DNA of 60,237 nucleotides, filler included, from Sphacelaria rigidula (GCA_964200075.2; 8 parts of 8 records of this genome joined end to end with filler, not necessarily neighbours in it); one strand, 5' to 3'. Positions 1 to 60,237 are shown, counted from the first letter of the whole stretch. Program-made: numbers and translations. The notes: generated by a model not told the origin, from the sequence alone.

Positions 1-667
1 ATTTCTCCCTCTAGCACGTCCCGTTCCTCCTTGTATAGTTCACATTTTGCCACTATATCACTTCTGCCTTCTATTGCTTTGCCACAGGAGCAATTCTGTC
101 GATCTACTTCCTCCTCCTGTCGACGACTGGTATATCTGTTCTTTCTGGCAGGTCTAGGTCCCCCACCCGAAATCGTAGTTTCATATTTTTCGCTGCGTCC
201 ATTGGACCATGCATTCACGTTTCCATCCCTATGCTCTTTCTCAACCCTCCGTATACTTTCGGGTGTTCTTCCTCATCTACTTTGCGTCTGAGCGCTCCTT
301 TTCCCCTCACTTCTATCATGTCTCTTACTCTTGTCTTATACCCCGTGCTTTCATCTATGAACAGTATTTCGCCTTGGTTACCTTCTATCTCCTTCCGTAC
401 TTTCTCGACTTCTCTCTCCCACCTTATTCCAGCCCGCCCTTTCATTACTTTCTTCCACACAGCCCTATCAGCTATAGCTGGCAATCTCTTTCCCTGCATG
501 TTCCTCACGCTATATTGCCACTTCAAGCTTTTTATGTCACTGTTTCAACTGGGTACATTCCCAGCTCTGCTCCCAAACCTGTATTACTAGTCGTTTTCGA
601 GCATCCGAGTATCTTCTTAGCTGCTGCCATCCGTACTGTTTCCAACTTCTCCAGGTTTCCCCCAAAT

Positions 668-1053
668 GCTCTTCTTGTTTCTTTGTCAAATGTTCCGCAC
701 GAACAAGTCAGTCGAATTACTTCATCACCGCCGCTTCGTACGTTCACTGACACCCTTTACAATCTTAACCGTTCGGATAATCTCCGGTGTCATCCTCTGT
801 GACAGGCCTGTCGATGTCTGGGTGACCTCTGGGGCGGACACCATCGTTATTATCTCGCACGTCTGGTCGAGATTGATGTCCAACGCTGCTACTGGCGCCC
901 CCTCCGTCACGTGTACTCGAGGGACGCACCATGATCAATGCATTTTGTGAAAGACGGATTGTCAAGGGTGGCAGTGAACGTACGAAGCGGCGGTGATAAA
1001 GTAATTCAACTGACTTGTCCGTGCGGACGATCGACGAAGTAACAAGAAGAACC
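668..1053. mobile_element. MITE with ~95-bp terminal inverted repeats inserted in the LINE
   Basis: ccgcacgaacaagtcagtcgaattacttcatcaccgccgcttcgtacgttcactg (695-749) is mirrored by cagtgaacgtacgaagcggcggtgataaagtaattcaactgacttgtccgtgcgg (972-1026). LINE sequence resumes on both sides. Confidence 0.85.
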
Positions 1054-2166
1054 AACTTCACGTTCGCCCTCCAATACTTCCCCTGCATATTCCAGATTTG
1101 GTACAATCACGCTCATCAGGATACATCTCTCAATTATAGTATTTATAATAAGTGCGAGTCTCTGAGGATCGCGCCCATCCTGCCTATCGGTGCCTTTCCC
1201 GTTTCTATTACTTTGTTGGTGTGTGCATCCCAAGGACCACTTTTTTTAAGATCTACGCCAAGGTATGTATACTGGCTAAGATCGGCAGTTCCTCTTTTCC
1301 CCACTTCCATTTGAACTCTACCAGATGTTCTTCATCTTCCTTACATACGAGTACCGCGCGCTTGTTGACGTTCGCTGTCACTCCATTTCCTAGTGTTTTC
1401 TGGCTCCCTTTCTATTTGTTTCTGCAATCCTTCTGGTGCTTCTGATATCCCCACAAACCATCCGCGAACATCAATCCTGATACAATATCCCCACCCACCT
1501 TGACTCGTTACTTCGCTGCTTCTATTGCTATTATCAGGTCATTTACGAATACCTTGAACAAAGTGGGTGATGACGTACATACACCCTTGTGCAACTCCTT
1601 TGAAAATATCTAAATATTTCGATATTTCCCCGTCCAGCATCATAGCACTTTTGGCACATTCTTTCATCTTCTTCACTATTCTCTACATCTTTCCTCTGAT
1701 CCCAGTTTCCCACAATTTCTTCCACGACCCATTTCTCCATACTGTGTCATAAGCCGTCTTTTACGTCGAGAACGAAACAGTACGTTGTCCGCCCGGTGTC
1801 TTTCCTACTCTGAACAATCTTACCTGTAGTGTACACATGATCTACGCAACTACGGTTTGGTCTAAATCCTGCTCGTCCCTTGCTGATTTTTTCTTTGTTT
1901 TCTAGCATCGTTCCTACTCTATCGTTCAGAATCTTACAGAATGTTTTCTCTGCGGTGCTCAGTAGCGTTATCCCTCTGTAATTTCCTGGGTCAGCCTTGT
2001 CTTCTTTGTTGAAAAGGTTGACTACTACTCCTTCTCTCCACCTCTTGGGGAGTGCACTCGTTTTCCCATATTCCATTATACAGCATAACCATAATGGCAA
2101 ATCATGCCCTCTCCCCCGTACTTTGGAAATTCGTTTGCTATTTCGTCTGTTCCTACTGCCTTTCTG

Positions 2167-2220
2167 AGAAAGGGATGGTCAAATGACTAAGGCAAGCAAC
2201 GAATGAGTACGCCCCCCCCC
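2167..2220 (+). mobile_element. Poly(C)-tailed micro-retroposon, truncated copy with 15-bp TSD
   Basis: agaaagggatggtcaaatgactaaggcaagcaacgaatgagtacg followed by a C-run, flanked by a perfect direct repeat cctactgcctttctg (2152-2166 and 2221-2235). Confidence 0.85.
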
Positions 2221-4548
2221 CCTACTGCCTTTCTGTTCTTGAGTTCAGCTACACACTCCCTGACTTCATCTCTGGTAAACTCTCTCTGCAGCTCTTTCGA
2301 GCCACTATCCTCCCATTTTGATGCCTCTACATTGGCCTCTGCCCACGCGTTGATTTAGTTTTTGGAATCCGTGTCGAACTTCGTGTTAGTCTTTGGTGTT
2401 CCTAGTTTACGGTAGTGCTCTATTAGCGCTTCTCTCTTCCTCTTCGAACTACTGACCATTTTACCGTTCTGTGCCCGTAATGTGGCTTTCTCCTTGTCTA
2501 TCTTTCCTGCCAGGTTTCCCACCACCACTTTTATCCCTACCGACATTTTTCCTTCCCGCCATCGAAATCTTCGTTTGTTTTGTTTACTACATCTTCCCGT
2601 ACTCCCTTCTCCTTACCTTTTATACTTGTGTACATGTGCTGCTATCTCTCCAAACCTCTACTGTATATCGTTCACCCTACTCTTCGATCCTGGGGGTATA
2701 TAGACGTTCCTTACGAAGAAGTCCTTCCTTCCAGGCTCTCCTGGCACCCTGATCCATGTGCTCTCGTCGAATTTCGTGTCTTCGATCACTTCTGTAATTC
2801 CACACAGATATTCCTTGACTGAGAATCCTACTCCCCCCGCTCCCATGCTCTTGGGGTTCTATCCCTTCCGCCACTTCCGTATCCATGCGTACTCTTCAAC
2901 GTTGCATCCTATTTCCGCCCTCTCTTTCTCCCATGATTATTTGATTCCCACTATGTCTAGGTCGCCTTTACTCACTTGTTGGGCTATCTCTATCCATTTG
3001 CGCTTGTCTGTGGCGAATCCACACACGCTCCACGATCCTATTCTCAACTTCCTTTCCGGATCGTTCCACTCTTCTTTTGTCTACTGCTCTCTCTCCGCCG
3101 CTTTTACTTTTACTTTCCCTCGCTTGGTTGTTCTTCCCGTTTCCGGTTTGGTCTTTGACTATTTACCTGGGGCCGCTATGTCCCCTCCCCTTGCCCTTCT
3201 GGGCATTTGTTCCTGCTTCTCTTTCCCTCCGTTTACCCGTGGACTACGTTCTAGATTTGGTGTTCCATTAGCTATCCATGCCCCCCATCCTACCCTTCTT
3301 ACCCATGCCGACACCTTACTTGTCTCTGTCCTTTCTCACTCCTTGTTCGCGTTCTGTTTTAGCGTGACTCGAAAGTGTTCTCCCTGCCCTTCTGCTTTTC
3401 CTCCTGCCAAACAGTATGGTCCTGCTTCATTGCATTCCTTTTTTAATTCTATCCTCGTCATATCGCTACATACTCCGAACGCCAGCACTACTCGTACTTT
3501 TCCATCCACTCTTTACTTCTCCATCCGCCCTTCCTTACCGTCTCTCTTTCGATCTCTTTTGAGGGAATCTCCAGCTTCTTCGTTTCAAGGCTTGTGGTGG
3601 GATACAGTCAAGGCACTGGGATATCCCAATCCTAGTACTCGTTGGGGGTCTGGCTCCTTTCAGCTCTTTTTCTGGCTCCTTTCAGTTCTTTTTCTGGCTC
3701 ACCGACACTACATAATGCCTCCAACATGGGCTCGTAGCCTGAAGCCAAGTTTAACACGTTTGACACAAGCACCCCACGTTTGTGCCAGGCGATCTTCATG
3801 GTGAACCATCCAGGTGTCCCACGATCGTATCTTCTATCTTCTTGCCCCGATACTGTACTGGTTACTTTCCTCCAGGAAGGTCATTTTCACCGTGTAAGGT
3901 TCAAGGACGGCTTGGATAACACAAGGTCTTACTCACATCGGGATGTCCCATACATTACTTCTTCCCACTCCGGGTACGGTTCACCATGGGTCGCTACTCC
4001 ACTGATGCTTCCAAGTAGAACTTCGCTGCCGAAAGCTTGGCCAACGATTCCCCCACACCTTATACCAGCTTCTATCCTTCAAGATCTCCAGAAGTCTACG
4101 TACCGCTTGGTGCTCCTTCTCGTGGGTCATATGGTCGGTCGTTGGTAAGGTGTTTGTTTCACGAGTGCAGCAGGTCTTGACATTCATGCCATGCATTGTC
4201 CACCCCTTCCGTTCATTAGACGCCTTTTGCACCTAATGTCGGAAATTTCAGGGAAAAGTCTGACCAGACTTCCACCGCCTAATGGAAACCGGTAAGGTTT
4301 TACGGTTATCCCACCACGAGACGCCAACCTCCATGTGAATTGACATGTCGGGGGTGATGACCCTATTCTATCCGTACGGGTTATATCTGCTGTACTTTTT
4401 ATTTGCATGTAAGCTGGTCAATCTTCACGCTATTACTTACACGTCTAGGTTTTGTTTTTATTTTCCTCTTATCTTCGCTATGATATGGGGGAAGTATCGC
4501 CGTTGTTTTCTGTTTTGACATGGAAAAATAGAACTGTTTTCCCTCGGT

Positions 4549-5143
4549 ATTTCACGTCTTTGTCCGTGCTGTGTTATGGTAGGTTAAAGAAAAGGCATGG
4601 TTAGCTCATTTCTTTCATGTCAATGTCCGGGCTGTGTTATGGTGGGTCAAAGGAAAATGATGGTTGCCTTTTTTGTTCCATGTCTACGTCCGGGCTGTGT
4701 TATGATGGGTTGAAGAGAAAGGACGGTTAGCTTCTGTATTTCATGTCCATGTCTAGGCTGTGTTATGGTAGGTTAAAGAAAATGGATGGCTAGCCTTTTC
4801 ATTTCATGTCTTTGTCCGGGCTGTTATGGTCGGTTAAGGAAAAAGGATGGTTAGCCTCTCTATTTCATGTCTTCGTCCGGGCTGTGTTATGGTAAGCTAA
4901 ATAAAAGGGTGGTTAGCTTACTTATTTCATGTCTATGTCCAGGCTGTGTTATGGTAGGTTGAAAAAAAGGATGGGTAGCTTCGTCATTCCATGTCTATAT
5001 CCGGGCTGTGTTATGGTAGTTTGAAGAACACGGATGGTTAGCTTATTTATATCATGTCTATGTCCGGGCTGCGTTATGGTAGGTTAAAGAAAAATAATGG
5101 TCCGCTTTTTATGTCATGTCTATGTCCGGGCTGTGTCATGGTA
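4549..5143. repeat. Minisatellite, ~62-bp unit, about 10 copies
   Basis: Unit approximately tttcatgtctatgtccgggctgtgttatggtaggttaaagaaaaggatggttagcttattta, repeated head to tail with scattered substitutions. Confidence 0.95.
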
Positions 5144-5834
5144 GCGGAGTACCAAAGAAAGCAGAACAAGAAAACGAAATGCAGAGAAGGATAAAAGAGA
5201 AAAAGGAGAAGAAGAAAAGAGGAAGGGAAGAAAACGCAGAGAATAAGGAAAAGGAAGGAGTAAAATTAAAAAAAAAGAAGGGGAAGAAAAAAAGAAGAAA
5301 TTGCCAGCTTTGTTATATCATGTCTATACCCATCTCGTGTTTTTCTGGAGGAAGCAAAACTGGTTGTTCAGGTCGTTGCACGTCTAGTGCGTCTGTCGGT
5401 CCGGGACTTTCTTTTGTCTACTAACGGTTTTAGTACAGATGCGGTGACAGTCTGTGCGTTTCATGTCTAGGTTCTGGTGGCTTTTTTTACTGCGCCGTTG
5501 CAACTCGACGCGAACCCAAGAGTCTAGAGGTGAGGGGGCGGTGAAGAGGGGAAGGGGTGTAGGAAGAAATTTGGTCACCAATCCAGTTATTTGTGTGCCG
5601 AATATGGCTCCTGTAGCTAGTGAAGCGAAGCTGCTTGCGGAGGAAGCCTTCACATTGCTGCTTCATGGTAACTTCTTGCCAATGCCTATTCCCCCCCCTC
5701 CCCAGTAAGGCCTAAAAGGGACGGGGATTCAGTACCTGAGAGATATCCTATTCTCCCTTTCCGCACCACTTCATTCTTTCTCGATGCAATCATGCACTCA
5801 CCATCATACTTCTGCTACAATACATTTCTTTCTA

Positions 5835-5858
5835 CCACCACTACAATACTGCTGCTTC

Positions 5859-5889
<31 letters not shown>

Positions 5890-5920
5890 GCTACTACTGC
5901 TCCTCCTCCTCCTCCTCCTC

Positions 5921-5968
<48 letters not shown>

Positions 5969-5985
5969 ATGCTGCTGCTACTAGT
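5835..5985. repeat. Compound trinucleotide microsatellite (CTG/CTC/CTA)
   Basis: Directly visible runs just upstream of the GUF1 exon. Confidence 0.95.
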
Positions 5986-6110
5986 ACTCATCCTATTCAC
6001 TTTGAATCAATTTAATGCTTTTTTTGCGTCGTTGATATTTTTTGTTGATCACAATGGCTTTCGCAACACTTCCCGCCACTCATCTATATGGGTTGAATGA
6101 TGACTCTCAG

Positions 6111-6250
6111 ATGACGGAGATTTCGAAGGGCTGATGAGAGCGGTGGAACGATTAGCACTGAACGATGCGGCGCTAAAGTGGGTCAAAGAGCAGAGTCCAG
6201 CCCTTGGCATGGGGCTGCGCATGGGCTTCCTCGGAGTGCTTCACATGGAG
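6111..6250 (+). CDS. GUF1: Internal exon of translation factor GUF1/LepA (EF4)
   Basis: cag|...|gt boundaries. Encodes DGDFEGLMRAVERLALNDAALKWVKEQSPALGMGLRMGFLGVLHME, matching the LepA signature LxLND...E.S.ALG.G.R.GFLG.LHME. Not present in the supplied ORF track. Confidence 0.93.
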
Positions 6251-7269
6251 GTATTTTCGATGCACGTATGACAGAAGACAACATGCCTGTGGTCATTGGA
6301 CACCTGAAAATATGACGGAGGTGTTTACACCATGTAACAGCCGAACACTACAGTAGCAGCAACAATGAGTTGGCCAGGAGAGGCGATCGAATAAGGTTAC
6401 ATACATGACAGGACGGATATTCTAAAAAAATGATGATGGATGCATGAGAAAAAAAAAAGCAACACCACCGACACCAAATCATGGACCATGAGCAAAAAGT
6501 GTAGTCCATGAACGTATGCGTGAGGAAATGATGTGAAAGCTTTTTGTTTACTTGTCTGTTTTACCGTCACTCTTTCAACTTCTTCCCTTCCTCGGGATGA
6601 GTCTTTCGTCTCAAGGAATAAATCAACCCATCTTTCCGTCAATTGTAGAAATGAAGCATAAACTATATATAAAGAGCCAACACCATTTTTTTGTTTGTCG
6701 AAATTGAATCAACGGAAGGTGTTTAACAATGGAGAAGGGGTACGAATCATGGCAAGTTTAACGCCGCAACACAGTACTCGTACCGCCTAGCTATTTTTTG
6801 CTTTATTCGCGGCTTAACTTGAAAATCGATTTTGTTGCGTTTACTCCCTTCGTCAGTCCTCGGGACACCACGGTATGCATGAATGCATGAAAATATATTT
6901 TAACATGTAGTTTTGAGGCTGTAGGCATGGTGGGGATGGTGTGGGGATGGTGTGCCTCTGTGGACTTCACAATGTTTTCGTGTGTCTAGGGTGTGCCTTG
7001 TGGCATTGTTCTGCCACATGTTACCCTTCCTGGTGCTCTTGGCTCAAAGGCGGCTATGCGTGCATGTCGACCCGTTCATGTCGTCTTGGCAATTGAGGTA
7101 TTCTGTGGACAACGGTGAAATGATGGCCATATGCCGATGACCATAGACGATGCCGAGGCGATGGTAGACGACAAACGGTGACTGATTACTGATGCTGCTG
7201 CTGCTGCTGCTGCTGCTAATGATGATGACAATCATGGCGAATGATAATGGATGATGACTGAATGATCAG

Positions 7270-7340
7270 GTCTTCCACCAGCGGCTGGTGGACGAGTACG
7301 ACACGCCCGTCCTTCTCACAACTCCGACTGTCCCCTCCAT
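7270..7340 (+). CDS. GUF1: Next GUF1/LepA exon
   Basis: cag|GTC...AT|gtgagt. Encodes VFHQRLVDEYDTPVLLTTPTVPS, the in-phase continuation of the LepA motif (..F.QRL..EY.....T.PTV). Confidence 0.9.
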
Positions 7341-7443
7341 GTGAGTATGCGGCTACGCTACATACATAGCTTACGGTGCTCCCCTCCCCCCCCCCCACTC
7401 GCCCCATATGGTTAGACACCCATGAGGCAGTGTATAAGCCGTG

Positions 7444-7543
7444 NNNNNNNNNNNNNNNNNNNNNNNNNNNNNNNNNNNNNNNNNNNNTTAATTAATTAAN
7501 NNNNNNNNNNNNNNNNNNNNNNNNNNNNNNNNNNNNNNNNNNN
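7444..7543. other. Artificial contig linker
   Basis: 44 N + TTAATTAATTAA (stop codons in all six frames) + 44 N. Confidence 0.98.
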
Positions 7544-7605
7544 CGAACTCCATAACTCAACCATCAGAAGGTTACGAGGTTACCAACTGAGCCACCGGGG
7601 CGACC
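7544..7605 (-). mobile_element. tRNA-derived SINE head (partial, at contig edge)
   Basis: Reverse complement ggtcgccccggtggctcagttggtaacc...gagttcg matches the SINE at 20124. Confidence 0.8.
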
Positions 7606-7627
7606 GACTGCTAGTATGCGGGTAGCA

Positions 7628-10250
7628 ATTGAACTGTAGAGGGTCGATTTTGGAAGATTTGCTATGACTCTCGATTGTTACGAGACACCGCCCACTGTGA
7701 ATGACGATGCAATGCCGGAGATTGTGGCAAGCTCTGTTCATCCATGGGTGATGAAGGCGGCGTTAGTCAGCGTAGAGGCAGGAGGTTTGTTGAGCCCGAC
7801 CCGGCCCCAAAATGATGTAGATGAGCGTGTGAGTACGCTCGCAGCTGGCCTCACGACGAGGCGAATGTACCGGAGGATTGGGGAGCCGCGGTGACCCGTA
7901 CGTCGGCTCGAGATTCCGGTTGGGACTCTGAACAAGAGGTCTGTAGGGAGGAGGTTTCGGCCGGGGAGCCATAGTCGCAGGGTGCAAGAGCGATCTTGCC
8001 GGATAAGCCGAGACTAGCGGAGGTCCAGGAACGAGCGTCACGGCTTGGGCCCATCAGAGATACGCTACGGCGGAAAGACCAACATGAGAAGAGTAGTCAG
8101 GGGCAGGGCAGGAAGCGTATATGCTGGATGATGACAACCTATTGCGGTATATATCTCCTAGAGCACCAGCTAAATTGGATGTTCCATGCAGCCCGGTGCC
8201 TGGCTTGCTGGAATCAGTGCACACAACGTACGGGTATGCCGGGGTGATGAGGACAACTGCAGTAGTCTCGGCTTATCCAGCAAGATCGCTCTTGCTTGAT
8301 CGAGAACTGTGGGGGGCTTACTGGCATCCTGCGACTATGGCTCCCCGGCCGAAACCTTCTCCCTGCAGACCTCTTGATCAGAGTCCCGACCGGAATCTCG
8401 AGCCGACGAACGGGTCCCCAATCCTCCGGTCCATTCCCCTCGTCGTGAGGCCACAGCGCTGCGAGCGTACTCACACGCTCATCTACATTATTTCGGGGCC
8501 GGGTCAGGCTCAACAAACCTTCTGCCTCTAAGCTGACTAACGCCGCCTTCATCACCCACGGATGAACAGAGCTCGCCCACAATCTCCGGCATTGCATCGT
8601 TTTTCACAGTGGGCGGTGTCTCGTAACAGTCGAGAGTCGTAACAACTCTTCCAAAATCGACCCTCTCTAGTTCAATTACTTCTTCCCATCCCCCTGCGCC
8701 AGCTTTCTTAGGCGTTAATTCCTCGCGCTTTGGTGTCTCTCTTGTCAGTCGAGATCGAGACAATGTGGGCATCGGTTCCTCAAATGCGTGAATCGATCTA
8801 CCTTTATCCCATCGGCGCTAAATAGTTGGCCCCTGTCCGGCCTAACAGCTGTCTCAATGTGGGGCAGGCAACTGCGTACGCTTTATGACGTCACCTCCAC
8901 GCTCGCAGTTGCACCCTGCCGTCCGCAATTAGCTTCACGGCGACTACATAAATCCGTCTCTTCCGGTATAGTGTGCTCACCTTTGCGGCTGAGACGGAGA
9001 CCTGCTCTGTGAGACAACCAGCTCCGCTCAACAACAAAACAACGAGTTCCTTCCGGCTGGACGAGTGCACCATCGCAGCCGTACCCTCCGCCGCTAACGT
9101 TGCCATATAAGTCGAAAAGAGGAATAACTCCACTAACTCCTTGGTGGCAATGACTGATCCCGACTCTTGAACAGTTCGATTGATTGACATAATCCGACTC
9201 GCATCCCCTACAAGTACCTCTGAACAGCGGATCCTAATTTTTGGGGTTAATCTCTAAATTGAGGTTCAAGTGGCATATCTTTTTTTGCAGGGATGACGCG
9301 AAACAGTTACGCGGAGCGAAACCATATTTCCCCCAAAATGTCTACAGCAGTAAAGCAGTTGTGGCTAGGTGCACCGAACGAATGCGGTGTACACGCGCGT
9401 CGATGACGATATCACCAGAGAGAGAAGCAACGACAGAGAGGAAGCTCTTCGCCCGTGTCCTTAGTGTGTCCTCGCCCGGTGGTTACCAATCGCTCGAGAG
9501 ACTGGCATCATGCATGTTGCCAGCATATACCGAATTTCTCATGTGCCGGTAGCTATGTTATACTTGCTGCACAGCCCCTTAAAGAACGCTGAGGTGCGGA
9601 AGGATCTCGTCTCTTCTTGTCTGTGGAGCTCACCAATGCAAAGATCGATTTCTCTCTGCCTCTCTTTTCGGACAGGACGCCCCTCTGTGCGCTGCAGAAC
9701 ACGTCGTTGAAAAGCAGGTCGATGTTCCCGTCACCGCTACTGTTGTCTGTCACACACATGCCAGCAAGGACGGTGCTGCGGCAATAACAGATCCAATTTG
9801 AACTTGGGGGGTGTTATTCATAGTTGATTTTACCCGACATGTGACCCTCTGGGTGCGCGACGAGAAGAGCGTGCCACACGCCAGTTGGGGGGGTGTATGA
9901 GAGATCAAACACTCGTGGAGACCTTCTTGATATGCGAAGTACCTATGGTGGTGACCCAACTGTTGCTAGCGTGGCGCATAGGAGTGCGTCCATGCTGCAA
10001 TCTGGAGCACACACTGGCTGCGTGAACACCTTGATACAGTAGCTTCCCAGAATCAATCCCGATGTGAAGAGGTCATGCACTATAAGCCGGGACGAGATAT
10101 CCACGAGGAACAAGAGTGCTCTATGATCAACCGCTTGTCGTTACATTTGACACCCACGCCATCAACCGCCGATCGCAACGGTCTTGTGGCTTCCAAGCAA
10201 CGCTGTCGGCAGTACGGCAGGCAAACCCGATCATATCTAGCTGTCGTTGC
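7628..10250. mobile_element. Rearranged Ty3/gypsy pol remnants
   Basis: Integrase zinc-binding-like LLESVHTTYGYAGVMRTT (+, ~8200-8257); RNase H-like GAGCLTEQ and LRAWR (-, 8891-9040); 7628-8018 is duplicated in inverted orientation at 8263-8677. Outer boundary approximate. Confidence 0.7.
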
Positions 10251-10836
10251 TCTACTGTACTGACTGTCGTCTGCACAGAGGTCACCGTAACAACATGCAC
10301 GGAAATTTACAACAGTCGGCTGTAAAAACTAAACAGTTCGATTTTCTCAACTACTTCCACACAATTCAAAGGATTCTCAAGACCTGAGGGAGGGTTTTCG
10401 CTTTGGGTCCGGTCAAACATGCGAAGATACCGTCGAACACCAATACCAAACTTTGCTGGGATTGGCATGAGGCAGTCTGTGGAGAACTGAACAAAAATCG
10501 ACACGTTAATGTTCTTGTTAGAAAACAATGCGCGTGAAACGGTTTGCAGGTGGGAAAATGCGGATTTTCATGGAGAAAAAACTCTCTGTACCCCCGTCAG
10601 TGTTACATGCGCTTGCACAAACTCTGTCCTCGTTCTTGAATACGTTGCGGGGGGACGGGCAAGCCACCGTTCCTCAGGTCTTGAGAGTCCTTTGAATTGT
10701 GTGGAAGTAGTTGAGAAAATCCAAGTGTTTAGTTTTTATTACCAACCGTTATAAATTTCCGTATATCTTGTTACGGTGACCTCTGTGCAGACGACAGTCA
10801 GTACAGTAGAGCAATGGTAGCTAGCTATGATCGGGT
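10226..10836. mobile_element. Foldback/MITE-like element with ~165-bp inverted arms
   Basis: 10226-10389 (...ctactgtactgactgtcgtctgcacagaggtcaccgtaac...ctcaagacctgagg) is the reverse complement of 10672-10836. Confidence 0.85.
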
Positions 10837-12391
10837 CAGTACAGTAGAGCAACGACAGTTAGCCAGGGCGCGTTCCGTGTCCTAGGTAGTATGCAGTCCC
10901 CTGGGGACTGCCGCCCGAGGGCTCACCTTCATTCCGAATCGTCAGCCTCGGTGCTTGACCTCTTACCAGATTGGGTTGAAGTCGATCTCTCCGTAGCGCG
11001 TGTAGCCGACCGAACTCGCTTACAAGATTTTTGTCAACCATGCAGATGAATTACGTACTGGTTGCAGTGGGGCCTCCGCCCTCTTTTCTGGACAGTGTGT
11101 TACGGTGCACAGTGTGTCACTCGGGGCGTCAAATCGGCACCTGCCCGCGACGCCAATTTGGGCCGAATCGCGTGCTGCGGACGTCGGGCGAGCCCTCGAG
11201 GAATGTGAGCCTCGGAAATAATATCCGAATATGATAATCCACACTGATTCCAAATATGTTTCAACTATGGATATCACGATGCCGGGTTCGCACGAGATCT
11301 GGTGCGCATTGCCGGAACATCTTGTCCACCGAAAGATCTCGAGGGGATGATTTCCAATGACACATCATATTTCGGTGGCAAGACTACCACATCAGTTCAC
11401 GCACAAGTCAGTTTTTGGAGTTCATGTCGTCGTTGTCTCCTCCACTTATTTTTCCATTATCGTTTTTGTTTTGTTTTTCTGCACCGTATATATATATATA
11501 TATATATTGCAGCTACGATGGTGCCACATATATACGTGTGTATAAATATATATATATATATATATCAGTTACGATGGTGACGAAAGCGGGTTGTTGCACT
11601 GCAGAATTTATACGCAGCACGTGCTTTGAGCGAGCTCTATTTTTTGACACGATCATTCGGAGTAGTATTCGAAGGCGCTGTCTTATCCGTACGTGGTCTT
11701 TAGACCGATCACCCAGGGCATGGATCTGCGCACTCACAAATCCGAAGAGTCCAGCCCTCTTTTTTTTCCCGACATATTTCTACCCGCCATCCATCCCCCT
11801 TCCTCACAACGAGTCCGCCGTCTGAAAGGATTAGCATTCCTCTCTCCCCCGGTGGTACGAGCTGGGCCAGCCAACAATGGATAGTTTCCTCGCTCAGGCG
11901 ACGCACGTCGTAAAATTAGGAGTTGGACGCTGAAATTTTGACAGCAGCTTATTATGATCGACATGTAGACAATGACGAGAGCAGCAAAGAAAAAAAAACA
12001 GTGTTGTTCCTTTTCGATAATATGGAGGGATTAGGGCACGAGACGAGTAACTTCCAGTAGATACTGTCATATTCCGAAGGTTTCAATTATCTGAGACCAA
12101 GGCTTGAGATCATCACGGAAAGAGGGGCGGGCACTTCCACCATCAAGAGCTCGCCTCACGGGCGGTCTGCGGACGTGAAGAACGCTGCATCGCTTGCGAG
12201 TTATGTAACAGCATAGATTGCAAGCGATTTCTACTGGGAAAACGTGCCGGCACGGTAGTGCACGACGAAGTTCGTGAAGGGTTATGTACATGCGGGCCCC
12301 ACACCGTCTGCACTGGTCTGAACACAGGTGATACAGTACAGCACATCATATACTGCGGGCCCCCTGCGTTATAGACTGTGCACCACCCGCA

Positions 12392-13556
12392 TCAGTGACG
12401 CCTGTAGCTGCACAACGTGCTCGATGCACAGCAGCAACGTGCAAGGTGATATGGCACACCGCAGAACGTAACATCCTTCGTATATCTCTGCCCTGCAGTG
12501 ATTTCCACCTGTCTTCCGCACTTCACCACAACATATACCCAGTCACTTCTGCTGCCGTTCATGTGTACGGATAATACCACCTGTCGCAGGTCCAGATTTT
12601 CGTAACCCGACCGTCTTGCAGCTGTACTCGACAACAGATTTAAGTACTGTGCGCAGTACACTTTTCTTAAAGGTAAACAGAAGTATCTTGTCCATCTTGG
12701 TACATTTTCACATATAAAGTTGGGCAGTGGGACCGTGGCGTTGTCGTCAAAATATGGCCGAAGTGGATGTGAGGAAATCCCCGAAATATTCACGTGCAAA
12801 GCCGTTGCGGAGATATTTCAAGTTGATAAGGCTAGAAGAATACCAGTGCAACGCCCACTCCGGCTGCCAGCCTGTTTCCACGGCCGGGTCGTTAGTGGTG
12901 GGACTGTCTGTACCGGCATGTCGCCTCCAGTACCAGGTACGCCGGCAAGGGCTCGTCGCGCAACCCACTGGTCGCGCGACAGGAGCTTAACCTTCGACTG
13001 TCGACCGTTTTGGAGCGAACACGTTCACCTCCCGACCCTCATATATAGCGGACCATAAACGATGCTTGTTTGCTGGGTTTCTTCGAGCGTTCATCCCTAA
13101 CTGGGCAAGGAGTGATGCGAGGCCGGCAGGATCCATTGCACAATCAGCGTGCTCAACTGTCACTGTACCCACTATAATCGTCATCAGACAGCAGGGTGTT
13201 GAAAAAACGTGATTGCGCACCCTATGATTATCCACCGTATGAATGCAGACCGGGCCATCAGCGACTTCCCCTGCTGTAACTGTGACAGTGACACCTTCCT
13301 CTAATACCAATCTACACATCCTCCAAGTTTCGGCGTAATCTGACGCGGGGTGCGGATGTTCTTCACGCCTAAGCTGCCAAAACACCGCCTCCATATTATC
13401 GAAAAGGAACAACACTGCGTGACAGCGAGGTTCGAGAAGCCAAAGGGCTACGTTCGCACTACTCCGCGTGCCCGGCGTGTAGCGCTTTTTTTTGTTTTTG
13501 TTCATTTGTCGCACTTTGAACCCCCCCGCTTTCTCCGGACGAGTTCGCGGTCTCAT
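12392..13556 (-). pseudogene. Frameshifted coding remnant, possibly a transposon-associated Ulp1-like (C48) peptidase
   Basis: Three consecutive minus-strand ORFs. Segments WYSSSLINLKYL, VLSVHMNGSRSDWVYVVV and GQRYTKDVTFCGV occur in the order of the Ulp1 motifs WL...IN.Y, P.H...HW...V and Q...DCGV. Similarity judged by eye only. Confidence 0.3.
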
Positions 13557-14041
13557 AGGATCAACCCATTTCCCCCCGGTACGCCCGGTAGCGCTGTGGG
13601 GAGAAACTACGGGAAAAGGGGCCAGATGAGCGACCTCATGATCTGTATCAGTATACCAGCAAGGAGTAAATATTTACGTAGCTCATGGGCTGTCCGGCGT
13701 GTGAAATTAACCGCTGCATCCCTGTTCTTGCGAAACTAGCCTAGCATCTTGATGTGCCCTCTACCGCCGACGGGATGACTGGGGGAAGGACAAGGACATG
13801 GATGGTGATGGCATGTCCTTCTCACCTCGATATAAATAAATAACCGGACGTATTCGGAAGATGGTGAAGAAAACATTTTTTTTTTTCTGGACATTCTATT
13901 TAATTTTGCCACGCTGAAAAATCGCTGCAAAGCGGGTGAAAGTGAGGCCAAAAGGTTGGAAACAAGGTGGCTTTGAAAAAGTTGAGTCGACGTGTTACGT
14001 CTAGTTTCTGTTTTGATGCGAGATATTACACCCCCCCCAAC

Positions 14042-14079
14042 ACGACTAAGGCAAGCAACAAATGAGTACGCCCCCCCCC
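14042..14079 (+). mobile_element. Poly(C)-tailed micro-retroposon, truncated copy
   Basis: acgactaaggcaagcaacaaatgagtacg followed by a C-run, inserted next to a C-tract. Confidence 0.8.
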
Positions 14080-14449
14080 TCCCCCTCCTCCCCTATAGGC
14101 CCGCCTCCCTCACAGCACTGGAGCCTCAAAACCGGTCAGGCAATCTATCTGCACACCGCCTTACAATTTTCATATGGTGTGTGCGCCTCCCCCACCACTC
14201 CTATTTAGTATAGTAGTTGCTGTCCACTTTTCATGTTGGATACACCCGGTCTAGGGTATCATCTGACCAAGAGCTGAAGGCGTACTATTGTAACTTAACT
14301 CAACTACGTGGTTTCATGTAGAAAATAATGGTACTTGAAGAGAACACGAAATGTCTTTCCTTTGTGTTCCTAGTGCGGCGTTGATGTTGTCCGTGTTTGT
14401 TCACCGGATCGCTCCGCCCCCTCCCCCCACTCTTCCTTCCCCCCTTTTA

Positions 14450-14920
14450 GGGTTGGCGTCGGTTGGTAACGACGCTCTAAAACACGCCACTCACTGCGTA
14501 AGCTAGGCAATCAGGTTCCTCATTTTTCCCCGCTCAAGTTTTTTTTCGATGTAACCATGATGGTGGTCGAACTTGATCATTTTGGGCAGGGTGGAGAACC
14601 TCAACTCCCCGCAAAGGGGATGATCGTACGACGTGGTGTTCACATGGTGAGACACCCATTAGACAGAGAAACACGTGGCTGTCTCTGGAAGTGAAAATGC
14701 CAGAAAGTGAAGCAACTCGTTGTAGGCTGTCGTCCATATGCAAAATAATCAGTACACTTCGGGCCGAACAATTTTAGCGGGATGCAGCTCACTCCTCATG
14801 CGACTCGCTGAACGCATCACGGCGCTTCGGGCTTGGTGATCGATTGCGAGCCTGGTCCGGCGACAACCGGGCGTGCTCCGTGCCGGCTTTGTAGGGACCC
14901 GGGGTCAAAAGTCCTTTGAC

Positions 14921-14958
<38 letters not shown>

Positions 14959-14986
14959 ATTATTATTATGATTATTATTATGATTA
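14450..14986 (+). mobile_element. ~480-nt non-coding SINE-like retroposon with (ATT)n tail
   Basis: Homologous to 23321-23870, 43183-43396 + 45105-45155 and 7405-7443. Ends in an (ATT)n run (14921-14986). No ORF. Confidence 0.8.
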
Positions 14987-15086
14987 NNNNNNNNNNNNNN
15001 NNNNNNNNNNNNNNNNNNNNNNNNNNNNNNTTAATTAATTAANNNNNNNNNNNNNNNNNNNNNNNNNNNNNNNNNNNNNNNNNNNN
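14987..15086. other. Artificial contig linker
   Basis: 44 N + TTAATTAATTAA + 44 N. Confidence 0.98.
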
Positions 15087-15141
15087 CCCTCCCCGCGCCC
15101 CTCCTCTCCGCCCCGCCGCCGCCCCCCCCCCCTTCCGTGTT

Positions 15142-15193
<52 letters not shown>

Positions 15194-15510
15194 CGAGTCA
15201 ATCGCGCTTATCTACCATTTTCGGCTAAAAGCTCAGGTGAAAACACATGAATCTATATGAATTGTTATAGCGTGGTAACCAGTATTAATATTGCGACTTA
15301 AGATATTGATTGGGACTGTTTCAACCAAGTACTGTACTTGGACCCAAGATATCCATCAGCCGAGATCAAGAAAGACATCACCCGCCCCAATCTGCAGGTC
15401 ACAGATATGACGTACCCCCGAGACCGAGGACCTCCAACACCGGGAGTCTACCTCTGGCATGCTTAGAGAGGTTATGGGATGTCTTCAGTACAGTTACCAT
15501 GTGTTATTCT

Positions 15511-15869
15511 TGTGTGCTAATATCCCATCTATCCTAGACGCCAGTCTACACCGTTCGGTATATGTCGGCGCATCAGCTGGGGTCACACAGGAGGAAGGCT
15601 AACATATATATATATATATATTGTTTTTTGCTTGTTGTGATATTCCACCTTCTGCAATGCTTGCTTTATTTTTCCCGCCAAGGGGATTTAGCGGTCCCTT
15701 CCCCTCGTCGACCGTGAACTCGTATTTTATGTAAACACCACATAGTCGCTCTCAACTGGTGGGGATGGTGTGAGAAAAACTCCTAGATCGTGTGAATTCA
15801 CCGAGATTCGAACCCACGACCCAACCGTCAGAACGTTTCGAGGTTACCAACTCAGCCACCGGGGTGACC
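15511..15869 (-). mobile_element. tRNA-derived SINE
   Basis: Reverse complement has A-box-like ggtggctgagttgg and B box ggttcgaatc; body matches 20124-20472. Confidence 0.85.
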
Positions 15870-16137
15870 GGTGGCCATAAGGTGAATATTTCACAAGTAC
15901 TATTGCGGTCTGCTCAGGTGTCAAAACAAAACAGGCCTGTCGTTCGACAATGCTGAGACCAATGACTGATTGTAGATCAACAACGGGAGGGGAGGGGAGG
16001 GGGGGGGGGGATACAAGTTGGCACTACAGCCTGCTGGCAACATGGTCACACAGGCGTCCACCGAAAAAAAACGATACGTGGACCTGATAATGATCAGAAT
16101 AGGGGTAGCATACACTCCTGCAAGAGGTAGGTGTTGA

Positions 16138-16236
16138 CCCTTAGACCGCGATACGGGTAGTCCATCTGAATCACGCATACTTTTCGAAGTGAAATTGATG
16201 CCGATTCAGCAGGTGACCTACCCTCGCGGTCAAAGG
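16138..16236. mobile_element. ~100-bp piggyBac-type MITE
   Basis: cccttagaccgcga...tcgcggtcaaagg flanked by ttga/ttaa; second copy at 28456-28553. Confidence 0.7.
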
Positions 16237-17515
16237 TTAACCCGTTTCGCCCGCTGACAGTCCGGGGACATCCGAGGGTTTCCAGGAGGGGGGAGTTGAC
16301 AGGGGGTGGGTGGGTGTTGGCAAAACAGCCGGAAAGTTCACAACGTCAACCATTTGTGTTCGGAAGTTTCCGAAGGAAAAATCCAAGACGGGAACGAGCG
16401 CAAGGAGTAGGAGACAGGCCACTATGATAGCTGTGATTAATCAGGGTGGTCACTCCGTCAGATCACAGATGAACAACAGATAGACTACCTCGCGGCGTAG
16501 CTGCATTTGACCACTTTCGCCATGACCATTCTATCATAGAAAACATGCGGACGAACAAGGTGTCTTCTAGTCAGCTCGAGGCATTTGCCCCCGCCTGCCT
16601 GACCCCTCTTGTGTTTCCAGCATAGCTTCACAATGTCCGTAGTGTTGTTGTTAAACACAGAGCAGAGACATGAGCAGCGTGCAGTAGACTGATCAATGGA
16701 GAGCGATGACACGCTTGTTGTTCTTCGTGGAGAGCGGGCGCTGACTATTCTTGGATACCCATGGCACGCTGGCTGCTTTGATTGATCGATTATCTCACAT
16801 TGCTGTTACTGCCATTGTATCCAGCCACACGCGATGACAAAATGTCGCATGTACGATAGAGTAGCTGCGCCAGCTGCAGCAACAACAGTACAGACAAAAA
16901 AAAGAAAAGGATATACAATCGAGACGATGCGACATGCGCGCGAGATCAAACACGCTCGAGGTATGCCAGCGTTACCCCCGGCAGTTTACTGTGTTCCACG
17001 GACAGCGATTGCTCGCTGACGATATCTTACCGTTGTATCCAGCCACCGACGACGAAAAACTTTCGGGCGACGCACACACCGAAAGACTTAGATTTGCGTC
17101 CAGAGTGGATGAGATGACGGCACACACACACACACACACACACACACCCACACACACACGCACATGACATCTCTGGTGGAGTATAATAGCAGCAGTACGG
17201 ACAATAAAAAAAAGAAGTACAATTGGGACGATGCGACATGCATATAAGTTCAACACAAGCTCAAGGTGCGCCAGCCCTGCGCCGTGAGAACCAAGACTGC
17301 TGTGAAAGCGTGATTATGAGGAGAGGGTTTATATTGTTTATATATATTGCAGCAATAGCGGCTGCCAGCGTGCACCACTTGGAAATCATGACAAGCATGT
17401 GCCCCCTCGAACTGAAAACTGCTTAGGGAAGGAATATATACGGACTGTATGTACTTGACTGCATGCACTTGACTTCAGGCACAAAACCGGTCGAAGTTTC
17501 TCGGGGACTATTTTC

Positions 17516-19046
17516 CAGGGCTTTTCAAGTGTAACGTACGTTACACGTCACAAACGTACGTCACAAGGGTGTGACGTAACGTAACGTATGTTTTTCGAAT
17601 ACGTCACAAGTGTGACGTGACGTGAAGTATTCTTCTTTGTAGGCCACAGTAACGTATTTTGAAACGTTTCGCGTAACGTGTAACGTATAAAATACGTCAC
17701 ACGTCACATTGTTTTAAGTTTGTGACGCCTGAATGAACGTCACGAACGTCACACACTCAACTTGTACCAAAATTAGTGTGAGATTAGCATATGTTATACT
17801 AGCATGATATGATACTACATGGATTCAAGAAGAGTGTGCATATACGTCATCATGATACGCACGCGCTCTAAGCGCAAGTTCAGCGCCACGGCAGCATGCA
17901 CCGCTACACCACACCCAACCATAGTATGCATCATTTTGGATTGCCGTGTGCCGCTTTACTTATCGGTGTCACTAGTGTCAAAATGTGGACTACGAAGTAA
18001 TCAGAGACCGTGTGCCTTTCTGAAGAGGTGCGAAGGGTAGCATCCACGAGCTTGTGGCCTCGTGGACAAATTTCGTGGCTCCACTGCTTTTCTGTAGTTT
18101 TGTTCTTCATTTCGTTGATTTTGCTTTGTTTCCTTGTGTTGGGGTTGTTTTATTTTTTCTGTTTGTCTGCCGTCCGTCTCTGTTCGAACGGTTTTGTGTA
18201 AGTTGTGTCTCTATTCTTGGCACAAAGCCATGATGTGTTTCTGCATTCATGATGTCCGCCCTGCGAACGCGGCTGGATTCGTACCAGATCATCAGTTCAT
18301 GTGTATTCTATATATTGAATATAGATCTTCTACATACACGCCCTGCTGAGAGAGCAAATACTCATAACAGTGCAGAATCGGTTGCTATGAGTTGGGTGTC
18401 CTACAAAATGCCAACCAACTACCGGCTATCACTAACGTATGATCTGTACATACTTGCGTTTGTATGTGTACATGGCGCATCTTGGTATCTCACTGTCTGA
18501 TTATCGTGCATCCATAACGTTCTCATGTATTTGTTCGAAATTTCAGAAACGTGAGTCAGGGACGCATGAGCGATACACTAGCTGAAACGCATTCTTAGAT
18601 GTCAACATAGCGAGCAGAACGTGCCTCATGCTCGAACAAGGCAGCCACCGTGAACCTCCCGTACCAAGTTGTGGCACATGAAACCTTACGACTCGTACGT
18701 GACGTTCATTTGCCCTCAACACGGCCGAAGTGTAACGTTTAGTTTTACGTTACAAGTCACAAATGTAACGTATATTATTTGTTACACGTCACAATAACGT
18801 TCCATCATTTGTTACACGCCACAAACGTAACGTAAATCATTTGTTACACGTCACAAACGTATAATAATGTGACGTGTAACGTTTCAAAATGCGGTACTGT
18901 GACGTAACATAATGTAAAAAATTTAGTACGTCACAGGTGTGACGTAACGTAACGTACCCGTACAAAAATATAACGTGACGTAACGCATAATTTTTCATAC
19001 GTCACATTTGTGACGTAAAGTGTAACGTGTAACGTTAAGAGCCCCG
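17516..19046. mobile_element. Non-autonomous hAT element
   Basis: Termini cagggctttt... and ...taagagccccg; 8-bp TSD ctattttc/ctgttttc; dense ACGT-containing subterminal motifs (cgtcac, gtaacgt) at both ends. Confidence 0.85.
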
Positions 19047-19534
19047 CTGTTTTCTACATATGTCTCGACTCAAGATTCTTGAGATTCACATGTTCATGAA
19101 AAAGGCAGCCTGTTCGATTCTGTGTTTAGGAAGAATCGATGTTTGTGCAGGAGCGGGTGGAAGTTTCCACACGTCGGACAGATCATGATCCGTCTGAAAA
19201 TTACTTCTTCTCAGTATACTGATCCGGATCATGATCCGTATCATCTGACCCTACTTTTTCATGTTTGCTCCTTACGGTGCCGGACGCTGAGCATGCCGAG
19301 TAGTGCAAAGGTTGCGCTTTGGCTTTACTGACTCCGCTGTCACATGTTTTGTGTTTTTGGACCAACGGACTCGAGAGTCTTCTTTCATTAGTTGTTTCAG
19401 ACAGATCATGATCTGTCCGACGTATGGACGTTTCGCAGATGTTTATTGCGGTGCAATTTCTAGAAGCCATTTCAGAATACATTAAACTGCAAATTCCTTT
19501 GTAACGAGTCAGGGGGGACAGTGCAGTTCAATGG

Positions 19535-19901
19535 TGTGTGTGTGTGTGTGCGTGGTCGTCTCATCTATTCTGGACGCTGGTCTGCACCTTTCGGTATGTG
19601 TGGGCGCACCAGCCAGGGTCACACAGGAGGAACGTTAACACAGGGGTTTTCCCTTCTTTGTTTTCAGTACTCCACCTTCCTTCTGCGGTGCTTGCCATTA
19701 CTTTATATCGCGAGAGAGGGGTTTAGCAGTCTCTTTCCCTCGTCGACCGTCAAGTCGAATTTTGTGTACCCACAACATATTATAGTCGCTCTCCACCGTT
19801 GGGCAGTGTATGAGAAAAAATCCCAGATCGCTCCGAGATTTGAACCCACGATCCAGTCGTCGGAAGGTTTCGGGGCTACCAACTGAGCCACCGGGGCGAC
19901 C
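19535..19901 (-). mobile_element. tRNA-derived SINE with (CA)n tail
   Basis: Full-length reverse-complement match to 20124-20472. Confidence 0.9.
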
Positions 19902-20123
19902 AGTATGGTGAAAAACAGTTAGGCAAGGTACAAGGGCAAGTGCATCTAGGGCTGAGTGACTCAAACGGTGTGGGGATTCAAGTCTAGGTTTCTGAGATCC
20001 GGTAGACGGGTGTGGTGCACCCATCAGCTGGTGACAGCATCTTGAAATGTCTTCTTCACATGTTCTGGAAAAAAAGGATTTTATATAGTGAAAAATCCTA
20101 CGTTGTGCTCTGTAAAGTATGCC

Positions 20124-20472
20124 GGTCGCCCCGGTGGCTCAGTTGGTTACCACGAAACCTTCTGACAGTTGGGTCGTGGGTTCAAATGTCGGAGCGATCT
20201 GGGATATTCTCACACCATACCCAACAGTGGAGGGCGACGATGTCGTGGGTAGACACAATTCGACTTAACGGTCGAGGAGAGAAAGGGACTGCTGAACCCC
20301 TCTTGCGATAAAAAATAAAAGGCGAGCACTGCAGAAGGAAGGTGGGGTACTAAACACAAATCAAAAAGAAAAGCTCCTGTGTTGACCTTCCTCCTGTGTG
20401 ACCCGGGCTGATGCGCCCACATATATCGAAAGAGGTAGACCGGCGTCCAGAATAGATGGGACGACAACACAC
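20124..20472 (+). mobile_element. tRNA-derived SINE
   Basis: Head ggtcgccccggtggctcagttgg (A box) ... ggttcaaat (B box), ~270-nt body, tail ...gatgggacgacaacacac. Six full or partial copies in the window. Confidence 0.9.
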
Positions 20473-21149
20473 CCGGAAGTGGGGAATTTTCGGTCGGCAT
20501 ACAAGAAAAAAAAAAAAACGAAATGGATGTGTAACGGACATTCCGGTTTGGTTCGGAAGGATATCGAGCCCTGTTGCGAACACTGCGGTATGGTCCGGAA
20601 GATCATGTACCGCTTGAATATCTTTCATACTTCTGCAAATACTCGAATTTCAGCCGGCATAGTCCTACAGTACACAACCTAATCCCCCCCCCCAAAAAAC
20701 AGCTGCTCTGAACCCCAAATGAGGCGTAGTCCATCTGAGGGGATTCGTGGTCGAAGGAGTAACCGTATTTCGTGAAATGTTTTCTTACTACAGTGTTCTT
20801 GTTCAAGCTGTACAAGGCTGCTTCTTATGGCACATCAAAATCACTCCCGCTCCGACTGAAAATTTTGCAATTTTTGTTGGCCCCAGAATCTGACTTTTTG
20901 TTCTTTTGTTTTCAAATATTTTCACCACTTCATATACCAATAAAAGCAAAAAAAAATGAGAGTTGCGGCGTCTTGGTGAAGGCATTTCAGCTGAATTTCA
21001 AATATGAATCCTGACGCGCGTGTGCGATCACGAAAATATGACCATCTGCAACCGCCGCAGCCAATGCGCGCGAAAATAGCGTTTCCGGATCTCGTCGGAG
21101 ACTGCGGAAGACCGACTACAAAATACATACATATATAGACCTGGGCGCT

Positions 21150-21880
21150 TTTCGTCAAGCACAGCAGAGTGACATACGACAACCCGTACATCGCCCTGGC
21201 CACTAAGGTTCGTCTCCTGGAGGCTGAAGTGATCGAGATAAATGCTACACGGCTGTGTGACCTGGGCGATCGCGCTCGATAATTTCGGCGCGTTACGGGA
21301 GGCTCACGAGGGATTACTGGTGGGGTACCTCAACACGCATACCTCAAGCCGCAGCGCTCCCGACCACCACATGTTGCCATAACACTTCATGCGCATGCAT
21401 GACGAACGCCTCCCCAACATCGTCATGCGTGGAGCAATGATCGGAGGGAAGACGAAGGCAGGCCGACTAGCAAGACGCCTGCAACACAGTGTCGTGGAAT
21501 ACTGCTCCGACCTCGGAATCAACGAGAACTTGTGGACGCCGGGTGCCCAAGATACTTCCGAATCGTGTCAAACCGTGGATGGAGGGCTAAGGTGTACACG
21601 ACAGCCTGGACCAATGCACGCCATGCTAAGGGTTTGCTTGCTGTGTTACCGCTGCAGTTCCCTCAGTGCCTATCGAGGACCCACGAGACGAAACGAGTAG
21701 AACGTCGAGTAGTACACTCGGTAGTGCATCTGCTGTCTTCCGAGCAGCGTTGTCATTTGTCTACGAGAGTGCTTGGGGTTGTTCATTTGACTTTCGCTTG
21801 GTATCCATCCTAATCCCTCTTGTCTTCTGCATGCTTTATTGGCAGATCTGACGGGTTTGTTTTTACCTCACCCTGATTAA
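21150..21880 (+). mobile_element. 3' fragment of an RTE-like LINE
   Basis: KVRLLEAEVIE...HGCVTW and MRMHDERLPNIVMRGAMIGGKTKAGR resemble the post-RT region of RTE-clade elements; degenerate. Boundaries approximate. Confidence 0.7.
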
Positions 21881-22283
21881 CTCTGGGGGAGGCTATTCTC
21901 CTTTGTTTTCATCGGTGCCATTTGTTGATTTATTTCGGGGTCTCAGAAGATACCACGACAGCACCATCTCTTGTGAGGAATAGCAGGGGCGGTATTGGAA
22001 AGCCGAGCCTACGTCTGTGACCACGGGTTCGGGAGATCGGGCTAATGTGCGGAAATAAATAATAAAAATGGAATAACAACGATTTGCACGTCAGAAGGGG
22101 ACAAACGCGTGAAACCACATCAACCGCCGTGTGTGTATGCACGGTGAATGTTGAAATTAGGAAACAATATGCTGCTTGGGATGCAAAGCTCCACGAGTAT
22201 GATCGCAAAGACAATGAAATTATTAAAATATCATCAGTTATGACATAAAAGACAGTGTAGTTCCATAATTATATCATTTATAT

Positions 22284-22529
22284 GTCGCCCCGGTGGCTCA
22301 GCTGTTAACCTCGTAATCTTCTGATGGTAGAGCAGGGGGGTTCGATTCCTCGAGTGATCTGGAATTTTTTCTCACACCATGCTCAACAATGGAGAGCGAC
22401 CATGTCGCGGGTACACAAAGTTCGACTTAACGGTTGACGAAGGAAAGGGACTGCCGAACCCCTCTCGCGATAAAAAATAAAGGTAAGCACCGCAGAAGGA
22501 AGGTGGGGTATTAAAAAAAAAAAAAAAAA
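22284..22529 (+). mobile_element. tRNA-derived SINE, cut by contig end
   Basis: gtcgccccggtggctcag...ggttcgattcc; body matches the copy at 20124. Confidence 0.9.
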
Positions 22530-22629
22530 NNNNNNNNNNNNNNNNNNNNNNNNNNNNNNNNNNNNNNNNNNNNTTAATTAATTAANNNNNNNNNNNNNNN
22601 NNNNNNNNNNNNNNNNNNNNNNNNNNNNN
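22530..22629. other. Artificial contig linker
   Basis: 44 N + TTAATTAATTAA + 44 N. Confidence 0.98.
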
Positions 22630-22649
22630 TATATGAAAAAAAAAATAAG

Positions 22650-22694
<45 letters not shown>

Positions 22695-23320
22695 GGGGGG
22701 GGGGAGAAAAAACAGTTGGGGATTCACATATACCTCAGGTATACCGTGTCAAAATTTCATGGAAAAAAACTTCAAATTGAGCAGTGAAATCGCGTTCTTC
22801 TGCCGAGAACCAGTTCACTTTGCGGCCGCGGCACAACTGACTGTAACCGTAAATGCGATTTCAGTCGTTTTTTCTCCCTAATTCCGCCACACATGCCACC
22901 CTCAACTCTCTATACTTCGCAGCTGACTGCAGTTCAGTATTTCGTTTGATGGGAACTTGTCAGATCGCGGTGCAACGTGAAGTGAAAGACGCGCGTTGAT
23001 TTGCAGATTGCCACGATGTGTGTTAGTACGCACAACTCGCGATAGATCATCAACTAGAACCGGTTGAAGGAAAGTCCGCTTCTTAGGCGGCCCAGCCTGT
23101 GATGTGAGGGATCTCTACGCTCTCGGACTACGGATATTGGAATTTTCTCTCGAGAGTTGAGAATTGGAAACTGATTATTCTAGAAAAAAAATCATCGAAC
23201 ATTCAAAGCGTATCATTCAAGATATCTTTTCGTAGTTTTTACAAAGGAAATAAAAGTGGATCCATATTTCGTAAATCTCCTTGAGCGGACCTACCCCGCC
23301 CCCCGCCCCCCGAAAAAAAA

Positions 23321-23870
23321 AGCCTGGTGCGGCGAAAACCCGATGTACTCCCTCCCGGCATTGTAGGGGGGCTGGTGAGGGTTGGCGATGGTGCTGTGGA
23401 ACAAGACACTCACTGTTTAAGCTAGGGAACCAGGTTACCGTTTTGTTTTGCGCGCTGCGCTTTCTTCGTCGCGGCAAGCATGATAGTGATCCAACAACAT
23501 CACAATGTGCAGGGTGGGAGAACCTCAACTCGGGAGAGAACTTTAACTCCGACCAAAGGAGATGATCATACGACGTAGTATTTACATGGTGAGACACCCA
23601 TAAGGCAGTGTGTAAACCATGGCTGTCTCGAAAATTGGCGATACCAGAAAATGAAGCAACTCAGTGGGGGCTGCCATCCAAATGCAAGATGATTAGTACG
23701 CTACGGGCCGAACAATCTTAGCAGGATGCAGCTCACCCTTCATGCGACTCGCCGGACACATCACGGCGCTTCGCGCTAGGTGATTGATTGCGAGCCTGGT
23801 CCGGCAAAAACCCGGCGTGCTCCCTACCGGCTGTATAGGGGTGCGAGGACAAGAGTCACATGACTTATGA
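23321..23870 (+). mobile_element. Second copy of the ~480-nt SINE-like element, with terminal direct repeat
   Basis: Collinear with 14450-14921; 23321-23372 repeats 23793-23841. Confidence 0.8.
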
Positions 23871-23916
23871 CATGCAAGATCATAAGTACACCCCCCCCAA
23901 CGAAATAACATAAATA

Positions 23917-24738
23917 CAGTGGGGGGCTCTCAGTAGTGCCGGTATGTGCCCACCACGGACACCGGCACTAGTCAGAGAGCCTGGCACTACTCTGAAAAGT
24001 GCTAAAACAGGTGCAATTGAGGGAGGGCTCCGAATACGGTTTTAGCACTATTGACGACCGTCCGTTCGTACAGTGCTACGCTTGCCCTTCGTGGGAGCAA
24101 CGGAAGCCCAAAACGGACGAGGAGCTTTGTTTCAAGGGGTTCCGATAGGATACGTCACGTGAGGTTTCGGGGTAGCAGAACTAAACCCGATGTTTATCTG
24201 TTCTCCACATTCAACTTGATTGATCCTGTTCACAGGTTGATCATTTCCTTCCCTACTAGCACAACAGCAGCAGTGCGGCCACAAAAGTTGCTCATTCCGA
24301 AAGACCTTCCCGACAAGAAAAACAAGGACACATCTGCACCCAACGCAACTATGAAGGTGCGGCATCTGGTGTGGAAAAAAACTCACGTAAGAGTACACCG
24401 CCCACCACAAGGAGTGAGAGAGAAATAATGAACCACACCCCTTTTCACTTCCTACCGGCTACCGAGACACCGGCTACCAAGACAAGGAGAGAGAGAAACA
24501 AACGACCTCGAAAAGAAACACTACTGGTGCTTGGTTGGTGTGGGATAGGGCGTGCGTGAGTGTGTCCGGAACCGGCACTGTTGAGGGTACAAAACCGGTT
24601 CAAACCGGCACTACTGAGGTTCATCTGTCAGTAGTGCCGGGCGGCACAACTGCGGGCTCTGGCTGTGCCCGGAGATTTTAATGGCATCATTCAGGTCGTT
24701 GGCTCTATTCAACCCGCACTACTGAGAGCCCCCCACTG
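23917..24738. mobile_element. Tc1/mariner-type non-autonomous element
   Basis: TA|cagtggggggctctcagtagtg ... cactactgagagccccccactg|TA: perfect 22-bp TIR with TA duplication. Confidence 0.9.
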
Positions 24739-25710
24739 TAATATAATACCCTCGAAATGGCTCATGCACTCCGCTCCTCGACATCTTAGAGGATACCTCT
24801 CAACCTGAAGTGAATAACCGCCGGAAACACTCTTCTTGCTTGTCGCCAAGTAGTGGGACCACCCAGCTTGTAGGGTCCGGCTCGGTGATGTAACCCGAAC
24901 TCAGTACATCAAGCCACACGGGATAATTTCCAAAACACGCATCCTAATGGTTCTTCTGCAGCACATGTATACGTGCGTTCTAGATCACAATTTTGGGCAC
25001 ATGTGTGTATATCGCAAAAAAAAGAGACCTCAGTACAGATCAAAAAATGATTCACGACAAAAGATCACGACAGCTCAAAACACACTTGTCTGTTCCGACC
25101 ATGATGGGAAGAAAAAAAAAAATGGATCATGACGATCAATTTACGAACACGTTTACGCACAATACAGTAGTTGTCTCGGAATCCCCCAGATAAGCACATT
25201 TTCATGACCCATCATTTGACATGGATTTTGCTGACGAGGGCAGGAGAAAATATATCTTCGGTCTTATCAACTACAGCAATGATGACGTGTAACATACACC
25301 GCTTTTGTTCCCACCTGAATCGAGTTGATACCCCTCAGCGACTCGATACGGATCGTGCCCCCCGCCACACTGAGGAATGGACGTACTCCGTCCAGCACCT
25401 TCTCGATCTCCTCCTCCTGCAAGGGGGCACAAGACCAGTATCAAGCAAAAGGGATGGATGAGTACCGAACCATTTAGGAAAACTCATCGCTGCTGATGAG
25501 CGTAGGTTGTGTTCTCTTGTTGCATTCGGCTGTGTTGTGTTTTGTTGGTTGTTTGTCGTCCTGCAACAGGAAAAATAACCAGTATTTGCGAACATGTCAA
25601 GGTTTACTAATCGTGTAAATAATGGGAAACCGACTGCGTAACATCCTCATGTATGTATCGGTCATACCCCAGTGTCTGCAAAGGCCATACTCCAGTACGT
25701 GTACGTGTAC

Positions 25711-25775
<65 letters not shown>

Positions 25776-25809
25776 GGTCCAGTACATGCCAATGTTTGGT
25801 CTACCAAGG

Positions 25810-26770
25810 GGTGTTGAGATGGCACATATAACACTGAGCGAAAACGTCGGCGCTGACTGTTTAGCTCGGAGGTACTCGATCAAAGCGAAGGTGAACATGC
25901 ATCACTCCGGTACGAAAAGCGCAGACAGCCCGCTTGCACCATGCATTTCGGCGAGCGCGGCGGTGATTAGAGGGGCAGCCACCACGGGGTTACCACCACG
26001 GTTCGATGACCTCTTGATGACCATCGAGATCACACGGACGTGTACCAGAACGTTAGGTGTGGACATAGCGGGGTAAACTATAGTCAGCGCTGACTGTTTA
26101 CCTTAAAGCTACCTGTGTGATCTCTACAAGAGCCTACGGTTCAGCTCAGTGGTATCTGTGTGACATCTCGACAAGAGCTAATCCCGGGGTCCTTCAAGCC
26201 GTTAAGCCATCGGACCCCGGTGCTCACCCTAGGGTTGCTGCCCCTGTAAAAAGTGCCGCGCTGATCCAAACCCATAGTGGGAGCAAGCTATCTATGCTTC
26301 TTCCTACCAGAGTAGTGCATACTCATCGTCAATTTCTCGGCGATTACCGGAAGCAGTGAACCGGGGGTCGGTCAGTACCTGCTCTGGGGTAGGCATATCG
26401 GCGGGTGCTTTGCTGAATAGTCTACGAAGCATGTCTTCATAAACTACTCAGCAAAGCACCCGTTCTATAGGCCTACCCCAGAGAAGGCACTAAACGACCC
26501 TTCGTTTTCTCCTTCCAGTGACGGCCAACACGTCACGGTGAGTATGCATCACTCTGATCGGAAAAAGCACAGAGAGCCTGCTTGTACCATGGATCTGGGC
26601 GACCACGGCACTTTTTAGAGGGGCAATAACCGTAGGGTGAACACCGGGGTCCGAACGCACAACAACCTGAAGGACCCCGGGATAAGCGTTTTTAAGATGA
26701 CACAGATACCACTGAGCGAAACAGTCAAGCGCTGGCTGTCTAGCTCAGTGGTATATGTGACATCTTCTTC
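25810..26770. repeat. Array of nested imperfect palindromes
   Basis: Arms 26130-26430 and 26436-26735 are reverse complements around gaagcatgtcttc. Further symmetry centres (ggcgct/agcgct) near 25852, 26088 and 26731. 25897-26003 is a direct repeat of 26545-26653. Confidence 0.85.
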
Positions 26771-28455
26771 TAAGAAGGGAGCATGTTTGCACGTTGAAAA
26801 ACTGCCCCTTGAATATAAGCACTGACCACAACGCATCAACTCCAAGATTCCTTTGCTACCCACCCCTGATTTATGCGATCAAAAAATCAAACTGTTTCAA
26901 ATGTGAGAGAAGTACATCCCTGGTGAAAATCTCATGCTGTCGCAAAATCTCTGCCGCGTGTAGCAAAGGGGGGGAGACAAGCCGGTTCGAGCGCAATATA
27001 CCACAACTCATATACCTGTCGAACGGGTTGTTGCCTGGCACAAAAATGGTGACAAAATACGCGGGAGCAATTAAAAAAACGTACAGGACGCGAATTGTTG
27101 AGGACGTAATATAGATGTACGAACGTAATTCACAGCCCTCGAGACTTTCATGAAAGTCCTCGCAGACGCAAGGGCTGCTGAGATGTGTCACTCATCGCGG
27201 TCAAGTGCGGGAATAGGGAATTAATTGGCTTGGCTCACCCAGCTGAGTCGCCCTCCACTTTCACCGCAGCAGCGGAAACTTTTCTTGAATTTTGAACACA
27301 TGGAGCCTCCCGTACTTCGCGATCGGAACATTCATCGCCCACAGGTGACAAACCGCGGATCCTAACGGTGCTTGCAGTGAGTGCCAACAGCTGTGCTGTT
27401 TAAAGGCCCTGTCTTACCGAAACGGAAGGAAAGAGAGGTGAGAAACGTAGCAAGCGTCCAAAAGCAAAAATGTCCATTCGTCGCCGGGCGGACCCATGGT
27501 TGCTGCGACCAATCAACATTCTGCTTTCGGGCACTTGTTTCATTTTGCACTTCTTATTTTTTTTCCCACATCTCGATAAGACACAGCCAAAGCACCGCCA
27601 GAAATCACCAGAGACCAACCTTGGCACCTTGGGCAACGGCAATGGATTACATGGGCAAATAGTGTACTATGTGCAGTATCGAATCTACCGCATAATACGA
27701 TGCACAATCGATTGGATAATCCACGCACATGTCTCCTTGTCGAGGCATAACCCATTGTCCAGAGTGTGTAAGACACTACTGTGACGAGTAACACACTGGA
27801 ACATCACCACATATGTATATTTATATATAGCTGTTTCTTTTACGTACCGTAGGGGGAAGAAGCGGTTGAAGCTTTTGGAATAATCTGGCCAGGGATCATG
27901 GTTTTACGTACCCTCACGACGTTCTCAAGACAGTCAAGTCATCCAGTACAGTCGGCACCCCGCATGGTTTTTATTTCATTTGTTTTCCTCATTATTTCGC
28001 CATAAGATGTGTCATTCTCAACCCTTCAACCGCCAGGGTAGGTTATCTTTTCCATCATCATAACATATTTTCCATCCGAGGGTCTGTCAAAAATATATTT
28101 TGGGACACGTGAGCTTTAAGATAAAAAATTCGAGTTTTTGAGGTGGGGGGACACCCAGCCTGCTGTTACCTAGTTTTTTTGCCGAGGCGTTGGCGGACGT
28201 GGTCAGCCGCCGTGTGCAGAGCTTCTTGGCATGGACACCGCTGAGACGGCAGACACACCGCCCCTCCAAGTTCATCATCTACCGTGATTACGTTTATGTG
28301 ATCATGTTCCGTGTCGTGTGCCTCGACAACTCACCGCCATGAACTGGGCCAGCCTGGACACCGATTTCAGCTGAACCCCCATGTATTAATCGTCCAACCA
28401 AGGGGAAGGTGCCCATCTGCTCAAAAGTTTGGGCCCAAACTTTCTTGTTGGTTAA

Positions 28456-28553
28456 CCCTTGGACCGCGAGGGTAGTCTTTCTGTATAATGCATACTTTTC
28501 TCAAGTGAGATTGCTGCCGACTCAACAGATTACCTACTCTCGCTGTCTAAGGA
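28456..28553. mobile_element. ~100-bp piggyBac-type MITE
   Basis: TTAA|cccttggaccgcgagggtag...ctactctcgctgtctaagga|TTAA. Confidence 0.8.
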
Positions 28554-29301
28554 TTAAACCCCATGTCTGGTAATTCCTACACCTGACTGAGATAGCGTAC
28601 ACACTGAAATCTCTACGAAACCCCCGATCGATGCATTCAGCGGATGGCGACGAATTTTAGTGTGGGCACTCCCTGGAGCACGGGGAGACGATAGATACCT
28701 TCACCTTCACCTCATTCGTCATGTATCTCGAGATATGACGCACATAAGTTTCGTTACTGAAATCAGTATATAACGAGCAGAGGCACGAGATGAACTACAC
28801 CTGGATATCGCGTCTCAGTTTTTGAGAGTTATGCTATGAAATTTTATATGGAGAACCGATGATGCATAATAAAGCCAAAAAAACAGCTTTTTCATTTTTT
28901 TTCGTTTTTTCAAAAACAAAAGAGTCCGTTTATAGGGCAGTTTTAAGGAGAAGTGAACACTGCTCTTGGGCCCAATCTCAACTTCTTAGCTCAAGTTTTG
29001 AAATTGTGATTTGAAACTCAGGATAAAAACCACAGAGGTATGCTGGATTGAAAAAAAATGGTCCCTCGTTTGTTTTTGGGAGGAGAGGTTCGGGCGTTCT
29101 CGTGAAAAAAAAATCATTTCCGTACTAAAACGCCCTCAACCAGTGAAAAAAATACAAGAAAAAAAAACTGACCCACTTTGTTTCGTCAATTATGCCCTAG
29201 CAACGGCCCACACAAAGTTTCAATACACAAACACCTACCGTGGGCCGGTAAGTGCCCTGCAAAATACTGTTCTGAATGTATTCTGACCCCGTCACTAAAC
29301 A

Positions 29302-29570
29302 GCCCATTGCACGGCCAATATTCAGAGTTGGACCCTCAAATTTGGTATGGACAATGAATTGGGCATGATAAAAACAAATACCGTTGCATAAAAGGTTTTT
29401 TTGTTTTCATCAGTTGAGGGCAATAATAAGTTTCCAGGTATCAGTAAAATGCCCTCAACTCATGAAAACAAAAAAAACTTGTGTGCACTGGTATTTGTTT
29501 ATATTATGCCCTATTTATCGTCCATACCACATTTCAGGGTCCAACTCTAAATATTTGCCGTACAATGGGC
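29302..29570. mobile_element. Foldback MITE
   Basis: gcccattgcacggccaatattcagagttggaccct... mirrored by ...agggtccaactctaaatatttgccgtacaatgggc; arms ~120 bp, short spacer. Confidence 0.85.
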
Positions 29571-30071
29571 CTGCAAATTACAAATTCGCTTCTCGGCTGG
29601 CCCAGCTCGTAGTATTCCGGGAAAATTTGGCGAGGTGTGAGATAATGTTGCTACTTTGGCCACAGACTGTCGCTACCGTGCGCTCGTGTATTGTATATAG
29701 ATGTGTGTGAGCGTTGCCGGCATTCGAGGTCATAGGGACAGGGCGGGCAAGGAGCAGAAGCAAATATACGAACCTCGCAAAATTTCGCCAGACTTTTCGA
29801 TTCTTGTCAGTGTTCGTTGATCATTTTTTTTTTTCAAGTTCAACAACAAAAAAAAGTGAATAATCATGGCAATTTTCGAAAAATTGCCCGCCGGGAGAAG
29901 GGGGGACGGGGGGGTCTCCGTGTCCGAAAAATATGTCTTGACACACCCTTGTTCCATCCGAGAAAATGGATCGACAAACCCACATGAGAGTAACCCCCCC
30001 TCCCCCCCCCCCCCCCCGCCCCCCCGATCGTTAAAACCTCTCTCAGGCATACAACAGCTCCATCTTCTCCC

Positions 30072-30171
30072 NNNNNNNNNNNNNNNNNNNNNNNNNNNNN
30101 NNNNNNNNNNNNNNNTTAATTAATTAANNNNNNNNNNNNNNNNNNNNNNNNNNNNNNNNNNNNNNNNNNNN
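30072..30171. other. Artificial contig linker
   Basis: 44 N + TTAATTAATTAA + 44 N. Confidence 0.98.
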
Positions 30172-30539
30172 CACCGCATTCGTTAGGTGCACCTAGCCAC
30201 AGCTGTTTAGACGCTGCGGACATTTGGGGGGAAGATGGCTTCGCTCGGTCGTGAGTGTTTCGCATCATCCCTGCAAAAGAGAAATGGCACTTGAAACTCA
30301 TTTTGTAGATGAACCCCATTTTTTAGGATCCATTGTTACATACTGCTTGCTACATGAGATGTACATTACCTAATGCGCACTCTGGACCTGAAAATAGATT
30401 GGATGAAACTTTCGGTCTTCCTTATAACCCTGCGGTAACATACGCAGATTTGCAGCAACATGCCACCGTTTCGTGCAGACGTCAGACACGCCATTCATGG
30501 CCAGCCTTATTGGTCGTTGCCCGGTCCCAAAGGCGTTAA

Positions 30540-30850
30540 TTTTTCCCACGACGAGCAATGACTCGATTGCTCGCCCTATTTTGTTTTTCTCCACAACGAA
30601 CGATGACTCGAGTGCTCGCCCTGCTAATTTCTTTCCACAACGAATAATGACTCGAGTGCTTTCCCTCTTACTTTTTCCCCACAACTAGCAACGCCTCGAG
30701 TGCTCGCTCTATCAACTTTTTCCACAACGAGCAATGACTAGAGCGCTCGCCCTATCAATTTGTTCCACAACGAGGAGCAACGACTCGAGTGCTCGCCATA
30801 TCAATCTTTTCCACCACGAGCAATGACTCGAGTGCTCGCTCTATTACCTT
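30540..30850. repeat. Minisatellite, ~41-45-bp unit, about 7 copies
   Basis: Unit approximately ttttccacaacgagcaatgactcgagtgctcgccctatcaa. Confidence 0.9.
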
Positions 30851-32898
30851 TTACGGCCAACGAACAGCCCGACGACGGCGAGTGCCACGAGTCACACTCG
30901 TGCCCGTCCGACATGTGCAGAATTGCCGGCCAATGAAACCCCCTGCTGTTTTTTCTGATATAAAAAGAATCATTTTATTTGTGCGCGAAACTTCACAGAT
31001 TTCTTTGTTCCTCCGTTGCAAAGAAGATATGACTACTCTCACGAGGACCACGGGGGACATTTGTCCACTTGAGCAAATAAAAGATACTTTGCGGAATTTC
31101 CCTCGCACCCAACATTCGTGATGTACGTCATTGAACCCGGAGGTACGCATATATCGCATGGGCTCCTACATGGACCGTCAAGATAAATGATCACGACACA
31201 AACTGGAAGATGTGGAATTTGCTGGAGCAATTGATTACAGAAGCCGTATACCTGCACGCTAGTAAGATTCCACACCAGTGTGCACACATGGGGCAGTACG
31301 TCGGTTTTCTTCACAACATGGAAATTGACCTAGCTTCATCGTGAAGCCCCGTTATTCGAGTCCCAGTTAGCTACAGGAGCCGCGCACATCAAAACACAGG
31401 GAAACATGTACAACTCATGAGCGGATGTTCTTTCGAACAAACATGATCCACATCGCGAAACCAATCTGCTGCCATCAAAGGAAATGAATGATGCTGACAA
31501 CATTGACGTACGTGCTGTGTTCTCCAACACTGTCGAATAGCTCCATACTCAGTACACACCGCCGAGTACAACACAATACGAGGGGACAACATCTACAAAT
31601 CCCGTTCAGGGCTAACATAGGGAAAGACGTACACCTCACACTCGGGTGTTTTCCTAGAGAGACGCGATAAAATAAGAGCAAAATTACCCTACTCCCGTTA
31701 CCGAAAACAACATTTGAAAAAATGAAAAAACAACAACAGTCTTTTTATTCCAACTCTGCACCCCAACAACAAACAAGGGGAAACCACTTACAGCGGAAAT
31801 GCAGGAAATACGTACACCTCAAGCGCGGGTGTTCCCATAAACACAAGTGTTTTCCACTCCAAAATCACTCTACTACGATCGCCGAAATAGATCAATACAA
31901 ACGTTCACGAACGCGTGTGCCACCTTCAAACATCAACTCCCCGTATACCCAGGGGATCACAACAACAAGCAACGGGACCAACTCTACGAATCACGTTAAC
32001 GGCGAACACAGGAGAACGCGTACAACTCACGCGCGGGTGTTCTCATACACGCACCTGAATACCACTCCAGAACCACTCTACTGCATTAACGGGAAACGGG
32101 TACTGCCTACCCTGGACGGCAACTCCTTGTATGCTGGGTGATCACAGTAGAAACCCAGACCATCACACTCAAAAATCACGAACGAGGTGGTTCTTTCTTT
32201 CACAGGCACACAACGTCAACCGCTGACCTTGTATGCGAACGGAAGATAGCTCTACATAGGATTAGTTCTTCGGGATTTCTCTTACTGTCCAACGGCCAAC
32301 CTACTACCATACCAAGATGAATACAAACGGGTCGCCTGCGGCGATTTATCGTGCCTTGAAACGCGGAACTTCCTCTGTTATCTCAAGCCAAGGAACACAC
32401 CGCAACTGAAACCGGTCCCGTCTCAACACTGTCTAGGCCACGGAACCCTCTGCCACACAGACGACGTACAAGCAAGACGAAATCGACCAGTCAACAAAAC
32501 ACAACGGCGCCCGGCGCTGTCTCTTATGCTCAACATGCACCTTTACACCAAAAATACGACAAATCGAGAGCTGTTCTTTGTCCATACCACAACCAAAGGC
32601 ATTCACTGCACCCCCGAATGAAGTACCTTCTCGAGTACAATCTCAAGAGGTTGAAATCGAGCAAACCAGGCACGGAGGGCTGGACAAGAGCCCATGTTTC
32701 CCAGTCTGCCGCCGATGGAATACTACACGAGAACGTGCAGTCATACATTCAACCAACACATGACACGTTGGCCGTTTGCCCCAAATGTGGCCGGTTAGCT
32801 TGTTGCTTCTCCTTTTTCGTCATACCTCTGACGCCCCTCCTCCCCTTCCCGGGATAGGTTCATAATCTCAAGAGATCAGCCTACTTTTCCCACATAAA

Positions 32899-32992
32899 TG
32901 TTCCGTCTTAAAATGGATGCGTGGTCAAAGGATCAGACGGTTAAGGCGAGCAACTTATGAGCACGCCCCTGCCCCCCCCCCCCCCCCCCCCC
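32899..32992 (+). mobile_element. Poly(C)-tailed micro-retroposon, diverged full-length copy
   Basis: tgttccgtcttaaaatggatgcgtggtcaa...ttaaggcgagcaacttatgagcacg followed by a long C-run; cataaa on both flanks. Confidence 0.75.
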
Positions 32993-35089
32993 GGCCATAA
33001 AGTGCACCAACATTTTGGTACCGTGGAGTGGATCAGCACTCCAAGATCGCGGCGAAACTCGTCACTCCTTCCTTGCCCCCCCGACCTCCTCACGTTTTCA
33101 TGACAGCAACCAGTTGCTTCCCCGAAAATGAAGAAAAAATCCCATCTACTGGGATTCGAGACCTCGACGTACCGCCCTCACCGGGTTGAACATATGCCTG
33201 CCTGACGACCGGAACGCCGTGGCTGTGATTCACGAATTGCTTATATTCACTCGAAGTCGGCGGGACGCGCTTGGACGCCGGCAACGTGTCCACCGAAGCC
33301 ATCGGCCCTATAGGCGGACTGCCTTTGCACGATGAACCCACAATCTATTTAGTAGTACACGGGGCCTCCACCCATATCTCGACGAAACACGATTACAGCG
33401 ACCCTGAAGTGCGCCGCCCACCAACCATATTCGACGCAGGGAAGTGTTCTGTAAATCACCTGAGCGACCATGGAACAACCTCACGTGCGAGTGACTATGC
33501 TCAACTTGTCTTTTTGTGACAAAACGAATCAAGGGACATATCTAGTGAACGATCGGAAGTGATGCTGTTTGCTGGGATATCATGTCATCCCGTGCGCCCA
33601 GTACCTCTGTACGCCATCGAAGGGTCCGTAAAGTAACCCGTCGTTAATAATGACTCCATTGAAAAATCCGCGCACAAAAAACGCAACCAAGCCGTCAACC
33701 ATTCCATCCGAGGTCGCGACCCAACAGCTGGAACAGGCGCTCGTTGTGCGGACGGTAAAACTCTCGAAACACGCCTTCTGCCTCGAGCATCCGTTCGTAC
33801 CTGTCAAACAGTGTAGGCAGAGTGACGTCCACGTAAGCGTATGCCTAGCACAATGTCAGAAATGGTAGTCGTCGCGTGGTCCCCCCTTGTCGTGGACAAA
33901 GATTACATGTATCGACCAGCATGTTCTATAACAAGAAATAATTACGGTAGGGACCACACAATAACTAGATTCGCCCTCAGATTCCTTGAAATGAGACCAA
34001 ACAATTGAAAAATCGAACCCATAAAATATTGGCACGAGGAGGGCGACAATACGCCCCGAACACATGACAATCCCATCAACAAATAAGAACTCAAGCGAAG
34101 AGGTGGAGAGGTGAATACCATCTCCACATGGAAGCAAAATGCCCGAAAGTAGATAGCCGGCTGCCCCATAAAAGATGAAATGACGACATATCTGGACGCT
34201 GTGTCACATTAGATCGCTTCTTGTAGGAAAACAGCTTCTTGTCCTGACGGCACAACGTTTCGCCGTCTCATGTCTTGCAGACTAAAAACCACCTTGCTGA
34301 CACGAGTTTAATCCTCTTTCCAGTTCGCTAGTCTCTCAAGCTTCACAAAGGGCTCTTTACCAGGAATCAAACTGGGCGAGGGAAAAAGTCAAAATGACAC
34401 CATGAACCGCTGGTGTTCATAAGACAGATCCCAGTTGCTTCAGTTATCCGTGGGGCTTGATGTCAAGGAGGCCTTTGCGAAAGAACCGTAGCAGCCAAGC
34501 GGGTTGCAAACGTGAATGAAATTCCTTTCAGTGATGTGATGCATAGTACCCTCTACATGTGGCGGTGTAGTCCCTTCCCTGTTCTATGGCCCAGAACGCC
34601 ATGACATATCCCCGAGTCAAACATCCAAGGAAAAAGTAGCCTGTACAGATGGAGTGGCTCCATGCAAAAGTTTTGGTACAGCGCAGATTTTTCAACATTC
34701 AGGTCATCGTACGGGAGGCACCCATCCCTACATGCAGCATTCGTACACGGGGTGCTTATGTTGTCGCGGCCACAAAGGCAGCTGAAGTTAACCCAGGTTC
34801 CCTGCTTCAACATACCTGTCGAGCTCATATTGACGACCAGCCAGCAAAACATGCTAGAGTATTGCTTATTCGTCAGAATGCTACAACTGTGAAAAGAGTG
34901 AATCCCGTGTTTTGTTTGACGTCGAACTTGCTCAATCAGTAAACGGTTGTTGGGAGCACGTCAGAGGGTATAGGATCACGTGTGCTGAGAACAACAGCGG
35001 TTGTGCACTCTATTGAGCACATAGTTCCGAGCGCATCATGTACATGAAATACACAGCATTTGGTACGTACACCCACGCAATGCACTTAC

Positions 35090-35271
35090 AATCCGCCTTC
35101 GGCGAAAAACGCTTTGGTGCCCAAGTCTCGTGTGGTTCTCGAGCAATTTCCCGAGAACTTGTATCCGGGGACGTATTCGAAGTCGAAACTGGGCAGTCCC
35201 GCAAACGCCGCCACCGCTTTCACGGTCCCCACGAAGTCGCGAAACAGGTCCGCCGAATCCAAGATCATCAT
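35090..35271 (-). CDS. Sulfotransferase exon (heparan-sulfate sulfotransferase-like, C-terminal part)
   Basis: cag|ATG...TT|gtaagt. Encodes MMILDSADLFRDFVGTVKAVAAFAGLPSFDFEY..., in phase with the 36906-37070 exon. Confidence 0.8.
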
Positions 35272-36905
35272 CTGAGCAAATTGCGTCCAGTTCGAGGTTC
35301 AGGAGCGCGCAGGGGGGATAGAATCTGTGTCGCGCCAGTAGGAGACTGCATGCAACGCGACTAAACCGGTGGAGGTCTGATCTTGGCATCAGTGCTGTAG
35401 TTGAGAACGCGACTCCCTTCTGATAAGTTGACCCGCGCTACCATGGCACCATCGAACTGATCCACTCAAATCCAGACCACACGAACGAAGCAATATAATG
35501 ATATTTTCATCGCACGCGATAAGTAGTATACCTGACCTCACTAGACGAGAAGTTCTGCTCAATTAACACCATGAGCAGCACGTTTGATGCCGGGTGATTT
35601 GCGCTTGTACAGCGGTCTTTCAGCGTAGGAACACTCCATGACGTGTTCTGTAATGAACACACACTCAACATGATTGCGTACAATGAAGCTATCTCATTTT
35701 ATGCAGCTCGGTGTTAGCCAGCGTCGTTCGTATTATTTATTATCTTGGGCGGTGAGTGTATGACTTGGCCAACAAATTCAGCAGAACGCTTCCTCAGTTC
35801 CATGAGTCTCTGGGTGGTTGTGGGGTGCAGGTTATATCTCCCGGACAGAGGCGCTTACCATGCTAAATCGTGAGTTAGCACTGGTGTAGAGATAAAACTG
35901 TGGAAATGCTCGCAGAACAAGAGAAAGAAAGACAAATGTACTGTATACACAATTCCGGGTTCAAATCGACCCAATGCTCACCACGTGGAAACGTTTCGGC
36001 CAAAATCGACAGTTTTTATTTTCACCATTTTCATGCTGGCAAGAATGACTACGTGATGAGAGGGGTTTAGGACGAGACGTGGCTAGCCTCTGCTCAGGGA
36101 AAAAACTATAACGAATATACATATATATGACCAGGAACGCGAAAACAGCAAAACACACAATCTAGACCGATTCCGCGCCGACATTTTCACGCACATCAAT
36201 TCGGGGGGCTCCTTGGCATCCGGCCATCAGAACAAAAACAGGAAAAGGAAAACATGTTACTCGCGAGATACGGCCATGCGCAAAAAGACGTCTCGCCTCC
36301 AGAAACCACTTCCCCTTTCTGAGCAAAACCTTCGTCACGTATACCTGTTCCAGGAATTCGTTTTCAATCGTACCTTATCTGGGCCACCAGTCAGCCCAGA
36401 AGGTACCTATCCTGGGCCATCGCTTCTCACACTGTATCTGATGCGGCACACTGCAGGCAGGTGAATCTACGCGCCGACTCCAACCATGGCGCCCACACAT
36501 TCGGTTATTTTCCCGCTCATTTGCCGTTCACGGACACCACAACGACCACACCCCTTTCTCCCCGGCAATGGTTCTCGAGTCTCTCCGCATCGACACAAGA
36601 ACTGGACGCACAACTCACAACGTGTGGGTCTTTTGTGCTTGTTGAATATCGTGCCCTCCCCTCCCCACATCCTAACAATGCCACAGAGAAATAAAACAAA
36701 TATTTCATCGGACAAGATCTGGGGCCCGTACAAGCATAACCACCCACACGTATGAGACGGAGTATGACGGTACAACCAGCTAACACGAAACAGTATGTAA
36801 GTACTCCAGCAGGTTGCTGCTCGTATTTTTCTTCTCCAGCAACGGCTCAGCTTCCCGAGTTATTGTTGCCAAATTGTATTTTGCCCGCGGCTGCACGGTA
36901 AGTAC

Positions 36906-37070
36906 CTGTGATCGATCGTAGAGCCGGAACCATCTCTCCAGCTGATCTGCGTACAGCCCCCTTTGTACCGGGTTGTGCGGCTCCAGCTGTCCAGCGCACT
37001 TGATCAAGTCTTCTTCTTCCGCATGTTCACCCCGACATATCGCGGTGTAGGGTCGGTATTTTTTTGCCGC
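36906..37070 (-). CDS. Sulfotransferase exon
   Basis: CTAAC branch point and cag acceptor, gt donor; 55 codons ending VQRGLYADQLERWFRLYDRSQ, the RGLY...L.RW...F/Y...Q motif of HS3ST/NDST-type sulfotransferases. Confidence 0.85.
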
Positions 37071-37613
37071 CTGGGGTGCAATGGGATGTCTTTGTTAGCC
37101 GAGCGGCGGCGTTTACTTCCCGAGCCTGAACACTGCGAACAGGGCACCATTAGAAAGGCTATCAAAACATGATACAGCAAAGGAATTGTCTGAACGCGTC
37201 GAAGCAGGGGCATTTCTCGAACGCGACTACCTCGACCGCCGGGCGGCTGACAACGAAACGAGGGAAATCGATACATCTCTGCAACATCTTCGTAGAGCGG
37301 CATGCCCTAATCATCACAATCTTGTCCATGTTGGCACGTTCGTGCACCCTTTCCCCAGATCTGGGTTTTACCCGCTGGTCGCACCGGTGAGTCTCGTTCT
37401 GAATCGGCATCGCTTTCACCCGAAAAATTACCGGGAGGCCCAGATGACACCACTCTGGCTGTCACAGGATGAAGCTTTGCGCGGGAGAGCGCGGTGCTCG
37501 GCACTTGACCCACGAGTATATGCAAACGCATAAAAATAATAACCCATGCTGGTCACCGAATACTGCATCATCGTGTACGCTTGCTGGTGCATGACGGAGT
37601 CAGCCCAGGTATC

Positions 37614-37713
37614 NNNNNNNNNNNNNNNNNNNNNNNNNNNNNNNNNNNNNNNNNNNNTTAATTAATTAANNNNNNNNNNNNNNNNNNNNNNNNNNNNNNN
37701 NNNNNNNNNNNNN
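37614..37713. other. Artificial contig linker
   Basis: 44 N + TTAATTAATTAA + 44 N. Confidence 0.98.
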
Positions 37714-38499
37714 TTGGAGAGGGAGCATTTTTTTTTTTTTTTGGGGGGGGGGGAAGCACAGACGAAACAAAAACAGACAACAAAAGGAAGAAACCACCAG
37801 GAACAAAAGATGAGCAAAGCAGAGATGGGGACCAAAGACAAAGCTCTGCGTATCTGGCGTAGGCTATGATGAGTTGGTGTTGGTACTGTCGGTCCCAGGT
37901 GCTGTCGGTGCATCTTGGCCTGCAGCTTTCGCGTGCCGTATCGCTGCCTGTGATGTATTGTAATGATTTCAACGTCCTGCTGCGGAACGTAGGAACGTTC
38001 GCAATTCCTGTGCGCCTTTTTTTTTTTCTCAGCACAAATGTACCAAGAACACATCGGCAACACCATTTTAACATCTATCGTTTGGACAACCCGATACTTG
38101 AGTTGACCTACAGTTAATATCATTGGAAGAAGCGTTGGAACAGGCTCACATTCCAACTCGGATCACTTCCTTCTACTGGTAAAGGGACGGGGTGCGGTTT
38201 CCTCTCTGGCGTACAACGGTGTCTCTATAGTAGTCGACGTTTAAACCAAACGAATTCGATTGAATTTTTTTTTCCAGCCTTTTCGATCATTGCGTCTACT
38301 CGCGATTTCTGTTTGATCCCAAACTTCGGGAATCGCGAGACGTGAGTATCCGACCTAAATCTCGAAATATACATATTACCTGCGACCAACGTTGAACGAG
38401 CTACGGGCACACCAGTCGTTTGGGGTCCTATGAGTGTACAGCTCCCGGTTCTCGCTGTTTGATTTCTTCGCGCAACCGAGGCGATCCGGATTTTAATAG

Positions 38500-38810
38500 T
38501 GGGCAATGATATCGTCAACTTTCCTTCATATATTGTCGATTTTCATTGCGCTACAGCCGAAGAACCCTGTTTTTGGATCATGAACGATCAATAGCACCCC
38601 CTGGACAAACGGAGTTTTCACTCCGTGTCGTACCGGCATTACAAATTGGGAAATGTGTCCTGAGGACGACCTGATTATTTTCTTGAGGCCAGCTGACTCT
38701 CGAATATTCGAATGGAGGTGACAAATCATCCGCGAAAATATCCTGACGAAGTGAACTGCGTATTTGAACGTTGACTACTGTATGCTGCGGGAATTCAGAC
38801 TCATCCACAC
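38500..38810 (-). pseudogene. Possible piggyBac transposase relic
   Basis: FVQGVLLIVHDPKTGFFGCSAMK loosely resembles the PG..L.VDE.M..F.G motif; heavily decayed, judged by eye. Confidence 0.3.
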
Positions 38811-39365
38811 CGGAGAAAAATCATGGTCAATATTTACAAAAGACGAAGTATATACAGCGTAAAGGAAAGGCCTATTGCAACTACTGTTGGCCAATAATAG
38901 TTGCAATAGGGCGTGTACCTTACGCGGTACATTTTTTGTCTATTGCAACTATTGACCACATATTGTCCCGAGGTGTGAATTTATCAACATATGTGTTACT
39001 GAATGGATGAGGGTATCGGTCGCGGCGCATCACCTTGTTTGTTCCTCTCGGGCGGGTACGTCGCCCACCCGGGTCCAGAATTATGCACCCACTCACGGTC
39101 AACTGTTGGGCACATCTGATTCGCCCCAAGTGAACCTACAAATCACCCCGGTTAGCGAATGCTCATATTGTCACTGTTGTATTTCCGCCCTCTCGAGTTA
39201 TTTGTTTCATCGAGCGTTTCCGCCTTGCACGTCGGTCTAATGATTGATGACCACGACTGGATACCTCGGGGGTCAGTTGATGTGTGACAACACCAGTCAA
39301 TGACTCAATCAACCAGGGCACAGTATGTCGAATTCTCCCGCTACGGGCATCCCCCCCGATCCCGC

Positions 39366-39434
39366 GCTCCGTCCCGGAAGGGACGCGTGGCCGATGGTCA
39401 AACGACTGAGGCAAGCAACAAATGATTCCCCCCC
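39366..39434 (+). mobile_element. Poly(C)-tailed micro-retroposon, variant copy
   Basis: gctccgtcccggaagggacgcgtggccgatggtcaaacgactgaggcaagcaacaaatga followed by a C-run. Confidence 0.8.
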
Positions 39435-40614
39435 GCCCGTCCCGCAAAAATCTGGCCTGCTCCGTCCCGGCTGTGTAGAGATGCGAGATCAATGACCAAA
39501 ATGACTACGGCATGCAAGATCATGAGCCCCCCCCCCCCCCCCCGTCGTTTGCGCCGCTGCATCCGGTTGACATTTCGTACTAGTTGTATGGAGTAAAATC
39601 TGGAGTCCACGCCGATACACAGAGCACACTTCACGGACTCGTGTCTGCTCCGCCCTCCACGGAATTAGTACATACGCACTGCACCACGCGCTGAAGTTCC
39701 CCTGTTCGCATACACGCCGCCCATCCTGATATTCGCACAGGCGCGCGCTGTATGAGACCTGGTGGGGACGAGAGTACTCGCTGAGCTTGTCATCATGGAA
39801 TGGGTGTCACTTAGATGGTGTATTTTTGGTCGCGGGCGGGGCGGGAGATCAGGCGGTGATTGGTTCCGCCGATGCTTACCGCCCACGCAGGGGCACTGGT
39901 GTACCGGTGAGATCTCGATGATTTTCGTTTCTTAGCCCGAAGCCGATGACGTTTATCGTTTATCCGAAGTGCACCTCTATGAGCGTGAAAGGTACGCCGA
40001 CGGGTACATCGTCCATTTTCGGTTTGGTGCTGCTGGAGCACCGGCGATCGCTTCTTCGTGGGCTTGTGTTCCTGTACCATCATGAATATTTGCTATCGTT
40101 TTTTGTAGCAGCGCTGATGTGCTCTTCAGTTTTCATCGTACCCTGTTACCTGGTTCCAGTTGGATTTGTTGACTTCCATGAATAAATCATTATTCCTTTT
40201 TTCACATCCGATGGTTCTTTGCGAAGCTCTCTATGGTCTGACGGCTAGTCGTAGCAGCGTACTGATGTATGTTTTGAAAACCGAATTTGCCCTCCGCTGT
40301 GTCATCCTTCCCGAGGCAAATGTTACGCGGAATACTGGCGGGGGCAGCATCGTCAACCTAAGGAATATGTACGTGACACTTTTTACGATAGCCCCCTCCA
40401 AAAACCAGCCCAAAAGTGTCGCGAATGAGGCGTTAATCTGCCGTCGGTTTATGTCAATGCCGTACGTACTGCGTGGTTCCACGAAGAATCAGAACCACAC
40501 TTGCTGTACTTCGTCTTGTACGTCTTATTTTTCGTCCGGCAGAGGAAGGCGCACACCTCTATTGACATTAATCACATATCCGAAACCCCTGGAACACCCT
40601 TCCTTTTTGCACAG

Positions 40615-40896
40615 GCGAATGCTCCGCAAATAAAACCAAGAGCCGGTGCGTTGGTCGTCAGCATCAACTCCGTTCCCGTGTCACATCTCAAACTTTCCGA
40701 CGTTTCCAAGAAGCTCGACGAGCTGGAGGCCAAGAAGCGACGGGACGCCGCTTCGCGTGGGGGGGAAAATCGCCGTGGCGCAGGTGGTGGTGGAGGTGGG
40801 GGTAGCCGCGGCGGCGGCGGTGGCCATAGAAAAAAGATCCGGCTCTTGATGAGGGAAGTGGAGACACATGCCTGGCCCCCAAACTGGAGAAATGAG
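40615..40896 (+). CDS. Exon with PDZ-like segment, probably of a VPS13-family gene
   Basis: Polypyrimidine tract and cag acceptor, gtatgc donor; 94 codons including GALVVSINSVPVSHLKLSDVSKKL (PDZ-like G..I..IN..V......V...L) and a Gly-rich insert. Confidence 0.7.
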
Positions 40897-41520
40897 GTAT
40901 GCTTACAAATCGGCAATATACGTGGATCTTTACTTATTTCGGTTGTCGGTGCGTGTGTGCACACGTGTGCGGGTGGTGTCTATTTGCTGAGTTTGCGGAT
41001 AACCCGTAGAGGGAGACGGCAGGTTATCTGTTGAAACTGCATCAATTTTGCATGAGAAAGGTGTGCATGATCCAGATGGACTACCCTCCTCGTGGTGTAA
41101 GGGCTGAGCGTTAGGTTCATCGTGGGCGGTGGTGGCCGTAAGATCCGACTCTTGATGAGGAAAGTGGAGGCACATGCCTGACCCCCCAACTGGAGAAATG
41201 TTGCATGCCTGCTGGTCGGCTATGTGTGTGTTATTTCGGTTTTCCTGTGTGTGCGTTCGTGCTTTCGTGCGTGCGTGTGTATTGGCTGGATTCCGCCCGA
41301 GGGTTGGTTTCGCAGTCTATGGCGAGGTGCTTGGGTCCCCGCACACACGTGTGGTGGTTTATACCCAATAATGATCCTGGTGCATCTCATCGTCTCTCCT
41401 TTCCCTCCCGCATTTCCTCCTATGCGGTTCTGCTCATGCATATTCTCGATTCCAGCACCACCTGCAGCAGCCGTAGCATGGCTTTGGTGCTGTTCACCAT
41501 TGTATCAGGATAAACCGTAG

Positions 41521-41726
41521 CAAGGGCAAGTCAAGCAGGGTATATTCAATTGCGGGGTGTTCCGAAAGTCGTACTGAAAGTACACAAATTGGGGTCGGGT
41601 GTTGGGGATTGCTTTCCAGTTATTTTCTGCGTACGACTTCTAACACCCCCTACCCCATTTTGATTACATGAAGTGCGACTTTGAAAATACCCTGCATTTG
41701 ACTGTACCCTACTTGACCTGCCCTTG
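41521..41726. mobile_element. hAT-type MITE in intron
   Basis: caagggcaagtcaagcagggta ... taccctacttgacctgcccttg; imperfect 8-bp TSD aaccgtag/gaacgtag. Confidence 0.75.
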
Positions 41727-41806
41727 GAACGTAGCCCCCTGATGCTCTTTTGTGATGTTCTCAGTCGTTCTGTACTGCTTTTTTATATATATCTTGCCCG
41801 TTACAG

Positions 41807-41928
41807 ATCCAGTGTCCCGGAGTTCGCGTGACGGTTATCGACGATCGAGAAGGGAGAGACATGCCCCTGCTCAGGGTGGAAGTGGGCGGGCTTGATATGA
41901 CCCATGAGAACGGACCCGGCATCGCAAG
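41807..41928 (+). CDS. VPS13: Exon of VPS13-like lipid transfer protein
   Basis: ttacag|...AG|gt. Encodes IQCPGVRVTVIDDREGRDMPLLRVEVGGL, resembling the VPS13 ..IDD....D.PL motif; in phase with the preceding exon. Not present in the supplied ORF track. Confidence 0.6.
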
Positions 41929-43015
41929 GTTGAAATTATTTGTTACATTGTGGTCACTCCTTCGCGCGTGATGTCGCGTATATCACCGAGTAGTGTTTTA
42001 TATCAGCCATAGTCAGAACTGTGTGGTGGGTTGTACCCCATAATGATGCTCTTGGTCGTATTCCCCGTAGAGCTGTGAAAATTCGGAGCGTTATTGATCG
42101 GAGTTTCAGTATGTGCTCTCTTTCCTGGAAGTGATACACTTCGGGATTTTTTTTCGAGAATCTGCAGCAGTGCGGTATTGTGAAACAGTACAATCGTGCG
42201 TCGCAAGGAGTTTGAGTTTCACTGTGATTTTTACTGAGCGAATGTGCAGGTTGAGATTTGGCGTTTGTTTCGCAAGCGAACCTGTTGCCAACTCAGCAGA
42301 CTGTCGCTTGGCCAAAATACACGTCGGCCAAAGGCCTGCGTTACGTGCCACGATGCACAGCACTGTCGAATCCACGACACACCCATCATCAGAAGCATGG
42401 CACAAAAACGCATCCTGCCTCATATTTTATACTTTTCGGTTCATTTCGTTAGTCTCAATCTTCCATGGAATTCCGGCACTTGTGGGTGTAATTTCCTCGT
42501 CGCCTGCGATCTTCGACTCCGTCATTGATGTAGCAATCTCACTCCCTGGTGAACGTTGTAGTCAAAAGCGGTATACTGAGTCGGAGGATACCTATTCCCT
42601 TCCCCCTGAAACCTTACGCGTCGCCACTGTATCAGCCCTGAGGTGGCAGCTGCCATCCTTCATGTAGGCGCACGTCCCCGGAGGTCACGGTGTGTACGTG
42701 TTTCACTCCCCCTTGTTGAGCGAAACATATCTTATACACGCCCTATACATCCAAAAATGTTATTCACCTCCGCAGTGACGCAGAGGCAGCAGGAAGAAGC
42801 GGTTTGAGAAACACAGGATTGGTCGCAAGTCCGCGGCGAGGATCTAGGTGGTAAGAAGGTTGGGAAAGCAATTATTTTGGGGAGGCCCTCCTCGCCAGCA
42901 AACGATGAGCTTCATGACGTTTACCCCACCAGGATATAAGATATGTAACAGGTTTTTCGTGTGATATAGGGAAGAAACGCAATGAGCGCCGGAATGTTGG
43001 AGGTTGGAGGAACGG

Positions 43016-43182
43016 TGCTCCGTCTCGAAAGAGATGCGTGGTCAATGGTCGAACGACTGAGGCAAGCAACAGATGTGTACGCCCCCCCTTCCCCTTCCCC
43101 CAGAGAGTGCTCCGTCTCGAAAGGGATGCGTGGTCAATGGTCAAACGACTAAGGCATGCAACAAATGAGTACGCCCCCCCCC
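43016..43182 (+). mobile_element. Two tandem full-length poly(C)-tailed micro-retroposons
   Basis: Copies at 43016-43088 and 43108-43182, each tgctccgtctcgaaag...tacg followed by a C-run. Confidence 0.9.
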
Positions 43183-45155
43183 GTGGGACCCCCGATGGGG
43201 TTGGCGTCGGTTGGCAACGACGCTATAAAACACGCCACTCACTGCGTTAGTTAGGCAACCAGGTTACCGGTTTTCTTTTGCATGCTTGCGTTTTTCTGTG
43301 GTAAGCATAATGGCAGTCGAGTTACATCATGCTGTGCGGCGTGGGAGAACCTCAACTCCGCACAATGGGGATGGTCGTACTATGTGTAGTGTTTAACCCT
43401 TTTGGAACCCATTGACGATTTTGGTTTCGTGAATCGGCATCATTTTGACTCGAAAATGACTGAAAATGATGTCGATTTACAAAAACAGAAATCCAAAGTT
43501 GTGTCCTGTAAGGTACGGGTACGTTATGTAGAGTATGAGATTTCATACAGAACTTACAGAACTGTCGGGTACCGGTATGAAAGTCTTCCAGAAATTTCAG
43601 AACTCGTCGGGTACGGTATGGGAGGCTTACAGAAACCGGTAGCGGCAATCGGGAAACTCTTTCAGGGCATACCCGCCCCTCAAGTTAGGGTAATTTTTTT
43701 GTACAGAACTCACAGAACTGTCGGGTAAGGGTATGGGAGGCTTACAGAAGTCACAGAAATTGTCGGGTAGGGTATGGAGGTTGCAGAAAACCGTACCTGC
43801 AACCGGATATCTTATCAAAAGCATACCCGTGCCCCCCGGGAACGGTACGGAAGGCTTACAGAGATTACAGAACTATCGGGTACCGGTATGAAGGTCTTAC
43901 AGAGATTACAGAACTGTTGGGTACAGTAAATACCCGGCAAAATTCCCCGGGTATACAGACAACCGTACCCCACAAAACATGGCCTTGGTATTATCATCAC
44001 CCCTGTTTTGGGACCCACGTCACTACAGCAGTGGCGAATTACAGATGACAGTGCACGAAAACTCTGAACGGCTCCACGGGGTTGATAGAGAAAGACTACA
44101 CGAACAATCGCATAAGTACATGTACACGAGATCGTCAGCATCTATCGGCTGCCCGTTCTCTGGAAGCCCTTCGGCACGCGACAAAATCGCCGACGGCCTT
44201 GACGACTTTCGGTCGCAGCTCGTAGTCTGTGCTGTACATGTCGATAACGGCCGGGGTTTGATGACCACGACACAACTCATCATCAACATCGATGACGTGG
44301 GTCTTGCTACTTGATCCCCTGGTGGAGCAGATGAACCGCCCCCGCTCGAGCCACCACTCGAGTCTGGGGGTGATCCATCCCGACGATCTGCAGTGCTGCT
44401 CATGTTTCGTGTCCCCACTCAGCGGTACCTCGTTTACCGTTAGATCCCAGACTCAAGAACTTTTCAACATTGAATTATTGTTGGTGTGCAGTTTTGAATG
44501 AAGGAGTTGAGTGGGTTGATCGATGGGAGGTACATGTTCAGGTCATGAGGTTGTGTTTGGATTTAACCTATATCAGTACCTCCCCAAGGTATACACCTGT
44601 GCTCATACCTGCAATCGGGTATATCTTTAACGGTATACCCTAACCCCGGGTAGGGGTATGGGAGGCTTACAGAGCTTACAGAACTGTCGGGTACCGATAC
44701 TGGATGAAAGTCTTACAGAAATTCCAGAACTTGTCGGGTATGGTATGGGAGGCTTACAAAAAACTGGTCCCGGCAATCGGGTATTTCTTTCAAGAGCATA
44801 CCCGCGCTCGGGGCACGGGTAAACACTCTGTACAGAACTAACAGAACTGTCGGGTAGGGTATGGAGGTTGCACGGAAAACTGTACCCGCAATCAGGTATC
44901 TTATCAAGAGCGTACCCGTGCCCCACGGTGACGGTGCGGGAGTCTTACAGAGATTACAGAATTATCGGGTAAGGGTATGAAAGTCTTACAGAAATTACAG
45001 CATTGTCGAGTACGGTAAATATCCGGCAAAATACCCCGGGTATACAGAAAACCGTACCCTACAGAATATAACCTTGCAGAAATCGTCAATGGGTTCCAAA
45101 AGGGATAAATGGTGAGACACCCATGAGGCAGTGTATAAGCCGTGGCTGTCTCTGG
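43183..45155 (+). mobile_element. Third copy of the ~480-nt SINE-like element, split by a piggyBac-type insertion
   Basis: Homology to 14450-14690 over 43183-43396, resuming at 45105-45155. Confidence 0.8.
43397..45104. mobile_element. Non-autonomous piggyBac-like element carrying internal minisatellite blocks
   Basis: TTAA|cccttttggaacccattgacgattt ... aaatcgtcaatgggttccaaaaggg|ATAA (25-bp perfect TIR). Blocks 43500-43985 and 44630-45075 are direct repeats built of cttacagaactgtcgggtaccggtatg-like units. Confidence 0.9.
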
Positions 45156-45255
45156 NNNNNNNNNNNNNNNNNNNNNNNNNNNNNNNNNNNNNNNNNNNNT
45201 TAATTAATTAANNNNNNNNNNNNNNNNNNNNNNNNNNNNNNNNNNNNNNNNNNNN
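45156..45255. other. Artificial contig linker
   Basis: 44 N + TTAATTAATTAA + 44 N. Confidence 0.98.
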
Positions 45256-45430
45256 ATATGCTTTCATCCTTATCCCCTCTCTCAACCACCTGTATATCTC
45301 CAGATGTTCTTCCTCGTCTACTTTGCGTCTAAGCGCTCATTGTCCCTGATTTCTATAATGTCTCTTACTTTCGCCTGTACCCCGCGTCTTCACCTCTGGA
45401 CAGTATTTTGTCTTGGTTTGCTCCTATTCC
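45256..45430 (-). mobile_element. 3' fragment of the LINE family seen at 1-3760
   Basis: tgttcttcctcgtctactttgcgtctaagcgctc matches 264-297. Confidence 0.75.
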
Positions 45431-46327
45431 ACCTTATAGCACACCCTTTCGTACGGGGGGAGGGGTGCACTAGAGTCAGCAGTTAGTAGAAAAAATAATA
45501 CAAGGGGAGGTGATGGTGATACGTCCGCCATATTTATTTCGGTACAAGCTGGTTATGCATTCTTCCATTTCCTCCCTTCTCTCCTCAAACCTCCCGTTTG
45601 ATCGCATGTAGTTGGCTGGCCTTTTCCTCGATCGTGTGGCAAGAGATCATGAAACCCTCCGCTCCCTGCAGCACCCCCGCATGCCATGGTATCGCGAATA
45701 CAAAACGCAGTAATTTTTAGTGTTTTCCCCCGTAAGCTTGTTTCCCCCCCAAACTCATGGTTGAAACGTGCATGTGTGTGTTGTGTTGTCATCCCATCTT
45801 TTTAAGACACCTGATAGATTTATCATGACTAGCAGTCAGCTAGTCAGCTGCTCGAGAAAATGGTACCGTACATCGATGTGCTTCCTGTTGGATGAGCTCA
45901 AGGGTTTTTCAGCTAAGTCTGTCGCCCCCGTGTTGTCCTCAAAAGTGAGACTGCTTATCGACCGCAAACTGGGCATCAGGAACTTCAGAGTCCTCCGAAC
46001 ATGTAAGGCCTCCTTGACATCGTATGCCATTTCTACATACTCTGCCTCAGTGGTGAATAGGGTGACACACTCCGCGTACTAGAGAACCAATATCCTAGCG
46101 TACCCCCGCAGCAGATAGCTGCACCAGAAACGGAACGCCGGTGCTTCGCCTTATGGGCGCAGTCTGCGTCAATGTACGTATCCAAGTCAAACTCCAAATG
46201 AATACATCCCAAGTCGTTACTCTTCTGACAAGTAAACCAAAGTCCGACGTAGCATTTGAATACTCGAGTATCTTCTGGTGCCGCGTTGTAATGAGTCAGC
46301 GATTGCCCGAACTGCACTTGCGATACC

Positions 46328-46663
46328 GAGTCATGCTACGATAGGGGGGGTGTTTGATTCCACGAAAAAATGGGCTTATACACGCTTCAGTCGACCTGAC
46401 ACATTCGCGGTGCGCTTGTATTTGGGTATAAGCGGTGTCAAGTAGTATGTATGAGCGTTATTCTCCAGAAGCAAGCGCATTCGAACAACCGTTGCTGCTA
46501 TCAACGACGATTTCAAGTAGAATTTCGTGGAAGAAAACGGTCCAAAACATCCCCCCCCTCTGTCGTATGCTCCGTCTCGAAAGGGATGCGTGGTCAATGG
46601 TCAAACGACTAAGGCAAGCAACAAATGAGTACGCCCCCCCCCCCCTCTATCGTAGCATGACTC
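46328..46663. mobile_element. MITE with GAG...CTC termini (Sola-like) inserted in copia RT
   Basis: TIR gagtcatgctacgataggggggg / cccctctatcgtagcatgactc; imperfect 4-bp TSD tacc/cacc; removing it restores copia KPGIASAVRA. Related copy at 56610-56859. Confidence 0.8.
46568..46645 (+). mobile_element. Poly(C)-tailed micro-retroposon nested in the MITE TIR
   Basis: Full 66-nt consensus plus C-run; duplication of ccctct(g/a)tcgta on both sides. Confidence 0.9.
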
Positions 46664-49600
46664 CACCGGGCTTTGTCTGGTTCGCCATCTACATCAAGCT
46701 CCCCACGATCTCATGGAAAGACACATCCACTACAGTCTCCTCGCTTGCAAACCTGAGGTCTAAGGAAAGGGTAGCGGGAATGGGGCTAGTCTTCGAGACG
46801 TTGAAATCATTTAGCACACTCCTACTGAGTTGGGTTTGTGAAATGTGTGAAGTACCTTTCTCCCGGTCCCTTTTGTACTCACTTCCCGAGACATACCACT
46901 CCTCCTCCCCGAGATGTTTTGTGGTGAAAATCTCTGATTCAGTGCATCGACTATCACTTTGGTCACCTCCTCAGTAGCTGCTATCATGATATCGTCCACG
47001 TGAAAGGCCATCATTGCCACAACGCCACCAGCAACCCTCAGTCAAAACACACAGGGATCTACCAAGCACTGCTCGAAACCACACTTCACCAGCGTTGTCG
47101 ACAGCAGTTGATACCATACCCGACCACTCTGCTTCAATCCGTACAAGGCGTTTTTGCGTCGTACCACCTTACGAGATACTGATTCACAACTGAGGGGCAG
47201 GCGCAAGTAGATGTTGGTGTCCAACTCCGACTGAATGAAAGCCTGGCCTACATCCAAGTGCCTCAAATCCCAGTCTAGCTCACATGCCATAGCCGCCATC
47301 AACCTATTTAAAGTAGCAGATGCCGTAGCGGCGAATGCCTCAAAGTAGTCTACTCCCTCCACCTGACTGGACCCCATAGCTTCCATACGGGCTTTCACCC
47401 GGTCAACCATATCATGTGAATCACCAATCCACTTGTATACCCACTTAGCGCCCACGACGTTGCACCCCTCTGGAATGTCAGTTACCTTCACAAACGTTCC
47501 GGCAGCCATAAGCCCATCGAACTCTACCTTCATCGCCTTCATCTACAGATCCGAGTATTGTGATGGACACGCCGCAGGGTACGACAACGGCTACGGCCCC
47601 GCTTTCCTGACGAGACATTTACGGAGCTCGCCCGGTTTACGTGTAAACTCTTGTACCGCCAGCAGACCATAGCTTATTTTGCCCCCCTTTATTGGGCCCT
47701 AACGTAGTCACGAGCGCAGACGATTCTCGATTGAGCGATCGCGTCTGCGCTCTGGTTCGCCCAAGCTCCTCGCCATTTCCAGATCCAACCAGATGTGACT
47801 CAAGTTGGCACTCCGCAGTCCGTGCTGCCGTTGGAAGTGTAAAACTTTCGTCCGATGAAGACGAGTCATTCCCCTCGACTGAGAGGTTACTGTCGGCAGA
47901 CGACCCACTACTCACCGATGACAAATAAACACCTGAAAAAGCAGTTGTGTTGTCGGGGGCCGGCTTATTTTCATCGCCAAGAGAACCCCGCTCAACTTCA
48001 TCACCACTCTCTGTACTCTTCGTTGGAGATGTCACTCGACGCTGATGGGGGGTCTCTCTCCCCAGTAGCGGTGATGGAGTCGGTGGAGCAGAATCGAAAT
48101 CATCTAGCCCTCCCGGCTCTGGATTGCCTGCCAGCTCCGACGTCTCCCCCGGCAGTGACGTCCCTCCCAGCTCCGATGCCCCTGCCAGCTTCGGCTAAGC
48201 TGGCTGCTGCAGTTGTACCGGTGGCTCCACCATGACCGGCGCGCCTCCCAGGTGACGTCTCTTGTCTCCACTACCTTATTTTCCCGCGTCAGCATCCTCG
48301 ACGAATCGCGGGGGTGGTCGATGCCGGGCCCAAGGTAGATGCTACTCTTGCACTTGGGGAACGACGATCCGTTTCAGCGGCAATAACCCGGACGAAGAAA
48401 CGGATGTGATGATGTAGGTGCTGCCGTACCGTGCCACATCTCCTACGGCGACTTGTTACCTAGGTTGGACGTCGTCGCGGTGTGATTCAGGGTGTCACAC
48501 GCCCAGTACATCGCCTCAGCCCAGAGAGTCTCCGATAGTGGCAGCTCGACATTTGGAAAGAGAACAGGGGCTTGGATCTGAGCGGCAAGTGCGGCGTTTT
48601 GAATCATACCTGAAGCTCTCCCGGCAACGCCGTTCAAGTTCGGACACTTCGCGCTGGCGAATTCCTCCTAGTGCCTGAACACGCCTTCAAAACCACCACC
48701 GAAAAAATCTCCTCCATCGTCAGACGTAACTAACAACTATTATTACTTCCGAAGGTACACCATCCGCACGTACATCAGCCGACAAGTTCCCGCAGGCATC
48801 AGCGATACCAGACTTACGTTCGAAAAAGTATACCCATGCGTACCGGGTGAAAACCGTCCCCCACTATCATGACATATTTCTTCCGTAGCAACGAAGGAGT
48901 TCCCTTAGGACCACTGAGGTCAACAAGAACTCTTTCTAGCTCTTGTGAAGCACGAGATTTCGTGCTGTCTGTGATCGGCTTTCCGGGAACCCTTTGCCAT
49001 AGAGCATCCTGTACACTATCTCAAGTTACCCAGTAACTCTATACTAAGCGATTTTGTTGTCTCTCTCAGCAGAAATTCATTGGCATGCCCCTGCAGGCAG
49101 TGGAAACGTTGATGCCTTCGGCAGTTTCACCCGAGTCAGCACTGCCGGGGGTTATCACAGCAAACGCCAAGGGAACAGGTTGGTCAGGTTGTACTGTACT
49201 TGGAAAGCCTCGGGAACCAACAAGGGACAGAGGATGTAGTCATCATGAGGATCAACCCTTCTACCATACGTCGAGTATCCAGATCCATCACTCCAAAACC
49301 TAAGGTGTCCATCCAGTAGGATCACACTCACATCCGAGTCGTCAGTCGAGAAGCCTACTCCTCGTGTCTGCGCAGTCACGGCTGAGGATAGGTTTAAAGC
49401 TAAATCGGGTACGTGAGCGACCTTCCCAAGCCTCACTCTTACTCCTCCAGCCTTATTGGGGAAAACTACAGTCAACGACCCATAGCTCTCAACGTTGATG
49501 AGGGTGTCACTACCGATCTTCACTTTGTCCTCTGATGGTTACACGTCACGGAGAAATTCAGCCTATCTGGTGATATGAAATGTTGCTCCACTATCAGCTA

Positions 49601-51206
49601 TCCACCTTTCAATACCATCCTTACTGCTATCACGCTCTCTCACCGCATCCTTCTTACTTTGTTGCATACCTATCACTGAACATTCTATGATATCACTAAA
49701 GCCATCCTATAATTTCTTCGCGGCTGGGATGACGTGTGCGGTACAGTCGAAGCATCGGTGTCCTGGCTTTAAGTAACGATGACACTTGTTTCGCGTGTCG
49801 TCGTGGTTTTTTCCTACGTTTTTCGTACTGCTATTCTGGTCGTCCTTGTCTGCTGTAGTACCACCAGAAACACCCCTACCACCTTTAGCGCCATCTTGAC
49901 TGCGATTTCGGCGGATGGGCTTGCTCGTAACAAGAGCTTGCCCTACGTTACGGTTCCTCGTACCGTTTCTAGACACGAGCGCGTATCTCTGTCGTACATT
50001 AATCTCCATCTCTGCTCGGGTGATGCTGTCTCTGTACAAGATCGTACGAGATTCGTGCTCGTAGTCGCTTGTGACTACCTCAACTATCGTGAGGTTAACA
50101 TCCTCCACACTCATATGTACCCCTAGTAATACTATATAATAGTACACCCACGATCTCATTGGCGCGCGCGAAAACCCTCATCGGATCTTCCTTACTCTCC
50201 GTCTGTAACTCGTTGAAACGGCGTTTCCAGGAGAAGGTTCCCGGGAGGAAGCAATCCCATAAAGGACGTTAGCTCGCACTCGGGGAGTTTGTGAGATAAT
50301 ACCCTTCGTAGTATAATCCACGGTCCGCGATGCTCTCCATCAAACACGTCCAAGCAATACGTGCTCGTCTTATGCTTGTCTCACTTGAACCTTGGTCAAC
50401 CAAAAACTGCGAACTAACTGAGGGGTCACCTACGGGCGTGTCAGCAACTGCAGCAAAAGCCTGCATACCATCACTAGATAAAGCAAAACTCTCGAAGCGT
50501 ATTTTCCAAAACGGAAAATCAACTTTATTGCCTAGCTTGGGGACAGCAGTTTGAATCCTGCTTACTTCCATACGACTCATTGCGAAAGTGCCACCTCATG
50601 CAATCCCAACCTCACCGAGAGCTGGCAGCAGGCCATCGGTGGTGACTCCACCTCAACGACCGGAAGCAGACCCTGCCCCGCTTCCTACCCACAGCACCGT
50701 CAAGATACGATGGTTGATCTCCACCAACGGATCCCTCTAATCGTCCGCCTGTGCTTTCCTGAGCAGCCTCGATTCGTGACAGCCTTTCTGCTATGGCCCT
50801 TGTCTGGGTCTGAAGCCGCGCCCTCAGTGCTTCGACTGCACAGTCTTGATCCGCCATCTCAGAACAACGATCCAAGTTCGAACTATTACGGTAGCGTATT
50901 CGAATGATCGTGTTATGTGCCCAGATAGATTACTGCCCTCTTGCAGTAAGTCAGAAGAAGATGAGATGTGCTGTAAGTCTTTGTTATTACTATCCACACG
51001 TGGGAAACTGAGTGAACAGAGATGAGGGAGACGAGTGAGAGGGTAGGGCGTAGAGTAAGTACTAGCTGGGCTCGACTGCAGCGGCTGCAATATTTTGTGT
51101 TGCCTCAATCACGAGGAACCTTTTCAACGACATTCCTACAATACTCGAATACCCCGCAATTTCCTCGCTCATGCCTCTCGCTTCTTTTCGTAGATCACAT
51201 ATTAAA

Positions 51207-51338
51207 CAGGTTGCTCTAAGATATATAGAAAAGCTGTATGAATGGGGTCTTTTTTTTTTTTCCGCCAGGTATCGGGGGTCCCAGGAGGCGGTGTCAGATC
51301 CCGTTCATATAGCCTTTCTGAATACCTTAGAGCACCTG
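51207..51338. mobile_element. Small MITE
   Basis: caggttgctctaagatatatagaaaagctgtatgaatggg ... ccgttcatatagcctttctgaataccttagagcacctg form an inverted pair. Confidence 0.65.
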
Positions 51339-52153
51339 TGTGCAAAAGTTCAGGGTCTAGCTCGAAAAAACGGCGTGGGCTTCTGCCCGTATGTGCGTTG
51401 AAGTATACAAATGTATGCGGAATCTCCCTAGTTGTAAAAAGGTGATGCCTTGACAAACACCCGTGGGAATTTGTCCCATTTATGTGGAGTGATGAACGAA
51501 AACGACACTGCTAGCAGCAGCAACAACAACAACAACAACTTCATGCTAAAGACGGATGTAGTACGTCATACTCCAAGGTATGCGTAAATCATGCGCAATC
51601 GAAATATCTCATCATCAATCAGCTGAACTCAGCATAGCAATACTAGTGCGTGAGTTCTCGAGGCTACAAGTGCATGCAATCAGGACACATGACGGCAACA
51701 TAGGTGACGAAAGTGTAGGGGACGCTCTGTCGGCTCAATTTGTTTTTTGTCAACGTGTACACCGCATTAGGATGAGACTGTCTGAAAAGTCTCTTCTTAA
51801 TTTTGACGCACGACACATACATGCGGCATTCGAAACACTGAGAAAGTACTTCGAGCTCTCCAGAGTGTCAAGTTCACGAGACACACCCGTCGACAAAAGC
51901 TCAAGTTACGCTGACAAAAAAAACGCATTTCCGGAACTCTCTAACATTACCGTATTTCACCCAACTTCTTCAAAACTGCTTTCGCAAGTCAGAACCTAGA
52001 TGACAGACATGCAAGATGAATGGCTGATGAATGATAGACACAAGGTGGGAGGAAGTAGTTCTTACACCACGTGTGTGCCGAGACCAAAAAAAGAACTTGA
52101 CCATTGTATTATTTAATTATTGAATATGCATTGTTGGCCATGACGATGTGCAG

Positions 52154-52321
52154 GTGGATAAGCTGGAAAACGTGGAGGACCCGCGGACGTATGCTGAGGA
52201 GCTGCAACGCATAGTGACGCTGTACATCGTCGAAGATGCCCCATCGCAGGTGAACCTGAGCTGGCTCACACGAGAAGCAACGGAAGAGGTGGCGAGGGGC
52301 GTCATCGACTCGGTGCAGCAG
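52154..52321 (+). CDS. Exon encoding part of an RGS (regulator of G-protein signalling) domain
   Basis: cag|...CAG|gt, 56 codons; ELQRIVTLYIVEDAPSQVNLSWLTRE matches the RGS motif I...YI...AP.EVNL....R. Confidence 0.8.
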
Positions 52322-52696
52322 GTATACGCAGTGTTCAGTGAAAAATGCGCACGGCGGCCTGATACCGTTTTCTGTGAGAGCGGACAGGGCGTGGTTCGTG
52401 GAAGGCATCAGTGAGTTGGTTCCATGGGATAGCGATGAACGTGACGGGCCAGTTCGGCTGTGGTTTGGTTGTTTTTCTCCCAGCATGTTTGTTTCTGTGG
52501 CGACATGCATCATGATATCATTACTACATTTTCATCGCCCGTGATTCATTCGGCATGAGCCATGCGTACACCTTTCGAGTCATCGTACGGTAGGCGCGTG
52601 GGCAGGGGAGGGGGGGGGGGGGGAGTTTACTCAGGATTTTGCATGCCGTAGCCATACGACCATTGACCTTGCATAGATGGGGAAAGCCCGCGGGTG

Positions 52697-52796
52697 NNNN
52701 NNNNNNNNNNNNNNNNNNNNNNNNNNNNNNNNNNNNNNNNTTAATTAATTAANNNNNNNNNNNNNNNNNNNNNNNNNNNNNNNNNNNNNNNNNNNN
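52697..52796. other. Artificial contig linker
   Basis: 44 N + TTAATTAATTAA + 44 N. Confidence 0.98.
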
Positions 52797-53288
52797 ATGC
52801 CACTTCAGCCCCATATTTTGTTTGAACCCCAAAATATAAAATCGGCTGTTTGATGTTGCTCAATACCGATGGACTTGACTGTTGAACCAAATTGAAGCAC
52901 TTTCCGTACATTTCACCATATAAATACGGAGTTTTTTTGAGATTTTTCGCGACTTGAAAATTTGTGTGTTACAGTGGATAACTGGTGATGAGCGACTGTA
53001 CTGTGTTGTACTGCACTGTACTACTGCTGGATTTCGCATTGCACAAACATTTGCACCAATGCTTGCGTACTTCCGTCAGTCGTCCGGCATTTGCTTGCTC
53101 CCAACGTGATTATTTGTTGTTCAACCCCACTGCTTCAAGTTTAAGATCTAGGCGTTGACGCTGGACGGAGTAACGTCGGACTCGTTCACATCTGACGCCG
53201 CTGTCGCCACATGCTTTGGTTTTTTCATAGTGATGCGTGGGGTGCATGTTGCATGACAGCGGTGCCATATGTATATGCATTCAACAGG

Positions 53289-53755
53289 ATGGTTCGATAC
53301 TCACCACCACCTAGGTAGGAAGATGCCAGTTCAGTGGGCACCGGGGGCTAGCGGGCCCAAACACAATCATTAGTATCGAAGCCATTGAGCTCGACGTTAC
53401 CAGGGTAGAGGCAGTCATGTTCGCAGCGTTGCGCTGCATACTCGATGAGCTGCTCAGACGCCAGAGCAACATAGTTGCATGGAGGACAAGCTTACATTGC
53501 GTGAAGACCAAAGACTCCTCTGAGATAGCAGACCGTGATGGCGTAGATGCTCTTGTATTAATGGCGTACAGGCTAACTTGTGCTTTGCTAGTTGAGATGC
53601 ATAGTTCAAAACGCTATGACACGTGAGGGCACACGGGGGGGCACACGGCCATATTCTAGCGCACAATGTAGTATGCCCCATCAGATACCAAGCATGCCAA
53701 AGTATGACACATGGATCCTAGTCGACTGGAGAATGACCAATAAATCTGTAACATC
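53289..53755 (+). repeat. Left arm of a ~470-bp inverted duplication
   Basis: High-identity reverse complement of 59548-60017. Confidence 0.9.
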
Positions 53756-54689
53756 CCCCTAGCCGTATTTATATGGCTAAACACAAATTCATTGGAGGGC
53801 TGGAAGGGCCAGAACAAAAACAAAGCCTGGGCATCATACGCCTGAAAGTCAAACGAGAAAAACCTGCTGAATAACAGTACAGGGGAAAACTCGTTGCAGA
53901 TCTAATGAGTGGGTAAACCCTGATAAGCAGGGGAAAACTCCATCCGTTAGGAAAGGAAAAAAATCCATAACGCCCTTTCCAACGATAGAAACAGCAGACA
54001 TGTACGGTCGCTGTCGTTTTTCCGGGATCTCAGTTAGACTGGAGAACGATCGGCTAGTGAGCTTGATCGCGCGTCGACACCCTGGATCATTTACACTGGA
54101 TTCTGGGGTAGTGCAGGGCTTGGACCTCGCTAAAAGCAACCTTTCCACGAACTGATCAATAATAGTTACAGGAGTGCAGCTTTGGAGGGGTGCTCTTCTG
54201 TAACTACTGAGGCCTATTCTACTGGAACTAGCCCACGCGCCTTGGCTCACACATGTGCTCGTTTGTTACCAAATGGGGAGCAATCAATAACAAAGCGACA
54301 AAAGAAAAAGACAAGAACACTCGAAATTCATGACTGAAGCGTACGGTAGCAGCGATATATAGTTACTCATTCCCTTATTTCATCACCCATTTCTCTCGAA
54401 ATAATATCATATACCACATCACACAACAGCTATTCGTAAACGTCCTTGGCTCCAATCTCTCTTTGGTTCCTCCGTTCCAGCCTTGGGCGCTCCAGTTAGA
54501 TAGCTCTTTCCAGTCTCCATCTTCGTATCGTACTCGCCGAAAGGAATTCCCATAATCATACACGTGGTGCTCCAGCTCGGCACTGCTATAGCCTTTCCAG
54601 GAGGTAGAACCTATGGGCAAAAGCTTCAAGGCATCACTACATGTGAAAGCGGGGTGCTTCGAGTGCGATGGCGGGGTCGAAGAAACTGG

Positions 54690-55189
54690 GGGGTGATGCA
54701 GGTGCAAAAGGCTCATGACGCAGTATTGAGCAATGAATTGTGGGAAAATATATGAGGAAGTGGGATCAAAGGAAAGGTGTGGACGATGAAGACGACAGAA
54801 ATGTGCCAAAAGTGCGATGATGCTAGATAGGGAAATATCGAAATATTTCGATATTTCGCAAGGAGTCGCACCAGGATGTACGTTATGACCCTCTCTACTC
54901 GAGGTATTCTTTGATGACCTGATACTAGCATTAGATATTGCAAAGCAAGGGGTAAAGTTGCTGAAGGGGTTGGGAACAGTGCAGCTGGAAGCAGCTAAAG
55001 GAATACTTTGACGCGGAAACGGTGCAAGTGGCAGCAGGTAAAAGGATACTTGGATGAAATACAAATAGTGAAGAAAATGAAACCAGTACAGATAGCAACA
55101 GCTCAGAAAATACTTGGATGCAGTGAAGTTGGTGAGGGAGTTGGAAACAGTACAGATGACAGCAGCTAGGGAAATTATTTGGATGCTCG
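54690..55189 (+). mobile_element. LINE RT fragments (family of 1-3760)
   Basis: VQKAHDAV...GIKGKVW and SKYFDISQGVAPGCTL match the RT region at ~1560-1770. Confidence 0.8.
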
Positions 55190-55212
55190 AAACAAATGAG
55201 TACGCCCCCCCC
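55190..55212 (+). mobile_element. Poly(C)-tailed micro-retroposon, extremely truncated
   Basis: aaacaaatgagtacg followed by a C-run. Confidence 0.65.
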
Positions 55213-55329
55213 CTCCCCCCTCTAAGTCTTCCCCTTTCCCCCACCCGTCAGTGCCTGAAGTAACGTGGAGTTCTCGACAATCTAGCACTGTCACAAATTC
55301 AGGCAATGCAGTCCAACACGGGGAAAAAT

Positions 55330-56290
55330 TCAGGGGTTAGGTCGAATGTGGGTGTAGCGCTCCAGTTTGGTCCCCCCAATGTGGGACGCAAACACTTCGG
55401 GAATGGAGTGTTTCAGATGAGTTGGGCGGATATGGAAGGACTTTATTATTGTTGAGACAGCTGTGGTACGTGTGTAATGTTTGCGGTCAGTCCAGAGCTC
55501 GAAGGGAAACGTGTCAGACGGTAGCATGGCGTCGGGTCGTCGGGTAGGGTGAAATTGCCCAAGAGTATGCATGGAAAATTCTCTTTCTGAGGCCAAGGTT
55601 TGTACAATTCTGTAATCATTGCAGCAGCCGTCCCCCTAGGTTCTCAAATCCTGTAAAACTGTAGACATAGTCATGGAGAAAATGAAAATAACATTAGACA
55701 AGGCATGCTGAAATAAAAGTATGATAATGAGGTACGTTGTACTAAAGATACGGAGACAAAGCACAGAAATGACAAGCAACATGACCTCACACGCATGATG
55801 AGTTGTACATTGATGGTCATTGGGCAAGTCTCTAGTTCGTATGCCATATCCTAGCTGAGCCACCATGAGACGACCAGATTGTGGTAGTGAAGTCTGACAG
55901 CAAAAGGAGAGCGCGCGTTTACGTACATCGTGTAGCAATACTGTTGGCTTTCCTACTTACTTAGAATATCGGTCAGCGGGGCGACTAGAATGCTACGCTC
56001 CTGGACAAACTGTCCAAGGTACTCGGGGGGTTCAGAAACGAACGTAGTTTTTCGACTGTATGGACGTGACGTCTGAGCAATTGCGTTGCATTTGGAGGGG
56101 GCTGGTTGTATGCCGGTATTATTGATCAACGGGCTAAAGCACTTGTGAGACCCTGCAGTAAAGTTGCATTTGGCGAATTTGGCGAGTTTTCCCAGACATA
56201 TGATCGTGTAGTTGACAAACACTGCTGGGGAAAGTTGGGTGAGCAACACCTCGGTCAAGAAGCTTGTGCATTTCTTTTTCGATCATGCGG
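55330..56290 (-). mobile_element. Ty3/gypsy RT/RNase H relic
   Basis: YLGQFVQERSILVAPLTDILSK and FPFELWTDRK resemble gypsy RT connection and RNase H motifs. Confidence 0.55.
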
Positions 56291-56609
56291 CGTTCTTATG
56301 GTGGAAGGCCGCGTTGTTTTGTGGAAAAGGGTGAGCACGCGAGACAGCAACCAGCAAAAAATATGGAACTCGTGCTTCGCCCCCCCCAAGGGGGTTCAGC
56401 GACCACATCAGCGGAATGAGTGTCTGGAAACCATATGTAGGGTCTGTAAGAATTGTCACAGACACGGTATGTTGTCGCGCTGTCAACTTGCATGGTACGC
56501 TGGGCATGAAGGGCAAAAAGATAAAGCAGGGAAACTAAGTCTGCGTACTGCATAAGTAATGACAAACATTGCACGGAAATATGTGTGGTTGCATGGTATC
56601 GAAAGCCAA

Positions 56610-56859
56610 GAGTCATCCTACGATAGGGGGGGGGGTATTTGGTTGCACGAAAAAAAAGGGTGATAAGTGTGTCAGATGACCTGCAACACTCGCGATGTAC
56701 CTGTATTGGGTTCAAAACGGTGTCGATCGGTATGAATGAGCGTTATGTATCTGTAACAAGCTCGTTCGAGCAACCATTGCTGATTTCAGCGGCGATTTGT
56801 CTTGGAACTTCGTGCAAGAAGTGGCCCAAAATACCCCCCCCCCTATCGTAGGATTACTC
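56610..56859. mobile_element. MITE with GAG...CTC termini (Sola-like), uninterrupted copy
   Basis: gagtcatcctacgataggggggggg ... ccccccccctatcgtaggattactc; flanks ccaa/ccga; internally similar to 46328-46663. Confidence 0.8.
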
Positions 56860-58199
56860 CCGAGTTTAAAGCAACTGAACAGAGTAGTATCCAACTACGG
56901 TATCAGAAAGGGACAAGGTAATATTCAACTACGGTACAGGGTGCGTCAAGAAGTCAACCTGTTGAGTAGCAAACCATACAATCGATCATCAGAGTGGGAT
57001 AATAAGAAATGGAGATCATGTTTGGTGACACCAAGGCAATAACCCTGCCACCAGAATCCTATAAAAAGGTACACGGGATTAGCTACACCAAACCAGATTG
57101 TTGACACTCCACGCCGGAACATACCGTCATGAGCAAACCGTTCAGTGTTTCCTGTGTGTCCTCCCCAAAGCAATCACGTTCGGCGCCGATCGGGATGTGA
57201 CACACCCAAGGCAAGAGTGTAGGTGAAACAAGGGAGGAAGGAATAGAGGGCACGGTTAGTATGCGTCGAAAGTCTTGGAGTCCTTGAAAATATGGCCCGG
57301 TGACATACCACGTGACGCATATCGAAATGTCGTGTGCCGGGCGATAAATTCGGCGTTTCGGCCTTGCGAACCAGAGAGATGAAAGGATTACAAGCGGAAT
57401 CCTGCCCAAGCACGATGAGTACAGGCAGCGCAACAGACAAGTATCTGCGGATATCCTACACCCGCACGATCAAAGAAAAACATCACGATCGCTAAACACA
57501 ATACAAAATTACCAGAACATGGAATGAAAAATAGTGCAGCTCTACAGAGCAGGATGACGGCGGCGCAAATGATAAGACAATCAAAAGAAAATACAAAATT
57601 TCCAGAACATGAAATGAAAAATAGTGCAGCTCGAAAGAGCAAGACGACGGCGCCGCAAAATTATACAGCACTCAAATTACAATCGAGGGGCTCAAAAGAA
57701 AGTTATGGTAGACACGACACCCGGAGATGCAGACAATATGAGTATGTAAGATGAAAGAAAAGCAAACAGGACCGGAAAAATTGGAAGCTTTACCGCGCGT
57801 GCATTTCACAACTCCCCATGGCTACAATAAAAGTGCAAAATACATATTGATCACGGTGGGTTGATTGTCCCAATTCAATATGCAACAAAAATACCGAAAT
57901 AATATGGAGAATGTCTGGAACACGATCATGCTGGTTAGGTACAGCGGTGATGTTATGGGTGAACAGGTGTAGGTCAGGCGAAGGTGATACAATGCACGCG
58001 ACAATGACAAGACAAAAACTGTGCGATCAGATCGAAGCGAGATTAAAAAAGAACATGAGGGCGGAAAACACGCGTGCACATGACAACATGCGATGCGATA
58101 GCAAGCGAGAAAAGTACAGCCGACAGTGGGCGGTAGAGTAAAAACAACACAACAAGCGGGACAACAACAGCAAACCAGGGTACCAGAAAGCACGGTGGA

Positions 58200-58252
<53 letters not shown>

Positions 58253-58760
58253 CAACAAACACAACAGCAACAGTTGTAATAGACAACAGCAAAAACAGAC
58301 AACAGGCAAACAGACAACAACAGCAACAACAACAACAACAACAACAACAACGGCAACACAGAGCAACAACAACCAACAACACACAGCAGCTGCGCGGCAG
58401 CGACGAACCACAGCACAGAAAAACAGCACAGCCGTGCGGCGAGCAGGAGCAGCACACAGCGACGGCACGGCAGCGACGAACCACAGCACAGAAAAACAGC
58501 ACAGCCGTGCGGCGAGCAGCAGCAACACACAGCGGCGGCACGGCAGCGACGAACAACAGCACGGAAAAACAGCACAGCCGTGCGGCGAGTAGCAGCAACA
58601 CACAGCGGCGGCACGGCAGCAAAAAACAACAGCAGCACACAACAACAGCACAGCCGTGCGGCGAGCAGCAGCAACACACAGTGGCGGCACGGCAGCGACG
58701 AACAGCAGCACACAACAGCGAAAACCACAACAACAGACAACAATAACAACGCTGCTGCAC
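58200..58760. repeat. CAG/CAA microsatellites followed by a ~72-bp minisatellite (about 5 copies)
   Basis: Unit approximately cagcacagccgtgcggcgagcagcagcaacacacagcggcggcacggcagcgacgaaccacagcacagaaaaa. Confidence 0.9.
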
Positions 58761-59547
58761 AGCTTCCGCAGCTGTTTGGAGCCTGATGTCCTGAAATGCC
58801 CCGACGTAGTTGCAGGCCCTCTGGTTCGTTGAACTCGCCAAATTCTCGTTCGACCATATTGCCTTTCATTAAATTATATCGGCTAGGGCATTTCGCTTTG
58901 AACGTCTGGTTACCTCCGTCATGTCGTAGGACGCGAGCCTGTTGAGATACTGGTTGTAATCACCCGATGATTTGTTTGTGCATGAGTACACGGTATAATT
59001 ATGCAGTGGGCGGAAAGACGAAGCATAGAGCACCCACGGGGCAAAACCAGGGAGGAACAGAGGGTACCACGGGACAAGACCAAAGTACATAGCCCATGTT
59101 CAACTTCTTATGCTCAACGTACGTATGGTAAGTAGACGACATAGCGAAAGAGTGCGAAGAGCCGAGGCAGCGTACCCTCGTAGTACGCTCACTGTACATG
59201 CTCTTCAAACATCCCAGTGACACTGAGTCGTGAACTCCAAAAGTACTCTCTACTACGTGCTAAATGATGTTGCAGGTAAGATACGCTGTGGAAACTACAA
59301 TTTGTGAACAGGCCCACTGTTTACTCTATATAAAAGAAGTGACACGACAAAATGAGACCTCAAACCTCCCCACGAAAAACATTTTACGGAGGCCTATGCT
59401 ACTTCTTTGAGGATCATGCCGGAGTTGACTCTACACAAGCAAGAGTTTGACACCATGTCGGTAGTAATGATTGTGTTTAGGCCCGCTAGCCCCCGGTTCC
59501 CACTGAACTGGCATCTTCCTACCTAGGTGGTGAGTATCGAACCATGA

Positions 59548-60017
59548 GATGTAACAGATTTAGTGGCCATTCTCCAGTCGACTAGGATCCATGTGTCATA
59601 CTTTGGCATGCTTGGTATCTGATGGGTCATACTACATTGTGCGCTAGAATATGGTCGTGTGCCCCCCCGTGTGCCCTCACGTGTCACAGCGTTTTGGACT
59701 ATGCATCTCAAGTAGCAAAGCACAAGTTAGCCTGTACGCCATTAATACAAGAGCATCTACGCCATCACGGTCTGCTATCTCAGAGGAATCTTTGGTCTTT
59801 TCACAAAATGTAAGCCTTTCCTCCATGCAACATATGTTGCTCTGGCGTCTGAGCGGCTCATCGAGTATGTAGCGCGACGCTGCGAACATGACTGACTCTA
59901 CCCTGGTAACGTCGAGCTCAATGGCTTCGATACTAATGATTGCGTTTGGGCCCGCTAGCCCCCGGTGCCCACTGAACTGGCATCTTCCTACCTAGGTGGT
60001 GGTGAGTATCGAACCAT
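59548..60017 (-). repeat. Right arm of the ~470-bp inverted duplication
   Basis: Reverse complement of 53289-53755. Confidence 0.9.
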
Positions 60018-60177
60018 GACATGGTGTCCAACCCTTGCTTGTGTAGAGTCAACACTGGCATGCTCCGACCACAAACTTTCAGAGGGGAGGGTTTTCTGGC
60101 GTGTGGGTCGGATAATGTAAAATGTGACTTTTTTATATAGAGTAAACAGTTGGCCTGTTCACAAATCGTAGTTTCCA

Positions 60178-60237
60178 CAAAAAAAATAAAGCTCCTGTGT
60201 TGACCTTCCTCCTGTGTGACCCCGGCTGATGCACCCA
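60178..60237 (+). mobile_element. Internal fragment of the tRNA-derived SINE
   Basis: aaagctcctgtgttgaccttcctcctgtgtgaccc matches 20370-20404. Confidence 0.8.

Follow-up and report, generated by a model that had tools for sequence, protein, structure and literature searches.

Our best explanation for the 66-nt, C-tailed repeat of Sphacelaria rigidula (GCA_964200075.2) is that it forms the 3' terminal module of an autonomous endonuclease/reverse transcriptase (RT) LINE ending in oligo(C), and that this module was also amplified as a short unit, a reading we hold to be probably correct. The window analysed here is the whole stretch of 60,237 nt, made up of eight pieces of about 7,443 nt with N-spacers between them, the sampled pieces totalling 59.5 kb.

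Searching the window by nhmmer (E<0.01) recovered 11 copies of the 66-nt repeat, 10 on the + strand and one on the - strand, while blastn with the 66-mer returned all eight sites listed in a preliminary description of this DNA, every one on the + strand. The dispersal across pieces reported in that description was borne out, with the count of six pieces rising to seven of the eight. The copies added by nhmmer lie at 23827-23897 and 39458-39537, which form a second subfamily, and at 52674-52621 on the minus strand. A 28-nt consensus core allowing ≤3 mismatches matched four times in the window and not once in 100 shuffles. As had been described, the C-tail end was kept in every copy: a C-run of 7-26 terminates each of them, typically 7-12 C and longer in old copies, and 10 of the 26 + strand C-runs of 7 or more were tails of this family. 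The copies, together with the LINE copy that holds one of the sites and a candidate seen by eye, are as follows.

2167..2211, + strand: copy A, a 5'-truncated LINE 3' end (blastn; nhmmer E 3.9e-12; alignment)
14040..14079, + strand: copy B, the last ~31 nt plus C9 (blastn, nhmmer), with a C8 run (14031-14038) directly upstream
23799..23898, + strand: copy H, second subfamily, ~92 nt plus C8 (nhmmer E 8.8e-06)
29950..30025, + strand: candidate further copy (TGTTCC…ATGAGAGTAA plus C7TC16GC7), by eye only, with no nhmmer match at E≤10
32899..32992, + strand: copy C, a diverged full 66-nt unit plus C-rich tail with a C21 run (blastn, nhmmer), with an approximate target-site duplication (TSD; …CATAAA)
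39366..39434, + strand: copy D, a unit whose start lies 1 nt past the shared one, plus C7 (blastn, nhmmer, alignment)
39438..39543, + strand: copy D2, second subfamily, ~89 nt plus C17 (nhmmer)
42936..43088, + strand: copy E1, the final ~165 nt of LINE sequence plus C7, with a 25-nt internal deletion
43107..43182, + strand: copy E2, a unit of 66/67 nt with a C9 tail, 19 nt behind the E1 tail and 98.5% identical to copy F
46568..46645, + strand: copy F, the consensus 66-nt unit plus C12 (blastn; frame from the LINE ORFs)
52610..52690, - strand: copy J, a subfamily variant plus C14 (nhmmer E 9e-07), the sole minus-strand copy
54672..55213, + strand: copy G, a LINE copy with internal deletions, holding the 55190 site

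The two second-subfamily copies H and D2 (39438-39543) share 77% identity over 101 nt, and copy D was inserted at the 5' edge of D2, after a C7 run. Copy E1, with its 66-mer at 43016, is the sole window copy extending 5' past the 66-nt point, to 42936, into LINE sequence; the 25 nt missing from it are present in a sequencing-run contig. The site at 55190, previously listed as a short copy, was matched by blastn but proved to be the tail of copy G, in which ~860 nt are deleted between the LINE body and the final 9-14 nt plus C9, the junction falling at an AACAA microhomology. A piece end lies close to the 5' side of copy J. The strand bias is marginal (10 of 11 copies and 8 of 9 independent loci on +), and the pieces' own orientations are not given. 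The 66-nt unit was found near genes and within other transposons.

The link to a LINE came from metagenome contigs scanned with a 19-nt motif, which gave 26 loci, two of which (L002 and L010) carry the full 66-mer with its C-run. The other 24 were set aside as chance matches, 22 of them being one unrelated conserved locus and two being singletons, and the same scan of viral contigs gave no loci. At both L002 and L010 the 66-mer takes in the final 19 codons of a LINE ORF, its TGA stop and a further 5 nt (GTACG), with the C-run directly after, and the upstream 2,000 nt form one open frame of 668 aa running into it. Copy F read in the same frame gives APSRKGCVVNGQTTKASNK, then stop. The preliminary description had credited the repeat with no ORF and had not taken it for a LINE terminus; both points gave way, as a LINE ORF runs in frame to its stop within the 66-mer and an RT-encoding LINE ends in the same sequence at both loci. 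This is an outcome of the kind that the description had named as counting against its reading, although no publication was found that annotates the terminus. These loci were read to a 2-kb upstream flank and the window LINE copy stops short of its 3' end, and no LINE copy was seen with both ends. C-runs end all 11 window copies and both metagenome copies, in place of the poly(A) or A-rich end usual for LINEs.

The L010 ORF matched RVT_1 at E 3e-31, and the longer relatives P0034, P0050 and P0054 carry PF03372/PF14529 (Exo_endo_phos) together with RVT_1. Pfam on 182 stop-to-stop frames of at least 90 aa from the window itself matched RVT_1 close to its cut-off, RVT_2 and Pol_BBD, besides one weak glycine-rich match, and no other family. 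A homologue search returned 353 proteins at E≤1e-10, the best named of which are from Ectocarpus sp. at 59% identity, which places the host group with that of the Ectocarpus LINEs. In relatives, endonuclease and RT are encoded by one ORF of about 930-1,160 aa, and the 3' UTR of L002 and L010 measures 5 nt. The element thus has an RT domain, an AP endonuclease N-terminal to it, and variable TSDs with 5' truncation, the features by which LINEs are recognised. A (V/E)(V/I/E)(N/D/Y)G motif encoded inside the 66-mer lies within 12 aa of the C-terminus in 33 of the 121 proteins compared, and in the read-through homologues P0053 and P0082 the C-run is translated as prolines. A search of PDB with the LINE protein matched R2 and L1 proteins about equally. 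The ORF also contains a CX1CX8H X4C motif, which to our knowledge is not typical of RTE; RTE/RTE-X is nevertheless the most likely clade for this LINE.

Comparison of L002 with L010 showed bodies 80.3% identical, 64 of the last 66 nt identical and three mismatches in the last 99 nt, so that the last 66-99 nt are 97% conserved versus 80% in the body. Strong conservation therefore spans ~99 nt, not 66, and the boundary of the unit differs from the boundary of conservation; the idea that the two coincide was rejected, as conservation reaches about -99. The RT probably recognises its template through this short conserved module.

Judged from these reading frames, the repeat is no stand-alone ORF-less family, as the 66-mer encodes the conserved C-terminal peptide of the LINE ORF. 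That most copies lie without an adjoining RT gene, and that the unit is discrete and abundant, could still suggest an independent ORF-less micro-retroposon using some other RT and not part of a LINE. We find this scarcely credible, given that the 66-mer is in frame with the 668-aa RT ORF in both of two independent loci, is contiguous with LINE sequence in copy E1 too, and specifies the C-terminal motif that is conserved throughout this LINE group.

The manner of insertion is clearest in copy A and in the older element that hosts it.

1..3488, - strand: degenerate, older member of the same LINE family, with endonuclease and RT regions, host of copy A, its 3' end cut by the piece start
2152..2166, + strand: left TSD of copy A, CCTACTGCCTTTCTG, the same 15-mer as at 2221-2235
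2212..2222, + strand: C11 oligo(C) tail of copy A, the last two C's being equally readable as the start of the right TSD
2221..2235, + strand: right TSD of copy A, CCTACTGCCTTTCTG, 15/15 counting the last two C's of the run

The perfect 15-bp TSD had already been described correctly. Copy A comprises unit positions about 12-21 and 30-66, with an internal deletion of ~8-11 nt. L002 and L010 matched window positions 2146..10 on the minus strand at 79-82% identity, and tblastn with the L010 ORF covered 3-2128 on the same strand. RVT_1 was detected at 1750-2178, minus strand, with E 9.7e-07 and 29.1 bits, slightly below the 29.6 cut-off. Upstream of the RT, the endonuclease parts of P0034, P0050 and P0054 matched 2679-3488 on the minus strand; this evidence for the window copy is indirect, since the copy is too decayed for a Pfam match of its own. 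When 2167-2236 was excised in silico, the tblastn alignment to the homologue P0005 dropped from 24 gaps to one. Copy A is thus nested in an older, opposite-strand copy of its own LINE.

A second insertion, copy F, lies within a MITE-like element for which an empty counterpart exists in the window.

46551..46567, + strand: left TSD of copy F, C8 plus TCTGTCGTA, within the right inverted repeat of the MITE-like element
46646..46654, + strand: non-C part of the right TSD of copy F, TCTATCGTA, with one mismatch
56834..56850, + strand: paralogous empty site of copy F, C10 plus TATCGTA, in the same MITE-like element without the insertion

Positions 46329-46567 aligned to 56611-56850 at 73% identity, and 46638-46664 aligned to 56834-56860, the empty site of copy F. 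The TSD of copy F comprises C8 and 9 nt, 17 nt in all with one mismatch. A possible link between the L010 3' flank and the inverted repeat around copy F amounted to 9-11 nt plus the C-run (E 0.01-0.04) and was not relied upon.

Two insertions were thus verified, copy A by an uninterrupted protein alignment and copy F by a paralogous empty site. Across the family, TSDs were roughly 10-17 bp, and every readable one starts with C's, three of them with C7-8 runs; the C's preceding the non-C part of the TSD or junction are CC (copy A), CCC (C), CCCC (E1), C7 (D), C8 (F) and C8 (B). No TSD could be recognised for copies E2 and H, and copy B has one made up solely of C's. Retroposition of the copies by target-primed reverse transcription, as first proposed in the preliminary description, is supported by the TSDs, the restored protein alignment of copy A and the empty site of copy F. 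The alternative raised there, in which the RT adds non-templated dC to the end of the cDNA, is at odds with the geometry, because the C-run lies where cDNA synthesis starts, merging with the C's that begin the TSD.

The oligo(C) 3' end truly belongs to the element: copy A carries C11 where its target had CC alone. We weighed this against a LINE specific for (C)n/(G)n tracts, in which the C-run would be target and not tail and both flanks would be pre-existing C-runs. C7-8 runs upstream of copies B, D and F, the long C-run in the consensus of contig ends before 43108 (see below) and the C10 already present at the empty site of copy F are all in keeping with such a target. Against it, copy A combines its C11 and CC with 13 non-C nt that are duplicated perfectly, 9 non-C bases are duplicated around copy F, and just CCC and CCCC stand upstream of copies C and E1, leaving it very improbable. 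Nor do copies A and F have the arrangement of a microsatellite-specific LINE, with the target repeat on both flanks and no tail of its own.

The tail being genuine, the junctions suggest how insertion might proceed. The endonuclease would nick the bottom strand beside a G-run, the top-strand site reading (A/T)(A/T)|C(n), a nick-site rule drawn from only six junctions. The freed G's would then anneal to the RNA's oligo(C) terminus and serve as the primer for reverse transcription, and TSDs that start with C's fit target-primed reverse transcription from such a G-run primer. Existing C-tails would become preferred targets, which would explain the adjacent and head-to-tail copies. The C tail itself may either reproduce that of the donor locus or be lengthened as the RT slips.

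Several observations indicate that the terminal segment behaves as a discrete unit. Copies at 32899, 39366, 43108 and 46568 share their start nucleotide within 1 nt, that is, four of the five main-family copies reaching that point, while those at 2167 and 14040 are shorter than the unit; both second-subfamily copies share a different start, giving a unit of ~88-92 nt. The one-sided, variable truncation noted earlier therefore holds for copies A, B and E1, which differ, but not for the four that share one start. We then examined break points in Logan contigs from three DNA-like sequencing runs (X1, X3 and X4), with copy E2 as the reference. The best-supported loose ends were at 43107 (556, 439 and 550 contigs, respectively) and 43108 (411, 350 and 391 contigs), and among the best loose ends listed none fell at an internal position of the unit. 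Joints going back 72-76 nt, equivalent to head-to-tail units, were present in 118, 47 and 106 contigs. In X1, contig depths over the unit summed to 5.4 million, against 0.18 million for the LINE sequence immediately 5' of it and 28.5 for unique flanking DNA; such depth is not a copy number and could be inflated by poly-C/G sequencing artefacts. Of the loose ends at 43107, about one-third to one-half run on into LINE sequence (consensus agreement 0.43-0.49), so the break point is partly an artefact of the reference. A further run, X5, taken for RNA only by guess, gave a profile over the repeats that resembles those of the DNA runs and therefore says nothing on expression.

On balance we lean towards the view that the terminal 66-67 nt (~88-92 nt in the second subfamily) also exist as a discrete non-autonomous unit that is very abundant, has a fixed 5' end, consists of the tail alone and relies on the LINE for mobilisation in trans. 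The fixed 5' end might come from a protected end-piece, protein-bound or nuclease-resistant, from an internal start site or from processing. The short copies could instead be ordinary dead-on-arrival, 5'-truncated LINE copies, with -66/-67 a truncation hot spot (an RT stall or a preferred 5'-joining site) and no self-propagating short element. Their sequence identity to the LINE end without diagnostic substitutions, the other, differing truncation points of copies A, B and E1, the many 43107 loose ends that continue into the LINE, and the frequent 5' truncation of Ectocarpus LINEs reported in PMC12477816 would all suit this account. We nonetheless consider it doubtful: a single nucleotide marks the 5' end of four of five window copies, the two second-subfamily copies have a common start of their own, each run has 47-118 contigs with head-to-tail units, summed depth is about 30-fold higher over the unit than over the adjoining LINE sequence, and no stable RT-stalling structure was predicted at the boundary.

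Abundance could also have arisen largely at the DNA level, most of it as a ~75-bp satellite (the unit with roughly C9) that stems from the LINE end and was multiplied through replication or unequal exchange, with a minority retroposed; this would be compatible with a LINE terminal module as the source. The 72-76-nt joints in all three runs, the C-run directly upstream of many units and the great uniformity of the unit (among the variants listed, one lies inside it) would accord with a satellite. However, the window contains no perfect tandem pair, the adjacent copies E1/E2 and D/D2 differ in length or subfamily, solo copies carry TSDs, and nine separate loci in 59.5 kb argue for dispersal, making a predominantly satellite origin unlikely.

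A fuller version of the trans-mobilised unit, which we put forward tentatively and hold to be less probable than not, is that a 66-nt minimal recognition module escaped as a self-standing, headless and bodyless micro-retroposon, which would make it the shortest type of non-autonomous retroposon. Its RT would prime on genomic G-tracts from an oligo(C)-terminated template, and it would have reached ~10^4-10^5 copies, seeding most genomic C/G homopolymer tracts and forming head-to-tail arrays by insertion into its own tails. The fixed 5' end would then reflect a discrete small RNA, set by a nuclease-protected RNP footprint, by an internal start site or by processing to a tRNA-sized RNA whose ends GUGCUC/GAGUAC can pair ahead of a G-CCC… overhang.

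Searches for a structured RNA returned little. ARAGORN found no tRNA genes in the window, in agreement with the tRNA boxes reported as unrecognisable before, and Rfam, a search the preliminary description had called for, gave no match in the window at gathering level. At E≤10, Rfam on 46400-46800 (copy F) yielded one chance miRNA match and no ribozyme family. Single sequences folded no better than shuffles (z-scores -1.6 to +1.6), and 0 of 11 pairs in the consensus fold covaried. By eye, unit positions 1-7 had no complement for an HDV-type P1, although variable HDV-like folds can escape such tests. A tRNA-like or ribozyme reading was set aside, its support being limited to a possible 5-6-bp terminal helix, and no self-cleaving ribozyme setting the RNA end, as in ribozyme-bearing retroelements, was found. 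With respect to classical SINEs, ARAGORN and Rfam revealed no pol III-derived 5' head, but the unit does have a 3' tail common to a partner LINE, being identical to that LINE's last 66 nt.

Mammalian L1 and Alu are a relaxed LINE/SINE pair, in which the TTTT/AA target of L1 pairs with poly(A) to prime reverse transcription; the scheme suggested here would be that of L1 with C:G replacing A:T. Both systems combine an AP-type endonuclease and RT with variable TSDs of about 10-17 bp and 5' truncation, and in both new copies land in old tails and the TSD starts with the same base as the homopolymer tail, which points to primer-tail pairing. Unlike L1/Alu, the tail here is oligo(C) of about 7-12 nt instead of poly(A), the primer would be a G-run, and the dependent element has no pol III head as Alu does; the ORF stops 5 nt before the tail, leaving neither 3' UTR nor polyadenylation signal, unlike L1. 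The R1-clade LINEs Waldo, Mino, Kibi and Koshi target microsatellites, and their insertions are likewise associated with a simple-sequence tract at the junctions, but here the tail is present even without a target tract (copy A) and non-repeat bases are duplicated (copies A and F). In the Drosophila I factor, retrotransposition generates (TAA)n repeats at the 3' end, a comparable non-poly(A) simple-repeat tail of modest regenerated length, whereas the tail here is a mononucleotide C-run.

Stringent LINE/SINE pairs with a common ~60-nt 3' tail, such as eel UnaL2/UnaSINE1 and zebrafish L2 (PMC1636434, PMC4176376), share with the present element a short conserved 3' module that the non-autonomous partner also carries. 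In contrast to those pairs, the partner here is the module alone, the tail is a C-run and not a short A/T-rich repeat, and no stem-loop is supported. Ectocarpus has RTE-X/RTE LINEs and LINE-dependent non-autonomous families such as RTEX-N1_Ec32 (Genome Biol 2025, PMC12477816), its library listing the LINE categories RTE, RTE-X, CRE and 'Unknown' (Table 1). RTEX-N1 is about 600 bp and its 5' part is unknown, whereas the unit here is 66 nt and purely LINE tail. The main text names no tail sequence for Ectocarpus LINEs, and a C-run terminus may already be shown in Fig. 1C or the supplementary annotation of PMC12477816. Our literature search found no paper describing a C-tailed LINE, which is weak evidence of absence, 'poly(C)' being not matchable as text.

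A LINE with a tail-sharing dependent is therefore known, and what appears to be new is the C-tailed, tail-only variant. The preliminary description of an abundant, short non-autonomous oligo(C) retroposon was partly right, in that the unit is discrete, very abundant and C-tailed, but it is not independent of the LINE. If a C-run terminus is already in curated brown-alga repeat libraries, the value of these results is confined to correct annotation of the copies. For annotation, the unit accounts for a large share of the C/G homopolymer runs in the window and is short enough for repeat pipelines to miss or mislabel. The role of tail complementarity in target-primed reverse transcription has long been debated; if the priming model holds, this LINE would be a natural counterpart of L1 with C:G tail-primer pairing, in which that role is directly testable by base swaps. 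If 66 nt suffices for mobilisation, the module would be about the smallest LINE cis-element known and a handy tag for RT-based insertion tools.

The window of 60,237 bases comprised eight pieces of ~7,443 nt separated by N44-TTAATTAATTAA-N44 spacers. A blastn search of the window with the perfect 66-nt unit of copy F (46568-46633) recovered eight sites, all on the plus strand and all listed in the preliminary description, and a 28-nt consensus core gave four window matches at ≤3 mismatches versus none in 100 shuffles. Profile searching by nhmmer returned 11 matches in the window at E<0.01, namely the eight blastn sites and three others:

23827-23897, second-subfamily match (nhmmer E<0.01)
39458-39537, second-subfamily match (nhmmer E<0.01)
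52674-52621, minus strand, unit copy (nhmmer E<0.01)

The second-subfamily pair shared 77% identity over 101 nt. Every copy was followed by a run of 7 to 26 C's, and at least one copy was present in seven of the eight pieces, against the six first counted. At this density (11 copies per 59.5 kb), a genome a few hundred Mb in size would contain tens of thousands of copies or more.

A 19-nt motif of the unit's 3' end, extended by five C's, was used to scan public metagenome contigs and matched 26 loci, and the full 66-mer with its C-run was found in two of them, L002 and L010. The other 24 were rejected as chance matches: two were singletons and 22 (L001, L003, L005-L009, L012-L026) were copies of one near-identical unrelated sequence containing the motif, a widespread conserved locus matched by chance. 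The entire 2,000 nt upstream could be aligned between L002 and L010 (80.6% identity) and formed a single open frame of 668 codons, still open at the locus's 5' limit, which continued through the 66-mer (…GAPSRK(R/G)CVVNGQ(T/M)TKASNK) and stopped at a TGA within AAATGAGTACG, with only GTACG between the stop and the C-run. This ORF contained an RVT_1 domain (E 3e-31) and had 353 relatives at E≤1e-10, the best named ones from Ectocarpus sp. (59% identity, 99% query coverage), and longer relatives carried Exo_endo_phos/Exo_endo_phos_2 ahead of RVT_1. The C-terminus lay ≤12 residues from a (V/E)(V/I/E)(N/D/Y)G motif in 33 of the 121 relatives compared, and the C-terminal peptide is a hallmark of this LINE group; in two protein relatives, P0053 and the Ectocarpus protein P0082, the stop was read through and a C-run translated as prolines. 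The RT frame running through the 66-mer, the domains of the relatives, the C-terminal motif and the proline read-through together indicated that an endonuclease/RT LINE ends in the 66-mer and has almost no 3' UTR. An RT-encoding element ending in the same sequence, which the preliminary description had suggested looking for, was thus found in both loci, and its picture of an ORF-less, unrelated family had to be given up, as the unit corresponds to a LINE terminus and part of an ORF.

A single EN+RT ORF and the 5-nt UTR, the only features used for this assignment, suggest that the LINE belongs to the RTE/RTE-X clade, PDB matches being non-discriminating (R2, 1.5e-18; L1 ORF2p, 2e-17). Judging from the "algae metagenome" labels of the runs and from the relatives in Ectocarpus, the host is probably a brown alga or related ochrophyte. 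An internal AATGAG(T/C)(A/G)CC motif, in another reading frame of the LINE, resembles the terminus AATGAGTACGCC and may reflect an ancient duplication of the terminal module:

L010, minus strand, ~95-107 nt before the 3' end of the LINE
L002, minus strand, ~95-107 nt before the 3' end of the LINE
42980-42990, in copy E1

The flagged copy A (2167) was bordered by CCTACTGCCTTTCTG at 2152-2166 and again at 2221-2235. L002 and L010 aligned to the minus strand of the window between 2146 and 10 (79-82% identity), and tblastn with the LINE ORF and its longer relatives located RT at 3-2549 and endonuclease at 2679-3488, both also on the minus strand, indicating that copy A sits inside an older copy of its own LINE in the opposite orientation. 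Deleting 2167-2236 in silico reduced the gaps in the protein alignment across the site from 24 to one, which confirmed a clean insertion with the perfect 15-bp target-site duplication (TSD) ascribed to this copy. Copy A itself was 5'-truncated at about unit position 12 and had an internal deletion of ~8-11 nt.

Variable truncation opposite the C-tail, as first proposed, applied to copy A, to copy B (14040), which retained ~31 nt, and to copy E1 (42936-43088), which extended 5' through ~165 nt of LINE sequence, but not to copies C (32899), D (39366), E2 (43107) and F, which began at a common nucleotide, within 1 nt. The second-subfamily copies D2 (39438-39543) and H (23799-23898) had a common start of their own, ~88-92 nt from the tail. 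Copy G (54672-55213) proved to be no 14-nt copy but a LINE copy with ~860 nt missing, an AACAA microhomology marking the join between its body and the last 9-14 nt. Copy F lay within the right inverted repeat of a ~310-bp MITE-like element, whose paralogue without the insertion (56611-56860) revealed that C8-TCTGTCGTA was duplicated at copy F with one mismatch. The two copies of this ~250-310 bp element (46329-46663, split by copy F, and 56611-56860) were 73% identical, and their 23-bp TIRs contained a G7-10/C8-10 run (GAGTCATGCTACGATAG(n) … C(n)TATCGTAGCATGACTC).

At the six readable junctions, the non-C part of the duplication was preceded by C's, namely CC (A), CCC (C), CCCC (E1), C7 (D), C8 (F) and C8 (B), themselves preceded by A/T. 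Three runs of C7 or longer among six junctions would be a strong enrichment, because non-tail runs of this length are rare in the window. The tails exceeded the target C's in copy A (C11 versus CC) and copy F (C12 versus C8-10), so the element brings its own C's and the oligo(C) 3' tail noticed at the outset is genuine. The bottom strand would be nicked beside a G-run, and the freed G's could pair with the oligo(C) RNA end and prime reverse transcription; in L1, the duplication starts with A's merging into the poly(A) tail, and the unit copies have the same geometry with C replacing A. Tails spanned a narrow range in young copies (7-12) and were longer in diverged ones (14-26), as expected from later slippage. 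The tail C's may derive from the donor locus by copying, or the RT may extend them.

We aligned Logan contigs from three DNA-like runs (X1, X3 and X4) and one run guessed to be RNA to 41500-44500. Among the loose ends listed (there were 4,263 more), the best supported fell exactly at the unit 5' edge, 43107 and 43108, and none of the best supported was internal to the unit. Those at 43107 (556/439/550 contigs in X1/X3/X4) had the upstream LINE as consensus with an agreement of 0.43-0.49, indicating that only part of these contigs run on into the LINE; those at 43108 (411/350/391) had a long C-run. Loose ends were also well supported in the C-run at 43182 (804/487/825) and at 43008, the site of a private deletion in E1, and joints reaching back 72-76 nt, as in head-to-tail units with ~9 C's between them, occurred in 118/47/106 contigs. 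Summed contig depth in X1, which is not copy number, may be inflated by poly-C/G artefacts and under-counts diverged LINE at 85% likeness, was 5.4 million for E2, 1.0 million for the E1 unit, 0.18 million for the LINE just upstream and 28.5 for unique flank. The stretch just behind E2 (43217-44500) was a very high-copy repeat with many internal joints and a summed depth of 10^4-10^6 against the same flank.

Given this loose-end and depth pattern, the start shared by four of five window copies and the separate start of the second subfamily, we lean slightly towards the 66-nt form being a discrete, tail-only dependent element. That the shared 5' start is a mere truncation hot spot seems to us rather unlikely. 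The short retroposed unit first described stands as a retroposed, oligo(C)-tailed and probably discrete short form, but not as one independent of the LINE.

The fixed 5' end of such an element might arise by endonucleolytic processing, from a nuclease-protected RNP or structure, or at an internal start site; in the last case the 43107/43108 split could represent a cap-derived G present versus absent, although that position is a G in the LINE in any case. Rfam matched neither a ribozyme nor any other family, the unit folded no better than shuffles, and its consensus fold had no compensatory pairs. L002 and L010 were strongly conserved over ~99 nt (3 mismatches, versus 80% identity elsewhere), so conservation reaches past the 66-nt edge instead of ending at it.

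Two Copia-type retrotransposon fragments (RVT_2, E 4.9e-29; Pol_BBD, E 1.4e-05) were also present:

47045-47542, minus strand, Copia-type fragment
49158-49538, minus strand, Copia-type fragment

An inverted pair ~6 kb apart (53613-53660 and 59640-59690; …GTGAGGGCACACGGGGGGGCACACGG… and its complement), with a G7/C7 run in each, may mark the two termini of a large transposon. Non-unit C-runs of 8-11 (7340-7396, 20650-20693, 5691-5698, 56380-56387) were unmatched by the unit profile and could have been left as tails by LINE families more distant than this one; upstream of the run at 7386, …ATGTGAGTATGCGG… bears a faint likeness to the LINE terminus. Homopolymers at the starts of three pieces (C11 then G49, 15122-15192; an A-run then G18, 22630-22704; a T-run then G11, 37714-37753) look like contig-end or sequencing artefacts, not biology.

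Our full-text search, in which "poly(C)" is unmatchable as a term, turned up no account of a C-tailed LINE, though one may already be in print. The closest published system found was the Ectocarpus repeat library (PMC12477816), which mentions no tail sequence in its main text, although its Fig. 1C and annotation notes may do so; the Saccharina genome paper gives LINEs as Jockey, RTE, RTEX, L1 and CRE. The initial observation was largely correct and its interpretation half right. The unit and its LINE unite target-primed reverse transcription of the L1/Alu kind with a conserved 3' module of the stringent type; what sets them apart is the proposed C:G pairing of tail and primer, together with a 66-nt unit that consists of tail alone.
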